From IMG/VR virus record IMGVR_UViG_3300030060_004613, positions 5,315 to 69,314 of that record: 64,000 nucleotides of DNA, one strand, 5' to 3'. Below are positions 1 through 64,000 of this stretch, piece by piece. This DNA comes from a virus. The notes under the pieces are model-generated. The model saw only the letters and a program-made list of their open reading frames with translations, ran no database searches and was not told the origin of the DNA. Each line of letters starts with the position of its first letter. Position 1 is the first letter of the stretch. The position numbers and the translations under genes were made by a program.

Positions 1-1
1 C

Positions 2-226
2 CTGGGTATCAACCCTGGGATCCTCGACCAACACGGCTGGCCTATCCAGAAGCTGCACCATGAGAAGGCAGGTGTGAACGCTGTAATGCTCAACGCTGCA
101 CTCAGGTGGGTAGGCGAGGGAGAGATCACCATCACCCAAAAGCCAACCGATCCACTCGGACCCATTCTAATTCAGAACCAGGACATCCTGGTGTCAGCAG
201 TGGTCATGCCATGCAGGCTGGCTTGA
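2..226 (+). CDS. 5'-truncated gene; C-terminus resembles DNA polymerase III beta-clamp domain III
   Basis: Manual frame-2 translation ends ...GVNAVMLNAALRWVGEGEITITQKPTDPLGPILIQNQDILVSAVVMPCRLA*, matching the DnaN C-terminal pattern (xFNxxYL..AL...PxxI...VxMPxRL); not in the ORF track. Confidence 0.6.
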   Translation: MGINPGILDQHGWPIQKLHHEKAGVNAVMLNAALRWVGEGEITITQKPTDPLGPILIQNQDILVSAVVMPCRLA

Positions 227-298
227 AACAAAACGTGAGGCAAGACCTGGACATGTCACGAAACTGTCCGCCCCCCCCAACCCAACCCAGGACCAACA

Positions 299-511
299 AT
301 GAAAAGTTTTCCACTTACTAAATGTCCACGCTGCGGAGAGAAGAAGCTCGTCGTCGCCCCGCTTGCACTGAACTGCCTGTCTCGTCGAGACAACAAGACC
401 TACATTTGCACCCGGTGCGGAACGGAAGAAGCACTCAACGACTACTCCAACACCTGGAACGACGTGCATGATTGGGTGTCACCACCCGCTTCAATCGTCG
501 CCCTTCAGTAA
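299..511 (+). CDS. small zinc-finger protein
   Basis: CPRCG...LSRRDNKTYICTRCGTEEA, two CxxC pairs; AGGA upstream. Confidence 0.7.
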   Translation: MKSFPLTKCPRCGEKKLVVAPLALNCLSRRDNKTYICTRCGTEEALNDYSNTWNDVHDWVSPPASIVALQ

Positions 512-539
512 CCAACAACAACAAACGACAGAGGCAACC

Positions 540-1022
540 ATGTCAGCATTTCAATGCACCCTTACCCACCTCGGCGCTATCGTCGGGACCTACATCGGCA
601 CTCGTTCTTATCGACAGTACGAGTTCGACAACTATGCGGGCTACGGATTCGGAAGCGAGGGGGAGCTACTCATTAGCATCCTCGACAAAGCGAACGTCCG
701 AAGCTTGAACGCTCGGTATCCGAACGATTCTAACTACACCCTGAGCCCGGACAGCGCGACTGCCAACAAGCTCTTGAACTACTTTGAGTGCAACCCGCTC
801 ACGCCTGGAGAGATGTTCAAAGCAATCAACTGCTTAGAGTATCAGTCCTGTGAGTTCGATGGCTGGCTGGAGAGCGATGCTTACAACCTCTTGAGGATCA
901 TCCGTAACTCAACTCAAGAGCGAGTCCAGGGCTACGAGGATGCACCCTGGGGCATGAAGGACCTGGACCCCAGGCTCTTGGAGAACGGACCAGTGCTACT
1001 CAGCAGCCTGGTCGGGAGGTGA
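540..1022 (+). CDS. phage early hypothetical protein
   Basis: GAGG RBS after a CAA-rich leader, ATG at 540; motifs NVRSLNARY and CLEYQSCE. Confidence 0.75.
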   Translation: MSAFQCTLTHLGAIVGTYIGTRSYRQYEFDNYAGYGFGSEGELLISILDKANVRSLNARYPNDSNYTLSPDSATANKLLNYFECNPLTPGEMFKAINCLEYQSCEFDGWLESDAYNLLRIIRNSTQERVQGYEDAPWGMKDLDPRLLENGPVLLSSLVGR

Positions 1023-1170
1023 CTGATGAACGAACTGACCAGCGTTCTTGGCTGGTTCGAGGTGCCCTTCAAGTTGGAGGGCACCAAGTTCACCGGCCCT
1101 TCGAGCGGGTACGTCTTCCAAACCAAACAATCTAAGCAAGCCAAGTATTTCAAAGAGAGGGACCAACATT

Positions 1171-1638
1171 ATGAAACCCAAGGTATTTCTTGTCCGATTC
1201 AACGCAAATGGGAAATGCTACGCGAGAGTAGCGCACTACCATTACAAAGACGACGACAACACAAAGATCTCTGATCCATTGATGACATTCATTGCAGACC
1301 AACGAGCCCAAGATTCCACGGGGTCATGGGTTCCGTTGCCAAGGCTGCTTGCAACTCGGTGGGTGGTCTGGTCAGCGATGGCTGAGAGCCTCAACGCTCT
1401 TCGAGTGATCGACACTGTTGTCGTCGGAGACGACGTGTACGATGAGACCGCAGACTACATCTTCGATGTCTACTGTGATCGAATAGGACCACTGCTCGGA
1501 TACCCGGACGTCAGGTGTAAGATGAAATACTTGGATGGGGACTACGTTGAAGTGTACCTGGATGCGTTCTCCAAGTTCCTGGCACACTATCGAGAAAGCA
1601 AGACTGACCCCTTGCTTGAGATTGAAATCACACGATGA
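1171..1638 (+). CDS. hypothetical protein
   Basis: In-frame ATG at 1171 after GAGGG; protein-like composition. The overlapping ORF 1026..1274 may also be real. Confidence 0.55.
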   Translation: MKPKVFLVRFNANGKCYARVAHYHYKDDDNTKISDPLMTFIADQRAQDSTGSWVPLPRLLATRWVVWSAMAESLNALRVIDTVVVGDDVYDETADYIFDVYCDRIGPLLGYPDVRCKMKYLDGDYVEVYLDAFSKFLAHYRESKTDPLLEIEITR

Positions 1639-1710
1639 CATCTCGTGACAAACACTGGTAGCCTACCAGACTATATGTAAGAACAACAACAACAAACCAT
1701 AGAGGTAATC

Positions 1711-2232
1711 ATGGAAAACAACAACGACCTTCTCACTCTTGCTATTGGCAAGCTCGTTCAAGACAAGAACGTGAAGCTTGCTCGCAACAACATCGAGCCT
1801 GGAAGCTACGACATCCCGGTGCTCATCCACGGCATCCTTCAGTTGGATGTTGCCGAGGACCCCAGCCCCCGCTCTGGGACGGCACGTCTCCCCTACACCA
1901 GGGTCTTAGCATTGCTTCTCAAGCACGCTGGGTACACCAAGGAGTCGTCTACCCGGACACTGATCAAGCTGTTCCAGCAGGCTCACGCCATGGACAAGGA
2001 TGCAGCCAAGCTTTTGGAGGATCGGTACGGACTGGAGGAAGCCCTCGATACTGTCCGCCGCATTGTCAAGGAGGGGTTGCCACCCATCAATGTCAAGGGT
2101 GCCGTCAAGGTACGCAGCGAGGGACTCGTCATCGAGCAGCGAGAGCTTACTCGTGATGAGGCTGTCGCACTGGCTGCTCCTTCAAAGAAGCAGCGCAAAC
2201 TCAAACCACGCAAAGAAGAAGGAGGTGAGTAA
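1711..2232 (+). CDS. hypothetical protein
   Basis: GAGG RBS, CAA-rich leader, 173 aa. Confidence 0.8.
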   Translation: MENNNDLLTLAIGKLVQDKNVKLARNNIEPGSYDIPVLIHGILQLDVAEDPSPRSGTARLPYTRVLALLLKHAGYTKESSTRTLIKLFQQAHAMDKDAAKLLEDRYGLEEALDTVRRIVKEGLPPINVKGAVKVRSEGLVIEQRELTRDEAVALAAPSKKQRKLKPRKEEGGE

Positions 2233-2456
2233 TGAAGACCTATCATGTTGAAATCGAACACACGGTGTACGTCGTGGTGGAGGTCGAGGCCGACTCGAAA
2301 GAGAAGGCCATCGAGCTTGCCCATGAGGCGACGAGCACACAAGAGTGCGGCACCTCGATAGAGTTCGAGGCTGACGAACCAGCCATGATCGTCGAGGCAT
2401 ACCACGGTGGTAGCTGCGATGGAGGACACGTCACCGAGTGTGAGGAGGAGGAATAG
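2232..2456 (+). CDS. small acidic early protein
   Basis: TAATG coupling; MKTYHVEI...VEVEADSKEKAIELA pattern common in phage early genes. Confidence 0.75.
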   Translation: MKTYHVEIEHTVYVVVEVEADSKEKAIELAHEATSTQECGTSIEFEADEPAMIVEAYHGGSCDGGHVTECEEEE

Positions 2457-2457
2457 A

Positions 2458-2769
2458 ATGAGAATCTACCGAGTAAAACAAAACCTCGTCCAACCATTCA
2501 CACCAAAGTTCTTTAGGTCTGCGGTGGATGCCAGGAAGCATGGCGTCCAGGTCATCCGAAAGTTCGTTGAACATGAGCGGAACTACGTCAAAAACTTTCG
2601 ATTGAAAGACGTACTGTACGACGCTGAGGTGTCCATCGATCAATGCGAGATTGAAAAGGCTGACAAGCAGTTCATCATTGACACGTTGAATGGCGATGAC
2701 GCTGACCTAAATCCCACTACGATTGAGTGGTGGAATCCCCAGGACAAATGGGTAAAGGCAGGAGGATAA
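2458..2769 (+). CDS. hypothetical protein
   Basis: GGAGGA RBS, ATG at 2458, coupled to neighbours. Confidence 0.7.
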   Translation: MRIYRVKQNLVQPFTPKFFRSAVDARKHGVQVIRKFVEHERNYVKNFRLKDVLYDAEVSIDQCEIEKADKQFIIDTLNGDDADLNPTTIEWWNPQDKWVKAGG

Positions 2770-3053
2770 TGATGAATGACTTCGAGCTTACTGACAGTGT
2801 GACCATTGAGCTTACAAAGCTACAGTGGCTCATGATTATACAGGGACTACAGCGCAACAAACTTGCGTCCAAAACGCTTGCAGAGGAATCCAAAAAGAGG
2901 GGCCTCGAAGGAGACGTAGGGGCATTCAAGGCTGTACCTGGCTACCATGAGGACATGATTCAAAACCAACAGGCCATCGACTTCATTCGACAGTTCCTGT
3001 TCACACCAGAACAGATTCAATTGGCTGAACAAATCAACGACAAGAGGGACTAA
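2769..3053 (+). CDS. hypothetical protein
   Basis: GGAGG RBS, TAATG coupling. Confidence 0.7.
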   Translation: MMNDFELTDSVTIELTKLQWLMIIQGLQRNKLASKTLAEESKKRGLEGDVGAFKAVPGYHEDMIQNQQAIDFIRQFLFTPEQIQLAEQINDKRD

Positions 3054-3055
3054 AC

Positions 3056-3244
3056 ATGGACAACTACACTGCAATCGGATTGGCTGAGGGCTTTATCGAA
3101 GGCTCTGAAGAAGACCAAGTAAGCGCATGGCAGCACCTCATTGACACTGGCTTGTGCTGGATTCTTCAGGGGTTCTTTGGCAGAACTGCTCAACGACTTA
3201 TCGAAGACGGTGTATGCAGCCCAGCGCAGAGCAATCAGGGCTAA
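3056..3244 (+). CDS. conserved small phage protein
   Basis: WQHLIDTGLCWILQGFFGRTAQRLIEDG motif; GAGG RBS. Confidence 0.75.
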   Translation: MDNYTAIGLAEGFIEGSEEDQVSAWQHLIDTGLCWILQGFFGRTAQRLIEDGVCSPAQSNQG

Positions 3245-3774
3245 CGCTTCCGAGCCCAGGCAATCCCTCGGGACTCCTGGGTGCGGGCCGTGGCATACCG
3301 CTCCATCTTTCTCACAGCCTCTGACTTCTTCTTCTTGGTGTCCAAGTTGTGGAGAGTTCGAATGTCAGTGAACTTGGAGCGGCGTTGCTTGCGGTTCTGG
3401 CGGCACGCTTGGTAAGCCATGAGTGATTCCTTTCCGACCAACATAAGCCTAAACAACGGACCCTTCTGGTTGTACAGAAGGTCGCACGCTTCCCTGGTAG
3501 AGTCTGGAATCTCCCTCATGCTTTCTAATACCTCCGTGTCAACGTGGTCCCAGTCAATGTGCTTGTCTATAAAGTCCGACGACACTCTTCTCCATCCTGT
3601 TTTGAAAGGAGAGGGCTGCCTTGGGACAACAGATAGAAAGCAGTTGATTGCTGACCTTTGGCTCAATCCAAAGTACTCGCGCAGGGCTTTGGTGATCTTG
3701 GCGCGAGAGAAGCCAGACTTGTGCATTTCCCTTACAACATTCTGATGTTTGCTATTCCAAAGACGAGAACCCAT
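3241..3774 (-). CDS. hypothetical protein, possible N-terminal HTH, antisense to the early operon
   Basis: Long ORF filling the gap between + genes; GGAG upstream of ATG at 3774. Confidence 0.55.
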   Translation of the reverse strand: MGSRLWNSKHQNVVREMHKSGFSRAKITKALREYFGLSQRSAINCFLSVVPRQPSPFKTGWRRVSSDFIDKHIDWDHVDTEVLESMREIPDSTREACDLLYNQKGPLFRLMLVGKESLMAYQACRQNRKQRRSKFTDIRTLHNLDTKKKKSEAVRKMERYATARTQESRGIAWARKR

Positions 3775-4147
3775 GAGACGCTCCACGATTAGAGATGCCG
3801 AAACAAAAGCCATCGAGGTGGCTGAAGGAACCCGTGTTCCATCTGCACCATGGCACTACGGTGCTGTACAAGCATGGCTCGCCTGGAGAAAAGTTCAAGA
3901 GGAAATGGAAGATACTTGGATGCTCAAGGACTTTGCGGCGGACTGCAACAGCACCATGGTCAAAGTCGTAGCGGTACTATCGGGGCTCACCAAAGCTTCA
4001 GGTTCATTCGATGCTGTCCACAAGTGGTGCATTGAAATCTCTGCGGCCTGGAAAGACCGTGGTGTTCCGTATGACATGTGGCTTTTGGCAAGACCTGATG
4101 GGACCATTGGAGCAAAAGCAAGGAGGACTACTGGATCATCAAAGTAA
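3773..4147 (+). CDS. hypothetical protein, possible HTH
   Basis: ATG at 3773; LKDFAADCNSTMVKVVAVLSG resembles an HTH. Confidence 0.55.
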   Translation: MRRSTIRDAETKAIEVAEGTRVPSAPWHYGAVQAWLAWRKVQEEMEDTWMLKDFAADCNSTMVKVVAVLSGLTKASGSFDAVHKWCIEISAAWKDRGVPYDMWLLARPDGTIGAKARRTTGSSK

Positions 4148-4215
4148 AGAGTACTATATGTGAATACACAGCGGATTCATCCGCACCCCAAAAACCGATT
4201 AGGGGTTATCCACTG

Positions 4216-4425
4216 GTGCTTAGGGCACCATCGGAGACCCTCGAAGTCACCACTAACAACCTCGAAGTAGCTTGGAAAAGGATAGCCCTCTTGAAAACAC
4301 ACAGGACAAACCCTGTCGATGCTTTTTGCAAGATGGTCTCTAATCAAAACCCGCTTACCAACTTCGAAATCAACAGACTCCTCCGAGTCATCAACTCGGG
4401 GAAAAAGAGGCACTACCATGGATAA
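4216..4425 (+). CDS. hypothetical protein, start uncertain
   Basis: Fills the operon gap and overlaps the next start. Confidence 0.35.
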   Translation: MLRAPSETLEVTTNNLEVAWKRIALLKTHRTNPVDAFCKMVSNQNPLTNFEINRLLRVINSGKKRHYHG

Positions 4426-4696
4426 CCACCGATCAACACCAAAACCTAAAGAAACGCCAGCACAAAAGTTCTATAGGCTTTCTACAGTAAAATCAATGGC
4501 TGAGTTTGCTCGCATTGTAGATTTTCACCCAGTGACTATTAGAACTTACTTACTCCCCAGTGACCGAAAAAGCTGGAAGCAAGCACCGATTTCATCTCTT
4601 CATGACTGGGCTCAGTCAATCAAAGATAGTGGCGGCCCTTCGATTGCAATTGGACTGTGGCCTGATGGAGACGTCACGTTTGAAGTCGAAGAGTAA
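4418..4696 (+). CDS. HTH (Cro/XRE-like) protein
   Basis: SMAEFARIVDFHPVTIRTYL; GAGG RBS. Confidence 0.6.
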   Translation: MDNHRSTPKPKETPAQKFYRLSTVKSMAEFARIVDFHPVTIRTYLLPSDRKSWKQAPISSLHDWAQSIKDSGGPSIAIGLWPDGDVTFEVEE

Positions 4697-4985
4697 GCGT
4701 CCGAAATACTGGTCGAACTGGAGAGAAGACCCCAAGCTCGCGGGAATCGTGGCCTCCTATGAGATTTGTATCGACGACCGGCTCTGTGTAGTAGCAATCA
4801 CGAACACTGGAGTTCCTATTCTGGAGATTGTTTCTCCGAGGGACTGCATTCGAAAGAGAGCTAAAGAGGCGGGGCTGGTCTTCGGTACTTGGCCAACAGA
4901 TGACGGACAAATGAAAAGGGGTTGGTTACCAGGGAGACCTGACGAGCCTCAACAAACCAACCCTTATTTGATAGAGAAGAAATGA
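4665..4985 (+). CDS. hypothetical protein
   Basis: ORF coupled to the next gene; start uncertain. Confidence 0.45.
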   Translation: METSRLKSKSKRPKYWSNWREDPKLAGIVASYEICIDDRLCVVAITNTGVPILEIVSPRDCIRKRAKEAGLVFGTWPTDDGQMKRGWLPGRPDEPQQTNPYLIEKK

Positions 4986-5164
4986 TGGGCTTTACAGATT
5001 CCCCTCCATTTTGTAAAACCGAGGGCTGTGGCAACGTCCCACAGGCTTACATCAAGGGAAGCTTTAGATGCTCATCGTGTGCAGTAAAGATCCAACTCAA
5101 CACCATCAATAGAATTGAGATCAACCAACACGGTGTTGCTAAGTATCAAGGAAAGGACCAATGA
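4982..5164 (+). CDS. small zinc-finger protein
   Basis: Cx4C...CSSC; ATGA overlap. Confidence 0.55.
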   Translation: MMGFTDSPPFCKTEGCGNVPQAYIKGSFRCSSCAVKIQLNTINRIEINQHGVAKYQGKDQ

Positions 5165-5168
5165 AAAA

Positions 5169-6107
5169 ATGAGCGAGCAGCAGGGACCAACCGGAGTTTG
5201 GCTTGACCTCGAACTCTGGAACAGCATCAAAAAAACAACAAACCAACCCTGGCCGCTCGCTTTGGCTCAGTTGGATCTTGGCTTTGTAGAACAAGAGTAC
5301 GGCGCTCTTCTTTCTCGATCCCAGTTGATGGAGCGATGGGGACTCAGTGAAAGAAAAGTACGCACCGTCTTGAGTCGCTACAAGAAAAAACGTCCAGACT
5401 CAAATCATAAACCGTCCAGTATTGCGCCCAGCAAAGTGACGCAAGTTGCTGGAATCACTCCAGTTGACACGGCAACACCGTCCAGGCCAGGGTTAAAAAC
5501 CGTCCCGAAATGCACCGACGTTTTCGACGAGTCTGTACAGACTATTTTCCGTTGTTGGGAGCAGCTTCAGTTTGATAGAACTGGTCGCCACAACAAGCTC
5601 ACTAAGGGTAGAGAGAGAGTTCTTCGGTCGGCTCTCAAGAGTGGTCACTCCGTCGATGACTTACAACTTGTGATTCGAATGGCCTTTGAGTATCCAGATG
5701 GCGACTTCATGATCGATTCTTGGAGAACGCAGGGCTACATGGACATCACGAACCTCCTGAATCGAGAGAAGATAGACCGCAATGTCACCCTCGCAGCAGA
5801 GCGGTGGAAAGGAAATGAATGGTCATTCAGTAAACCAAAGGTCATCACCTTCGATGCAAAGTATCAGAAACTATGGGACCACCTACAGTTCTTACTCGGA
5901 GCATACGGTTCAGAGCCAGACAGCTTGCATAAGAACCCCCGTGTCAGTCAAGCAATGTCCAGTGCAGTACGAGCCATTGGGGGATGGCGGATGCTCGGGA
6001 GCTTAAGGTCCGGTCGAGACATGGAAAAGGTACGACAAGACTTTCTTTCTGAAGTCCAAGGCAACATCATCAGGATTCAACAACAAACCAAACAACGGAG
6101 CATGTAA
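5169..6107 (+). CDS. replication initiator (lambda O-like layout) with C-terminal loader-like region
   Basis: N-terminal wHTH-like LSRSQLMERWGLSERKVRTVL, low-complexity linker with iterons, C-terminal AVRAIGGWRML; directly upstream of DnaB. Confidence 0.7.
   Translation: MSEQQGPTGVWLDLELWNSIKKTTNQPWPLALAQLDLGFVEQEYGALLSRSQLMERWGLSERKVRTVLSRYKKKRPDSNHKPSSIAPSKVTQVAGITPVDTATPSRPGLKTVPKCTDVFDESVQTIFRCWEQLQFDRTGRHNKLTKGRERVLRSALKSGHSVDDLQLVIRMAFEYPDGDFMIDSWRTQGYMDITNLLNREKIDRNVTLAAERWKGNEWSFSKPKVITFDAKYQKLWDHLQFLLGAYGSEPDSLHKNPRVSQAMSSAVRAIGGWRMLGSLRSGRDMEKVRQDFLSEVQGNIIRIQQQTKQRSM
5389..5507 (+). repeat. putative iterons / replication origin
   Basis: ACCGTCCAG-like copies at 5389, 5411, 5455 (partial), 5477 and 5499, spaced in multiples of 22 bp. 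Confidence 0.6.
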
Positions 6108-7498
6108 TGGGACCGACCCCCCCAAAGAGCATTCAAAGCGAAAAGGTAGTTCTCGGCGGACTACTTATGGAGCCTTCCCTCATCAACGATGTGGTTGCCG
6201 AGGTGGAAGCAGACGACTTTGCTCAACAACAACACCGAGATCTGTTCAAGCTAATCAAGTCATGGGTAGCAAAAGGCAAGCACGTTGACTCTGTTATGGT
6301 AGTGGAACATATCCGAGCCACTGGCACGCCCGCGAATCTCGACATTATGTACGTCATCTCTTTGCCAGAGGAGTGTGGAGCTACAGCAACTGTTCCTTTT
6401 CATGCCAGGAACGTCCGTGAAACAGGTATACGTCGCAGAATGTTCGAGGCTTCATCTGCTTTAGTAAGCAACGCATCGGATACCAGCCTTGAGATTGATG
6501 AGCTTATTGAGCAAGGCCAAAGGGAATTGCTGGAGATTGCTGGCAGGCAGCGTGGAGATGATTGGTTTGAGGGGCCACAACTTGTCGAGAGGGCTCAGGA
6601 CCGCTGGGAACGCCTGGTAGAGATGAAGATGAAAGGCGAAGTAGCTGCCTTATCTACAGGCCTGGTGGCTGTAGACAACGTCCTTAGTGGACTGCATCCG
6701 GGCTTGAACCTGTTGGCTGCTCGACCATCGATGGGAAAGACTGCGATGGCTTTGAACATCACGATGTCGGCTTTACAGCAAAACGTGCCTGTTGCTTTCT
6801 TCTCATTAGAAATGAGCGCCGACCAACTGGTAGATCGAATGGCCTCGGCTCTCGCTAAGGTAAGTGCCTGGAACATCAAGACCGGGTCTTTGAAAAGCGA
6901 GGAGTGGGGAAGGTTGGAGAATGAGGCTCTGGACTTTTTGCACAACGCTCCTTTGTTCGTATCCGACAAGGCCGGTGTTTCGATCTCCAAGATTTCTGCA
7001 CAGGCTCGGAGGTTAAAGTCTAAGGAGCCAAACCTTGGACTCATCGTCATTGACTACCTCCAGCTTATTCGACAGCCAAAGGCTGAGAGTATGGAGCAGT
7101 CTGTCTCTCAAGTCTCCAGCACACTCAAGGTCATATCCAGAGACCTCAACGTACCTGTCCTCTGCTTGGCCCAGTTGAACCGTGGTTGTGAGCAAAGGTC
7201 CAACAAGAGGCCAATGCTCTCTGACCTCCGAGGCTCCGGCTCACTGGAGCAGGACGCTGATGTGGTCATGTTCCTGTATCGACATGCCTACTACGATGAC
7301 CGTGCTGATCCTACGGATGCTGAGGTAATCGTTGCAAAACACAGGAGTGGACCCACGGGTGCGGTCAACGTCACCTGGGATGCGAACAATCAAAAGTTTC
7401 AAGACAAGGACACTGGTCCTAAGTTTTCTATGGTGAAGGCCGCCATGAGGACCAGGAGAGACATCGACGACGAGGACTCCGAGCCGTCTTGGTTTTAA
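6107..7498 (+). CDS. dnaB: replicative DNA helicase
   Basis: AARPSMGKT Walker A, FFSLEMS, VIDYLQL, LAQLNR, RPMLSDLRGSGSLEQDAD, KHRSGPTG. Confidence 0.97.
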   Translation: MGPTPPKSIQSEKVVLGGLLMEPSLINDVVAEVEADDFAQQQHRDLFKLIKSWVAKGKHVDSVMVVEHIRATGTPANLDIMYVISLPEECGATATVPFHARNVRETGIRRRMFEASSALVSNASDTSLEIDELIEQGQRELLEIAGRQRGDDWFEGPQLVERAQDRWERLVEMKMKGEVAALSTGLVAVDNVLSGLHPGLNLLAARPSMGKTAMALNITMSALQQNVPVAFFSLEMSADQLVDRMASALAKVSAWNIKTGSLKSEEWGRLENEALDFLHNAPLFVSDKAGVSISKISAQARRLKSKEPNLGLIVIDYLQLIRQPKAESMEQSVSQVSSTLKVISRDLNVPVLCLAQLNRGCEQRSNKRPMLSDLRGSGSLEQDADVVMFLYRHAYYDDRADPTDAEVIVAKHRSGPTGAVNVTWDANNQKFQDKDTGPKFSMVKAAMRTRRDIDDEDSEPSWF

Positions 7499-7548
7499 AT
7501 TTTTTTTAGAAAGTTTGTCACGCTCGGTGCCTACTGCACCAGTACTTA

Positions 7549-7810
7549 TGTTGAGGGCGTCGTTAACCCTCACGACTTCTCCCCTTGTCTTCATGGGGGG
7601 AGGGGTCACCCGCCCTCTCCTCCTTTTTTTCCTCGGGGGGAGGGGGCATCCCTTTTAGACAACAAAATTAATTTTTTTTGAAGAGCGAGGTTAACTTTTT
7701 AGGTCGTCATTCGTAATGGTAAGTGAGAGCAAGAGGTTCGTAGGGGATTCTTGCTTTCAGTCTCTCTCCCTTTTTTAGGGTTTGAGGGAGAGAGACACCC
7801 CGCCCCTACA
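7549..7810 (+). ncRNA. candidate structured sRNA(s) / leader with five hairpins in two related units
   Basis: Stems 7552-7572, 7574-7607, 7612-7647, 7724-7759 and 7760-7795, with several G-U pairs on the + strand. Confidence 0.4.
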
Positions 7811-7834
7811 ACAACAAACAACAAAGGAAGACCA

Positions 7835-8119
7835 ATGAGGTCATCAGAAAGAAGACAGAACCAAGAACAGCCAATCAAAAGAATTTTGGCAATGATGCTC
7901 GATGAAGAAGGTGCTTGCAGAGCCGCCGCTTGGGGACCAAGTACGGAAATCGACGACATCAAGAAAAAGGCCAGAAGAGTATTGGCTAAGTACATCGAAG
8001 AAAAGAAGAAGCTTCACGACCCTCTTGCCTATCACGATTACACCATGCAGATTAAGGTCGAGAATGCTGAGGACGATTGGGAAATCGTAGAAATAGACTT
8101 CAGAAAAGACGTAAGTTGA
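7835..8119 (+). CDS. hypothetical protein
   Basis: AAGGA RBS, CAA-rich leader, followed by a strong hairpin. Confidence 0.7.
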   Translation: MRSSERRQNQEQPIKRILAMMLDEEGACRAAAWGPSTEIDDIKKKARRVLAKYIEEKKKLHDPLAYHDYTMQIKVENAEDDWEIVEIDFRKDVS

Positions 8120-8123
8120 AAGT

Positions 8124-8164
8124 AAAACGACCCTGGCAGGGACCAATTTCTTGCCAGGGTCGTT
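8124..8164. terminator. intrinsic terminator between convergent genes
   Basis: AACGACCCTGGCAGG...CTTGCCAGGGTCGTT stem with flanking A-tract. Confidence 0.7.
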
Positions 8165-8253
8165 CAACAACAAACCGTCAAATACTGGAGGCAACCAACA
8201 TTCGACGTCTCAACTTTAACGTCTGTATTTTTTAACGTCAATAGTAATCGTCT

Positions 8254-8778
8254 CTACGACAGGCTGCCTTTGTCGAACTTCAAACCATACATAGCAATGC
8301 ACGCAGCATCAGCAATCCCGTCGTGAGGTTTTCTTTTTTTGCCAGGAGTCAGGTCTAAACTGGGGATTCTTTGTTTACAGATAAGAACAGCCCTGCCTTT
8401 GCCCACGCCGGGTGCATCACGGAGTATGGTTTTCTGCCAGGTTTTTGGATGAACGATCAAAAGAGGAACGTCCAGCACACCAAGAATGCCAAGCCAAAGT
8501 CCGTAACCTACGCCGATGCTGAACATCGATGTTCCCCCCTGGCCTGGACGAGCCTGTTGTTTCTCGACCACCGCCATCTTGATTCCCACAGTCGCATGAA
8601 GCTCAGTCAGAACCTTGCCCATAGCGTTGGAATCGTACTCTCTTCGAGAGCCCTTACCGATTGGAATCGTAAAGTTTTCTCTGGTGAGCATAACTTTTCT
8701 TACTATTCCCTCCTCATCGAGAGCAACGATGGCTCCGTCTTTGCCGGGGTCGATTCCCAAGTAAACTCCACCCATCAT
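8254..8778 (-). CDS. RuvC-like Holliday junction resolvase
   Basis: LGIDPGKDGAI, VVEKQ, PKTWQK, HDGIADAACIA catalytic motifs. Confidence 0.9.
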   Translation of the reverse strand: MMGGVYLGIDPGKDGAIVALDEEGIVRKVMLTRENFTIPIGKGSRREYDSNAMGKVLTELHATVGIKMAVVEKQQARPGQGGTSMFSIGVGYGLWLGILGVLDVPLLIVHPKTWQKTILRDAPGVGKGRAVLICKQRIPSLDLTPGKKRKPHDGIADAACIAMYGLKFDKGSLS

Positions 8779-16945: not shown

Positions 16946-17899
16946 TCAACTTCCTTGTCGGTTGTTGCTGTTTGGATCATAGGTTGGCTCGAATTCATCT
17001 TCCGAAAAAAGGAGCCTATACCACAATTTAAACTTGCCTGTTCTACGCACAGCAGACCCCCCACCAGAATTGTCTCGCGCAAATGGCGCTATAACCAAAT
17101 AGGCTTTATCGTCCATGGCCATTGGATCGCCAGTTTTTTGCTGCATATAGGTCTGATTATTATGATGGGTCATCGTGTAGTCATTTTTTAAAGAAAGAGC
17201 TACTGAAGTAGCGCAAACAACCTCGGTGGCGCTTTTTTGTACGAAATGAAACTGAGCCCAACCTACCTTGCAATCTGAGACAGTGTTGAGTGCAGTGGTT
17301 AGCCCATGTGGATTGTACGCATGCACGCCCATTTTGAGTGGATTAGTAGACGCATTGCCTTGATAAAAAAGACCCAAACAATACCCGTGACCGTCACCCG
17401 TAACAGTTAAAAATTTCTCGCTCGAAAGACCAACAAGTATTCCGGTGTCATGGTTTTCATCGTTGGGACAGTTTTCGTGAGCTTCTACCAAAAACTCTAT
17501 GGTACACCCAACAAGGTCGCTAAACTCTAAAATGCCCGTGCCGTCTGGTTTCGTAAGAGCCGTAGCAAGCTTTCCGCTGGTCTGTTCGACGTTGTCGATT
17601 TCTTGATCTTTCATTGCGGCAAGATCACAATAAAACTCAACGCCATTTGCGTCTCGTGCAACCCAGTCGCTGGCGTGACCACTAATGTCAAATACGCTGT
17701 TTGGATCGGCATGATACCAAACGCCAGGGGTGCCGTTGTCAGGGTCACTGCTTCCTAAAGTAGCTACATCTGTAGGAAGCACGCCGCCCGGACATGGATT
17801 TACTGAAATCCAATTACTCTTAAAGCTGTTCCGAAAAGTTCCTTTTGGAGAGGCATCGGAATCTTTAACAGGCCCTGGGCTTCGACTTCTACGGCTCAT
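16946..17899 (-). CDS. hypothetical virion or receptor-binding-associated protein
   Basis: 317 aa, beta-rich, follows the tail fibre module. Confidence 0.65.
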   Translation of the reverse strand: MSRRSRSPGPVKDSDASPKGTFRNSFKSNWISVNPCPGGVLPTDVATLGSSDPDNGTPGVWYHADPNSVFDISGHASDWVARDANGVEFYCDLAAMKDQEIDNVEQTSGKLATALTKPDGTGILEFSDLVGCTIEFLVEAHENCPNDENHDTGILVGLSSEKFLTVTGDGHGYCLGLFYQGNASTNPLKMGVHAYNPHGLTTALNTVSDCKVGWAQFHFVQKSATEVVCATSVALSLKNDYTMTHHNNQTYMQQKTGDPMAMDDKAYLVIAPFARDNSGGGSAVRRTGKFKLWYRLLFSEDEFEPTYDPNSNNRQGS

Positions 17900-18261
17900 G
17901 CTGCGTCAATCCTGTTGACGTGACCAATAATCGAGACTTTGTTTGCTGTCGTAGAAAAAGCCTTACAGATTAGAGCAGTACTTGAGTTTCCTTTGAGAAT
18001 CCATCCAGGCGCAACCAAAACGGTTTCGTTTGGTTGGATTGTTGTTTTCAAGTGGTCGTCTGTCGCGGTTGTGCCTCCCCACTCCAAAGTAAGAACCTCT
18101 GCTGAGGTGTTGTGATTACAAGCCCACAACCAAATCTCATCGTAGTCATCATTAACGCTTGGCCCAGTGTGAATGGTTGTGCCAGCGCTTGAATTCGCAG
18201 CAACCTCAATGGGCCGACCATCGGTTGAAGCGCTCAAATGGATTCTTGAAATAGTAGCCAT
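17896..18261 (-). CDS. tail-fibre-associated small structural protein
   Basis: LSASTDGRPIEV...DEIWLWACN...GHVNRI pattern seen after phage fibres. Confidence 0.7.
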   Translation of the reverse strand: MATISRIHLSASTDGRPIEVAANSSAGTTIHTGPSVNDDYDEIWLWACNHNTSAEVLTLEWGGTTATDDHLKTTIQPNETVLVAPGWILKGNSSTALICKAFSTTANKVSIIGHVNRIDAA

Positions 18262-18270
18262 GTTGGTTTC

Positions 18271-20307
18271 CTATGTAAAAACTTGCATGTGTAGAATAAG
18301 GTTTTCATCGTTAGCGGCAGAGCCCCCAGAAGCCTCCACCCAACTAAGTTGTCCTGAGCTATCCGACTGAAGAACCCGGTCTGCCCCAGGTAACGCGGCT
18401 GGAAAGGTATAGGTGTGGTTAGACGCGATATTTGCAGCGGCCTGGAACTTCATAAAGTTCGTGCCGTTGTCCGAATCCTCGTTGAGCATAAGAGATGCTG
18501 CTGCGGCAGTAGACCCAAAGATCCGCACACCACCAGTTCCCTTAGGCTTCAAGGACATCGTAATGTTGCTTGAGTCGCCCAACACGCTGATTGCGGGGGC
18601 AGTACCATCTGCTGCGTTTTCAACCTCAACAAAGTTCACTGCGCTGCCAACGGAACAGAACTTCAAAAGCTTGTTGTTGTTCTCGTCGTTAATCGCACTG
18701 CTGTCCGTCATTCCAATGTTGCCAGGAACAACAATGTCGCCATCATTTTCGATAGTAAAAACGGTAGCCAAACTGTTGGCGCTACTTCCCGAACCACCCG
18801 CTGCGGAGCTTTGAAAAATGATGTTTCCACCACCAGCGTTGCCGGTGCTTTGGCCACCACTAATCGTCAGGCTTTTTCCAGCAGTGTTGGTGCCAGATAC
18901 AGCAGCAATAGACATTGTAGCGTTCTGACCATTGCCGTATTGAATGTCGCCACCGTTTACGGAGAGGTCACCATCAACCTGAGTGTTTCCAGAGCCGTCA
19001 AACGAAATGCCCGCCGAACCGGCACTATCAACAATGTTGTTGCCGGAAACTTGAAGGTCTCCAGCAAGCGCTACATTCTGTGCCTCACTGATTGTAAGAG
19101 CGGCCTGCAAGCCTGAGTCGTTGTTGGTCGAGAAGACCATCTTACCTTTTTCATCGTTCGACGAACCAACGTGGCTGATTTCAATCTGACCCAGGGCGTT
19201 GTTGCCGTGATCCTCAAAGATTAATCGAGTCTCACAACCGCCATCACTGTTCTCAGCAGTCTCATTTTGAAGGGTCAGATATGCGTTTGCACCTTTAATC
19301 TGCAACATGGTGCCTGGAGCCGAATCCCCGATACCGACATTTCCATCAGTGTGGATTCGCATGCGCTCGCCAACATCATCAGTACCGCTAACTTTCGTCC
19401 TAAACTGCATGCTTGCGGTGCCAACGCCATCGCCTTTGCCAGTAGACAAAATCAAGTCGCCACCGTTGATGTCGCTGCTTCCGCCGATAACGCCGCTTCC
19501 AGCGCTAATAGACAAGCTCTTGCCTGCGGTGGTGCCGGTTGTCTGATCTCGGGCAGTAAGAACCGTAAGATCAGCATTGCCAGCCGCACCTAAAATAAGA
19601 TCCGCAGTGGTGCCCGTAATAATTGCACCAAAGTTTTGGTCAGCGCCTGAAGCAAAGATGTCCAAACCAATGTTGGTCTGCGCTCCAGAAGTTCCGCCAG
19701 TAAGATCAACATCAAGCCCTGTATTCAAAACCGTTCCAACCATGGTTGGTGAGTCTGAGTTGATGTCTACATCAATACCAATGTTCTGTCCTGTTTGGCC
19801 AGATGCGATGATGCCCGTAGCGTCGTAATCAATGTGGGCGGCAACGGTTGTGTGATTCGTTGTAGCCGTGACATTGGCGTCTACCACGAGGCTTCCGCCA
19901 CCGACAGTTAGGTCACCAGCGAGCGTTGTATCCTGCTCGTCATCAATAGTCAGAGCAGTGGTAAGCGAGGACCCGGTATGGGTCGAAAGGATTAGCTTTC
20001 CTTTAGTGTCATCAGAAGACCCGCTGTGGCTACCCTCGATTTGAGCAAGAGTGGCGTCGGCGTGATCTTCGAAGATCACCCGAGCCTCACAACCACCATC
20101 CGAGTTCTCGGCTGTTGAGTTTTTGAGAGTCACATAGGGGGCGGTATCGGTGACCTGGAGCTTTGTTCCAGGTGCAGTATCACCGATTCCAACCCTATTG
20201 TTCTCTTCATCAACCGAAAGAGTGCCGTCTAAAAGATCAATTTCAAGGTCAGTACCAACCACTCGTTGGTTTCCAAACCTATTGAAGAACCCTGTGCTAA
20301 TCCCCAT
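18271..20307 (-). CDS. tail fibre protein with internal repeats
   Basis: Gly/Ser/Thr-rich; VGIGDxAPGT modules twice; ERMRIHTDGNVGIG. Confidence 0.8.
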   Translation of the reverse strand: MGISTGFFNRFGNQRVVGTDLEIDLLDGTLSVDEENNRVGIGDTAPGTKLQVTDTAPYVTLKNSTAENSDGGCEARVIFEDHADATLAQIEGSHSGSSDDTKGKLILSTHTGSSLTTALTIDDEQDTTLAGDLTVGGGSLVVDANVTATTNHTTVAAHIDYDATGIIASGQTGQNIGIDVDINSDSPTMVGTVLNTGLDVDLTGGTSGAQTNIGLDIFASGADQNFGAIITGTTADLILGAAGNADLTVLTARDQTTGTTAGKSLSISAGSGVIGGSSDINGGDLILSTGKGDGVGTASMQFRTKVSGTDDVGERMRIHTDGNVGIGDSAPGTMLQIKGANAYLTLQNETAENSDGGCETRLIFEDHGNNALGQIEISHVGSSNDEKGKMVFSTNNDSGLQAALTISEAQNVALAGDLQVSGNNIVDSAGSAGISFDGSGNTQVDGDLSVNGGDIQYGNGQNATMSIAAVSGTNTAGKSLTISGGQSTGNAGGGNIIFQSSAAGGSGSSANSLATVFTIENDGDIVVPGNIGMTDSSAINDENNNKLLKFCSVGSAVNFVEVENAADGTAPAISVLGDSSNITMSLKPKGTGGVRIFGSTAAAASLMLNEDSDNGTNFMKFQAAANIASNHTYTFPAALPGADRVLQSDSSGQLSWVEASGGSAANDENLILHMQVFT

Positions 20308-20312
20308 TTACC

Positions 20313-20741
20313 CTACCTCACAGCCCACAAAAGACGAGCTTTTCTTAATGTCACAACACCAGCATTGACCTTCAAAAACAAATAGCACTTGTTTGCTGTT
20401 GTTTGTCCTGTGGGCGCACGGACATAAACATCAGTGGCAACCGCTGTGTTTCTAAGGCTGGTGTCAGTCATGCCAGCATGAAGGTTAATAAGCTGCGCCT
20501 CTGCCGAAAGCGGATCGTCTCCTGACGAATCCCATGTCAAGAAACAAGACACAGTGGCTGGAGATCCAGAAGTCACGTCAAGCTGAAGCTCAAGGTGAGA
20601 TAGATAACAAGCTTGTGGCATTGCTCTCGACAAAGGATCTGCTGTCAGGTCCTCATGAAGAAGAATCGCCTGCCCAGCAGAGTAAGACGTGCCAATGCTC
20701 GCCTGCTCTGCATCGTTAACAACAAAGCCCTGATCAGCCAT
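20313..20741 (-). CDS. putative virion protein
   Basis: GGAGG RBS; beta-rich. Confidence 0.65.
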   Translation of the reverse strand: MADQGFVVNDAEQASIGTSYSAGQAILLHEDLTADPLSRAMPQACYLSHLELQLDVTSGSPATVSCFLTWDSSGDDPLSAEAQLINLHAGMTDTSLRNTAVATDVYVRAPTGQTTANKCYLFLKVNAGVVTLRKARLLWAVR

Positions 20742-20769
20742 CACGGCCTCCCATTAGAAGGTGGATGAA

Positions 20770-21378
20770 TCAGGTAGACGGATTGACGATGTCTACGACA
20801 AACAGGTCTGAGCGACAGGAGTTGCTCGCTGATGCTGCACTCCATTGAGCACTCACAGCAAGAGTGCTTGCTACCGTCGTGTTCAGCGTGAAGGAAGCCT
20901 TGATTTCTCGTTTGGTAGCCGTTCCCACTGCATCGGGGTCCTGGTATTGCACCATTGCCACTGCGGTTCCGCCGGTTCCAACAGTCCGAACTTGGATGAT
21001 TGCATCAATGTAGAACACATCGTTGTTATCCACGTTAGCATCTGTTGTTGCCAGGATTTCTTCCCTGGATGCAAGGGCGGTAGCTGTTGGCCCCAAGCTC
21101 AAGAAGATTTGAAGGGCATCAGATCCATTTGTGGCAGTTGCAATTCCCATCGACTTGACTCGAATCGTAGAGCCAGCAACCAACGAGTTTGCAGGAATCG
21201 CCACAGAATCAAGCGCTGTTTCGGTAGTGGTATTCGTAAGTGCAGCACTCGCTGCGGTTTTTGTAGCAGCCTGACCGCCCACATGCATTTGCGAGCCGCT
21301 GGGGCCACCATGGTCAAGGAACATGCTGATTCCATGTTCAAGCGAGTTGCCGTTTACGAGTTCAATAATTTTGGACAT
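20770..21378 (-). CDS. putative virion protein
   Basis: Ala/Thr-rich and beta-rich; AGGAG RBS. Confidence 0.7.
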   Translation of the reverse strand: MSKIIELVNGNSLEHGISMFLDHGGPSGSQMHVGGQAATKTAASAALTNTTTETALDSVAIPANSLVAGSTIRVKSMGIATATNGSDALQIFLSLGPTATALASREEILATTDANVDNNDVFYIDAIIQVRTVGTGGTAVAMVQYQDPDAVGTATKREIKASFTLNTTVASTLAVSAQWSAASASNSCRSDLFVVDIVNPST

Positions 21379-21438
21379 CTGGGTCTCCTAAAGAGAATCG
21401 GGTTGGATTGTTAGGAATGGTAACATGGTCAACAGTTT

Positions 21439-24400
21439 TTAGTCATCTGTAGTTTCTACTACGCCTGTGCGTAGGGAGACGTCAAGGTCTTCGGGGTCTA
21501 CTCTTGCCGAAAGAATGTTAATGACATCCTCAAGCCTGCGTTTTTCGTTGAAGAAGAGACGTAATGCAGCAGCTTGTGGAGTTGGGATAGTCTGGATGTT
21601 GAACAACAGCCCCAGGAATCCTTCGTCTACTCCTAATCGTCCACGTTCCCCACGCACTGGTACTCCGTCCGGGCTTGCAAACATGATGTCTCCATCATCA
21701 TTCAGAACAAACCCTGCTGCGGTTATACGATCTATCATAGTCTTGTATGAGCCCGGTGCATCTGGATCGTAATACCCAAGAGACTCCCTTTTACCTGCCT
21801 CTACTTTTTGAGTGTAAGAGTCGTATTCCATTTGAAGCAGTTGTGGGATGAGGTACTGGCCACGAACCATGCGGCTCATTGTGTCCATCGAACGACCAAA
21901 GATGCCGAGTTCGAACGGCATTCCAAGCGTTGAAAAACCTTGTCTGGATGCTTCGAATGGATCCATGCGCAGAAGCATTCCGGGCAAGGAACGATCAATT
22001 GGTCCCAAGTTAACACCTGGAATAACACTGTCTCTCAAAGGCGTGATTGGAAACACACCATGAAAACTACTTCGTAACAAGAAGTAGTTCACCGCATTGC
22101 TTGCCTCGTAAACATGAGTTTGACCAGGAAACTCTTGTGGCTCATACTCCCGCAGATGGCGTACTTCGTAGCCAACCATTTCCAAAATCATCCCACCTGT
22201 GGTCAACAGATCGTACTGGACAAAAGATGTTGGGATTCTTTTTGGACCTAAATCTCTGCCACGGAAAAAATCCTTTTCGAAAGCAGCACCGAGGAACGAT
22301 TGTATCCATGGATTCAATCGAGCTAACGTTTTGATTGCTCGCTCGCTTGTTTGTTCCGTTTCTGCGAGACCGGGAGTAAGCGCTGAGATGATTGCGAAAA
22401 AGTCAAAATGCGCCTTGAGAGCCTCTGCCGCTGGTAACACGGGAGCGTTCACACGATTTGCCTGAACCATGTGATCGATACCATTCCTAAGGAATGCAAG
22501 ACCAAGCCTGTCAGCACTAAACTCGCTCTCAATCAAAGTTGAGTCACCATCCAAGAAGTGCTGGTTCAAGCCGCGAGCCAACCTAAACTGCGCGAAGATT
22601 CTGGAGGGATTCGTAAGCAGTGTATCGTAGAACAAGTCCATGTTCTTTCGCTGAAACGAATAGAAGATGAATACAGTCCGCATCGTTTTGCGTTCGAACT
22701 CGGTTAGATCTGTGTAGTCAAACAACGCTCTACGAGCCACTCCTGCGGCATCAGTCGTGGACAGGCCTTTCTCAACCCCATCAAGAAACACCGCAACTCG
22801 GTAGTAGTTGTCGATGAAAGACGCAAAGTTGATAAGTTGATTATGATAGAACTTAGCAGCAGCAATTGGTTTGTAAGCAAGGCTTGCAGCACCTCTCGCA
22901 GCAGCAGTCACTCCTTCTGCCGTAACAGCTACAACGTCTGACTCAAGTGGCGACCCTGGACGAGAGTAGTATGGCCCCTCTTCAGTCATCGTGCGCCAGT
23001 AACTGGGTTCGTTTCGCTTGAGGTCCTCTGCCAGTGACGTTGCAGTTTCCGCCGCGAGGAACGAGCCGGTGATGTTGAACTCCTCAATCATAGAGATCAA
23101 CTGTCGTTTCGTATACACCGTCCCGTCTGGAGCTACGAGTGGTCGAACTTTGTTCCACCGCATATTTTTTGGCTGACCACCAAACACGCTGGCAGCAAGC
23201 TCCAAAGACAAAAGGGCGTTTGGTCCAAAGGTTGTCGTAAAGTATCCTTTGGCACCAATTGTCATGTACACCTGGAACTGAGCACCAATAAAGTTTGCCG
23301 TGTAGTAAGCAAGGTTTGGAAGTAACAATCCAGACGTTACGCCCATTTTCATAAGGCGATAGCCTACAGTGTAACTGTTGAATAAGAAATCAACGGCCTT
23401 CTGCGTCGTTGCTCCTGCAAGCTCTTTTGCTGTTGCTCTCGGTAAACCAAACTCCTCAGGTACAGAGAATCGAGTTCTCTTGGCCATTAACCCTGCACCC
23501 ATTCGACCGGATGCCTCTCCTGCTAATCGGTCAATTTGAGCTTCGATTTCTTCTTTGAAGAACGGAGGAACCAAACGTTCCGATCCATCTAAGAACCTTA
23601 CAAGCTCAAAGTCTTTACCATCGGAACCAAGCTTCAAGCCCCATTCTTCAATAAGCTGCATGGCCATTTGAAAGGCTTCAAGATCATGAATGACTCTACC
23701 GCTTTTGAGACCTGGAGCATCCTCTAAGACTTGGTACTGGAACGTGCCTCGTTCTCTGGAACGTTTTTGTGCTGCGGCGGAATACGGAGCGCTTTCGCCT
23801 GATTTGCCTTGAATCAACTCTCCGTAGGCTCCTCGTTTTGGAGATGCAAGGTTCGCCCGCATGCGGCCAGTGGGTCGCCCATATTGATCAAGAGTGATTC
23901 TTACACCACCAAAGTTCAACTCCTCATCGATGTACATCTTCACTCGCTCAACAAACTGTCGGCGTTCTGCTGCACCACGAATATCGGCAGGAGCAATTTC
24001 ATCAATGCCGGTTTTCATGCCATACCGGGACATGTCATCCAAAAGGCTCTGATAAATATGGTCAGCCCTTAGACGCAAGATTGCCTCAAGAGCAGCGTGT
24101 GGCAGTGAAAACTTACCAGGCCGAACTGATGCTGTACCCACAGCAAGACCCTCGCCTGCAAGCTCAACCAACATTTGCTCCCATTCGCCCTTGTAGAACA
24201 AATCGTAGAATCGGATAGCAAAGGTTTTGTCTACAAGAGGATTTTCAATTTCCCGACCCAGCTTTACAGCTTGCTCTGGCGAGCCACCAAACGCAGCAAA
24301 AAGCTTTAGGGTAGTTTGATTGGCAAGATGGACCCGTTGATCAATGCCTTCCTCAATGACCTCGTATGCTTCTGCAATCGCCCGCTTTTGTGCTTGTTCC

Positions 24401-27400
24401 AGAACATCGTAGTTATCGTAGATGTCTTGGATTAGTTCGATGGCCATTCTCTCTCGTGGCGTCATCTTGTGGTTTTCTGAGAACGCAATGATGATGTCAT
24501 CTACATGTGCAGCAAACTGCTTGCGGTTCATTCCAGAACCACTCGTAAAGATGTTTTGGATTCCAGCAAGACGTCGATAGCTTTGGCTTGTAATAGGCTG
24601 GGATAGCGTCTTACGCAATCCATTGATGACATGCATGACCGCTGCTGCTTTCCTTCCATCTTTCAGAAGCTGCTGTGCAGTCTGTACCCATTTGGTCAAC
24701 TCATTCATCTGTCGCGTTCGGCGCTCAAACAACTTCTGAATGACAGGGCTCGTCTCTATTTTTTGTCCCTCTTTGGTGCGACCAGTAAGCGGAAGATCTG
24801 TGACGAATGCATCTCTCAACTTTCTGGACACGGCACCAAGAAACGGAGCAGCGTTGATAGGAGCCATCAATTCTTTAACTGCCGCATACCCAAGAGACTT
24901 GGGAACGTTCATCATCTCTTTGGTAGCGCCTGTGCCAACACCTACAACGTGGTCGCGGATCAATTCGTCTACCAACAGTCGATACTGCGAAACTGGAATC
25001 TGACTGAGGTCTGCACCTGGAGCCAACAGGTCTGCCAACGTTGAGCTTTGCAACATACTGGCCGTTTTTGGATCTGCTCCTAACGTCAACAAAAGATTGC
25101 GAAGCCTGCGCTGTTGCGGCTCCAGCAGATTGATGACCTCAATTTGAGTTACGCGGGCCTCACCAGTAGGCAGAACCTCTGTGACCTTCTCGACGTCTAC
25201 ATTGCCAAACTCATCAACTACCTCAACCTCAAGGTCAACTTTGTCGAATTGCTTGGCAAGCATGTTTGGATCTCCAAACACATTCCAAATGATTCGCTGC
25301 GCTTGTCCGAGATATTGAGCCAGTTGGCGTTTGGGAACGATAGAACGGGTAGAAAAGGAAACCCAGTTGTTGGTGTACTTCTTTCTGGATTTTTCGGTAA
25401 CGACGTAACCAACTGCCTTTTGAATAGCCTGGAACACATCCACGCTGGTATCTGCCTCTCCGATTTCAAGGTATGAGCGGATGCGTCCAGAATCCAAATC
25501 AATGCGACCGGCCTCTTTGGCTTCACCTTGTTTTCTGATTGACTCTGTTTCGAGAATGTCTTCTGGAACCCGTGTTACTTCAACCCGCTTAAATGCTGGA
25601 TCGGCGCTGACGTCAAACATTGCCTCCTTCTTGGCGTCGTTTAAGATACCAGTCCATTCATCAAAATACCGACGCAGACCCGGAGAAGTGTGATCAACTC
25701 GATGACGAAGCCGTCTCCACGTCACGGCAATCCTGTCTCGAATCGTTTCGAATGAACGCTCGACTACAGGGTCTTTAAAGTACCTGTCGTGCCAGTATTG
25801 TTGAAAAGCTTCCTTGGCCTCTACCATGCCCTTTGAAGTCAGTGCTTTAGTACCATCAGCAAGTTCTACATTGTCGAACCTTTCAGCCAGAGCACGCATC
25901 GCTGCTGGATAGTCGTCACCAAGAAGTTGGACGAGGCCCAGAGAGGCATCACCAAACAACGCATCCAAGTCTCCTTCCGCAAAGAACTTGGTCAGATCCG
26001 CACCAGAACCAAAGAATGTCGTAAGAAGAGGGTTTTCGAAATCTGCCCCCGACATGTACAACGCGCCTCGACTAAGCTGTGTCGGAAGCGGTTTTTCTTG
26101 GAACGGAGACTTACCAGTAAACCCTCCCTCTTTGAACGAATCGTAGAGCTTTTGAAACCCTGCTCCAAACAAACCAGCAGCGAGTCTGTTTTCTCTGGAC
26201 GAAATTGCCGCCTGCACCCTGGGGTCGGTAATGTCGGGGTAAACGTCCTCAAGTCTCTTAACCACGGCTTTCATGGCTGCTGGACGCACAGCAGGAAGCA
26301 TTGAGCTACCTGGATGCACAATGACGTGTGGGTCAAGGTAACCACGCCATTCATCCCAGACTTGATGCTGTCGAGTCGCAGCAGAACCCAAAAGGTCAGA
26401 TTGATCAGCGTTGTCCGTCAATATGTTGAGAGCCCTTTCATACTCTGGCGACATGACGTCCAATGAAGTAACGGCCTTGCTTTCAAAACCATCAATCGAT
26501 TTTTGAACTACAGGGTGCCCGACCCCGTATGTATCGATGGTGCTCTGGAACATCTTGTGGGCTCGAAGAGTCTTCTCAACCCTCTCAACGTTCTTTTTCT
26601 TGATGGCCTTTTCAGCCTCGGTTTTAGCGGGTTTACGTCGAATTTTGTCCAGAGCTTTTTGGACTCCCTCAACGTCAATTCGACGAGCAGATTCTGACGG
26701 AAACAAATCTGAAATCTCTTTGATTCCAGTAGGAAACAAAGGCAAGCTCTCTGGAGAGGTAACTTCAATACGAAGCTGATCTCTCCAGAACGTGTACGCA
26801 GGATTGTCTTTTGAAGGTGTGAGGAACTTCTCAAAGGTCAAGCTGGACCGCTTTACAATTTCGTCCTCAAAAATTTCTTTTGCACGCGCTTTGATTTTGT
26901 TTGCAGAAGGCACAAAGTCAGATTGACCCGACTCTCTAATCAATTGCATTTCTGCAATTTCTTTTAGATGATTTCTTGCGGCCTCAGACTTAATGTTCTT
27001 CCAATCAACAAACCACTGTTTTGCTTTGTCGAGGTACTTTGGATTTTTAAAAAGTTCCTCACCCATCAATCCAATCATGTGGATGTCAAGCGCTCCAATG
27101 TTAGCCATGAATGGATTTTGCCAGTACAAACCAAACATCGTAATCTTGGTAGCCATACCCGGAACGAGACTGGCAACACGATCAGAAAACACTCTCCAAT
27201 CTTCTTCGGGGAATCGCTCGAAGAATGAGTATTCGAGTTCTCCGTTAAGGACTCGATTGAAGTCGTCGAGCATTACCTCATACATCTGGAGCATAAGATC
27301 CATGTTTGCAGGGCTCGACAAAGAGACGTCATTGGTGAGATTAATGACGTTGTCGCTTCGGACTTTGGTTCTCAGAGACTGGTAGTTGAGATCTGCGGCC

Positions 27401-30400
27401 TGCATGTCAGCAATCGCTTGCTTCAACTCTCGTTTTTTATCACGCTTGGTTTTCGGGTCCTTGGTTGTTGGAATCTGTTTTTCAAGTTTGGCTATCAGAT
27501 TCTTTTTGGAGCCGTAGGTGCTAAGAGCGGATGACATAGCGCCTTCCATCTTTACGGCATTAAGAGGAGCCACATCGAGCATTTGCACGTCGATTAAGGG
27601 CGCACCAGGCAGAGACCAGTCTTGGATTCTGACCATAGGCGCAACATCTGTCTCGATGTCCAGCATCTTGTTGGTTTTTCCAAACCGATCTTTAAGTGTG
27701 CCAGTCCCGATATTGAGAGCAAACCCAAGAATGTGTGCTGCCTCCTCTCTGGAAAGAGCTTCTTTTTTGTTCTTGCGAGCACGCTTGTACTTCTCAACCA
27801 TTTGAGTAAGGTCTTTCATGCCTCTTGGTCTGGCTACTGCTGCAAAGACCTGATTGTTCATCAGGTTTGTATTCATCGACAGGAACGCAAAGATGTACTG
27901 AGAAGCAACATCCATGAGATGCGCCTCCATCTTTTGCCGCCACTCAATTGCCTTCTCTCCTCGTTGCAGCCTGTTGTTCTTAAAGAAGTCTTTATTGTTC
28001 GGACGAAGCTGCTCTACTCCGTAGCTCTTATGAAGTTTGCTGTACAAGTCTGTAAGCATCGCCCGATAAGCGTCTTTGTACTGCATCATGATTTGATCGA
28101 AGTTAGCAATCGAGCCGCTTTCTCCAAACAACATTGCACCGTTGTCTGACCACCATTTAGCAGCAGCATCTTCAACCAGAGTTTCGATAGGTCTCCGCGC
28201 AAGGTACTGCACATCTGCAAAACTAAACTCACCGGCAATACCACCAGGAACAAAAACCCTTTGACCAGCAACACCAGCAGCAAAATCTGTTGCTTTTAGC
28301 ATTGGATAAACCGAAGCGGTCACCTGACGACGTTCAATGGTCTTCTCGACAGAGGTGGACGGGAAGATGTACTCAACTTCAAACTCAACAGGAATTTCAA
28401 CGTTTTCAAGAGGAGATGCTTTACCCAACCTCTCAGAAATAAACTCAGCTTGATTTGGTGTAATTTCTCCAAAAGCAATTCGTTGACGCAAACCAGCTTC
28501 TGCTTCGGAATCAACTATCTTATGAGGAGATCCACCAGGAACCTCAGATTGTACTTCAAACTCTCCGACTAACTCTTCTGAGAGGTGTCCTGAGTCAACA
28601 ACATCACGGTCATTGACGATCGCCCTGACATCGGCTCCGAGTCGGTCGAGCGCTCCTGGGATGTCGAGGATTGAATTTGAGCCATTATACGCCGGTCCCT
28701 CGCTTCTTCGCTGAAATCGTGGTTCTCTGGTAGCGGGTTCAGACCCAGGGCCTGTCTCAGGGCGTTCGAAGAGCGGCGTCGAATCTCCTCCTCCGTCTCT
28801 GACTTGGTTTCTGCTTCGTTCAATCCAGTACTGGTAGGATCCTGGGTTTTCTGTTGCATCTGGACTCCTGCTGTTTGAGACAGCGTAAACAGACTCTTGC
28901 TCGAATCTAATCTTCACATCGCCAAGGTCTTTCTTTTTAGCGTACTCAGTTATATCATTGAGCACATCATCCACGATGTTAGCAAATGTCTTTACTGACG
29001 CTGCGTCATCAGGAATCCACTCTGGAACGTGGACCAATTCGATAACGCTGCTACCATCATCAAGTGTGTCAAGACGGATAGTAGCGCCAGTGTAGTTGTC
29101 GGCAATGCTTTTAAGGACAGTCCTTGCAACACCACTCTCAAAACCTGATGGGATAATAATCTGAGCAGTAGCTCCCCTGGATACTCCTTTGTCGTCAAAA
29201 GTAATTTGAGGGGCAAGAGGTTGGGTGGTATCGATTTCAACAGTTTGAACCCTTTCCCGAACCAACATTGCATCTTGATTGTATGCCTTAGAATACTCGG
29301 CAACACGACCAAGAATCACATCTCTTGGGCCATCCAGGGTAATGTAAAATCCAGCTTCAGGATCATAGTCAGCAAAAGCACCAAGGCTTGTTTGGAACTG
29401 TCCTTCTTCAGTCAAGTTGGTGACGCGAATCATTCCTTCGGGCAGGCCATCGTTTAAGGTTCGCTGAACATCACCAGCCAGAAGCGCAAACAACTCTTGG
29501 TTTACTGCCTCAAGCTGTCTTGTGTAGCGCGTCCGTGTGCCCAGCCGAGTAGCCTTGTCTCTTTTTACTCGAAGAGCATTTGATTGGTTCATAAGATTCT
29601 GAGCTTCGATAAACTCAGGACGCATACCAACGACTGCTACAGTCATCTGAACGCGATTCTCAATGGCCTCATTGACCTTCATCAACAAGCTGTTGTCTGC
29701 GGCAGCATCATCTGCTGTGCGGAAAAGAGGCGCTGCCTCATCGATGTAGTCATCGAATGTGTTGTCTACATACTGACCGTCGATGTCACCAAACTCTCTG
29801 GCAACAACGGTTGGTTTGCCCTGTTGTTCTAAGCGAACACCAATCATGCTGGATAATCGTGCGTTGACTTCTCTTCGAGAACCCATTGGCAAAGCTTCGC
29901 CATCAAACAGTCGCTCAACGAGATTTACTAAAACAGGATGAAAGTCTTCTCGCGAACGCACGCTGCGTCGAAACCAACTGTCGAAGAAGGATGAAAGACG
30001 CTCGACAAGATGATTGAACACTCTGAGAATCGAGTTGGAATCAGCGCGGTTGTTCAACACCTTAGGCAGTTGATGTGTGATTACAAACTCTGCAAAATTT
30101 TCTGCGAACCACTCGGCATATTGAACTTGAGAATATGGAACTTGGCCTCGAACATAAGCTGTGTCCCTATTAAGAAATTGTAGAAATTCATCTCTGTATG
30201 CCTGTGCAAGCAAAGCATTTTCGCTATCAGACAGGAACGACATTTGAATTGCATGGCCAAGCTCATGCAGGAAAGTGTAGGTCCTCGGGCCAATTCGTTT
30301 TGAATTACCAACGATTCTTTGCAGAGATCCATGGATTCGTGTTTGTGCTCGCAACCTATCGAGAGTGTCTGCCTCAGCAGGAAAATCAGCTTTTGCAATT

Positions 30401-33400
30401 TTTTCGGCTAATTCGAAGGCGGTAAACGGTTTACCAGTCGCAGGGTTTACAGCGTTGTTGAACAGCCTCATCGCCAACGCTCGCATAAGCTGGCCGCGTT
30501 GTGCGACCCCTTGATCGTAGTGGAGAGCAATCATCTCATCAACGCTTGCGTTTACAAACTCTGGGACGGTCTCTGATGCTTTAAGAAGACCTACCTCGTT
30601 TTTATAAGCAAACAGTTGAATTGCAGAGACGACTCGATCTGGGCCACCACCAAGAATACTGGTTGCTCCGAGTGCATCTGGATTTTGAGCGAACAACTCT
30701 ACTTCTTCTACAAACCGAATGTCTCTTAAGACGCGGTCGGGTAGAGCAAGGACCATCGCCTGAAGCACCGCTGCCATTTCATCATCAAGAAACTCTTCCG
30801 CACGAAGCTTTCTGAGGGTTTCAAGAATCTGTGTTTTACCAGTCTCTGGAAGAGGCGAGCGTCTTGATTCAGGAATTTGAGAACGAAGTAGGCGTTCTTG
30901 GGTCAAGTTTAAAAGTGAGTCTATTTCATCAGAAATATCGTTAATGACGTCAAGCGGAAGATTAGAACGCAACACCCGTTCTCGAAAATCGTCACTTAAG
31001 CTCTCTATTTTCCTCATAAGATCGTCGAAGGTGCTACCACCTGAGTCTATTAAGTCGAGTGCTTTTCTAAAGAATTGATCTAAAGCTTTAGGTGCATTTG
31101 ACACGCCGCTGGTACGGTCACGGATCAACATTCCAAGAACAAAATCAAAGGTCTCTTCTGCGTTTAAAACCTTAAGTTGATCATCAAGACTCAAGCCTTC
31201 TGCTAAAGGTCTAAGAAACTCTTCTAAGGTGGCTTTTACTTCAGGAGTTAAGTCAGCCTCCGCTATTTTCGTTTCGAAACCTCTCATGAACAAAGGTTCT
31301 GGCTCAGGCAGATCAATCTTATCAAAATCAATCGCGTCCAAAACCTGCTGAATGTAGATGCGTGTAGACTCAAGACCCTCGTCCAGCCCTTTGGTTCGGG
31401 CCAGTGCCACTGCCGTAGCCTCAATCATCGCCATGTATGTGTCGATGGGGCTGATACCACGAATCTTCTTAATGTTTGCAGCAGCGCCAGTGTCTTTAGA
31501 AACCTGCTCTACAGCGTCCCTGAGTCTTTGATACTCATCAAGGTCACGCACGCTTCTCGTGTAGTCGTCAGAACCTTCGAGTCGCTCTGTGGCTTTCTCC
31601 ATAAAATCCGCAGTTCGGATTCGAGAAGTATCTCTTAAAGCATTCATCGCGTCTCGTGGATCGATACCGGCTGCCCGAAGCACCTCCAACACATCTTCTT
31701 GTGTGTTTTTACCAAGACCTTCGAAAGGATTTCGCCCTTGGAGGATGTTGTTTTGAACCATCTCCTCTGCAAAATGTCTGGTGATGTCGTGAATACCACC
31801 AATCTTTTCTTTGGTGCCCACGCCAAACATCGTGCCTGGAGCAGGCCCTTCTCGACCCAAACGCTCCGAAAGGCTTCGGAGACCAACTCTCCAGCCTAAA
31901 GAACCTTCGGCTTCCTTAAGGGTTCGACGAGCCTGCTTGACACCTCTGCTGTCGAAAAGACGCCTAAGAGGTGTTCCTTCAAAAAACTCAATCGTAGATG
32001 CTGAGACAATGCCCCTACGTGTAGAGGATTCAGCAAACGCTGCTCGATCAGCCGTTTGTACAGCTTGTGCAACTTCGAGAGCTTCTTGCGCGTCTTCTGG
32101 AGTAATCACCTTGGTTGGGATTTTAGATTGCAAGCTACCCAAGCCAAACACACCTTCGGGTAAGTACGCGGCTCGAATCAAATCAATCGATGGAGCACCA
32201 GGCAGATCCTGCATGAGTCTTTTGAAACGAGATGTTCCCACTACAGGCCGACTGAGTGAGGTGAGCGCCCATTGTTCACCAGGCACGAGGACGTCCAGAC
32301 CAAGACCATACGCGGTCATCCTGTCGTACATCTCGCTGTCTTTGGAGTAGCCCATGCCAATAGCGGCTTCGCCAAGACGACCAAAAAAGCCTGCGGAATC
32401 TGGTTCATCCAATCCAGAAAACCAATCTCCAAGACCGCCACGATCACTTGCGCGTCCGTTCCACTCCCACCGACCAAACTGCTCACCCATGGCCATCACG
32501 GGGTCAAAAAACAGGTCCATCGCTGTTTCAGCAATGGGGTCAAACAAAATGGTGCTACCGATTCTTAATGTAGATCCAGGGATGGACTCAGAAGTATTTA
32601 CAATTGTCCCATCTACTGTGGTGTTTGTCGTAAGATTACCCAATCCTTCAAGGGTAAAGTACCCAATGGTGCGATCTTCTGCGCCAAACAATCGCTCTCT
32701 TTCCGAACGAACCCGCTCAACGCTGTCTTTGATTCCATCATAACCACCTACGCTTGTGATAATTTTAGTGGCAATCGTAGTAGGCAGTTGAGCCAATGGA
32801 ATCGAGTTTAATCGACTTTCCAAGGCAGCCATTTTGGAGGAATCATCAAGATACTCCTCCAGAGACATACCAAGCTCCTGGGCTCGGTCTTGAAAATCAT
32901 CGATGATTCTCGCGTATTGACGAGAAACGTAAGGGTTTCCATCGGAGTCAACTCTGGATCTTGAACCCTGAGGTAGCGCCTTAAAGTCTTGGCTCTCAAT
33001 GATTTCACTTTTGAACCCATCGAACCTGGGAACATCAATAAAGAACTTGCTGGTGTGGAGTTTGTTTCTGCTCTGCCGGAAGAACAAGTTGTACAGCACA
33101 GCCCTGCGCTCCTCCTCCGTCTCGGCAATCAACTCCTCGTTGTCAAAGAATCCCTTGAAGTCACCATAAGCTCCGCCGCCCCAAAGTCCCTGAAGGGTGT
33201 CACTCATGTTAGGAGCAATGTCTACAAACGGAAGACCAAACAACCCCGCGTCATCTACTTTTTGAGCAATACCAACGGCTGTTTGCAATGTTGCCTGGGC
33301 GCTGGCCCTTGCGCCTGTTCCAAAGCTTCCAGTGAGATCGTAGTCGTGAGACTCAACTCCAGGCAAATAGGAAATACCTTCTGCTGCGACCTCAAAGATT

Positions 33401-34797
33401 GGACTTGCAACTTGCGCGAAATCACCAAACCCGGTGTTTCTCATATTGCTCATTCGGGTGAACTGAGCAGACTCTCCATACTCCATTTTGTGGCGATCAC
33501 GGAGGCTTTGATCGGGAAACAAGTCGTTAGGAATGCTTTGCAGTACGACGTTTAGTCGGCGTGTGGCCTCGTCAAATCGTGCCTGGTTCCCTCGGGCTTG
33601 CTCACGCAACTCTGCCAAACCCAGAGCAGAAGACACTTGTTGAGTAACCTGATCGTTTCTTGGAAAGGTTTGTGTCTGTGTCTTAGGGTTAGGAGTAAGC
33701 CCAACACTTTTCAAAAAATTGTGCTTGCTCCCACGGGCAATCCAAGAACTCCTAAAATCTTCGAGAGCGCCTGTTGGAATTTCATCTAACCACTGTTTAC
33801 GATTGTTCGCGTAAACCTGAAAGTAATCAATGAAGTCTTGATCAGCAGTAGTCCTCAGATTGGTGAGGTCTTCTAAAGCATCTCTATACGTTTCGATCTC
33901 TTGGTCCGAAGCAGTTCCAAGTCGTTCTCTCGCCTCAATGCTTTCATACCAAGGTCTGGTTTTGCCAGTATCTGGGTCTTCGACATCATCAAACTTTTCA
34001 GCGTCTGGATGCTCTGCGTAAATAGGATTCTGGGTAAACTCGTTCGTTTGATTGGCCCACCATCGCTTTCCACGATTCTGACCAGAGTAGTTCTCTGTGT
34101 AATCCTCGCTCCAGAAATTTATAGCACCAACGCCAAATCCGACGACACCACGGAGTGCGCTTCCCACAGCACTCTCTGAAACGAGATCTTTGTAGGTAGC
34201 AGTAAACCCAGGCTCTGCTGCACGCTCAAGTGCCTCCCACTTCTTCGAGAACGCAAACCCCCCGTCCTCTTCTGTAGGACCCTCTGCGGATCCCTCGTGT
34301 CGAGACACAGTGCCCTGTTGAGCCTGACCCAAAGCTTCGAACTCCTCAAGGCTGGGGTCCTCCAGCATCAAGGCGAACTTGGTATTCTGAATTGCATTCA
34401 ACTCAAGTCTGTCTTCGTAATCTGCCGCTGGGTCAAATCCACCGGGGTAGTAGTAATCTTCACGTCGAGTCAGACCACGAAGCAGTTTTCGAAACGAGGT
34501 GTCCTCGTCAAGATTTTCAGCAGCCCATGCCTCTGTTGCTTTTTGATGGATGTCTTCGTCCACCTGAATCTTTTCAAGAAGCTCATTGTACTGAACAACA
34601 AACTCATCGTCTGATAGGTTGGGCTGTGTCTCTTCGAGGTATTCACGAGCGGCCTGTAGTGCCTGTTCTTGGAGAGCCTCAAGCTCGGCTGGATCATAGT
34701 CAAATGATTTGGGTGCGGAGTATTGCCCAAGACCCTCATCCGCCTCATCATCTAAACTGCGCTCTGCGCCTCGAACAACACCAGTCGGGGAAGCCAT
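21439..34797 (-). CDS. giant internal virion / ejection polyvalent protein (4452 aa)
   Basis: Position after the ejection genes; HELGH zincin motif; C-terminal ARRALFDY...FIFYSFQRKN typical of large ejection proteins. Confidence 0.85.
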   Translation of the reverse strand: MASPTGVVRGAERSLDDEADEGLGQYSAPKSFDYDPAELEALQEQALQAAREYLEETQPNLSDDEFVVQYNELLEKIQVDEDIHQKATEAWAAENLDEDTSFRKLLRGLTRREDYYYPGGFDPAADYEDRLELNAIQNTKFALMLEDPSLEEFEALGQAQQGTVSRHEGSAEGPTEEDGGFAFSKKWEALERAAEPGFTATYKDLVSESAVGSALRGVVGFGVGAINFWSEDYTENYSGQNRGKRWWANQTNEFTQNPIYAEHPDAEKFDDVEDPDTGKTRPWYESIEARERLGTASDQEIETYRDALEDLTNLRTTADQDFIDYFQVYANNRKQWLDEIPTGALEDFRSSWIARGSKHNFLKSVGLTPNPKTQTQTFPRNDQVTQQVSSALGLAELREQARGNQARFDEATRRLNVVLQSIPNDLFPDQSLRDRHKMEYGESAQFTRMSNMRNTGFGDFAQVASPIFEVAAEGISYLPGVESHDYDLTGSFGTGARASAQATLQTAVGIAQKVDDAGLFGLPFVDIAPNMSDTLQGLWGGGAYGDFKGFFDNEELIAETEEERRAVLYNLFFRQSRNKLHTSKFFIDVPRFDGFKSEIIESQDFKALPQGSRSRVDSDGNPYVSRQYARIIDDFQDRAQELGMSLEEYLDDSSKMAALESRLNSIPLAQLPTTIATKIITSVGGYDGIKDSVERVRSERERLFGAEDRTIGYFTLEGLGNLTTNTTVDGTIVNTSESIPGSTLRIGSTILFDPIAETAMDLFFDPVMAMGEQFGRWEWNGRASDRGGLGDWFSGLDEPDSAGFFGRLGEAAIGMGYSKDSEMYDRMTAYGLGLDVLVPGEQWALTSLSRPVVGTSRFKRLMQDLPGAPSIDLIRAAYLPEGVFGLGSLQSKIPTKVITPEDAQEALEVAQAVQTADRAAFAESSTRRGIVSASTIEFFEGTPLRRLFDSRGVKQARRTLKEAEGSLGWRVGLRSLSERLGREGPAPGTMFGVGTKEKIGGIHDITRHFAEEMVQNNILQGRNPFEGLGKNTQEDVLEVLRAAGIDPRDAMNALRDTSRIRTADFMEKATERLEGSDDYTRSVRDLDEYQRLRDAVEQVSKDTGAAANIKKIRGISPIDTYMAMIEATAVALARTKGLDEGLESTRIYIQQVLDAIDFDKIDLPEPEPLFMRGFETKIAEADLTPEVKATLEEFLRPLAEGLSLDDQLKVLNAEETFDFVLGMLIRDRTSGVSNAPKALDQFFRKALDLIDSGGSTFDDLMRKIESLSDDFRERVLRSNLPLDVINDISDEIDSLLNLTQERLLRSQIPESRRSPLPETGKTQILETLRKLRAEEFLDDEMAAVLQAMVLALPDRVLRDIRFVEEVELFAQNPDALGATSILGGGPDRVVSAIQLFAYKNEVGLLKASETVPEFVNASVDEMIALHYDQGVAQRGQLMRALAMRLFNNAVNPATGKPFTAFELAEKIAKADFPAEADTLDRLRAQTRIHGSLQRIVGNSKRIGPRTYTFLHELGHAIQMSFLSDSENALLAQAYRDEFLQFLNRDTAYVRGQVPYSQVQYAEWFAENFAEFVITHQLPKVLNNRADSNSILRVFNHLVERLSSFFDSWFRRSVRSREDFHPVLVNLVERLFDGEALPMGSRREVNARLSSMIGVRLEQQGKPTVVAREFGDIDGQYVDNTFDDYIDEAAPLFRTADDAAADNSLLMKVNEAIENRVQMTVAVVGMRPEFIEAQNLMNQSNALRVKRDKATRLGTRTRYTRQLEAVNQELFALLAGDVQRTLNDGLPEGMIRVTNLTEEGQFQTSLGAFADYDPEAGFYITLDGPRDVILGRVAEYSKAYNQDAMLVRERVQTVEIDTTQPLAPQITFDDKGVSRGATAQIIIPSGFESGVARTVLKSIADNYTGATIRLDTLDDGSSVIELVHVPEWIPDDAASVKTFANIVDDVLNDITEYAKKKDLGDVKIRFEQESVYAVSNSRSPDATENPGSYQYWIERSRNQVRDGGGDSTPLFERPETGPGSEPATREPRFQRRSEGPAYNGSNSILDIPGALDRLGADVRAIVNDRDVVDSGHLSEELVGEFEVQSEVPGGSPHKIVDSEAEAGLRQRIAFGEITPNQAEFISERLGKASPLENVEIPVEFEVEYIFPSTSVEKTIERRQVTASVYPMLKATDFAAGVAGQRVFVPGGIAGEFSFADVQYLARRPIETLVEDAAAKWWSDNGAMLFGESGSIANFDQIMMQYKDAYRAMLTDLYSKLHKSYGVEQLRPNNKDFFKNNRLQRGEKAIEWRQKMEAHLMDVASQYIFAFLSMNTNLMNNQVFAAVARPRGMKDLTQMVEKYKRARKNKKEALSREEAAHILGFALNIGTGTLKDRFGKTNKMLDIETDVAPMVRIQDWSLPGAPLIDVQMLDVAPLNAVKMEGAMSSALSTYGSKKNLIAKLEKQIPTTKDPKTKRDKKRELKQAIADMQAADLNYQSLRTKVRSDNVINLTNDVSLSSPANMDLMLQMYEVMLDDFNRVLNGELEYSFFERFPEEDWRVFSDRVASLVPGMATKITMFGLYWQNPFMANIGALDIHMIGLMGEELFKNPKYLDKAKQWFVDWKNIKSEAARNHLKEIAEMQLIRESGQSDFVPSANKIKARAKEIFEDEIVKRSSLTFEKFLTPSKDNPAYTFWRDQLRIEVTSPESLPLFPTGIKEISDLFPSESARRIDVEGVQKALDKIRRKPAKTEAEKAIKKKNVERVEKTLRAHKMFQSTIDTYGVGHPVVQKSIDGFESKAVTSLDVMSPEYERALNILTDNADQSDLLGSAATRQHQVWDEWRGYLDPHVIVHPGSSMLPAVRPAAMKAVVKRLEDVYPDITDPRVQAAISSRENRLAAGLFGAGFQKLYDSFKEGGFTGKSPFQEKPLPTQLSRGALYMSGADFENPLLTTFFGSGADLTKFFAEGDLDALFGDASLGLVQLLGDDYPAAMRALAERFDNVELADGTKALTSKGMVEAKEAFQQYWHDRYFKDPVVERSFETIRDRIAVTWRRLRHRVDHTSPGLRRYFDEWTGILNDAKKEAMFDVSADPAFKRVEVTRVPEDILETESIRKQGEAKEAGRIDLDSGRIRSYLEIGEADTSVDVFQAIQKAVGYVVTEKSRKKYTNNWVSFSTRSIVPKRQLAQYLGQAQRIIWNVFGDPNMLAKQFDKVDLEVEVVDEFGNVDVEKVTEVLPTGEARVTQIEVINLLEPQQRRLRNLLLTLGADPKTASMLQSSTLADLLAPGADLSQIPVSQYRLLVDELIRDHVVGVGTGATKEMMNVPKSLGYAAVKELMAPINAAPFLGAVSRKLRDAFVTDLPLTGRTKEGQKIETSPVIQKLFERRTRQMNELTKWVQTAQQLLKDGRKAAAVMHVINGLRKTLSQPITSQSYRRLAGIQNIFTSGSGMNRKQFAAHVDDIIIAFSENHKMTPRERMAIELIQDIYDNYDVLEQAQKRAIAEAYEVIEEGIDQRVHLANQTTLKLFAAFGGSPEQAVKLGREIENPLVDKTFAIRFYDLFYKGEWEQMLVELAGEGLAVGTASVRPGKFSLPHAALEAILRLRADHIYQSLLDDMSRYGMKTGIDEIAPADIRGAAERRQFVERVKMYIDEELNFGGVRITLDQYGRPTGRMRANLASPKRGAYGELIQGKSGESAPYSAAAQKRSRERGTFQYQVLEDAPGLKSGRVIHDLEAFQMAMQLIEEWGLKLGSDGKDFELVRFLDGSERLVPPFFKEEIEAQIDRLAGEASGRMGAGLMAKRTRFSVPEEFGLPRATAKELAGATTQKAVDFLFNSYTVGYRLMKMGVTSGLLLPNLAYYTANFIGAQFQVYMTIGAKGYFTTTFGPNALLSLELAASVFGGQPKNMRWNKVRPLVAPDGTVYTKRQLISMIEEFNITGSFLAAETATSLAEDLKRNEPSYWRTMTEEGPYYSRPGSPLESDVVAVTAEGVTAAARGAASLAYKPIAAAKFYHNQLINFASFIDNYYRVAVFLDGVEKGLSTTDAAGVARRALFDYTDLTEFERKTMRTVFIFYSFQRKNMDLFYDTLLTNPSRIFAQFRLARGLNQHFLDGDSTLIESEFSADRLGLAFLRNGIDHMVQANRVNAPVLPAAEALKAHFDFFAIISALTPGLAETEQTSERAIKTLARLNPWIQSFLGAAFEKDFFRGRDLGPKRIPTSFVQYDLLTTGGMILEMVGYEVRHLREYEPQEFPGQTHVYEASNAVNYFLLRSSFHGVFPITPLRDSVIPGVNLGPIDRSLPGMLLRMDPFEASRQGFSTLGMPFELGIFGRSMDTMSRMVRGQYLIPQLLQMEYDSYTQKVEAGKRESLGYYDPDAPGSYKTMIDRITAAGFVLNDDGDIMFASPDGVPVRGERGRLGVDEGFLGLLFNIQTIPTPQAAALRLFFNEKRRLEDVINILSARVDPEDLDVSLRTGVVETTDD

Positions 34798-34806
34798 ATA
34801 CCAATC

Positions 34807-37647
34807 CTACAAAGACATGTTTTGTTCTAACAGAGAATCGTCGTCTTCAGGCTCACTATTCTCTAACCTTGCCTGAGCTTCATCAAAAAGCTTGCCTGCG
34901 GCTAACATTTCAGGGTCATCTCCAAACTTTCCAATTGCAGCGAAACTCCAGTTTTCAAAAAATTCATTAAGGTCGTCGTTGGTTTCAATAGTACGCTCGC
35001 CTTCCATGAACTTTGCAAAATTATCCAGATTCTGCATCTTGCGTTCAGTTGCTTGCGCTCCTGCTTCCGGCGCAACATTACCGAACGTAAGATTAGGGGG
35101 TCTACTGTATCTTTCACCGCCAGTAGGAATGGTAATGGTATCGAGTTCTTCTTGTAAAGCTTTGAAGTCTAAGTCGGTATCAGGCAGGAAATCAATCCCT
35201 TGATCCGGTAAAGCCTGACCGGGAGTCGTGCCAGGAGTTCTTGGTGATCCGGCCTCGGCCTCAAATCGAGCAAGCCCCTCAGCAGGAAAGTTTTCTTGAT
35301 TGAGCAACGAAGTTGCATCATCGATAACACTCTGCAAATCTCGCTTTGTTTCTTCGATCCCTTTTCGAGTGTTAGGACCCATAAGTCCATCTTCTGCGAT
35401 TGGATCAGCAGACGACCCAAATTCATTGATAATTTGTTGAATTTGGAGAACACCCGATGCAGACTCCAGCATGCTCGGATCATTCAGTAGATCCAACTGC
35501 TCTTGGAACCTTGCCTTTTGCATTCTTGCAATATCAATAGACTCGTCTATGTTGGCCTCTTGTTGACGCGCCAAGTCTGCGGCTCCTGCGTACCCTCGTA
35601 GTTGCTCATCTATCTGCCGATTAAAACTTTCATCAACCAGTTGCCTTCCTTCTTTTTTCCCCTCGATTGCAGCGGCTCTTTGTTGTTCCTCTTGTGCTTG
35701 AATAGCCTCATCGCTCAGAGCGCCAACAGTTCCCTGTCGGGCACCAAGCCTGTCCTCCGGTCGAATCCGATAAGCTGGATCGTTCTCTACCAAATAGTTG
35801 ATTGCTGATTGACCTTCTGAGGCAAACGAAATCTGTTCATTCTGCTGGAGAAGAAGACCATTAAGGGCGTTTTGATTCTGCTGTAGTTCACGCCTTGCTT
35901 CGTCTGCAAACTCAGTAGCTCCAGAAGACTCATACTCTTGAATGTCTTCCTCGTTGATTCGAATTGATTCTCTGGTTGCGTCGATAGTGTTTTCCAGAAT
36001 GTCGGCCTGGGCCAAAGCACTCACGCGGACAGCTTCCGTAATCGTAAGACGCTCCTCTGGAGACATGGATGACCATGCTCTTTCCAGCCCCCTGGGGTCT
36101 TGAGCATAGGCTTCTAAAGCTTCAAGGCCCACAGTGACAGACTGGAGATTAGTCTGCAAATCTCGCTGTTTAAGCATGCGCTGCTCGACGGTTTGCCTAA
36201 TTCGCAGGAACTCTGGCTCCGCACCCTCCAGTCTTTCAATCTCAGCAGCAAGTTGTGGATCGTCTTGCCCTTGGTCACGAAGCAATCGAAGCCTGTCTCG
36301 TTTTTCATTGAGGTCGCCAACTTTGCTCTGTAGGTACTCTAATTGTCTCTGCAAAGGTGCAAGAGTCGCCGCAACTTGTTGTTCCTGGGCTCGAATCTTA
36401 GCCTGCAAATCTCTTGCCCCCCGCACTCTCTGTGCGAGAGCCTGAGGGTTTAGGATGTTGGCTTCAACAAACTCTGGTGCAATCTGTTGCCGACCAATAG
36501 ACGAAACCATTCGAGTTTCAGCAAGAATCTCATTCCGAGTACCCTCGTCTTCAACCTCCCCAAGAACGTCGAGAATGTTCTGTACAGCAGGGTCGGTGTA
36601 CGAGTATGGAGAAAGCGCCCCAAAGATGTCCCGACGACCGAGACGGTCTTCAATGATTTCACCTCGACGACCAGCGAGACCTTTTCGTTCCTCTTGAATC
36701 TCCTCAAGCCTTTCCATTTGCTTGTCGAGAAACTCTTGAGTCCTTGTAGTCTGATCACTGCCCGGAACATCTATGGTTGTTCCACCTGTAGTCGTTCTGG
36801 TAGTCGAGCCACCTGCTCGCGCTGCTGCGTCTGCGTCTGCTTTGTCCCGCCTCATTTTTTCAGTAAGCGGTTCAGCGATTCGACGCTGGAATTCTCTGTC
36901 GTCGTAGTCACCAATCGCGGCCTGCAAGCTTGCCTCACCGGGTCCTGCTTCGGACATCAAAACCGGAACGGTCCAATCGTTGTCACGAAACTCCTCTGAA
37001 ATTGCTTGTTTAAAAGCAAGATGTGCATCCCTGTTGGGAAACGCATCTTTGAGTGCTTTATAGAACTCAATGAAGTAAGACCCCTCGGGGCCGTCTGGAG
37101 GAGGCATTAGCTCGTCGTTTGTGCCTCCGTGTTTTCGATAAGCCTGTTTTAATATTTCGAGGTGTCGGGGGTTGTTGGTGTCGGGAAAATTAGGGTCCGC
37201 TATGATCTTTTGATTTACATTAGCCAAAAAGTTGGTTCTGGCTGGTCCAAGTCTCCCTTCAACTTGTGCTCTGTGTCTTTTGTTTTTCTCGTGTAACTCA
37301 GTTGCTTTTTTTAGATCGGCGTCAAACCGAGTCTGAATCGCTCGTCGTTCTCTGGTACTATCGCCAGCCCTCCGGGCGCTGAGTGATCCTGTCCCCTCAG
37401 ATTTAGAAATGATGGCCTGCTCACGACTAAGCAAAGAACGCTGTAGGTTCGTGATGTTGGTTTGGATACGAACAGCCTCGTCTTTCAACTGAGCTTGATT
37501 CCGACTCAAAGCCTCCAACTCAACCTGCATCATCTCCTTGTTCTTCTGATCAGTAAGCTTGATCCGGGTGTACAAGTAGTCTGCAAAGAAGTTGGACTTC
37601 GCGGTGTAAATGTTGCCTGTAGCAAACATCGGCTGATTGATTGCCAT
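34807..37647 (-). CDS. coiled-coil internal virion / ejection protein
   Basis: 946 aa, Gln/Glu/Ala heptads; IAEDGLMGPNT resembles a PG-binding motif. Confidence 0.75.
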   Translation of the reverse strand: MAINQPMFATGNIYTAKSNFFADYLYTRIKLTDQKNKEMMQVELEALSRNQAQLKDEAVRIQTNITNLQRSLLSREQAIISKSEGTGSLSARRAGDSTRERRAIQTRFDADLKKATELHEKNKRHRAQVEGRLGPARTNFLANVNQKIIADPNFPDTNNPRHLEILKQAYRKHGGTNDELMPPPDGPEGSYFIEFYKALKDAFPNRDAHLAFKQAISEEFRDNDWTVPVLMSEAGPGEASLQAAIGDYDDREFQRRIAEPLTEKMRRDKADADAAARAGGSTTRTTTGGTTIDVPGSDQTTRTQEFLDKQMERLEEIQEERKGLAGRRGEIIEDRLGRRDIFGALSPYSYTDPAVQNILDVLGEVEDEGTRNEILAETRMVSSIGRQQIAPEFVEANILNPQALAQRVRGARDLQAKIRAQEQQVAATLAPLQRQLEYLQSKVGDLNEKRDRLRLLRDQGQDDPQLAAEIERLEGAEPEFLRIRQTVEQRMLKQRDLQTNLQSVTVGLEALEAYAQDPRGLERAWSSMSPEERLTITEAVRVSALAQADILENTIDATRESIRINEEDIQEYESSGATEFADEARRELQQNQNALNGLLLQQNEQISFASEGQSAINYLVENDPAYRIRPEDRLGARQGTVGALSDEAIQAQEEQQRAAAIEGKKEGRQLVDESFNRQIDEQLRGYAGAADLARQQEANIDESIDIARMQKARFQEQLDLLNDPSMLESASGVLQIQQIINEFGSSADPIAEDGLMGPNTRKGIEETKRDLQSVIDDATSLLNQENFPAEGLARFEAEAGSPRTPGTTPGQALPDQGIDFLPDTDLDFKALQEELDTITIPTGGERYSRPPNLTFGNVAPEAGAQATERKMQNLDNFAKFMEGERTIETNDDLNEFFENWSFAAIGKFGDDPEMLAAGKLFDEAQARLENSEPEDDDSLLEQNMSL

Positions 37648-37655
37648 AAGTTGTC

Positions 37656-38966
37656 CTATGCCTCAGTGTTTTGAGCAGTATCTTGGGTGGCCGATGCCTG
37701 TGCGGTTTCGGCTGCGGCTGCTCTTTGTTTTACATAAGCATACAGTCGAGCCAACTCGTCGGTGCTCTTGGCATTCATGGAGTATGCGTAGAACATGTCT
37801 TGGAACTCTTCAGGCAAGTTCTGAATGTCCTTGCTGTACTCTTTGTAGCCCCGATTCACGTCGAGGGCAGCCGCTACTGGAGCAAACTGGCCCAGCGCCT
37901 GCATCGTTGACTGAGCTACGGCGTTGTTAGCTTGAGACAGGTATGCAATGGCAGATCGGAACTCGCCAAGGCTTTCAGCATCAGCCCGTGCAGCAAGCTC
38001 CCTTGCGTTGGCCTCAAGCTCTGCCTCTTCCTTGGTGAAGGCATCGGCAGCAGCATCACGAATCTGTTCCTGACGGCGAACATCAGTAGCGCCTGAAGCG
38101 GCTGCAATGTCTTCTTGAACTTGACGACTAAGCTGTGCTTGACGATTAATCGCGGCTCTTCCAGCGCCCATGGTTGCCCTATAGGCTTCTTCCCCTGCCT
38201 GACCTTCAACAAATTGATCTTTGGTTCTTTCGGCTTCTTTAATGGCGGGATCTTGTCCAAAACCCAACAATCCAAACCTTTGAATAAGGGGAATAGCTGC
38301 CTGAACAGCCCCTATACCACCAGCGACTGCCAACTGAGTGCTTAGTTGTTTGGTACGAGGATCTCCGACAGTTGCTGCCTCGGCTTGTCGCTCAGGGGTT
38401 GCCGCCAACGACCTGCTCTGTGTTTGACCCACCACAGGAGCAGCAGTGGGCGTGCCTTGTAAAGAAAGGGGGTCACCTAAGGCTGCATCGATTCCGGCCA
38501 CCTCTTGATCGACTCGGCCCTGGGCCGCAGCTTCTTGCAACCTCTGCATCATGTCTTGGTTTACTGCAACGCCACCAATCATCGTGACCCTACCAGGGTC
38601 AACAGGGTCACCAGGCAGACCAGGCGTTGGATCTTGCCCCATGTACCCTGGCCGTACTGGATCTGGTGGCAGGAAGTCAAGATCGTCTTCTCCGGGTCGA
38701 ACATCAAACTCAGAAATTAACTGACCAGTAACTGGGTCGAACCGACGCTCATCTGGTTGAATACCTTGCAACAACTCCTCGAAGTCTTGATCATAAGGAT
38801 CAAAACTCCCGAAAGGAGCTACGTCTATGCTTTGAGGTTGTTGTGGCGGGGGCACCTGCATGCGAGACTGAGCGTATGAGTATGGTGCGCCCATCTGTTG
38901 TTCGGGGTAACCGACGTCTCCTGGCTCCAACTCATACAGTCCTGTTCTATTATTAAAACGAGCCAT
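37656..38966 (-). CDS. putative ejection protein
   Basis: Pro-rich N-terminus; Ala/Gln helical C-terminus with a hydrophobic segment. Confidence 0.7.
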   Translation of the reverse strand: MARFNNRTGLYELEPGDVGYPEQQMGAPYSYAQSRMQVPPPQQPQSIDVAPFGSFDPYDQDFEELLQGIQPDERRFDPVTGQLISEFDVRPGEDDLDFLPPDPVRPGYMGQDPTPGLPGDPVDPGRVTMIGGVAVNQDMMQRLQEAAAQGRVDQEVAGIDAALGDPLSLQGTPTAAPVVGQTQSRSLAATPERQAEAATVGDPRTKQLSTQLAVAGGIGAVQAAIPLIQRFGLLGFGQDPAIKEAERTKDQFVEGQAGEEAYRATMGAGRAAINRQAQLSRQVQEDIAAASGATDVRRQEQIRDAAADAFTKEEAELEANARELAARADAESLGEFRSAIAYLSQANNAVAQSTMQALGQFAPVAAALDVNRGYKEYSKDIQNLPEEFQDMFYAYSMNAKSTDELARLYAYVKQRAAAAETAQASATQDTAQNTEA

Positions 38967-38967
38967 C

Positions 38968-39492
38968 TCAACTCCATCCAAACTTGTTGCGTACCGTTTG
39001 TCGATACGGATCCATGGGTGCTGATCCGCCCATGCGGACTGGCATGCTGCCCATCAAAATGTTTTCGTCCGAAGGCGCTCCCGGAAGATTGCGGACGCTT
39101 ACGTCTGGCCCCTTCTTCGCTAACGACTGTGCTGCTCGCAAAGCATTCTGTTCGTCTTCACGAGCCCTGGCTGCTTGTTTCTGTGCTTGTATTTGTGCCC
39201 GTTGTGAGTCGTCGTCGTAAGTAACGTTGCCTGCTATTGAGCCTACCAAAAATCCTAAACCAGCCCCAATAGCGCTACCAGCAGCGCCACCAAGCGCAGC
39301 GCCTGCCGCTGTACCTGCACCGGGAACAATAGAACCAGCAATAGAACCAAGAATAGTGCCTACTGTGCCACCGATTGAAGAACCTGTTGAGAGGCCGGTC
39401 ATGCCACCCTCAAGACCGGCTTGCGTCCGCCCGCTCTTTACTTGTGCTTTTTCTTTTTCGGTAAGCTTGGTTCCGCCATAGGTATCAGCCAT
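38968..39492 (-). CDS. glycine-zipper ejection / pilot protein
   Basis: GGTVGTILGSIAGS...GAALGGAAGSAIGAGLG. Confidence 0.75.
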   Translation of the reverse strand: MADTYGGTKLTEKEKAQVKSGRTQAGLEGGMTGLSTGSSIGGTVGTILGSIAGSIVPGAGTAAGAALGGAAGSAIGAGLGFLVGSIAGNVTYDDDSQRAQIQAQKQAARAREDEQNALRAAQSLAKKGPDVSVRNLPGAPSDENILMGSMPVRMGGSAPMDPYRQTVRNKFGWS

Positions 39493-40112
39493 TATGGAAC
39501 TCCAGAAGAAAGAATAAACCAATTGGTTCCGTTCGAAATAATATTAACAAACGTCCAGCGGTCAGAGAAGCTCTTAGTGGCTGTGCCATCAATAGTTTCG
39601 TCTCCGTTTGGATCTAATATCATGTTGTTCGCTGCCTGTAGTTTCTTGAAACCCAGAACCATGTTGGTGCAAGTTGCCGCAGCAGGAAGCGTTATCGTCA
39701 CGTCTCCACCAGATGTAGCGACCAGATACCAAGATGCAGTGCCTACAGTAATGCTGCCTGATGATGAAATGCTACTTCCTACATGCAGGCCAAAGCGCTT
39801 AAATGACCAGTCATCGCTGAGATTAGCAGCCGCTGCTGGTACAGAGCCCGACATATAGATAGGATTGTTGCCTCTCACCGCAAGGCCTTCGGCCCTGTCC
39901 CCGGTTGCATTAGCTTTGGTGGCTGTCGTTTCAGCGTCAGTAATTTGAGTTGTTACAGCAGAATCAATAGCGCTGCTTGTCACTGTTCCTGATGGAATGT
40001 CGAGCTTTGAGATTCTTCGCACCCGCAAAGGTTGCGATTCTAAATCATCAATAATCTCCTCAAGGTCTTGTCTTGAGGGCTCCTTTACGGAAAAACGTCC
40101 TTTCCATGCCAT
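39492..40112 (-). CDS. tail-associated protein
   Basis: VTITLPAAA...ETIDG...ISNGTNWFI fibre-type motif. Confidence 0.7.
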   Translation of the reverse strand: MAWKGRFSVKEPSRQDLEEIIDDLESQPLRVRRISKLDIPSGTVTSSAIDSAVTTQITDAETTATKANATGDRAEGLAVRGNNPIYMSGSVPAAAANLSDDWSFKRFGLHVGSSISSSGSITVGTASWYLVATSGGDVTITLPAAATCTNMVLGFKKLQAANNMILDPNGDETIDGTATKSFSDRWTFVNIISNGTNWFILSSGVP

Positions 40113-40906
40113 CAGGTGCTCGTTGTAAAGTGACAGTCAACCACACAAGATCGAGGCCGCACAAAAATGTTTTGAGAGGTTGTTCCGTCTACCGTGCTGC
40201 TTGATGCCTGAGTGGGCAGGCAGCGAATCCCTACGTTGTAAACGCCAGGGTCTACTCTAAAAATATAATGAGTAGACATTTGTTTTCCGGTTGACTTGCT
40301 CCATCCTCCGTATTTGCCAGGAGTAGTAGCACCAGTGCCCTCGATTTCATCGTACTGGTTGTTTAAACCAAAGAATAAACTTCTTTTACTCCCATTTACG
40401 ACTGTCGTTGTGCCCGCAGTTACATTTTCAACGTAGAGTTTAAATCTTGCTACCGGATAGGTTGCGTCATTAATTCTTTCGTGACGACGATTGCCACCAC
40501 TTGTCTCTACATAGCTTGCTTGGGCACTTGTAGATCCTGTTTCCCAGGCGTGCCAGCTTGCCGTGTAAATTATAAGCATCTCTCTATACGCTTTTACGGT
40601 GACGTTAAGACCGTTTACAACCTGATAGCCACCGCCCCTTGACTCTCGATGAAAGATTTCTGCACCGACCTTGTCGGGTGAATGAAGCCTGTAAAAAACA
40701 CTTCCCGTGCAGAACTCTCCTCGGTCGTTCGATCCTCCAATAAAATCGGGCCTGTAGATGTGGTGAGGCTGAACCCACTCCCCGTGAGCCAAATCAGCAG
40801 CCACTGAGCCGCCGTTCACATACTGCTCAAAATTATCAATCCGATCTTTCAGGTCGGATTCTGTAATGACGTTTCCGTCGATGAAAGGTGTATTTGTAAA
40901 CGCCAT
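40112..40906 (-). CDS. tail appendage protein (paralog set)
   Basis: N-terminal FIDGNVI anchor-like motif; beta-rich C-terminus. Confidence 0.65.
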   Translation of the reverse strand: MAFTNTPFIDGNVITESDLKDRIDNFEQYVNGGSVAADLAHGEWVQPHHIYRPDFIGGSNDRGEFCTGSVFYRLHSPDKVGAEIFHRESRGGGYQVVNGLNVTVKAYREMLIIYTASWHAWETGSTSAQASYVETSGGNRRHERINDATYPVARFKLYVENVTAGTTTVVNGSKRSLFFGLNNQYDEIEGTGATTPGKYGGWSKSTGKQMSTHYIFRVDPGVYNVGIRCLPTQASSSTVDGTTSQNIFVRPRSCVVDCHFTTST

Positions 40907-40909
40907 AAA

Positions 40910-41644
40910 TCACTTGTACCTAACAATAGATCCAGTAAGTCTTCTTATTCGAATTGCTCTTTCCGTTGCGGTTTTTCCGTCTGCCGCGCTAACAACTGTG
41001 GTGTCAGGAGCCGGGGTTCCGTTACCATGATCGTCGATTTGATAGTAAAGCTCACAGGTAAACGGGCCCAACGTAGACTCTCCAATGATTGGATAGAAAA
41101 GAGTCACTGATTGAACAGAACGAGCCGAGTCTTCTTTACTACCGGCGCTGTTTCCCTTGCTTCCAAAAATAGCGTTTTGAACGTGCATTTGTGTGCTTAG
41201 AAGAGGGACTCCATTTAAGAAAATAATAAAGGATACATCTTCGTTGACTTCGCTGTGGAGGCTGTTGTCAACTCGGCCTTCAATCACTACCTCCAAACTG
41301 TACCGGACGATAGCGTAGTTATAGGAACCCCTATCGAGAGTAAACGGTACGCCTGCTGAAAACGTCGGTGCGCTTGAGCCACCCACCCAAGATGATCCTG
41401 CTGGCACTTTTTGATATGAGTTTCGTGTGCTCAATCCTAAAGCGGCATAGTTGTCTGAAAGACTACTGTGGAAGTTGACGTCAATTAAAGGAAACGCAAG
41501 ATTGCGTTCATCTATGCCTTCAACTCGAACATTCTCTTGATTTAAAGAAGCTGTTGCTGTGTTGGTGGCGGTCATCAGCGAGTTTGGGTTTGTGATGGAC
41601 GCAGCATCACCAGGCTGGATTGGCGTAAAGGTTACCTTGCTCAT
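40910..41644 (-). CDS. tail appendage protein (paralog set)
   Basis: N-terminal IQPGDAA; beta-rich C-terminus. Confidence 0.65.
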   Translation of the reverse strand: MSKVTFTPIQPGDAASITNPNSLMTATNTATASLNQENVRVEGIDERNLAFPLIDVNFHSSLSDNYAALGLSTRNSYQKVPAGSSWVGGSSAPTFSAGVPFTLDRGSYNYAIVRYSLEVVIEGRVDNSLHSEVNEDVSFIIFLNGVPLLSTQMHVQNAIFGSKGNSAGSKEDSARSVQSVTLFYPIIGESTLGPFTCELYYQIDDHGNGTPAPDTTVVSAADGKTATERAIRIRRLTGSIVRYK

Positions 41645-42321
41645 CGCTTTCTCCTATTGACCAGGATGTTCGCTCGACGAATGTTTATAGCAAGGCCTGT
41701 TACTGCACTATCCCAGGTATGGGTATCCCCGCCGTTTCTGTCCACATAAACCCTAATGAACAGTTCTACTGTATTGGCACCCGCTTCAACGGGTAGAGCA
41801 CCGCACATGTACACAGGCTGTCTTCTATTGAAGGCAGTAAAAGGTCCCGCGTAAGCTATTTCAATGCCATTGAGTGTCATCATTAGTTCATACTGACACC
41901 AATCTAAAATAGTCTTCTGGGTGACGTGAATGTAGCCATCGTTGAATGTAGTACCTGACGGGTTGGAGTTTGGAGCCGTCAAAGTATTCCCGCCGGTATC
42001 AACTTGAACCATTGCCTCACAAATCAACATTTCATCAGACACAGCGGTTAAGGTATTGGCGAATGGAATTTTTTGAAAGCTTTGATTGTTGTCTTCTAAG
42101 GCGTGACCCGAAGTCGAACTATCTGAAAATCTTGCGATAGAAAAATCATTGAAGACCTCCGACTTTACTTCCTCATCAGGGGTAATGGCGTTAGGGGGCA
42201 GGTTGTCACGGTCTAAGTATCCGTTGATCTCCTCTACAAACTCTCTGGAGTTTTCATTCCAATCAGCAGGATCGAGAATGTCTCCAGCTTGAAAGTCTCG
42301 TTTTACATATTTCCAAGCCAT
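41641..42321 (-). CDS. tail appendage protein (paralog set)
   Basis: N-terminal FQAGDILDPADWN; beta-rich C-terminus. Confidence 0.65.
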   Translation of the reverse strand: MAWKYVKRDFQAGDILDPADWNENSREFVEEINGYLDRDNLPPNAITPDEEVKSEVFNDFSIARFSDSSTSGHALEDNNQSFQKIPFANTLTAVSDEMLICEAMVQVDTGGNTLTAPNSNPSGTTFNDGYIHVTQKTILDWCQYELMMTLNGIEIAYAGPFTAFNRRQPVYMCGALPVEAGANTVELFIRVYVDRNGGDTHTWDSAVTGLAINIRRANILVNRRKR

Positions 42322-44423
42322 CAGCCTCTTTGCTCCTCAACAACCGAGCTAACCGGAATAACCTTTTCGTAAGGGGCTCCAGCAACCACACCAATCTGAA
42401 AACTTAGAACCTGCATCCTTCTGCCAGCAGATTCAAAGGTTAATCGCAACTCACGACACGCGGGCTGTCCTGAAGTAGTGATGTCAAACCGAATTGGTAT
42501 AGGTCTGTGCTCATACCATTGGCTGTCCGATGACCAAGTTGCTGTGTCGTAAACAGAATAGACATTCGTCAAGTCTTGTTGATCTACAGACTTGGCAGTC
42601 TGCACGGTTGTAATGTTTCGGTTGACTCGGTAGTTCATTTCAAAATCATTGTCTCCGTAGCCAATGATGTCACAAACTACATACTTAGGATTGAATGCTG
42701 CAAAGGGTCCATTGAAGTCTAAGTCAGTTGTTTCCCATAGAGGCTCAATGCTTTGAGTAGCCGCATTTGTTCCTTTCGAGGAGGCACCCCGGCAGTAAAG
42801 ATGGAGCCCTTTGTTGTTTGAGTCATTCGATCCGAAAATGTAATAACCGCGATGGTCTTGGGTAATAATGGCATCGGCAATAGGGTAGTTCTCTCGGAAA
42901 GACCAAGAACCAATGTTGCCATGGTAAATCAAAACAAAGTTGTTCTTGTCGCTTCCATCAACAGGCACAGACAGCCAATACTCTTTGTCCTCTGGATAGT
43001 ATGTGCCACAAGCCTGTACTGCTGCCGCCCCGTTGATTCGTTTGACAAGGTTTGTAATCGGAGAGGAGTATCGAATAATACGCAAGTTTCCTTGTCCACT
43101 TTCAAGACTGCCTTCAATTGCATAAACGCCATCTTGACCTAAAAAGAAAACTCCTACTCCAGGCACTTCGGCAATAGAGTTTGCGGCGACACAGCCAACA
43201 TCTCTCGAAATGTTTTGAGCAGAGAAAAAACTGCCATCGTTTGTGTCTTCGCTCTTTACTAAGAAAACACCACGCTGTTTGAAGACGAGAAGTGCGTTTT
43301 GTGATGTGTACAAGCCCGTGACTTGACCGCACTCATCTTGTCCGAAACTCAAAATGTTAGCAACGGGATACACCTCTGGCCTAAGAACTGCTGAAAACCT
43401 AACGTCGGTGCTCTGGTCTCCCGCCAAGAACACTCGATTTTTGAATACGGCACCCATGCTCGCTGCGGATGGCCACGTCCCAAAATCATCCTCATCAAGC
43501 AATGGTCCCAGAAATGCGTCTTGTACTCCGTCTTCGAAAGATGTCTGGAGGTTGTTGGATATTTCTGTAAGGAAGTAAAAGCTTGCCCCAATGGCTCGGC
43601 TAAGCATGTCCCCACTTGTGTCTAAACACTGACGAGTCCTGTAGATTCTACGAGCAACAATGCCTTCTCCACCCTTGGGGATACTAACGATTGCAAACTT
43701 TCGTTTGCCGTCTTGATCGTTTTCCCCCACGACTAATGATGAGGCATCAGACGGAGGACCTTCCTGTCCTCTTTCGTTTATAAAAGTCACCTTATACCGA
43801 TAACCGAAGTCTCTAATCGGATCGTCTGCGCCGGGGGAGCCAGTGACGGCTGGTCTTCTACCCAAGCCCATCGTTTTAATTCCTGTCACTCCTTTCCGTA
43901 AAGACTCTCCCATGGGGGCTGCGGGTCTTCCATCGAAACCCGCCTGCTCAACGTATCGACCATTGAAAACCAAGGGCGGATCTTTGCCGTTGAAAAGATA
44001 CAGGCGTCCACCAAACGCAAAAGACATAGTGCGGAGATGAGGGGCTTCTACTCTTGTTCGGGCATCTGAATTTGTGCCGTCAGCCTTAACAAGGGGCCGC
44101 CACTTTACTGTGGTTGATAAAGAACCATCAAAGACGTAAAGCCTCATGTCAGTCCCATCGAACGCTTCAAACACAAGGTGTTGTCTGTTTCCTGAGTGCT
44201 GCGAAAACCAATGCACACTCTCAATCTCACTGAACGAGTTCCAGGCTGGTACGCCCTCAATGTCGTCCGGCACCAATACTTTGTACCCCCCCGAGTTTTC
44301 CCAGGCGTCCTTTTGGTTGTATCGCATGTCGCGAATCCTAAGAGCCTTGGGAGGATTCTGACTGGGGCGATAAGAGTCGTCGATGCCTCGAAGCGGAGCA
44401 AACAAAATCTTTTGAGTTTTCAT
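42321..44423 (-). CDS. tail nozzle / stabilization protein (P22 gp10-like beta-propeller)
   Basis: FKNRVFLAG, VRFSA, LLVFKQRGVF, VGCVAANSI, VFFLGQDGVY. Confidence 0.75.
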   Translation of the reverse strand: MKTQKILFAPLRGIDDSYRPSQNPPKALRIRDMRYNQKDAWENSGGYKVLVPDDIEGVPAWNSFSEIESVHWFSQHSGNRQHLVFEAFDGTDMRLYVFDGSLSTTVKWRPLVKADGTNSDARTRVEAPHLRTMSFAFGGRLYLFNGKDPPLVFNGRYVEQAGFDGRPAAPMGESLRKGVTGIKTMGLGRRPAVTGSPGADDPIRDFGYRYKVTFINERGQEGPPSDASSLVVGENDQDGKRKFAIVSIPKGGEGIVARRIYRTRQCLDTSGDMLSRAIGASFYFLTEISNNLQTSFEDGVQDAFLGPLLDEDDFGTWPSAASMGAVFKNRVFLAGDQSTDVRFSAVLRPEVYPVANILSFGQDECGQVTGLYTSQNALLVFKQRGVFLVKSEDTNDGSFFSAQNISRDVGCVAANSIAEVPGVGVFFLGQDGVYAIEGSLESGQGNLRIIRYSSPITNLVKRINGAAAVQACGTYYPEDKEYWLSVPVDGSDKNNFVLIYHGNIGSWSFRENYPIADAIITQDHRGYYIFGSNDSNNKGLHLYCRGASSKGTNAATQSIEPLWETTDLDFNGPFAAFNPKYVVCDIIGYGDNDFEMNYRVNRNITTVQTAKSVDQQDLTNVYSVYDTATWSSDSQWYEHRPIPIRFDITTSGQPACRELRLTFESAGRRMQVLSFQIGVVAGAPYEKVIPVSSVVEEQRG

Positions 44424-45268
44424 TATTGTGAACCCACTGGAGTAATGAGGCCTCTATCAGAGTAAATCTCCACGAGATCATCTGAAACCGTCGTCAGTTC
44501 TTGTTTGAGGGCACCTCTAACCATTTCATGAGTCACGCTTACAACAGGCCAGTACATGTTCGACTGACCAGGAAACTCACTGTCTCCACGCATAATCTGA
44601 CCTACACGAGACACCCCAACGTTGTATGCGAGCACAGCAAGATCAATACTGTTGAGTGCTTGTCGTTCTCGGTCGAGAAGTTTAGCTGCTGCTTCGATAG
44701 ACAAAACAGGATCAATTCGTTCATCTAAGGAACGACCAGGCATAATTTCTTGCCAGGTGCGAGGCGTAAACTGCATTAAACCAACGTCGTTTGTAGGGCC
44801 TATTGCGTCTGGATTTCCACCAGACTCATATCCAGCGATGCTTGCAATCAAGAGAGGGTCCACATCGTACAAGTCTCCGTATTTGTTGAACTCCTCTGCA
44901 TACTTAGAAAGAGCTATAAGAGCGCCTTGATATGCGTTTAGGCTTCGGTTCTTGACATCAGGATCTCTGACGTCAACAGAAAGTTGTTTTAATGTAGATG
45001 CGCCCTCTCCGTAGGTCACGCTTGGAGGGGCTGGTTCCTCTTCTTCGATTACTTCTTCTTCCACGAAGATCGCACTGGACTCTTCTTCGTCAAAGTCCAT
45101 AGAGATAGATTCTTGAGGTGAAGGAGCTAATGATTGAACAACTGGTTCATCTTCCTCGACAGCAACAGGATCCTCTCGCAGGTACACATCATCTTTATGA
45201 GTGTCCCACCAATCATCGAGAAGTCTTTCATACGAAAGATATTCTTCATTGGGTTTGGGTTCTGACAT
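44423..45268 (-). CDS. virion-associated lytic transglycosylase (SLT domain)
   Basis: ASIAGYESGGNPDAI, VGLMQFTPRT, AYNVG. Confidence 0.9.
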   Translation of the reverse strand: MSEPKPNEEYLSYERLLDDWWDTHKDDVYLREDPVAVEEDEPVVQSLAPSPQESISMDFDEEESSAIFVEEEVIEEEEPAPPSVTYGEGASTLKQLSVDVRDPDVKNRSLNAYQGALIALSKYAEEFNKYGDLYDVDPLLIASIAGYESGGNPDAIGPTNDVGLMQFTPRTWQEIMPGRSLDERIDPVLSIEAAAKLLDRERQALNSIDLAVLAYNVGVSRVGQIMRGDSEFPGQSNMYWPVVSVTHEMVRGALKQELTTVSDDLVEIYSDRGLITPVGSQ

Positions 45269-45269
45269 C

Positions 45270-45683
45270 TCAACCCATCCCTTGCATTAAATCGTTTTGA
45301 TTGTTGAGAAACGAATCAAGATCGTTCTTCATCGTTTCTTCTGCTAACGAATCTTGCTGGTTACGAGCTTCGGTAAGAATCTGATTGTACTCATTAACAA
45401 TGGTCTCGGAGTCCGCCTGTTGGGCCAGCTTTTCAATCCGAGTTCGATACCCTCGAATGCGAGCCTCACTGAGTTGCTCAGAGTTAATACGTTGAGCAAG
45501 CTCTGGTGCTTGGGTAGACTTTTGTCCGGGCTGAACCGGAACGGTTTTACGTCCAGGAAACCGTTGGGCCCCTTTAGAGGTGCTCATAAACGAGTTTCCA
45601 GGGAGAGCACCAGCACTTGCTGTTGAGGTCTGGTATGCCTTTTGACCCGCTTGTCGTGCGTTTTGTACTGGCAAGTTCTTCAT
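45270..45683 (-). CDS. hypothetical protein
   Basis: GAGG RBS; in operon. Confidence 0.65.
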   Translation of the reverse strand: MKNLPVQNARQAGQKAYQTSTASAGALPGNSFMSTSKGAQRFPGRKTVPVQPGQKSTQAPELAQRINSEQLSEARIRGYRTRIEKLAQQADSETIVNEYNQILTEARNQQDSLAEETMKNDLDSFLNNQNDLMQGMG

Positions 45684-45690
45684 TTCAACC

Positions 45691-45978
45691 TCAGTAGTCG
45701 AGCATATTCATCAGACCAGAAAGCAAAACCTCGTCGTCTGGTTCAACCATTTTCTTATTAGATGGAGGAGGATTGTTTCCCTCACCGATTCGAGCAAAAA
45801 GATTTGAGTATTGGCTCATGCGATCCAACTGTTCTTTCTGCATTCTCGCGAACTCTTTTTCCTCCTCTGAAATCTCTGGGATTTCAATTTCAGGGGCCTC
45901 TTCCTCTTGGTTTGGCTCAGAGTAATCTTTGCCAAGCAAACCAAAGCGTTTCATCTGTCTGTCGAAATAACGTCCCAT
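45691..45978 (-). CDS. hypothetical protein
   Basis: TGATG coupling. Confidence 0.6.
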   Translation of the reverse strand: MGRYFDRQMKRFGLLGKDYSEPNQEEEAPEIEIPEISEEEKEFARMQKEQLDRMSQYSNLFARIGEGNNPPPSNKKMVEPDDEVLLSGLMNMLDY

Positions 45979-47267
45979 CAGGTCTTCACCGGGTCGCCAT
46001 ACAGGTACGCATACCCGCTTGGCATTTCTTGAAATGATCCTCTACGATACAGTCTATCATTCCGGTCAAGATAACGTTTTCGCATCTGATCTAAACGTTG
46101 TTCCGCTTTGACCTCATAGATGTTGGACAAACTGCCTTGTCCGTATTGTAGATAGAGATCAGCTACGGTTTTGTAAACCAAGACAGAATGATACTGCGGT
46201 GGAATCTGGGGCTCATCGTTGTTCCCTACGAGTCTGGGTGGACGTCGCATGTACCGAATCTCACACTTGATGTCTGTATCTGGCCGCCTGTACAGACGCA
46301 TCGTGTCACGAGGCCCTTCGTAGTAAAGAGGGCGCTCATAATCTAATGGGAACGACCCATCGTCATTAAAAAATGAAGAGGGTGAGGTAGCTGGAATCAC
46401 TTCAAAAATTTGAAACCAACCTGTTTTGGCCGTTGCGTTTCTTCGATAAATTCGTTTTCTATAAACGTCAACGCCACTGTCGTCGGGCAAACCACCTATA
46501 GTAATTGTACGATTTGAACCAGAAGCCGCAATCGTACCGCTTACTACTGGGCTCGGCGCAGATTCAATACCTTCTCTTTCAAGAGTAGCGCAGTACTCAA
46601 ACTTAGTGCCGTGTGTCAGTGTTCCACCGGCCCCAACTGCTGCGGTAAGGGTGAGGTCGTTGTTCGGGGTGCGGTCATAGTCATCATCCGTAATGATGAT
46701 CGTGTCTCCAGAAGATGTGTGGTCTAAAAGTAAGTCCTCTTCAGTTCGAGGGTCTACATACACAAGTCTTCGGTCACGCGAGTTAGCTGCTTGTCCAAAG
46801 ATTTCATCTCGAATGGTAATGCCCAAAAAGTCCACCATGTCTCTTGGCAGCTTAATTTTGTCCCATTTGACTTTAAAATCTGAGGTCGCAGTCAGCGCAC
46901 CAGACGCTCCTGTTGGACCAGTCAAGAATGCAGTGGTAGTGCTTGCAACAGAATCAATCCGATACTCGATGTTGTTGGTCGTATCTTCGATTACGGCACC
47001 TTCCATGCCCGTATGAAGCCAAGTACCGGCTGCTGCCGTCACTAACTTACTGTTGTTTGCTAACGTAAGTGTTCTTCCCGCAGCACCCTCTATGTCTTGA
47101 TAAAGTTGTTGTTCAGCACGTTCCTGCAAAAAACGCCAAGGCGAGGAACTACAAAGCTCCTCGTAGTGCCTGTTGATGAGTCGCACTAAGTGGTTCTCAT
47201 GAGTCGCAACATTTGGGTTGTGATCAAGCAAGCCGTTGATTTCTTCGATGATGTCTTTGAGAATCAT
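45978..47267 (-). CDS. head-tail adaptor (tail tubular A-like) with inserted beta domains
   Basis: INRHYEELC..PWRF N-terminus; EPQIPPQYHSVLVY C-terminus; position after the capsid genes. Confidence 0.75.
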   Translation of the reverse strand: MILKDIIEEINGLLDHNPNVATHENHLVRLINRHYEELCSSSPWRFLQERAEQQLYQDIEGAAGRTLTLANNSKLVTAAAGTWLHTGMEGAVIEDTTNNIEYRIDSVASTTTAFLTGPTGASGALTATSDFKVKWDKIKLPRDMVDFLGITIRDEIFGQAANSRDRRLVYVDPRTEEDLLLDHTSSGDTIIITDDDYDRTPNNDLTLTAAVGAGGTLTHGTKFEYCATLEREGIESAPSPVVSGTIAASGSNRTITIGGLPDDSGVDVYRKRIYRRNATAKTGWFQIFEVIPATSPSSFFNDDGSFPLDYERPLYYEGPRDTMRLYRRPDTDIKCEIRYMRRPPRLVGNNDEPQIPPQYHSVLVYKTVADLYLQYGQGSLSNIYEVKAEQRLDQMRKRYLDRNDRLYRRGSFQEMPSGYAYLYGDPVKT

Positions 47268-47277
47268 GTTCCTTCCT

Positions 47278-47314
47278 AAAAGAAAGCCCCTCGAAAGTAT
47301 ATCTCCCGAGGGGC
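47278..47314 (-). terminator. intrinsic terminator after the capsid genes
   Basis: GCCCCTCG / CGAGGGGC stem followed by UUUCUUUU on the - strand. Confidence 0.75.
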
Positions 47315-47338
47315 CTCAAAGTCACAACAAAGCTGTGA

Positions 47339-47794
47339 TCAATAGAACCAGCCCTTGTCCATAATCAGGATTGCTCCATCAGACAGACCAGATCCAATGT
47401 CATTGACACAGACACCGAATGGAAACACGGTCTCATCGTCAATCGCATCACAATCACGAAGCTGACCGCTTGCGGACCCAGATACCAGGGCACCGATAGC
47501 AATAGCCTCTGCTGCTACGCAAGAGTCGTTGAATCCAGCAACCTGGACTTGAACTTCTTCACCGTCAGCAGCCGCAGTGGTTGCGACACCAAATGCGAGA
47601 GGCGAGTTGCTTTCAGCCGTAGCGGTCACGACGAAACCACCAGCACCGTAGGTGTCTGGGTCTGGATCCGCACTAACGTCCGTTTCGACTTTTACAACAT
47701 TACCAATCGCAATGGTCCCGTTGGCCAGTGCGGTAATAGTCTTCTTTGGGTAGGCAATAACGCCATTAGCGCCATCTCTTTTCAAAATACTCAT
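47339..47794 (-). CDS. capsid decoration / cement protein
   Basis: GVATTAAADGEEVQVQVAG...AIAIGALVS; follows the capsid gene. Confidence 0.75.
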   Translation of the reverse strand: MSILKRDGANGVIAYPKKTITALANGTIAIGNVVKVETDVSADPDPDTYGAGGFVVTATAESNSPLAFGVATTAAADGEEVQVQVAGFNDSCVAAEAIAIGALVSGSASGQLRDCDAIDDETVFPFGVCVNDIGSGLSDGAILIMDKGWFY

Positions 47795-47818
47795 TTTAAA
47801 GCTCCTTTAAAACTTTTA

Positions 47819-48871
47819 TTAGAAGGTTTCACCGTCATAGGCAATGCCTGACGATCCGAGGTGCTTAGCAACAAGCTGTCCGTAAAGACGAACATTTGCT
47901 GAACGAACATCGTACTCACCGCTGATCTTCTCGAACGGGGACACGTCGAAGTATCCTTCGCTATCAAAGACGAAGTGAATGTCATCAAGGTTCAGCAAGT
48001 AGAAGCTGATGACAGCCGTGGTGTGAGTCGCGGTGTCGGTAGGCATGAAGTACTCAGTCTCCATACGAATACCGTCCCACATTTGAATCATGCGACCGCC
48101 GTCAAGCTTCGCCTCATCAACGTATCGCTCGAATGAACGGAGCGAACGCTTGAGGTTCTTCATGCCCTGACGGGATGCAAGCCAGATGTGAGGCTCACCA
48201 GAGGAGGACACAGCAGCAGTCTCGACACGAAGGTCCACCAGAGCCTGGAGACCGTTAGCGTTGAAGCTGTTGTTGATGTTCGCAACTTGGTTTTGCCAGC
48301 CTGGAATAGCTGAGTAGGTTCCCTTGTTGACACCACCAACAACGTTGGTTTGTGTCGTAGGAGCACCTTCCTCCAGGTAACCAGTGTTGAAGGTAATGCC
48401 GTTGAGCGTTGCCCAATCAGCAAAACCGCCAGCGTCTACGCCCTCAACCGTTTTACGGAGAAGGTTACGGCGCATAGCACCCATCACTGCCTTGGTACGA
48501 GCGTCAAGAATGCTAATGACAGCAGACTCGCCTCGGTTCTTAATCTCCTCATCTTTGGAGATTGCGATAGGCATAGTGACGTGAGCAGGGGTGTAGACCG
48601 CAGGGGTCAACACGTCAGCAACCGTCAGGTTGAGCTTCTCGTATCCAGTCTGCATACGAGTGGCGTTACTGTGCTCACCGAAACCAAGAGGCTCGATGTA
48701 GCGGGTTCCGCCTTCTACCTGGGGTTGTCCCTTGCCGTGAACGTCCTCGTGAACGTCGAGAAGCGCAGTGCTTCGATGCAAGTTGTCACGGAAGTCTTCC
48801 GCGAGCAGATATAGAGTCGATGAGAGCAACTCATCGGTGATATTTAGGCCAGTGGCCTGTGTAACGGGCAT
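47819..48871 (-). CDS. major capsid protein
   Basis: 350 aa after the scaffold; GGTRYIEPL, NRGESAVISILDAR, GWQNQ, FYLLN. Confidence 0.85.
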   Translation of the reverse strand: MPVTQATGLNITDELLSSTLYLLAEDFRDNLHRSTALLDVHEDVHGKGQPQVEGGTRYIEPLGFGEHSNATRMQTGYEKLNLTVADVLTPAVYTPAHVTMPIAISKDEEIKNRGESAVISILDARTKAVMGAMRRNLLRKTVEGVDAGGFADWATLNGITFNTGYLEEGAPTTQTNVVGGVNKGTYSAIPGWQNQVANINNSFNANGLQALVDLRVETAAVSSSGEPHIWLASRQGMKNLKRSLRSFERYVDEAKLDGGRMIQMWDGIRMETEYFMPTDTATHTTAVISFYLLNLDDIHFVFDSEGYFDVSPFEKISGEYDVRSANVRLYGQLVAKHLGSSGIAYDGETF

Positions 48872-48890
48872 TTTTTACCTCGGGGCTTAG

Positions 48891-49883
48891 TTATTTGAGA
48901 CCAGCAAGACGCTTAGCCTCTTCTTGATTTGCCTTGACCCAAGCATAAAGCTCTTGAGCCCTGGCACCTTTCGGAGGACCTGAAGTCTTTGCCGCATTCG
49001 CTTTGGATTTCCCAATTTGCCGCGCACTGGCCGCCCTCACCTGTCGCTGACGTGCTTGCAGGCGAGCTTGCTCGTCCTGTGCGCGTTGCGCTTTGATGAG
49101 TTCGTATGCGTCCGGTGTGCTAATCGCGAAACCAGATGAACGTCTTTGCCGGATGAGTTCAGCAACATCTCCACGAAATCCGTTATCGCGCATCTCAGGA
49201 TGAGACTCGATAAAGTCATTCAGTGCCATACGCCGCGTTTCTTGCTGCGTATGTTCTTGGATTGGTGCAACCAACTCATTGAGCTTCTGGGCGGTAGCCC
49301 GCTCAATCCGAGCTTCGATTCCCTCTGGGGTTAAGAGGTCAGGCAAGCTCGATTCAGGTCGAGCAAGAACCTCTTTCAACTTGGGATCGTCCATGAGTTT
49401 TGCGAGCGCTGCTTGTCGAGTGACAAACGCACGCTCCTTTTCCTCAAGGGCTTTTACCCGCTCACCAAACTGAGCATCGTAATCCCGTGCTTTTTGAGAA
49501 TCGCGTTGACGTTTATTGTGGTAATCACGACGCAAATTGTGGATGACTCGCTTCGAAAGCGGATCAAGCTTTTCAAGATGCTCCGGCTTGATTCCCTTAT
49601 AAAAGCCATCCAACGAAAAGGTTTCGTCTTCAGGCAAGTCTGATGTCAAGAGATCGAATGCACGATCTGTTTGAGCACCAGTTTCGACATCATTGGTGCC
49701 CCGAGTCTCCTGCTTGTTAGCCACATTTCCCGCGCTGTCGTGATCGCTTGCCGCTTCAACTTGCTGAATGATGTTGCCCGAGGCGTCATTCGTAGCTTCG
49801 ACTGCTACAGTTGGTGCGACAGCGTCATTGGACGCAACGGTTCCTGTTTCAACTGCGGAGTTGCTCAGTTCCGTATCTGCCAT
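48891..49883 (-). CDS. capsid scaffolding protein
   Basis: Acidic N-terminus, DYHNKRQ coiled coil, directly upstream of the capsid gene. Confidence 0.75.
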   Translation of the reverse strand: MADTELSNSAVETGTVASNDAVAPTVAVEATNDASGNIIQQVEAASDHDSAGNVANKQETRGTNDVETGAQTDRAFDLLTSDLPEDETFSLDGFYKGIKPEHLEKLDPLSKRVIHNLRRDYHNKRQRDSQKARDYDAQFGERVKALEEKERAFVTRQAALAKLMDDPKLKEVLARPESSLPDLLTPEGIEARIERATAQKLNELVAPIQEHTQQETRRMALNDFIESHPEMRDNGFRGDVAELIRQRRSSGFAISTPDAYELIKAQRAQDEQARLQARQRQVRAASARQIGKSKANAAKTSGPPKGARAQELYAWVKANQEEAKRLAGLK

Positions 49884-49961
49884 TTTTTCTCCTATGTACA
49901 GGTAAGGGACCCTGTACGATTTGATTCTAAATGCCTACGCTTATGTAGGCAAGAGTGTAAG

Positions 49962-50573
49962 TTACATGTTTTCTGCGAGAAGCTCATCTTCTGCGCTCAT
50001 TGGACCCTCTTCTCCTTCCGGCATTGGGGGTGGTTCTTGACCCTCGGCCATAGCTTCCTCACCAGGAGGATTACGCAGTTCTTGGGCGAGGTTGTTGTCT
50101 TTTTCCATCATTTTGAGTTTGCCTGCTGCTGCCTTGAGGGCAGTGTCAGAGTTCAACTCAGATGGTTCAAAGATAAACTTTTCGAAGTTGCCTTCTTCAT
50201 CGATGAAACGAATGGCCTCAACAAGCGCAACTGCTGGCGCGTACACCTCTGGTGGGAGGGGCTCGGGCCAACGGTCACCTTTTTCAACCATGTTGGGGTC
50301 AGGATTCCAAGCTGGGATCTGCACGTCAGTTCCCGCAAGAGCATCCAGCGTTTTATCCAACTGGTCTGAAAACATTTGAATGGTCTTCAGCTTAAAAGGT
50401 TTTTCTGGAGGAGGGGCTCCCATCGCAAGCTCCTGCATGGCCATGTCCGCTTCTTGAGCACGCATCTGCTCAAGTTCTTGCGGAGAAGGACCCATGCCTC
50501 CCTGCGGGGGTGCCATTCCTGGCTGCATTCCTGGTCCCATTTGACCCTGACCCATTTCTTCTTGCGACGGCAT
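49962..50573 (-). CDS. Met/Pro/Glu-rich head-associated protein
   Basis: AGGAG RBS; between portal and scaffold. Confidence 0.65.
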   Translation of the reverse strand: MPSQEEMGQGQMGPGMQPGMAPPQGGMGPSPQELEQMRAQEADMAMQELAMGAPPPEKPFKLKTIQMFSDQLDKTLDALAGTDVQIPAWNPDPNMVEKGDRWPEPLPPEVYAPAVALVEAIRFIDEEGNFEKFIFEPSELNSDTALKAAAGKLKMMEKDNNLAQELRNPPGEEAMAEGQEPPPMPEGEEGPMSAEDELLAENM

Positions 50574-50586
50574 TTTGAACTCCTAT

Positions 50587-51210
50587 TCAGTCTGGCGGCA
50601 AAAGTGCGGCCATCTTGCCTTGATCAATCTTCTTACGAACATCTTTATACGCCGGATCATTATTAATCCGGTCATAATAATCGCGGTAAATATCTTTTTC
50701 TTCATCGATTTTAGCGTCTTGCTTAGAAATCTCACCGGACATATCCCAGTCGCCGTCTACTGGTACGACGCCTTGTTGTCGGCATACTTCACGACGATGT
50801 GATTCAGACTTCAACATCACGCCAAGAGCCCTATCGTAGTAAGGGTAACGAGCCCAGTGCATATCAAGTTTGGGGCGAACGACTCGTTTGGCCTGTCCGC
50901 CACAGCCCCCGGTCTCACACGGATAGGTTTCAGGTGGTACGCCACTCAACCATTCAAACGTAGTCTCTCCGCAGTCCTCACAGGAAAACTGCATCAATCG
51001 CTCTTTCTTCATAAACTCGTCGGAGTCCAAACCTTTGCCATATACGACGTGATGATTTTGTGGCTTTGGTGGTGGCTGCCAGTTGATTGAGCGCCAAATA
51101 GATTCCGAACCACATTGTTCGCAATCCACTGTCTCTGGCTTTGATTCAAAGCTTGAAAAAACGTCGGTGGCGTGATCACACTTAGGACAGTCGAAAGTAT
51201 AGATCGGCAT
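50587..51210 (-). CDS. FmdB-like double zinc-ribbon protein
   Basis: MPIYTFDCPKC...CEQCGS and a second FSCEDCG...CETGGCGG. Confidence 0.8.
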   Translation of the reverse strand: MPIYTFDCPKCDHATDVFSSFESKPETVDCEQCGSESIWRSINWQPPPKPQNHHVVYGKGLDSDEFMKKERLMQFSCEDCGETTFEWLSGVPPETYPCETGGCGGQAKRVVRPKLDMHWARYPYYDRALGVMLKSESHRREVCRQQGVVPVDGDWDMSGEISKQDAKIDEEKDIYRDYYDRINNDPAYKDVRKKIDQGKMAALLPPD

Positions 51211-53456
51211 TACTGTGCCCCAAGTTGTTGAAGAAGCTGTTGTAGAAACTGTGCTTGTTGATCAGGAGGCAACTGAAGGGCCTGCTGTAGTTGCTGGAGC
51301 AGTTCAGGTGGTGCTCCTGCTTGCTGGAGAAGTTCTGCAAGCTGTTGCAACGCTTGCTGTGGAGGGGCCGCAAGGAGTTGTTGGACAACCTCAGGGGGAA
51401 GCCCCCCACCTTGTGGAGGAGGTGGAGGGCCGGGTTGTGCCGTTTGCGCTGGCGCTGCGGCAGCCTGGGGACCCTGAGCCGGAGGAGGACCTCCTTGTGG
51501 CTGTTGAGGAGGCGCTTGCTGACCCATCTCTGCTTCTTTCTCTGCTTGCTCTTCTGTCATTTGAGCAAGAGCTTGTTCGAGAGAGTCTGGGTGCATGTCC
51601 TTTGGCAAATCAAACTTTTCAACAATGGCTTCCATCTGAGCTTTCGCAAGAACAGCGCCAGGTCCGCCCTTTTGAATGATTTCCCACAACTGTTGAAGAG
51701 GTCCAAGCAACTGAAGGACAGCATCTCGTACAGCTTGATCAGAAAATGGAGTGCGCCTTGAATCAACAACTTCGATTTGGAAGTCGCCTTCAAGGTCATC
51801 GACAGTGATTTCAACAATGTCTGGGCCTTGTTTGATTCGAATTACGTCAGGAGCGGGAGGCATATCAACGTCGATTTCAGCCGCAGCTTGAACCACAACA
51901 GCCTCGCCTTCTCCCGCTTGCTCGGCAGCTTCTTCTGCAACTTCCTGAACTTCTTCAACGACGCCTTCGATTTGATCTTCAGCTTCGTCAATCGCCTCTT
52001 CTCTCTGAGTCTCTTTGAGGCTGTTGTCGTCAACGTCATGAAGCTCACGCTTATACTCCATGCCGAAGTCACGAAGCGGTGCTTCCATTGAAGCCACGAT
52101 GGCGCGTAAAAAGACTCGAACAATCTGAGCAACCCAGTTGTCCTTAATCATTGCGTGACGTCCATACTCGGACTCGGTGTAGTCACGCAGGTTCATTACC
52201 TCTGTAGCCGTAGCTTTGGTGGGCACACCGTAAGCGTTAGGGCTGGTGCCTGCTGCTCGTTGAAGGTCTGCCTCAGCCTGAGCTTCGTAACTCAGAATAT
52301 TCGAAGAAATTGGAGCATTCTGAATTGGAACGATGACGTTGTTTAGAGCGCGTCCGTTTAAACGACCGTCTTCCACGGGAATAACCAGACCATCAACACC
52401 CGCAGTAATCAAACTCATCTGATCTGCGGTCAGTACACCATCAAGGGCTAAGTACTGCCTGGAGTCACGACGTGCAGCATTCGCTCGGAAAGAACGAAAA
52501 ACATTGATCTCTTGAATCTGTGGGAAGATACGAGATGCGTGGCTAATCCCTCGAAGAGGAAACTCAGGCTCAGAGTTGAAGATTAAAGGCACGATGTGAG
52601 GCAGCGGATCGCCGGGTCTCGTAGAGTAAGGCATAGGACCTTCGAAGATTGGCTCTTCATTGTACTCAGTGCCTTGATCAAGCAGAAAGACCTGAAACTT
52701 GCCCTTCATTGGTCCTTCTGAACTCTGATAGGTGTCCACCATATTGCAGACTTCGAACACCCGGACGAACAAATCATCGTCAGGATCATAAGAAGAACCA
52801 CCCTTACCGACTTTGGTCCGCTGTTTTTGATGAGCTTTCTGGTAGTTGGTCTCCAGATAATCTTCTCGTGGCTGACCTTTAAGACCAGTCAGGCCATATT
52901 GATCCTCAACTTCTTTGAGCGGTCGATAGTAAACGTGACCAATAAAACGCTGGTCGTCCTCATCATACACATCATTATCGAGAACCATCTCCCAATAGGG
53001 AATGACCCGGAACCATACGCGATCCAGAACGTCACCAGGACCATCGTCAACGCCAACTTTAATTCCTGAACCAGGGTACAACAGTCCCTGACGAATCGAC
53101 TTGAGTACACGAAGATGCGTTTTGTTTTGATTGAGCCACTTGTTGGCTACCATCTCGACTTTTGAAGCGTCTCCCCCCAAAGTAGGCCCAGGCCCTACAA
53201 CAACGCGAGCAGCTTTCGGGTACAAAGCAGCAACGTATGATTCAATGATTCCGTAGAGACGGTTCACCTCAACTTGAATTTGGCTCGGCAAATCCTGCAT
53301 CGTGCGGACGTTGCCAGCCTGTTGAGTCTCCCAAAATCTCGTCAGATATGTTTCTTTGTACAAACGCCATTTTTTAGCGTTTCGCTTTGAGGTGGTTTCG
53401 TGCAGCCTCAAATGATCCAGCAGGACTTTGGGAGTAAGAATGTCGTTTTCAGCCAT
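51210..53456 (-). CDS. portal protein
   Basis: 748 aa; VNRLYGIIESYVAALY, KATATEV, Gln/Pro-rich tail; P22-like layout. Confidence 0.85.
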   Translation of the reverse strand: MAENDILTPKVLLDHLRLHETTSKRNAKKWRLYKETYLTRFWETQQAGNVRTMQDLPSQIQVEVNRLYGIIESYVAALYPKAARVVVGPGPTLGGDASKVEMVANKWLNQNKTHLRVLKSIRQGLLYPGSGIKVGVDDGPGDVLDRVWFRVIPYWEMVLDNDVYDEDDQRFIGHVYYRPLKEVEDQYGLTGLKGQPREDYLETNYQKAHQKQRTKVGKGGSSYDPDDDLFVRVFEVCNMVDTYQSSEGPMKGKFQVFLLDQGTEYNEEPIFEGPMPYSTRPGDPLPHIVPLIFNSEPEFPLRGISHASRIFPQIQEINVFRSFRANAARRDSRQYLALDGVLTADQMSLITAGVDGLVIPVEDGRLNGRALNNVIVPIQNAPISSNILSYEAQAEADLQRAAGTSPNAYGVPTKATATEVMNLRDYTESEYGRHAMIKDNWVAQIVRVFLRAIVASMEAPLRDFGMEYKRELHDVDDNSLKETQREEAIDEAEDQIEGVVEEVQEVAEEAAEQAGEGEAVVVQAAAEIDVDMPPAPDVIRIKQGPDIVEITVDDLEGDFQIEVVDSRRTPFSDQAVRDAVLQLLGPLQQLWEIIQKGGPGAVLAKAQMEAIVEKFDLPKDMHPDSLEQALAQMTEEQAEKEAEMGQQAPPQQPQGGPPPAQGPQAAAAPAQTAQPGPPPPPQGGGLPPEVVQQLLAAPPQQALQQLAELLQQAGAPPELLQQLQQALQLPPDQQAQFLQQLLQQLGAQ

Positions 53457-53463
53457 GATGTGC

Positions 53464-53862
53464 CTAATCTAAATCAATGAGGTCGAATTTGTCACGCATC
53501 GGTTCAAACTCTTCTTTGCTCACATATCTCAAATCACCAGAGCTAATAAGATCGTAAATGCGCCCAGCGTTGTTCGGATAACGCTTGTCAATGTCTGCGA
53601 GCAACTCACCAAGAAAAGAATCTTGCATTCCATCTTTCTTTAACTTGAGCGATGCGCGTCCTTTCTGGCTCTTAACAAAATCCATTTCAGCGGCGCGTTT
53701 TTCGTTTTCTTGTTGCTGATACTCCATCTTTGCTTGCTTTGCAGTAGCTTCGATGGTCTCGCGATTAACGTCGGTGCTCATTCGCTTCTGCTCAGCGTCT
53801 CGCAAACTTCGCATGTTTTCGAGAGACTCTTTCATCTTTTCTTTGTACTGCCTGTCTGCCAT
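53464..53862 (-). CDS. hypothetical protein
   Basis: GAGG RBS; coiled coil. Confidence 0.65.
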   Translation of the reverse strand: MADRQYKEKMKESLENMRSLRDAEQKRMSTDVNRETIEATAKQAKMEYQQQENEKRAAEMDFVKSQKGRASLKLKKDGMQDSFLGELLADIDKRYPNNAGRIYDLISSGDLRYVSKEEFEPMRDKFDLIDLD

Positions 53863-53866
53863 TTGA

Positions 53867-56431
53867 TTACCTCATTCCGTTCATAAGAGCTTCGTCTTGA
53901 GCAGGTTGTAAATACGGATCTGAATTAATCGCAGGAGGTTCAAGTCCCTGCTCCCGAGCAGCGATCCATCCTTCCATGTATTTTTTTGCACGCCGTCGAG
54001 CACTGTCTTGGTCTAAGCCCATACGCACTCCAAATTCAGTAGCCTCTTCATATTGCCTACGACGTGCTTTTCGTTCTCTCTCACGTCCGTATGCACCCAC
54101 TGTGCTTACAATCCCACGCCCCAAAGCAGCAGCACCCTCAGCGAGCACTTCTGGTCGAGACAGCATGCCTTGCTCTGCACGCTCTTGATAGTTGGGAGCA
54201 AAAGTTTCATAAGCAGCCTGAGGTAGACCCATAAGAGCGCCTGTGCCCTCTACAGCAGCAGCACCAGCGGCCATGACGCCAGCAGGCACGCTGCGCTCTT
54301 TCACGCTGTAGTAAACAAGCTCACCGGCTAATGCCACATTTCCAGCCGCACGCAATGCTGGAGCCGCCTTTAGGGCAAGTTCTCGAATGCGACTTAATTG
54401 CTTTGGAGCGATCCTTGCTTCAATCTCCGGGTCTGCAAGTAGGTCTCTTGCCTGCTCGGCAGTTGCAATAAACTTTGCAGACAAGGGCATTCCGCGACGA
54501 CCAGAACCTGGGTTTGGAGCATCCGTGGGGTCAAAACCTAATGCTCCAGTAGTCGAACCAAGCAGAGGTCTATCTACAGCCATTCTGACTTTGTCTGGTT
54601 CAAGTTCTGCTGCACTCCTCAATGCACCCTGTCCCGCTTCTGTTTGACCTTCGCTAAGTTGGGCACCAACACCCTGTGTGCGACGAGACTCTGATCCTGT
54701 TGGCAAGACATCAGAAGCTGTCGGTAAAGACTCGCCCTCTTCTGCTGCTTGTCTAAGCAACTGCATCCTCGAACGGGAGCCAGGGCGGCGCTCCATAGTT
54801 CTGGCACTACGCGAGGCCTCGTCAGCCTCAATCGCAATTTGTTCGAGTGGATCAAGTAGTTCGTAGTTTACGATTCTATCGTACTCACGTTGAGACATGC
54901 CTCGTTGTGCGCTTGCTTGGCCTCGACGCGCGTCTACATCATAGGTACTTAGGTATCGTTCAACTGGATTGAGGCGGTCCAGGCCCGGATTTCTTTGTTT
55001 AGCGATTTCATACGCCGACCGTTGGATTGGGTCATCAAAGGCAACAGAAAACTGTCGGCTAAGGTCCTGGGTAGTACCGGGAAACGCAGGCGTTCTGCCT
55101 TCCTTAATCATTTCGTCGTAAAAGTCCGCTTGTTCCCTCACACGTCGTCGATACTCCCCAGGAGTCATGTCATAGGCTCTGGCACCCGATTCCATGAGGT
55201 CGTCGTCTGCAAAAAGCCCTCGCATCAGCATGTCTTCGTCGGTCACAAAGTCTGCTTCAACATCGGTCGGTGTAAAGACGCGAAGCCCTGTCTCTGGATC
55301 TTGAGCACTAAACGCTCTTTGATCTGAGGTCGGGGACACCGTGAGGGACGTGGGGCGTCGGACGGTTTCACCGAACTCATCGGTGTATGTTCCCGACTGC
55401 AAGATTGGATCGGAAGACAACCCTTCGAGAGGAAGGCGTGGTTTAGAGCGTCCAAGGAACTCAGCGGTCTCTGGAAGCTCGCCTGCAATCTTGTAATCTT
55501 CAATCAACTGAGGGATTGATTTCCCAGAACGACGATTTTCTGGGGTTTCAATAAAGTCTAAAAAGCTATCCCTGGGAATGCCCTCGCTCTCCAACATAGC
55601 AGACAGACCCGTTCGGGCAGGAAATCCGGCTGCACGTTCAGCAGCCTCGCCTCGCATGACTTGACCCATTCGGCGTCGGGTCTCCTTCTCGCGATCAAAC
55701 ACTTCTTCTTCGATCAATGGCTCCCTGACAGTAGAGGCATACCTGTCTTCAAGTTCTGCACCAGCGCGAGCGCGTTCGCCCTGAGCCCTAAGGTATTCGT
55801 CCCGTAGGTTTCGTTGTGTGTTCTCAAGGCGTTTTTGAGCCTGTTCAAGATCGTACTCACGGTCTTCTGCAATATTCACGAAACCAAAACGACGGTTTGA
55901 TCTCTCAATCTCCAACTCCTCTCTAAGTTCTTGAACTCTTGCTGCTTGTTCGTCATGAAGCTCGAAAAGATTTTCAATCGAAGGGTCCCGCCGCATGGTC
56001 ATCATCAGTGTGTCATCGAATGCATCGATGAAAGCCTGGGGGTCCCCTTGAACCGTGGGTGTAGGATTCCGAACTGCTTCCCTGTACTCGGGTGGAACGT
56101 TTGCAAGCGGATCACGCACAGTTCCTGGCGGGCCAAAATCTTCAGGCAAGCCCGTTTCCATCGTGCGGGTCACTACAGGGTCCTCTAAGAAATCTGAGGG
56201 GTCGGGCCGCCTGCTTTCAACTGTGTCACCAAAGATGTCGGTCCTAGCCGGAACTTGGGTGTAGTAGTTCTCCAGGGCTCTGTCGAGAAGACGAATCTCC
56301 CCCCGCAGTTCGTTGTATGCACGACTGTCGGAAGCCGTAACTCTGAACTGTTCCTGCAAGTCTGCGAGTTCTTTCAGAGCTTGTTCCTCTGTAAGTTTGC
56401 GTCCGTAAACATCGACCATGTTGTCAGCCAT
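53867..56431 (-). CDS. large low-complexity hypothetical protein
   Basis: 854 aa, AGGAG RBS, hydrophobic Ala/Gly segment near the C-terminus. Confidence 0.75.
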   Translation of the reverse strand: MADNMVDVYGRKLTEEQALKELADLQEQFRVTASDSRAYNELRGEIRLLDRALENYYTQVPARTDIFGDTVESRRPDPSDFLEDPVVTRTMETGLPEDFGPPGTVRDPLANVPPEYREAVRNPTPTVQGDPQAFIDAFDDTLMMTMRRDPSIENLFELHDEQAARVQELREELEIERSNRRFGFVNIAEDREYDLEQAQKRLENTQRNLRDEYLRAQGERARAGAELEDRYASTVREPLIEEEVFDREKETRRRMGQVMRGEAAERAAGFPARTGLSAMLESEGIPRDSFLDFIETPENRRSGKSIPQLIEDYKIAGELPETAEFLGRSKPRLPLEGLSSDPILQSGTYTDEFGETVRRPTSLTVSPTSDQRAFSAQDPETGLRVFTPTDVEADFVTDEDMLMRGLFADDDLMESGARAYDMTPGEYRRRVREQADFYDEMIKEGRTPAFPGTTQDLSRQFSVAFDDPIQRSAYEIAKQRNPGLDRLNPVERYLSTYDVDARRGQASAQRGMSQREYDRIVNYELLDPLEQIAIEADEASRSARTMERRPGSRSRMQLLRQAAEEGESLPTASDVLPTGSESRRTQGVGAQLSEGQTEAGQGALRSAAELEPDKVRMAVDRPLLGSTTGALGFDPTDAPNPGSGRRGMPLSAKFIATAEQARDLLADPEIEARIAPKQLSRIRELALKAAPALRAAGNVALAGELVYYSVKERSVPAGVMAAGAAAVEGTGALMGLPQAAYETFAPNYQERAEQGMLSRPEVLAEGAAALGRGIVSTVGAYGRERERKARRRQYEEATEFGVRMGLDQDSARRRAKKYMEGWIAAREQGLEPPAINSDPYLQPAQDEALMNGMR

Positions 56432-56482
56432 TCTTGGCTCCTGTGGTTGTTTTTGTAGTAACTTGAATGTTCTTAGACAAAG

Positions 56483-57286
56483 CTATCGGCCTCCGGCCCG
56501 CATCATCTCTTGTGCCACTGAAAGATAGAAGTCCTCGTCCTCACCAGGGTATCGATCTCGCAGGAACTGCTGACGGCCCTCATACTGGCGCACACGCTCC
56601 TCTCGTTCCTTCGCACGCTGGGCAGCGGGGGTCAGCCCCCCAATCGCTTGACCGGCTTCAAATGCACCGTATAGAGCACCGGCAGGCCCAAGCCTACGAA
56701 GCCCAAAATCTACCGCTCGCTCGACGCCCTGTCCGGCTCTACGAGCGATGCGCTCGGAGGTTCCAACACGGCCCGTTGCTTCTAAGCCCTGGTACATGGT
56801 CTCAAAGGTCTTAGCCAACTGTCGGACGTCTCTGTGTTGTGCGCCCTTGGTTCGAGCCCTCATGCGGTCGAACTCTTTGCGGGACTGATGGCGCTCATCT
56901 GTCTCTGGAAAAGGTTTTACTCGACGCGCAGAGTCCTCAACAAACCGTCGAGTTCTTTCGAAGTCCCTCGTTTCTGGACTCTGGTCAAAGTATCGACCGG
57001 GGCTTGGCTTGTTTTTGTAATCAGCCCGTAGCTCTCGGTTGAACTCAGGCGTTAAATCAGCGCGAGGTGTCGTGCCTTCAGCGGGTGTAAAGGTCTCGAC
57101 AGCAGGAGTAGCGGTGGACATTGGTGCTGGAGAAGACGACATCGTTCGATAACGAGCGGGAACGGGGGTCATTCGGCCCAACAAATCATCGTCGTCTTCG
57201 TCTTCTTCACCCTCTTCTCGGTCTTCAGGGTCTCGGAGACCACCAAGGAAATATCTACGATAGAACTCTGTTTCTCGATCTGCCAT
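56483..57286 (-). CDS. hypothetical protein
   Basis: AGGAG RBS; C-terminal LGPAGALYGAFEAGQAIGG. Confidence 0.7.
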   Translation of the reverse strand: MADRETEFYRRYFLGGLRDPEDREEGEEDEDDDDLLGRMTPVPARYRTMSSSPAPMSTATPAVETFTPAEGTTPRADLTPEFNRELRADYKNKPSPGRYFDQSPETRDFERTRRFVEDSARRVKPFPETDERHQSRKEFDRMRARTKGAQHRDVRQLAKTFETMYQGLEATGRVGTSERIARRAGQGVERAVDFGLRRLGPAGALYGAFEAGQAIGGLTPAAQRAKEREERVRQYEGRQQFLRDRYPGEDEDFYLSVAQEMMRAGGR

Positions 57287-57313
57287 CAAAAACTCCTGGA
57301 CTTTCAGAAGTTA

Positions 57314-58855
57314 TCACACTCCGAACGGGTGAGGCAGTGCCTTTCTTTTCCTCCTGAATGGGAACGCTCCTACGCCCACGGGGCGTGGCAAGTTTTTAGC
57401 GTTCCATGTTGCCAGAGCCAGCGCATCGGCAAGGTCATCGTGGTATCCGTCGCGGCCTTCAATCTTGCCGCCCTCTTCTCGGATGTGCATCAACTGTTGA
57501 ACCGTAGGCAAATCGTTCAGTGTAAGGCCGTCTCCATCCACTAAATACCTTAAATGACTATAGACTTGGGTCTTCTTGCCTACTGAAGACCGTCCTCCGG
57601 TCATCTTAAAGTGGTCGCCGGTTTGAGGATCAAACCAAAGTGGAACTCCCATTTCCCGCAGCTTGGCGATAACTACAGGCCCTCCTCCTCCCGTGTTCCA
57701 CTCACACAGAACTCTCGCACGGTTGTAGAAGTAGGACAACTCGCCAAGTCGCATCGCAAAGTCTTCGGGAGTCCTTACGTTCGTCGTAAACGTCGCAACC
57801 TGCTCTCCGTCTTCGCTCAACACCTGCGCTACTGCGTAATCGTTGCCCGTTCCCCAGCTTGGGTCTGCTCCAATCGCGTAAGCAACTCCGGCTTCTGGCT
57901 GTTTGAAGACTCGCACTTCTTTAGAGTTATCAGGAGGCCTGAGCGTACAGATGACTTCGTTGAGATAGGTAACGTCGAACCATGAGCCCGCCGTTTCCAT
58001 AAAGCCCTCTTCGACCGTAAGAGGGTATTCTTTGCGGAACCTGTCAGCGCCAATGCCGTCCGCACCCGAGATTTTTTGATTCCTCCAGTACAACTGGCAG
58101 ATGTTGAGGTCGTGAAGTTCTTTGAGGTCCCACTCTTCTTGTGTGGGCTCCCAGTCGGGTGGCGGTTTAAGGCTGTACGCATGATGATCAGCCCAACGAA
58201 AGAACCGAAAGCAAGCATTTGGGTCATTCTGGGCATCCAACACCTTCCTGTGAAATAAATTTCCGGGTCCATTCGGCGTAGACGTGACAAAGATGCTCTT
58301 ATGTGGACCGTCATGGAGCGTAGATGTCACTGAGGCCCACACGTCATCGGCGTTCGGCCAGAAGGCTACCTCGTCTGCGTGCAGCCGCTGAAAGGTAAAT
58401 GAACGACCGTGCCCTCGACCACCAGCAGTCAGGCATCGGAACATCACTCCCGTGTCGGAGAACTCCATCTCCTTTCGGTTCGAGCGTGCCATCGGTCTCT
58501 TCATCACGTTCGGAAGACTGTCGTGGAAATACTTCAGCCTTCGGAAGATAGAATCCGTCGCATCGTGGTCGTTTGCAACAATTAAAGTTCGTACAGGGTC
58601 GGACGCCCAGTACCCATAAGTAAAGTTCCAGGCACAACCTACTGTCGTGTCACCAATCTGACGTGGCTTGCAGTGAACAATCGTCTGGTGACCAGAGATA
58701 AAGTCAGCCAACGCAATCTGTTGCTCTAAGAATGGCTCGTTGAAGAAACGCTCCATACCCTTGTTGTCGATAATCTTCAGACGGCTGATAAACTCAACAG
58801 GGTCGTTCCCCAAAGCCATCAGGCGATTCACCATCGCGGTGGATACACCCTTCAC
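57314..58855 (-). CDS. terL: terminase large subunit
   Basis: KPRQIGDTT Walker A, LHADEVAFW Walker B, TSTPNG, IGADPSWG, HDDLADALALA; GTGA overlap with terS. Confidence 0.93.
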   Translation of the reverse strand: MKGVSTAMVNRLMALGNDPVEFISRLKIIDNKGMERFFNEPFLEQQIALADFISGHQTIVHCKPRQIGDTTVGCAWNFTYGYWASDPVRTLIVANDHDATDSIFRRLKYFHDSLPNVMKRPMARSNRKEMEFSDTGVMFRCLTAGGRGHGRSFTFQRLHADEVAFWPNADDVWASVTSTLHDGPHKSIFVTSTPNGPGNLFHRKVLDAQNDPNACFRFFRWADHHAYSLKPPPDWEPTQEEWDLKELHDLNICQLYWRNQKISGADGIGADRFRKEYPLTVEEGFMETAGSWFDVTYLNEVICTLRPPDNSKEVRVFKQPEAGVAYAIGADPSWGTGNDYAVAQVLSEDGEQVATFTTNVRTPEDFAMRLGELSYFYNRARVLCEWNTGGGGPVVIAKLREMGVPLWFDPQTGDHFKMTGGRSSVGKKTQVYSHLRYLVDGDGLTLNDLPTVQQLMHIREEGGKIEGRDGYHDDLADALALATWNAKNLPRPVGVGAFPFRRKRKALPHPFGV

Positions 58856-59406
58856 TTCAGCTTCCTCACTGAGGTCCAACCGGATGAACCAGAGTTCACC
58901 TGGAGCCACTCGACAATCTCGGTGTTCGTCTCCGCTTCTTCGGCAGGTCGGTCGGTCTTACCAGTAATCTTCGCGTACAGATCCATGACCTTCGTGTCCC
59001 CTTCACGCATCATTGTACGCATTTGGTCCCAAAATAGCGCATCTAAGCCCTCAATATCCTCTTTTGACATCGTTCTGGGCAGTGGAAAACCACCGTAAAA
59101 CCACCCATTAAAGCCCTGAATCTCGACCCATTTGCCCCATTCTTTTGCGGTAAATGGCTCTTTCTTGAATAAATCATGGGTTCTCGATGACTTGATCCAG
59201 TCTCTCAAGTACCCCAAACCCTGATCCTCGCACTCAATAGCAACTGCTTGCATCATCTCCATGCGTTTTGTAGGAACGAAGCCTACAACTTGGGCAACTT
59301 CCTGTCGGATGACCTCATTCGGCTCGGATTTCACGAGTTGACCGTTCATCAGGGCAGAAAGCGCTTCCTCTTCCAACGCGAGAGGTTTGTCTTTGACTTC
59401 TTCCAT
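58852..59406 (-). CDS. putative terminase small subunit
   Basis: Directly upstream of and coupled to terL; GDTKVMDLYAKITG. Confidence 0.55.
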   Translation of the reverse strand: MEEVKDKPLALEEEALSALMNGQLVKSEPNEVIRQEVAQVVGFVPTKRMEMMQAVAIECEDQGLGYLRDWIKSSRTHDLFKKEPFTAKEWGKWVEIQGFNGWFYGGFPLPRTMSKEDIEGLDALFWDQMRTMMREGDTKVMDLYAKITGKTDRPAEEAETNTEIVEWLQVNSGSSGWTSVRKLK

Positions 59407-59495
59407 GCGTACAAGCTACTCCAAATGTCACGATTTGTCACGCGGTGGGTGCAACCTTTGCGCCGTGTGATAGCTTTTCAGCGGAGGTAACAACC

Positions 59496-59912
59496 ATGTT
59501 CAACAAAATCTTTCTTCTCGGTAACCTCGGTGCCGATCCCGAACTCAAAACTGGCAAGAGCGGCAAGTCATACTGTCGGTTCTCTATCGCTACCACGTCT
59601 GTCGTCGGTGGTGAAAAGAAGACCGAGTGGTTCAGATGCACTGCTTTCGGCAGAACTGGCGATGCTCTCGCTAAGTATTGCTCTAAAGGACAGACGGTCT
59701 TCGTAGAAGGTCGGGTCGAAGAGCAGAAGTACACTGACAAGAACGGCAACCCTCGGTCAAACTCGATGGTCATCGCTCTCAGCGTACAGTTCTTAGCTAA
59801 AAACACCAGCCAAGGCTCTTCTCAAGGAAACTCCTACAAGAAGCCACAAGCTTCGTACAAACCCGAATCTGTTAATGTAGGTGACGATTGGGACGAAGAA
59901 GTTCCGTTCTAA
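59496..59912 (+). CDS. ssb: single-stranded DNA-binding protein
   Basis: NKIFLLGNLGADPE, TEWFRC, KGQTVFVEGR, C-terminal DEEVPF; GGAGG RBS. Confidence 0.96.
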   Translation: MFNKIFLLGNLGADPELKTGKSGKSYCRFSIATTSVVGGEKKTEWFRCTAFGRTGDALAKYCSKGQTVFVEGRVEEQKYTDKNGNPRSNSMVIALSVQFLAKNTSQGSSQGNSYKKPQASYKPESVNVGDDWDEEVPF

Positions 59913-59921
59913 GGAGAACCA

Positions 59922-60572
59922 ATGCCAACCGCTAAGAAACCAGCCAAGAAACCAGCCGCTAAACCAAAAGCTAAAGCCAAAGCACCCGCAAAGGCCAAAG
60001 CAAAGGCTCCTGCTAAGTCAAAGGCTAAAGCCGCTCCAAAGAAAGCGGAGAAGTCTCCAGCTTGGAAAGCAATTCACTCGTCAGAGAATGACACTTGGCG
60101 CACGCCAAAGCCTCTGTTCGACCGTCTCGACCGTGAGTTCGGCTTCGGACTCGATGCTGCTGCTCTCAAGCACACTGCTCTCGTCGAGAAATACTTCGGT
60201 CCAGATCATAGCGATGCGTCACGACAAGACGCTCTTTCGGTCGATTGGGACGCTGATGTCGTCTATTGCAATCCTCCTTATGGTCGCAAAGTCGGTGACT
60301 GGGTCAAGAAAGGTTGGCAAGAGTCACTCAAGGGCAAAACGGTTGTCATGCTTGTCATGGCTTGCACCGATACCATTTGGTGGCACGATTGGGCTTGGCG
60401 TGCCGATCAAATCAGATTGATGAAGGGTCGTGTGCCTTTCCGTCGTGAAGATGGGTCGAAAGCATCAAGCGCTCCCAAAGGTTCTGCAATCCTGGTGTTC
60501 AGCCCTAAGTATGCAAAGAAGGGCAAGCAGTACATCTCTTGGATCTTCGATCGATACGATGACGTGGATTAG
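59922..60572 (+). CDS. phage N6-adenine DNA methyltransferase with Lys/Ala-rich N-terminal tail
   Basis: DTWRTP, FGLDAAA, YCNPPYG, TDTIWWHD, KGRVPF. Confidence 0.9.
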   Translation: MPTAKKPAKKPAAKPKAKAKAPAKAKAKAPAKSKAKAAPKKAEKSPAWKAIHSSENDTWRTPKPLFDRLDREFGFGLDAAALKHTALVEKYFGPDHSDASRQDALSVDWDADVVYCNPPYGRKVGDWVKKGWQESLKGKTVVMLVMACTDTIWWHDWAWRADQIRLMKGRVPFRREDGSKASSAPKGSAILVFSPKYAKKGKQYISWIFDRYDDVD

Positions 60573-60741
60573 TTTCGACGTGTCTGCATGTGGAATAGAA
60601 GGTTGCACTCGGTCGGCTCATGTCGTCATTGAAATCAATGGCAAATGGATTGCCGTGTGTGCCTTCCACAATGCACCTGAGCACTGGGAACTCGATGATG
60701 ACTTCGATGTCGATACTGGCAACATCGATGAGGAAGAATGA
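60559..60741 (+). CDS. small zinc-finger protein
   Basis: CGIEGC...VCAFH; acidic tail. Confidence 0.55.
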   Translation: MTWISFDVSACGIEGCTRSAHVVIEINGKWIAVCAFHNAPEHWELDDDFDVDTGNIDEEE

Positions 60742-60998
60742 GTTATTCTTTGAGCACTACTATGCGCTCGAAGCCTCAACTCAACATCTACACGTTCACA
60801 CTCACAATGAGTGTCGAATCGTCGTCTGTTGATGACGCATTTGCAACCGTGCTCGATGAACTCATTGAGTCACCAGAGAACGTGATTGACGATGTAACCT
60901 ATGAGGTTCGACCATCTCTGGTCGTCGTCAATGTAGACAAGCTTGGACTGAACCAAGACACAGAGGTTGTTTGGACCTCTGATAACGCCGAATCATAA
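60738..60998 (+). CDS. hypothetical protein
   Basis: ATGA coupling; GAGG RBS. Confidence 0.6.
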   Translation: MSYSLSTTMRSKPQLNIYTFTLTMSVESSSVDDAFATVLDELIESPENVIDDVTYEVRPSLVVVNVDKLGLNQDTEVVWTSDNAES

Positions 60999-61015
60999 CT
61001 ACAAAAGGAGATGTC

Positions 61016-61108
61016 ATGTACGGTGGATACGGAAAGAAAGGTGGAAAGAAAGCACCAGCTAAGAAGAAGATGACCTACTCTTCTGGAAAGAAAGGCAAGA
61101 AGCGATGA
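61016..61108 (+). CDS. 30-aa Lys/Gly-rich microprotein
   Basis: Manual translation MYGGYGKKGGKKAPAKKKMTYSSGKKGKKR; AAGGAG RBS; ATGA overlap with the next gene. Confidence 0.7.
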   Translation: MYGGYGKKGGKKAPAKKKMTYSSGKKGKKR

Positions 61109-61329
61109 GGGTAACTGAAGACGATGCTGTGCATTTAGGCTCATCCTTCTTCCTCAAAGAACGCGAAGACGGCACATTCGTTTTGTTGGACGAAGAAGAC
61201 GTGGTCTGTGAAGGTGAGAACATCGAAGATACGCTTGAAGCGTTTCACATGATGCTGGAACTGAAGCTGTGCTACGCAACGATGGCTTGGATGCAAGCTT
61301 GTCTTCCCAAAGAAGGACTCAGAGCATGA
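61105..61329 (+). CDS. small acidic hypothetical protein
   Basis: Coupled by ATGA overlaps on both sides. Confidence 0.6.
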   Translation: MRVTEDDAVHLGSSFFLKEREDGTFVLLDEEDVVCEGENIEDTLEAFHMMLELKLCYATMAWMQACLPKEGLRA

Positions 61330-61508
61330 AGTCCACAACAACAAACGTTGCAGCCACCACGCTGCAAAACCTGCAACAGCTTGACGAGAACGTCTTGTCC
61401 GACCTCCGTAGCAAGCTGGCATCTCTCGATGATTCGGATTTTGACCGGGTCATCGTAGAGTTGCGGGTCAAACAGGTCAGAGATGAAGAAACGCCCAAAG
61501 GTTCGTAA
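61326..61508 (+). CDS. hypothetical protein
   Basis: ATG at 61326; AAGGA RBS. Confidence 0.55.
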   Translation: MKSTTTNVAATTLQNLQQLDENVLSDLRSKLASLDDSDFDRVIVELRVKQVRDEETPKGS

Positions 61509-62358
61509 GTGGGCAAAGGAATTCTCTAACGAAAGGACACGTCATGATCGTCCGTACATCGATTGGGTTTGTGCGGACCATCATGATGTCATCCATGCTT
61601 TCTTCGATAGGCTTGAGGACAAGTCCAACAACAAAGACTTCGCATGGATGCTTGGTATGTGGCCTGACGCTAAGCTTGCTCGTCAGTTTGGGCTGACAGT
61701 CCATGATGTGGTCAAAGCAAGACGTATGATTGGCGCTCCTGCAATGACTACTGCCACAGAGCGCTATGTGGAGAAAATCGTAGGTCCTATGGTGCGACTC
61801 TTGGCCAGAGAAGGCGAAATGGACAAAGCCTACAATCTTCGTCGATGGGCTGTCGGCTTGAGACCAATACAGGCCAAACGCTGCCGTTGGCGTTCTGTAG
61901 GAACAGCATGGTGGCAGATCTCCGACAACGACCCAATGGATTACCGCGAATCTAAGCGTCTACAGGGCAAGAGTTGTGGTACTTGCCGATATTGGCGTGG
62001 CTTGGACTCTCTGATGGACAAAGAGAACAAGCTGCACACAGGTGCATGGTGCGTAAGCCGTGACAGCGTCAGGAACACGATTGGCCGTGATTGGCTGGTA
62101 AAGCATGGTGGAACAGTCGGTAGAATGGCTCATCCGTGGTTCACCAACTGTCCTGCATGGAAGCCTTTGGACTTTAAGCTGAGAAGGCGCACACACAAGC
62201 CTCGATTCAAAGGCGACAACTCTGTGAGATGGGTATCGACAGTGACACATGCTCACTACTCTCCACAACCACTTCCGCCGATGGACTTTGGCCTACAGAT
62301 AGTGAAGATGCCTGAGTGGCTTGCACTGATGGATGAGATGCGCCGTAACGAGTCATAG
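61483..62358 (+). CDS. hypothetical protein with HTH-like and Cys-rich motifs
   Basis: LGMWPDAKLARQFG; CGTCRYW...GAWC...CPAW. Confidence 0.65.
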   Translation: MKKRPKVRKWAKEFSNERTRHDRPYIDWVCADHHDVIHAFFDRLEDKSNNKDFAWMLGMWPDAKLARQFGLTVHDVVKARRMIGAPAMTTATERYVEKIVGPMVRLLAREGEMDKAYNLRRWAVGLRPIQAKRCRWRSVGTAWWQISDNDPMDYRESKRLQGKSCGTCRYWRGLDSLMDKENKLHTGAWCVSRDSVRNTIGRDWLVKHGGTVGRMAHPWFTNCPAWKPLDFKLRRRTHKPRFKGDNSVRWVSTVTHAHYSPQPLPPMDFGLQIVKMPEWLALMDEMRRNES

Positions 62359-62494
62359 TCTCTATATATCGTTGGAACCCCCCCTACCGGCCATCGCGCG
62401 AATCATCATTGGACCCCCCCCAGGGCCACCTCTCGCGAGCATCTCCAACCACCCCCCGTAGGGGGGTGCCCCGTCGCAGCCAATCCGGGTTCCG

Positions 62495-62905
62495 TCAGTC
62501 CAGCGTCACCCCCTCCTGCCGAGGGGCTACCCTGTTTCGCAGTCCAGCCACCAGGCGGCGACCAGCCCCGGCCAGCCGACCGGCCAGGGTTCGAACCGCA
62601 GCAGCAGCGGAGCGGGTAGCAGCGGCGACCAGGGCAACAGCCCCAGCAGTAGCAACAGCAACACCCCCACCGAGGGGGCCAGCAGCAGCAGTATCAATAG
62701 CCTCCACCAGGGGGGCCTCCACCTCGACCACCTCCACCTCAGTAGAGAGGGGGGTGGTCTGGGGAACGAACAAGACCTGACCAGCCACAGCACGACGGAG
62801 CGGGGCAGCCTTGGACCAGGCGACGAATCGTCCAGTCTTGGCACACCGAGCCCGCTGCCGAGAAGACCCGGCGTCGAGAGCAGCAAAGGCAAGAATCAAG
62901 TTCAT
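62495..62905 (-). CDS. GC-rich orphan ORF
   Basis: 136 aa; RARCAKTGRFV motif and hydrophobic Ala-rich segment; composition differs from the rest of the genome. Confidence 0.45.
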   Translation of the reverse strand: MNLILAFAALDAGSSRQRARCAKTGRFVAWSKAAPLRRAVAGQVLFVPQTTPLSTEVEVVEVEAPLVEAIDTAAAGPLGGGVAVATAGAVALVAAATRSAAAAVRTLAGRLAGAGRRLVAGLRNRVAPRQEGVTLD

Positions 62906-63131
62906 GACACCCTAATAACCAGTCCACAGTGTAGTGCAACAAAATACACCAACCAAAATGCTAAACGATGGACAGAGAGCCTGACCCCAAAAAAAAATAA
63001 AAAAGAATGCATTTTATTTTTTCAATGATTCTAAGGGTTTAGATGACCACCATGCTCGCAGTCTATCGATTAGACGGTGTATGACAGCCGGTTACTTACC
63101 CCTTGTCAGTCAGGGAACACCCCAACCGACA

Positions 63132-63144
63132 CGCTCTTTCACAT
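63132..63144 (+). promoter_or_regulatory. boxA-like antitermination site 1
   Basis: CGCTCTTTCACAT versus rrn boxA TGCTCTTTAACA. Confidence 0.6.
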
Positions 63145-63311
63145 CATCACATGAGTCTGACCCCAGCCGGTTCCCCACCTCCCCATGGAGGCGCAGGACA
63201 GGTAGCCTACCAGGCGGCACCCCTTCTTATAGGACAGTGCTTGGGAACAGACCCCAACCTGGGGGGCTCGCAAACACCGCGACGAACCAGGCCCCTACGG
63301 GGGGATGATGA

Positions 63312-63324
63312 CGATCTTTGACAT
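63312..63324 (+). promoter_or_regulatory. boxA-like antitermination site 2
   Basis: CGATCTTTGACAT, preceded by a CCCC-TACG-GGGG hairpin. Confidence 0.55.
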
Positions 63325-63818
63325 AACCCAATAGAAGCTGGACACGTCAAGCCGGATGCTGCTTTCGAGCAGGGAAGCCGGACTGAGTTAGGAGTGAAAG
63401 CCCAACCCCCTGGTCACCGAGTGACAGGGACCCCCTGAGAGGGGGGAGCAGGAGGGGCTGACGTTGAGCTTGCCAAGTAGCAAGGGGGAGGAGCCTGCAA
63501 GGGGACCCACCCGCCAAGGAACAGCAAGCAAGAGACCGATCCGAGAGGCGAGCGATCATGCCAAGACCCTCAAATAGCCTGGACGTGTAGCAGACTGAAG
63601 ACCCCCACGCCCCGATGACGGGCGGCCATCCCAAGTCCTAAGCGGTCACGGATGAGCCTTGCACCCTGAGGAACCGTGGGGGGGACCAATGAGGCAACCA
63701 ATCGGGCGTCCCCCTTCGGGGGGGCTGCTCGACTGGCCCGGTGAGTCCATCGACTGCGGTGGATTGACCCGGCCTGACAGCCGGAAACAACAGCAAACCC
63801 AACTACTTGGAGGCTTTT

Positions 63819-63995
63819 ATGCCTGCTTCAATCTCTCTTGCGGTCATCGATGGCCGTGTCTTTCTCATTGACGCCGACAACCACGTCGGTGTTCTCGGTG
63901 TGCCGAGCTTTGCAACTCACCACGCTGCTGAGATCTTCCTGAACTCTGAGGGGTTCGCGAACGACCCAGCAACAGACGAGTTCATCCGCAGCTAA
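63819..63995 (+). CDS. first early gene, hypothetical
   Basis: GGAGG RBS after a CAA-rich leader; 58 aa. Confidence 0.7.
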   Translation: MPASISLAVIDGRVFLIDADNHVGVLGVPSFATHHAAEIFLNSEGFANDPATDEFIRS

Positions 63996-64000
63996 CTCAC

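What the first reader, a model, noticed from the sequence alone, without database searches (positions are those of the whole stretch)
63082..63784. Large, densely structured non-coding RNA candidate heading the early operon
Seen: about 700 nt with no credible CDS, tiled by stems: CCCC-TACG-GGGG; CTGCT-TTCG-AGCAG (63359-72); a GAAA-capped stem; CCCTGGTCAC-CGA-GTGACAGGG; CCCCT-GAGA-GGGGG; CTTGC-N6-GCAAG; CCT-GCAA-GGG; CC-GAGA-GG; CGCCC-N7-GGGCG; TCGGGC..CCCCC-TTCG-GGGGG..GCTCGA (63702-32); TCCATCG-ACTG-CGGTGGA. A long-range helix ACACGTC (63342-48) / GACGTGT (63582-88) closes a ~250-nt multibranch domain. UNCG/GNRA loops and G-U pairs point to a + strand RNA. I could not match it to tmRNA, RNase P, group II intron or omega RNA hallmarks. 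Inference: a possibly new large phage RNA class (comparable in scale to GOLLD or ROOL), such as a ribozyme, scaffold, decoy or antiterminator.
Basis: partly seen in the sequence, partly recalled or inferred. Interest (0 to 1): 0.85.

Follow-up and report, generated by a model that had tools for sequence, protein, structure and literature searches.

The report
Structured phage leader RNA with boxA
A marine phage starts its early operon with a conserved, highly folded non-coding RNA of about 700 bases that matches no known RNA family and seems to borrow the ribosomal-RNA operon's boxA anti-termination signal.

Summary
The element is real. Window 63080-63776 (+) has stops in all six frames. It is about 60% G+C against about 50% for the genome, and it is conserved in 12 distinct sequences from uncultured marine phages.

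Covariation supports the fold:
- Domain B (63337-63776): 36 of 103 predicted pairs show compensatory changes, against 2-10 in slid controls.
- Domain A: 9 of 31 pairs, against 0-3 in slid controls.

G-U pairs and alignment-fold energies favour the + strand. Rfam 15 gives no match, here or in seven homologous loci. Three are contradicted by the homologs. The long-range helix is confirmed.

New here: the two most conserved blocks (63132-63144 and 63312-63324) fit the boxA consensus bound by NusB/S10. In relatives they are 14-16 nt identical to the boxA in 16S rRNA leaders of sampled Alphaproteobacteria. Each sits just ahead of a helix-closed domain, as in rrn operons.

Best reading: host RNA polymerase makes a Rho-resistant, untranslated structured RNA that runs on into the roughly 17-kb early operon. 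What the folded domains themselves do is unknown.

Transcription was not shown. The family is narrow, with about five clades.

The parts
62906..63079 (.). A+T-rich divergent intergenic region with sequence-conserved blocks (TTCAATGATT at 63021-63030; GCTCGCAGTCTATCGATTAG at 63054-63073). It is the presumed promoter region for the leader. The transcription start is not known.
   Evidence: Alignments show conserved sequence without covariation. The second block is duplicated in one clade (L001, L083, L080, L086). The only sigma-70-like hit lies at 62969-62998, so no convincing promoter was found.
63113..63122 (+). Small hairpin (GGG-AACA-CCC type) about 10 nt upstream of the first boxA-like block
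   Evidence: The G-C pairs are conserved in 10-11 of 11 sequences. Some homologs add an A-U pair (listing). Support is weak.
63132..63144 (+). boxA-like block 1 (CGCTCTTTCACAT)
   Evidence: ACGCTCTTT is invariant in 11 of 11 homologs and is the longest invariant run of domain A. It matches 9 of the 10 specified positions of GYTCTTTAANA (PMC5725501, passage). The 13-mer pattern has 2 matches in the window against 0.28 expected.
63142..63148 (+). 5' strand of the helix that closes domain A (CAUCAUC); it pairs with 63304-63310
   Evidence: A helix of 6-9 contiguous pairs links the bases just after block 1 to those just before block 2 in 11 of 11 homologs, in five sequence versions.
63149..63303 (+). 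Interior of domain A. Hairpins: 63174-63197; 63216-63241; 63258-63291 (with 63266-63283 nested inside); 63292-63303.
   Evidence: Nine of 31 pairs show compensatory changes, against 0-3 in slid controls.
63304..63310 (+). 3' strand of the helix that closes domain A (GAUGAUG)
63312..63324 (+). boxA-like block 2 (CGATCTTTGACAT)
   Evidence: G[AC]TCTTTGA[AC]AT is present in 11 of 11 homologs. In relatives it is identical over 14-16 nt to rrn-leader boxA of sampled Alphaproteobacteria. GAUCUUUGA equals the core of the B. subtilis consensus (PMC13753749, passage).
63325..63336 (+). Joint between block 2 and domain B. In 7 of 12 relatives a further structured module of about 130-190 nt is inserted here.
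63337..63595 (+). Domain B, first part: a multibranch fold closed by 63337-63351 paired with 63579-63595. Inner helices: 63352-55/63378-81; 63359-63/63368-72 (UUCG loop); 63391-96/63537-42; 63399-406/63452-59; 63431-36/63441-46 (GAGA loop); 63468-73/63524-29; 63485-96/63503-14; 63545-48/63568-71.
63602..63682 (+). Domain B, second part: closed by CCCCCAC/GUGGGGG, with inner helices 63624-27/63655-58 and 63635-38/63644-47
   Evidence: The three distal pairs of the inner helix are compensated in 4-5 of 12 sequences.
63702..63732 (+). Hairpin with a UUCG loop
63733..63776 (+). Long terminal hairpin of about 17 pairs, the best-supported helix. It is a possible RNase III-type processing site; that is inference only.
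   Evidence: Eight of 13 or 9 of 17 pairs show compensatory changes, with up to five pair types at one position.
63777..63821 (+). Unstructured A/C-rich linker, then Shine-Dalgarno GGAGG (63809-63813) and the ATG (63819) of the first early ORF (to 63995)
   Evidence: No terminator-like site lies between the RNA and the ORF.

Best explanation
The region encodes a phage-lineage-specific, modular, highly structured non-coding RNA. It is about 0.7 kb here and 0.72-0.89 kb in relatives. It forms the untranslated head of the early transcript and is laid out like a small rRNA operon.

Proposed order of events:
1. Host RNA polymerase starts in the A+T-rich region upstream (inferred).
2. It transcribes a C-rich, G-poor stretch that would otherwise invite Rho.
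3. It meets boxA-like block 1, then helix-closed domain A, then boxA-like block 2, then helix-closed domain B.
4. NusB/S10 bind the boxA blocks and, with NusA/NusG, turn the polymerase into a Rho-resistant antitermination complex (inferred from sequence).
5. That complex allows the long untranslated RNA to be finished and folded.
6. It then carries transcription into the roughly 17 kb of early and replication genes.

The folded domains probably persist as a stable RNA. Its own target is unknown: it could be a scaffold, a decoy or a ribozyme.

Shown: conservation, non-coding status, a covariation-supported fold on the + strand, and the boxA sequence matches. Inferred: transcription, Nus binding, Rho resistance and stability.
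For: Homologs:
- 12 distinct sequences. Three of 4 viral loci carry the element; the fourth, L003, ends before it.
- 11 of the 32 stretches from the one metagenome pattern scan are true homologs.
- Two of those are the same contigs as viral loci. One is identical to another over their overlap.

Conservation:
- The region is 78-84% identical in nucleotides to L001 and L004, while the neighbouring 291-aa ORF is 70-73%.

Fold:
- Domain B: 93.7% of 1227 cells are paired. 36 of 103 pairs are compensated, against 2-10 when partners are slid by 1-3 columns. 0 of 500 shuffles reach the observed value.
- Domain A: 9 of 31 pairs, against 0-3 in slid controls.
- A closing helix is present in 11 of 11 homologs, in five sequence versions.

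Strand:
- 84 G-U cells against 23 A-C cells.
- Alignment-fold energy is -105.2 forward against -82.7 for the reverse complement.

Non-coding.

boxA:
- Blocks 1 and 2 match 9 and 8 of the 10 specified positions of GYTCTTTAANA.
- The E. coli consensus UGCUCUUUAACA and the B. subtilis consensus AUGAUCUUUGAAA bracket the two forms. A small hairpin lies just upstream in B. subtilis.
- 8 of 20 sampled alphaproteobacterial 16S leaders carry G(C/T)TCTTTGA(C/A)A(T/A)T 150-231 nt before the 16S gene. 11 of 13 gammaproteobacterial leaders carry a boxA-like match; 8 of them are of the TTTAA type. No GCTCTTTGA-type match occurs on the antisense strand.
- The only similarity between the element and the 33 fetched rrn loci at a boxA position is the boxA itself, 13-16 nt at 100% identity.
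- rrn operons have one boxB-boxA-boxC set after the promoter and another before the 23S gene. boxA is necessary and sufficient for complex formation (PMC10250234, passage).

Rho-type composition:
- 63090-63197 is 37-44% C and 17-19% G.

No terminator lies before ORF1.
Against: - No transcription data. The two RNA-labelled runs that were laid do not cover the element, so the start, the end and stability are unknown.
- No credible promoter was found (reading).
- Block 1 has C at consensus position 8, where the published and sampled boxA forms have A or G.
- Loose boxA-like words are not rare: GHTCTTTNANA occurs 6 times in the window against 2.5 expected.
- boxA needs only about 12 nt, so it does not explain why about 650 nt of conserved structure exist.
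- The family is narrow. It has about five clades whose terminases are 87-92% identical, so many 'compensated cells' are inherited rather than independent.
- The structure was predicted on the same alignment on which it was counted.
- 12 of the 20 alphaproteobacterial leaders showed no motif within 500 nt.
- The host is unknown.
- If early transcription is done by a virion polymerase, boxA would be irrelevant. The 4452-aa protein has no detectable family.
Confidence: 0.5

Rival explanations
1. The structured RNA is real, but the two invariant blocks are not Nus-factor sites. They are DNA-level signals, either phage-specific promoters or operator sites. In that case domains A and B would be transcribed as separate units starting just after each block.
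For: Each block sits immediately 5' of a structural module. The optional module is inserted right after block 2. The blocks are invariant while their surroundings vary. No upstream host-type promoter was found.
Against: The blocks occur nowhere else in the 69-kb genome in this form, so they are not a general phage promoter. They match boxA over 13-16 nt, including the flavour found in rrn leaders. The helix that closes domain A begins only 2-3 nt after block 1's core and ends right before block 2. That requires one transcript to span both.
Confidence: 0.15
2. It is only a cis-acting 5' untranslated region. The structure serves mRNA stability, processing (for example RNase III sites, as in T7 early RNA; recalled) or control of early-gene translation. 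No free RNA product has a role of its own.
For: There is no terminator between the element and ORF1. A long terminal hairpin lies 33 nt before the Shine-Dalgarno sequence. The element always sits at the head of the operon in the relatives.
Against: The size is 0.7-0.9 kb, with a multibranch architecture of more than 100 conserved pairs. Modules are swapped between relatives (L059 has domain A of one clade and domain B of another). The first ORF downstream differs between clades while the RNA is kept. This is far more than known leaders need. No riboswitch or leader family matches.
Confidence: 0.2
3. It is a DNA-level element, such as a replication origin, a packaging site or an ejection-stop signal, and the inverted repeats act in DNA.
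For: It lies at the boundary between gene blocks, next to an A+T-rich stretch.
Against: The supported helices pair partners up to 240 nt apart, nested in a multibranch fold. G-U pairs outnumber A-C pairs 84 to 23. The reverse strand folds worse. Double-stranded DNA would not select for these features.
Confidence: 0.03
4. It is a very divergent member of a known RNA family (RNase P, tmRNA, group I or II intron, GOLLD, ROOL, an omega-type guide RNA) that the models miss.
For: The size and the complex fold are in the range of such RNAs.
Against: There is no match even at E up to 10 on the element with permissive filters, and none at E up to 1 on seven homologous loci. No tRNA genes are nearby. 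No reverse transcriptase, TnpB/IscB or intron ORF was found among the 27 distinct neighbouring proteins scanned.
Confidence: 0.03
5. It has no function. It is a G+C-rich spacer whose apparent covariation comes from shared ancestry and from fitting the alignment.
For: There are only about five clades. The single-sequence z-score is unremarkable.
Against: Slid-partner controls keep relatedness and still give 2-10 against 36 compensated pairs. Several pairs show 3-5 pair types. The region is more conserved than the flanking ORF.
Confidence: 0.04

Closest known systems
rrn operon antitermination leader (boxB-boxA-boxC after the promoter and again before the 23S gene; rrnTAC with NusA/B/E/G, SuhB, S4)
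   Same: It has two boxA-type blocks. One is near the 5' end and one lies between two large structured domains, and each is preceded by a small hairpin. The structured domains are closed by helices that start right after a boxA, like the leader-trailer helix. The RNA is long and untranslated. In relatives the boxA is identical over 13-16 nt to alphaproteobacterial rrn leaders (PMC10250234 passage).
   Different: The cargo is not rRNA and has no similarity to it. The element sits in a phage and runs on into protein-coding early genes. No boxC was looked for. Nus binding is untested.
boxA ahead of other long untranslated or regulated transcripts (suhB leader; CRISPR operons are mentioned in PMC13753749)
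   Same: A boxA is used outside rRNA operons, where Rho would otherwise act (PMC5725501, abstract and passages; PMC13753749, passage).
   Different: Those cases have a single boxA and no large conserved fold.
Lambdoid nut sites and N-dependent antitermination
   Same: A phage early transcript carries boxA plus a hairpin to make host polymerase termination-resistant (PMC10250234 passage).
   Different: In nut the named order is boxA, boxB, boxC, and the phage N protein binds boxB. Here the hairpin comes first, as in rrn. No N-like protein was identified, and the leader is about ten times longer.
GOLLD and ROOL (large ornate RNAs, often phage-associated)
   Same: It is a large, G+C-rich, multi-domain fold in a phage genome. 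One part is variable and one part is conserved (the same split in GOLLD is recalled).
   Different: There is no model match, and no neighbouring tRNA genes. It sits as an operon leader. Multimer formation is unknown.
Candidate structured RNAs of IMG/VR (Fremin, Bhatt, Kyrpides 2023, PMC10690425)
   Same: That study used the same data source and the same kind of evidence, namely covariation in intergenic regions of viral contigs.
   Different: Those candidates are 29-151 nt long (section 2.1). At most, single hairpins of this element could be among them. The supplementary lists could not be opened, so this is unchecked.

Membership tests
Conserved structured non-coding RNA | Base pairs kept through compensatory changes more often than in controls | tested here: met
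   Domain B: 36 of 103 pairs against 2-10 in slid controls. Domain A: 9 of 31 against 0-3.
Conserved structured non-coding RNA | No conserved reading frame | tested here: met
   At least 3 stops in every frame of all 11 full-length homologs.
Conserved structured non-coding RNA | Transcribed | tested here: inconclusive
   One run search and one laying of 4 runs. The 2 RNA-labelled runs do not cover the element, and only contigs were available.
boxA (NusB/NusE-binding RNA element) | Match to the consensus sequence | tested here: met
   Block 1 matches 9 of 10 and block 2 matches 8 of 10 specified positions of GYTCTTTAANA; relatives' block 2 matches 9 of 10. Relatives are 13-16 nt identical to sampled rrn leader boxA.
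boxA (NusB/NusE-binding RNA element) | Single-stranded in the transcript | tested here: inconclusive
   The blocks are unpaired in the consensus folds, apart from 4-5 predicted pairs that show no covariation. The single-sequence minimum-energy fold pairs block 1.
boxA (NusB/NusE-binding RNA element) | Lies in the transcribed leader, downstream of a host promoter and upstream of untranslated RNA | tested here: inconclusive
   The position fits, but the promoter and the transcription start are not identified.
boxA (NusB/NusE-binding RNA element) | Binds NusB-S10 and confers resistance to Rho | not testable with these tools
   This needs binding and reporter assays.
GOLLD / ROOL / OLE / RNase P / tmRNA / group I and II introns / riboswitches (Rfam 15 models) | Covariance-model match | tested here: not met
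   0 matches at gathering score in the window and in the first 5.4 kb. Only two junk rows at E above 5 on 62850-64000. No row in the element at E up to 1 in 7 homologous loci.
GOLLD / ROOL | Frequent neighbourhood of tRNA genes (recalled) | tested here: not met
   0 tRNA genes in the whole 69-kb record.

The most novel reading that the evidence does not exclude
The phage carries a mimic of an rRNA operon. It hijacks the host's ribosomal antitermination and RNA-folding complex to make a new class of large ornate RNA in the first moments of infection. Domain B, about 440 nt with more than 100 conserved pairs, would then be a ribozyme, an RNA-only assembly or a protein scaffold. The paired boxA sites might also draw NusB/S10 away from host rRNA synthesis.
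Probability: 0.2. Interest if true: 0.9.

Novelty: new variant of a known kind. Interest (0 to 1): 0.7.

Why it matters
RNA folds this large and complex, without a known family, are rare. In the past they have turned out to be ribozymes, guide RNAs or RNA-only assemblies.

This one comes with a handle on its mechanism. Two boxA-type sites are arranged as in rRNA operons. That predicts that a phage can load the host's ribosomal antitermination complex without a protein like lambda N.

It also predicts what mutations in those sites should do, so the idea can be tested directly.

The boxA flavour also gives a sequence-based hint about the host of an uncultured marine phage lineage.

Tried and rejected
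Expression. One run search listed 20 runs, 2 of them labelled RNA, each with a 0.05 share of the sampled words. Four runs were laid. The RNA-labelled runs touch only a low-complexity stretch (62470-62754), a short A+T-rich piece, and 190 nt of the 291-aa ORF. This gives no verdict on expression of the element.

Single-sequence folding. The z-scores were not significant.

More homologs:
- The phages collection gave no DNA match.
- A terminase alignment scan of viral contigs found only the known contigs.
- A pattern scan of genome contigs gave 15 stretches.
- None of the roughly 200 loci outside the known homologs matched any of the 11 full-length homologs by BLAST at E up to 1e-3.
- The two new loci read as protein-coding DNA.

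Pseudoknots and long-range contacts between domains A and B. A column-pair scan and a full-length alignment fold gave nothing with covariation.

An N4-type virion RNA polymerase with hairpin promoters. The 4452-aa protein has no PDB, Pfam or PHROG match, so this was neither supported nor excluded.

Sigma-70 and ECF-type promoter readings of the conserved blocks. Spacings do not fit; this is my own reading.

The 10-nt direct repeat TGACAGCCGG at both ends of the element (63082-91 and 63775-84). It is not shared by the relatives, so it is not read as a target-site duplication.

Host identification. Terminase, helicase and capsid searches were uninformative.

Literature. Searches (listings only), one paper's abstract and section 2.1 and passages of another showed no description of such an element.

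Full report
**Setting.** The window is bases 5315-69314 of a 69,314-bp virus record without terminal repeats.
- Genes on the minus strand from about 12.0 to 59.8 kb include a large terminase, an internal virion protein and a 4452-aa ORF.
- Plus-strand genes run from the finding across the record's end to window 11.7 kb. They include small ORFs of no known family, an ArdC-like protein, a DnaB-type helicase and a YqaJ-type nuclease.
- The finding therefore sits at the head of a plus-strand early and replication block of about 17 kb. An A+T-rich stretch and a divergent minus-strand ORF (62495-62905) lie just before it.
- The element is about 60% G+C, against about 50% for the record.

**Is it a known RNA?** No.
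- Rfam 15 gives nothing at gathering score in the window or in the first 5.4 kb.
- At E up to 10 on 62850-64000 there are two rows, both to mammalian lncRNA fragments at E above 5.
- Seven homologous loci give no row inside the element at E up to 1.
- The record has no tRNA or tmRNA genes.

**Single-sequence folding.** It is unremarkable, with z-scores of -1.62 on the + strand and -0.75 on the - strand.

**Homologs.**
- The 291-aa protein just upstream found four viral contigs. Three of them carry the element and one ends before it.
- One metagenome scan, using a 22-base pattern from two conserved blocks, returned 32 stretches. Eleven are true homologs by BLAST.
- After removing two that are the same contigs as viral loci, and one identical to another over their overlap, 12 distinct sequences remain.
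- They fall into about five clades. By their record names and run labels all are marine.
- Further scans of viral contigs and of prokaryote genomes added nothing.
- The phages are close kin, with terminases 87-92% identical.
- The element is 78-84% identical in nucleotides to L001 and L004, while the neighbouring ORF is 70-73%.
- Every reading frame is closed at least three times in every homolog.

**Structure of domain B (63337-63776).**
- RNAalifold on the 12 sequences predicts 103 pairs. Thirty-six of them show compensatory changes.
- Counting on that structure gives 93.7% of 1227 cells paired.
- With partners slid by 1-3 columns, 35-47% of cells are paired and 2-10 pairs are compensated.
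- None of 500 column shuffles reaches the observed values.
- The fold has four parts: a multibranch part closed by 63337-63351/63579-63595, a second closed part (63602-63682), and two terminal hairpins.
- The terminal hairpin 63733-63776 has 8 of 13 pairs compensated, with up to five pair types at one position.

**Strand.** G-U cells outnumber A-C cells 84 to 23. The reverse-complement alignment folds worse, at -82.7 against -105.2 kcal/mol. This points to a + strand RNA. The predictor allows G-U pairs, so it is biased that way.

**Structure of domain A (about 63142-63310).** It has weaker but real support: 9 of 31 pairs are compensated, against 0-3 in slid controls.

**Optional module.** Seven of 12 relatives carry an extra module of about 130-190 nt between domains A and B. 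It comes in two types. The five sequences of one type give a plausible fold with 3 of 32 pairs compensated.

**Mosaic relatives.** One relative (L059) combines the domain A of one clade with the domain B of another.

The comparison confirms the long-range helix and about half of the hairpins. It contradicts three of them and does not support the 'GAAA-capped stem'; details are in the observation check.

**The two invariant blocks.**
- The longest invariant runs in domain A are ACGCTCTTT (63131-63139) and TCTTTGA (63315-63321).
- As the pattern CGMTCTTTSACAT they occur twice in the window, 180 nt apart, against 0.28 expected.
- They fit boxA, the RNA site of NusB/S10.
- The gammaproteobacterial consensus is GYTCTTTAANA (PMC5725501, passage). 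Blocks 1 and 2 match 9 and 8 of its 10 specified positions.
- The E. coli and B. subtilis rrn consensus sequences are UGCUCUUUAACA and AUGAUCUUUGAAA. In B. subtilis a small hairpin lies just upstream (PMC13753749, passages). Block 2 shares GAUCUUUGA with the latter.

**A direct test against rrn leaders.** I located 16S genes in samples of two classes. The classes were reached through genomes titled a Rhizobium MAG and Pseudomonas japonica. I read 500 nt upstream of each gene.
- Eight of 20 alphaproteobacterial leaders carry G(C/T)TCTTTGA(C/A)A(T/A)T, 150-231 nt before the 16S gene.
- Eleven of 13 gammaproteobacterial leaders carry a boxA-like match. Eight are of the TTTAA type and one is of the TTTGA type.
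- On the antisense strand there were 0 of 13 and 5 of 20 loose matches. None is of the GCTCTTTGA type.
- Block 2 of relatives is identical to these alphaproteobacterial boxA over 14-16 nt. At boxA positions this is the only similarity between the element and the 33 rrn loci. The other rows are 13-18 nt matches at E 0.2-1 elsewhere.

**Layout.**
- A small hairpin lies about 10 nt before each block. The second hairpin is missing in 2 of 11 homologs.
- Directly after block 1 begins a helix whose other strand ends directly before block 2. It has 6-9 contiguous pairs in 11 of 11 homologs, in five sequence versions. Cross-clade combinations pair less well for the window's and L004's versions, but not for all.
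- Block 2 is followed, after the optional module where present, by the closing helix of domain B.
- rrn operons have the same layout. One boxB-boxA-boxC set follows the promoter and another precedes the 23S gene. boxA is necessary and sufficient for complex formation. Tethering of boxA has been proposed to help the leader-trailer helix form (PMC10250234, passages).
- The first 100 nt around block 1 are 37-44% C and 17-19% G. From general knowledge of Rho, this is the kind of stretch on which it loads.
- No terminator-like site separates the element from the first ORF. That ORF has a GGAGG at 63809-63813 and its ATG at 63819.

**Reading.** I take the element to be the untranslated, structured head of the early transcript, made by host polymerase that the boxA sites convert to a Rho-resistant form. 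My estimates:
- About 0.9 that this is a real structured RNA.
- About 0.6 that the blocks work as boxA.
- About 0.5 for the combined model.

What the roughly 650 nt of fold do remains open.

**Host hint.** The boxA flavour hints at an alphaproteobacterial host. Other phyla were not sampled, and B. subtilis shares the TTTGA form, so the hint is weak.

**Limits.**
- Transcription was not shown.
- The promoter was not found.
- The family is small and closely related.
- The structure was counted on the alignment it was predicted from.
- R-scape was not available.
- Supplementary lists of a virome-wide screen, whose candidates are 29-151 nt long (PMC10690425, section 2.1), could not be checked.

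Noticed in passing
window 21439-34797 (-): An ORF of 4452 aa in the virion gene block has no match in PDB sequences or PHROGs. In Pfam it has only a sub-threshold row (18.5 bits against a cut-off of 27.4). Whether it contains a virion RNA polymerase is open.
   Followed up: partly
window 62409-62905: A G+C-rich (about 59%) stretch with CAG/CAA-type low complexity holds a 136-aa Ala-rich ORF on the minus strand. Its N-terminal part is conserved in some relatives and replaced in others. Contigs of an oligo-dT RNA run match only its low-complexity part at under 95% likeness, so they are probably unrelated.
   Followed up: partly
window 62449-62467: A hairpin CCCCCC-GTA-GGGGGG lies between the convergent 291-aa ORF (+) and the 136-aa ORF (-). 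It is a possible two-way terminator, though no T run follows it.
   Followed up: no
L001 7295-7420 (also L083, L080, L086): In one clade the conserved promoter-proximal block (of the type ..CGCAGTCTATCGA.TAG) is present twice, about 60 nt apart.
   Followed up: no
L059 668-1554; L075 724-1342: These are mosaic relatives. L059 has domain A and the inserted module of the L004 clade, but a domain B that is 89% identical to the window's. L075 is 91% identical to the window in domain B, yet it carries the inserted module that the window lacks.
   Followed up: partly
L103 1819-2829 (record bases 1819-2829, +): An early-block protein has ArdC N-terminal and zincin-like peptidase domains (Pfam E = 1.6e-18 and 1.1e-32). 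It looks like an anti-restriction type function.
   Followed up: no
window 63513-63705: In the best DNA run the assembly breaks into several short variant contigs exactly over the second part of domain B. They carry many substitutions and 1-2 nt indels, which points to strain-level diversity of the RNA within one sample.
   Followed up: no
window 60288-62421: A run labelled with a single organism (coded 'organism A') holds pieces of the phage at 99% likeness or more and at low depth. It holds nothing of the element itself.
   Followed up: no
window 63082-63091 and 63775-63784: A 10-nt direct repeat, TGACAGCCGG, brackets the element in this phage only. It is not shared by the relatives.
   Followed up: yes
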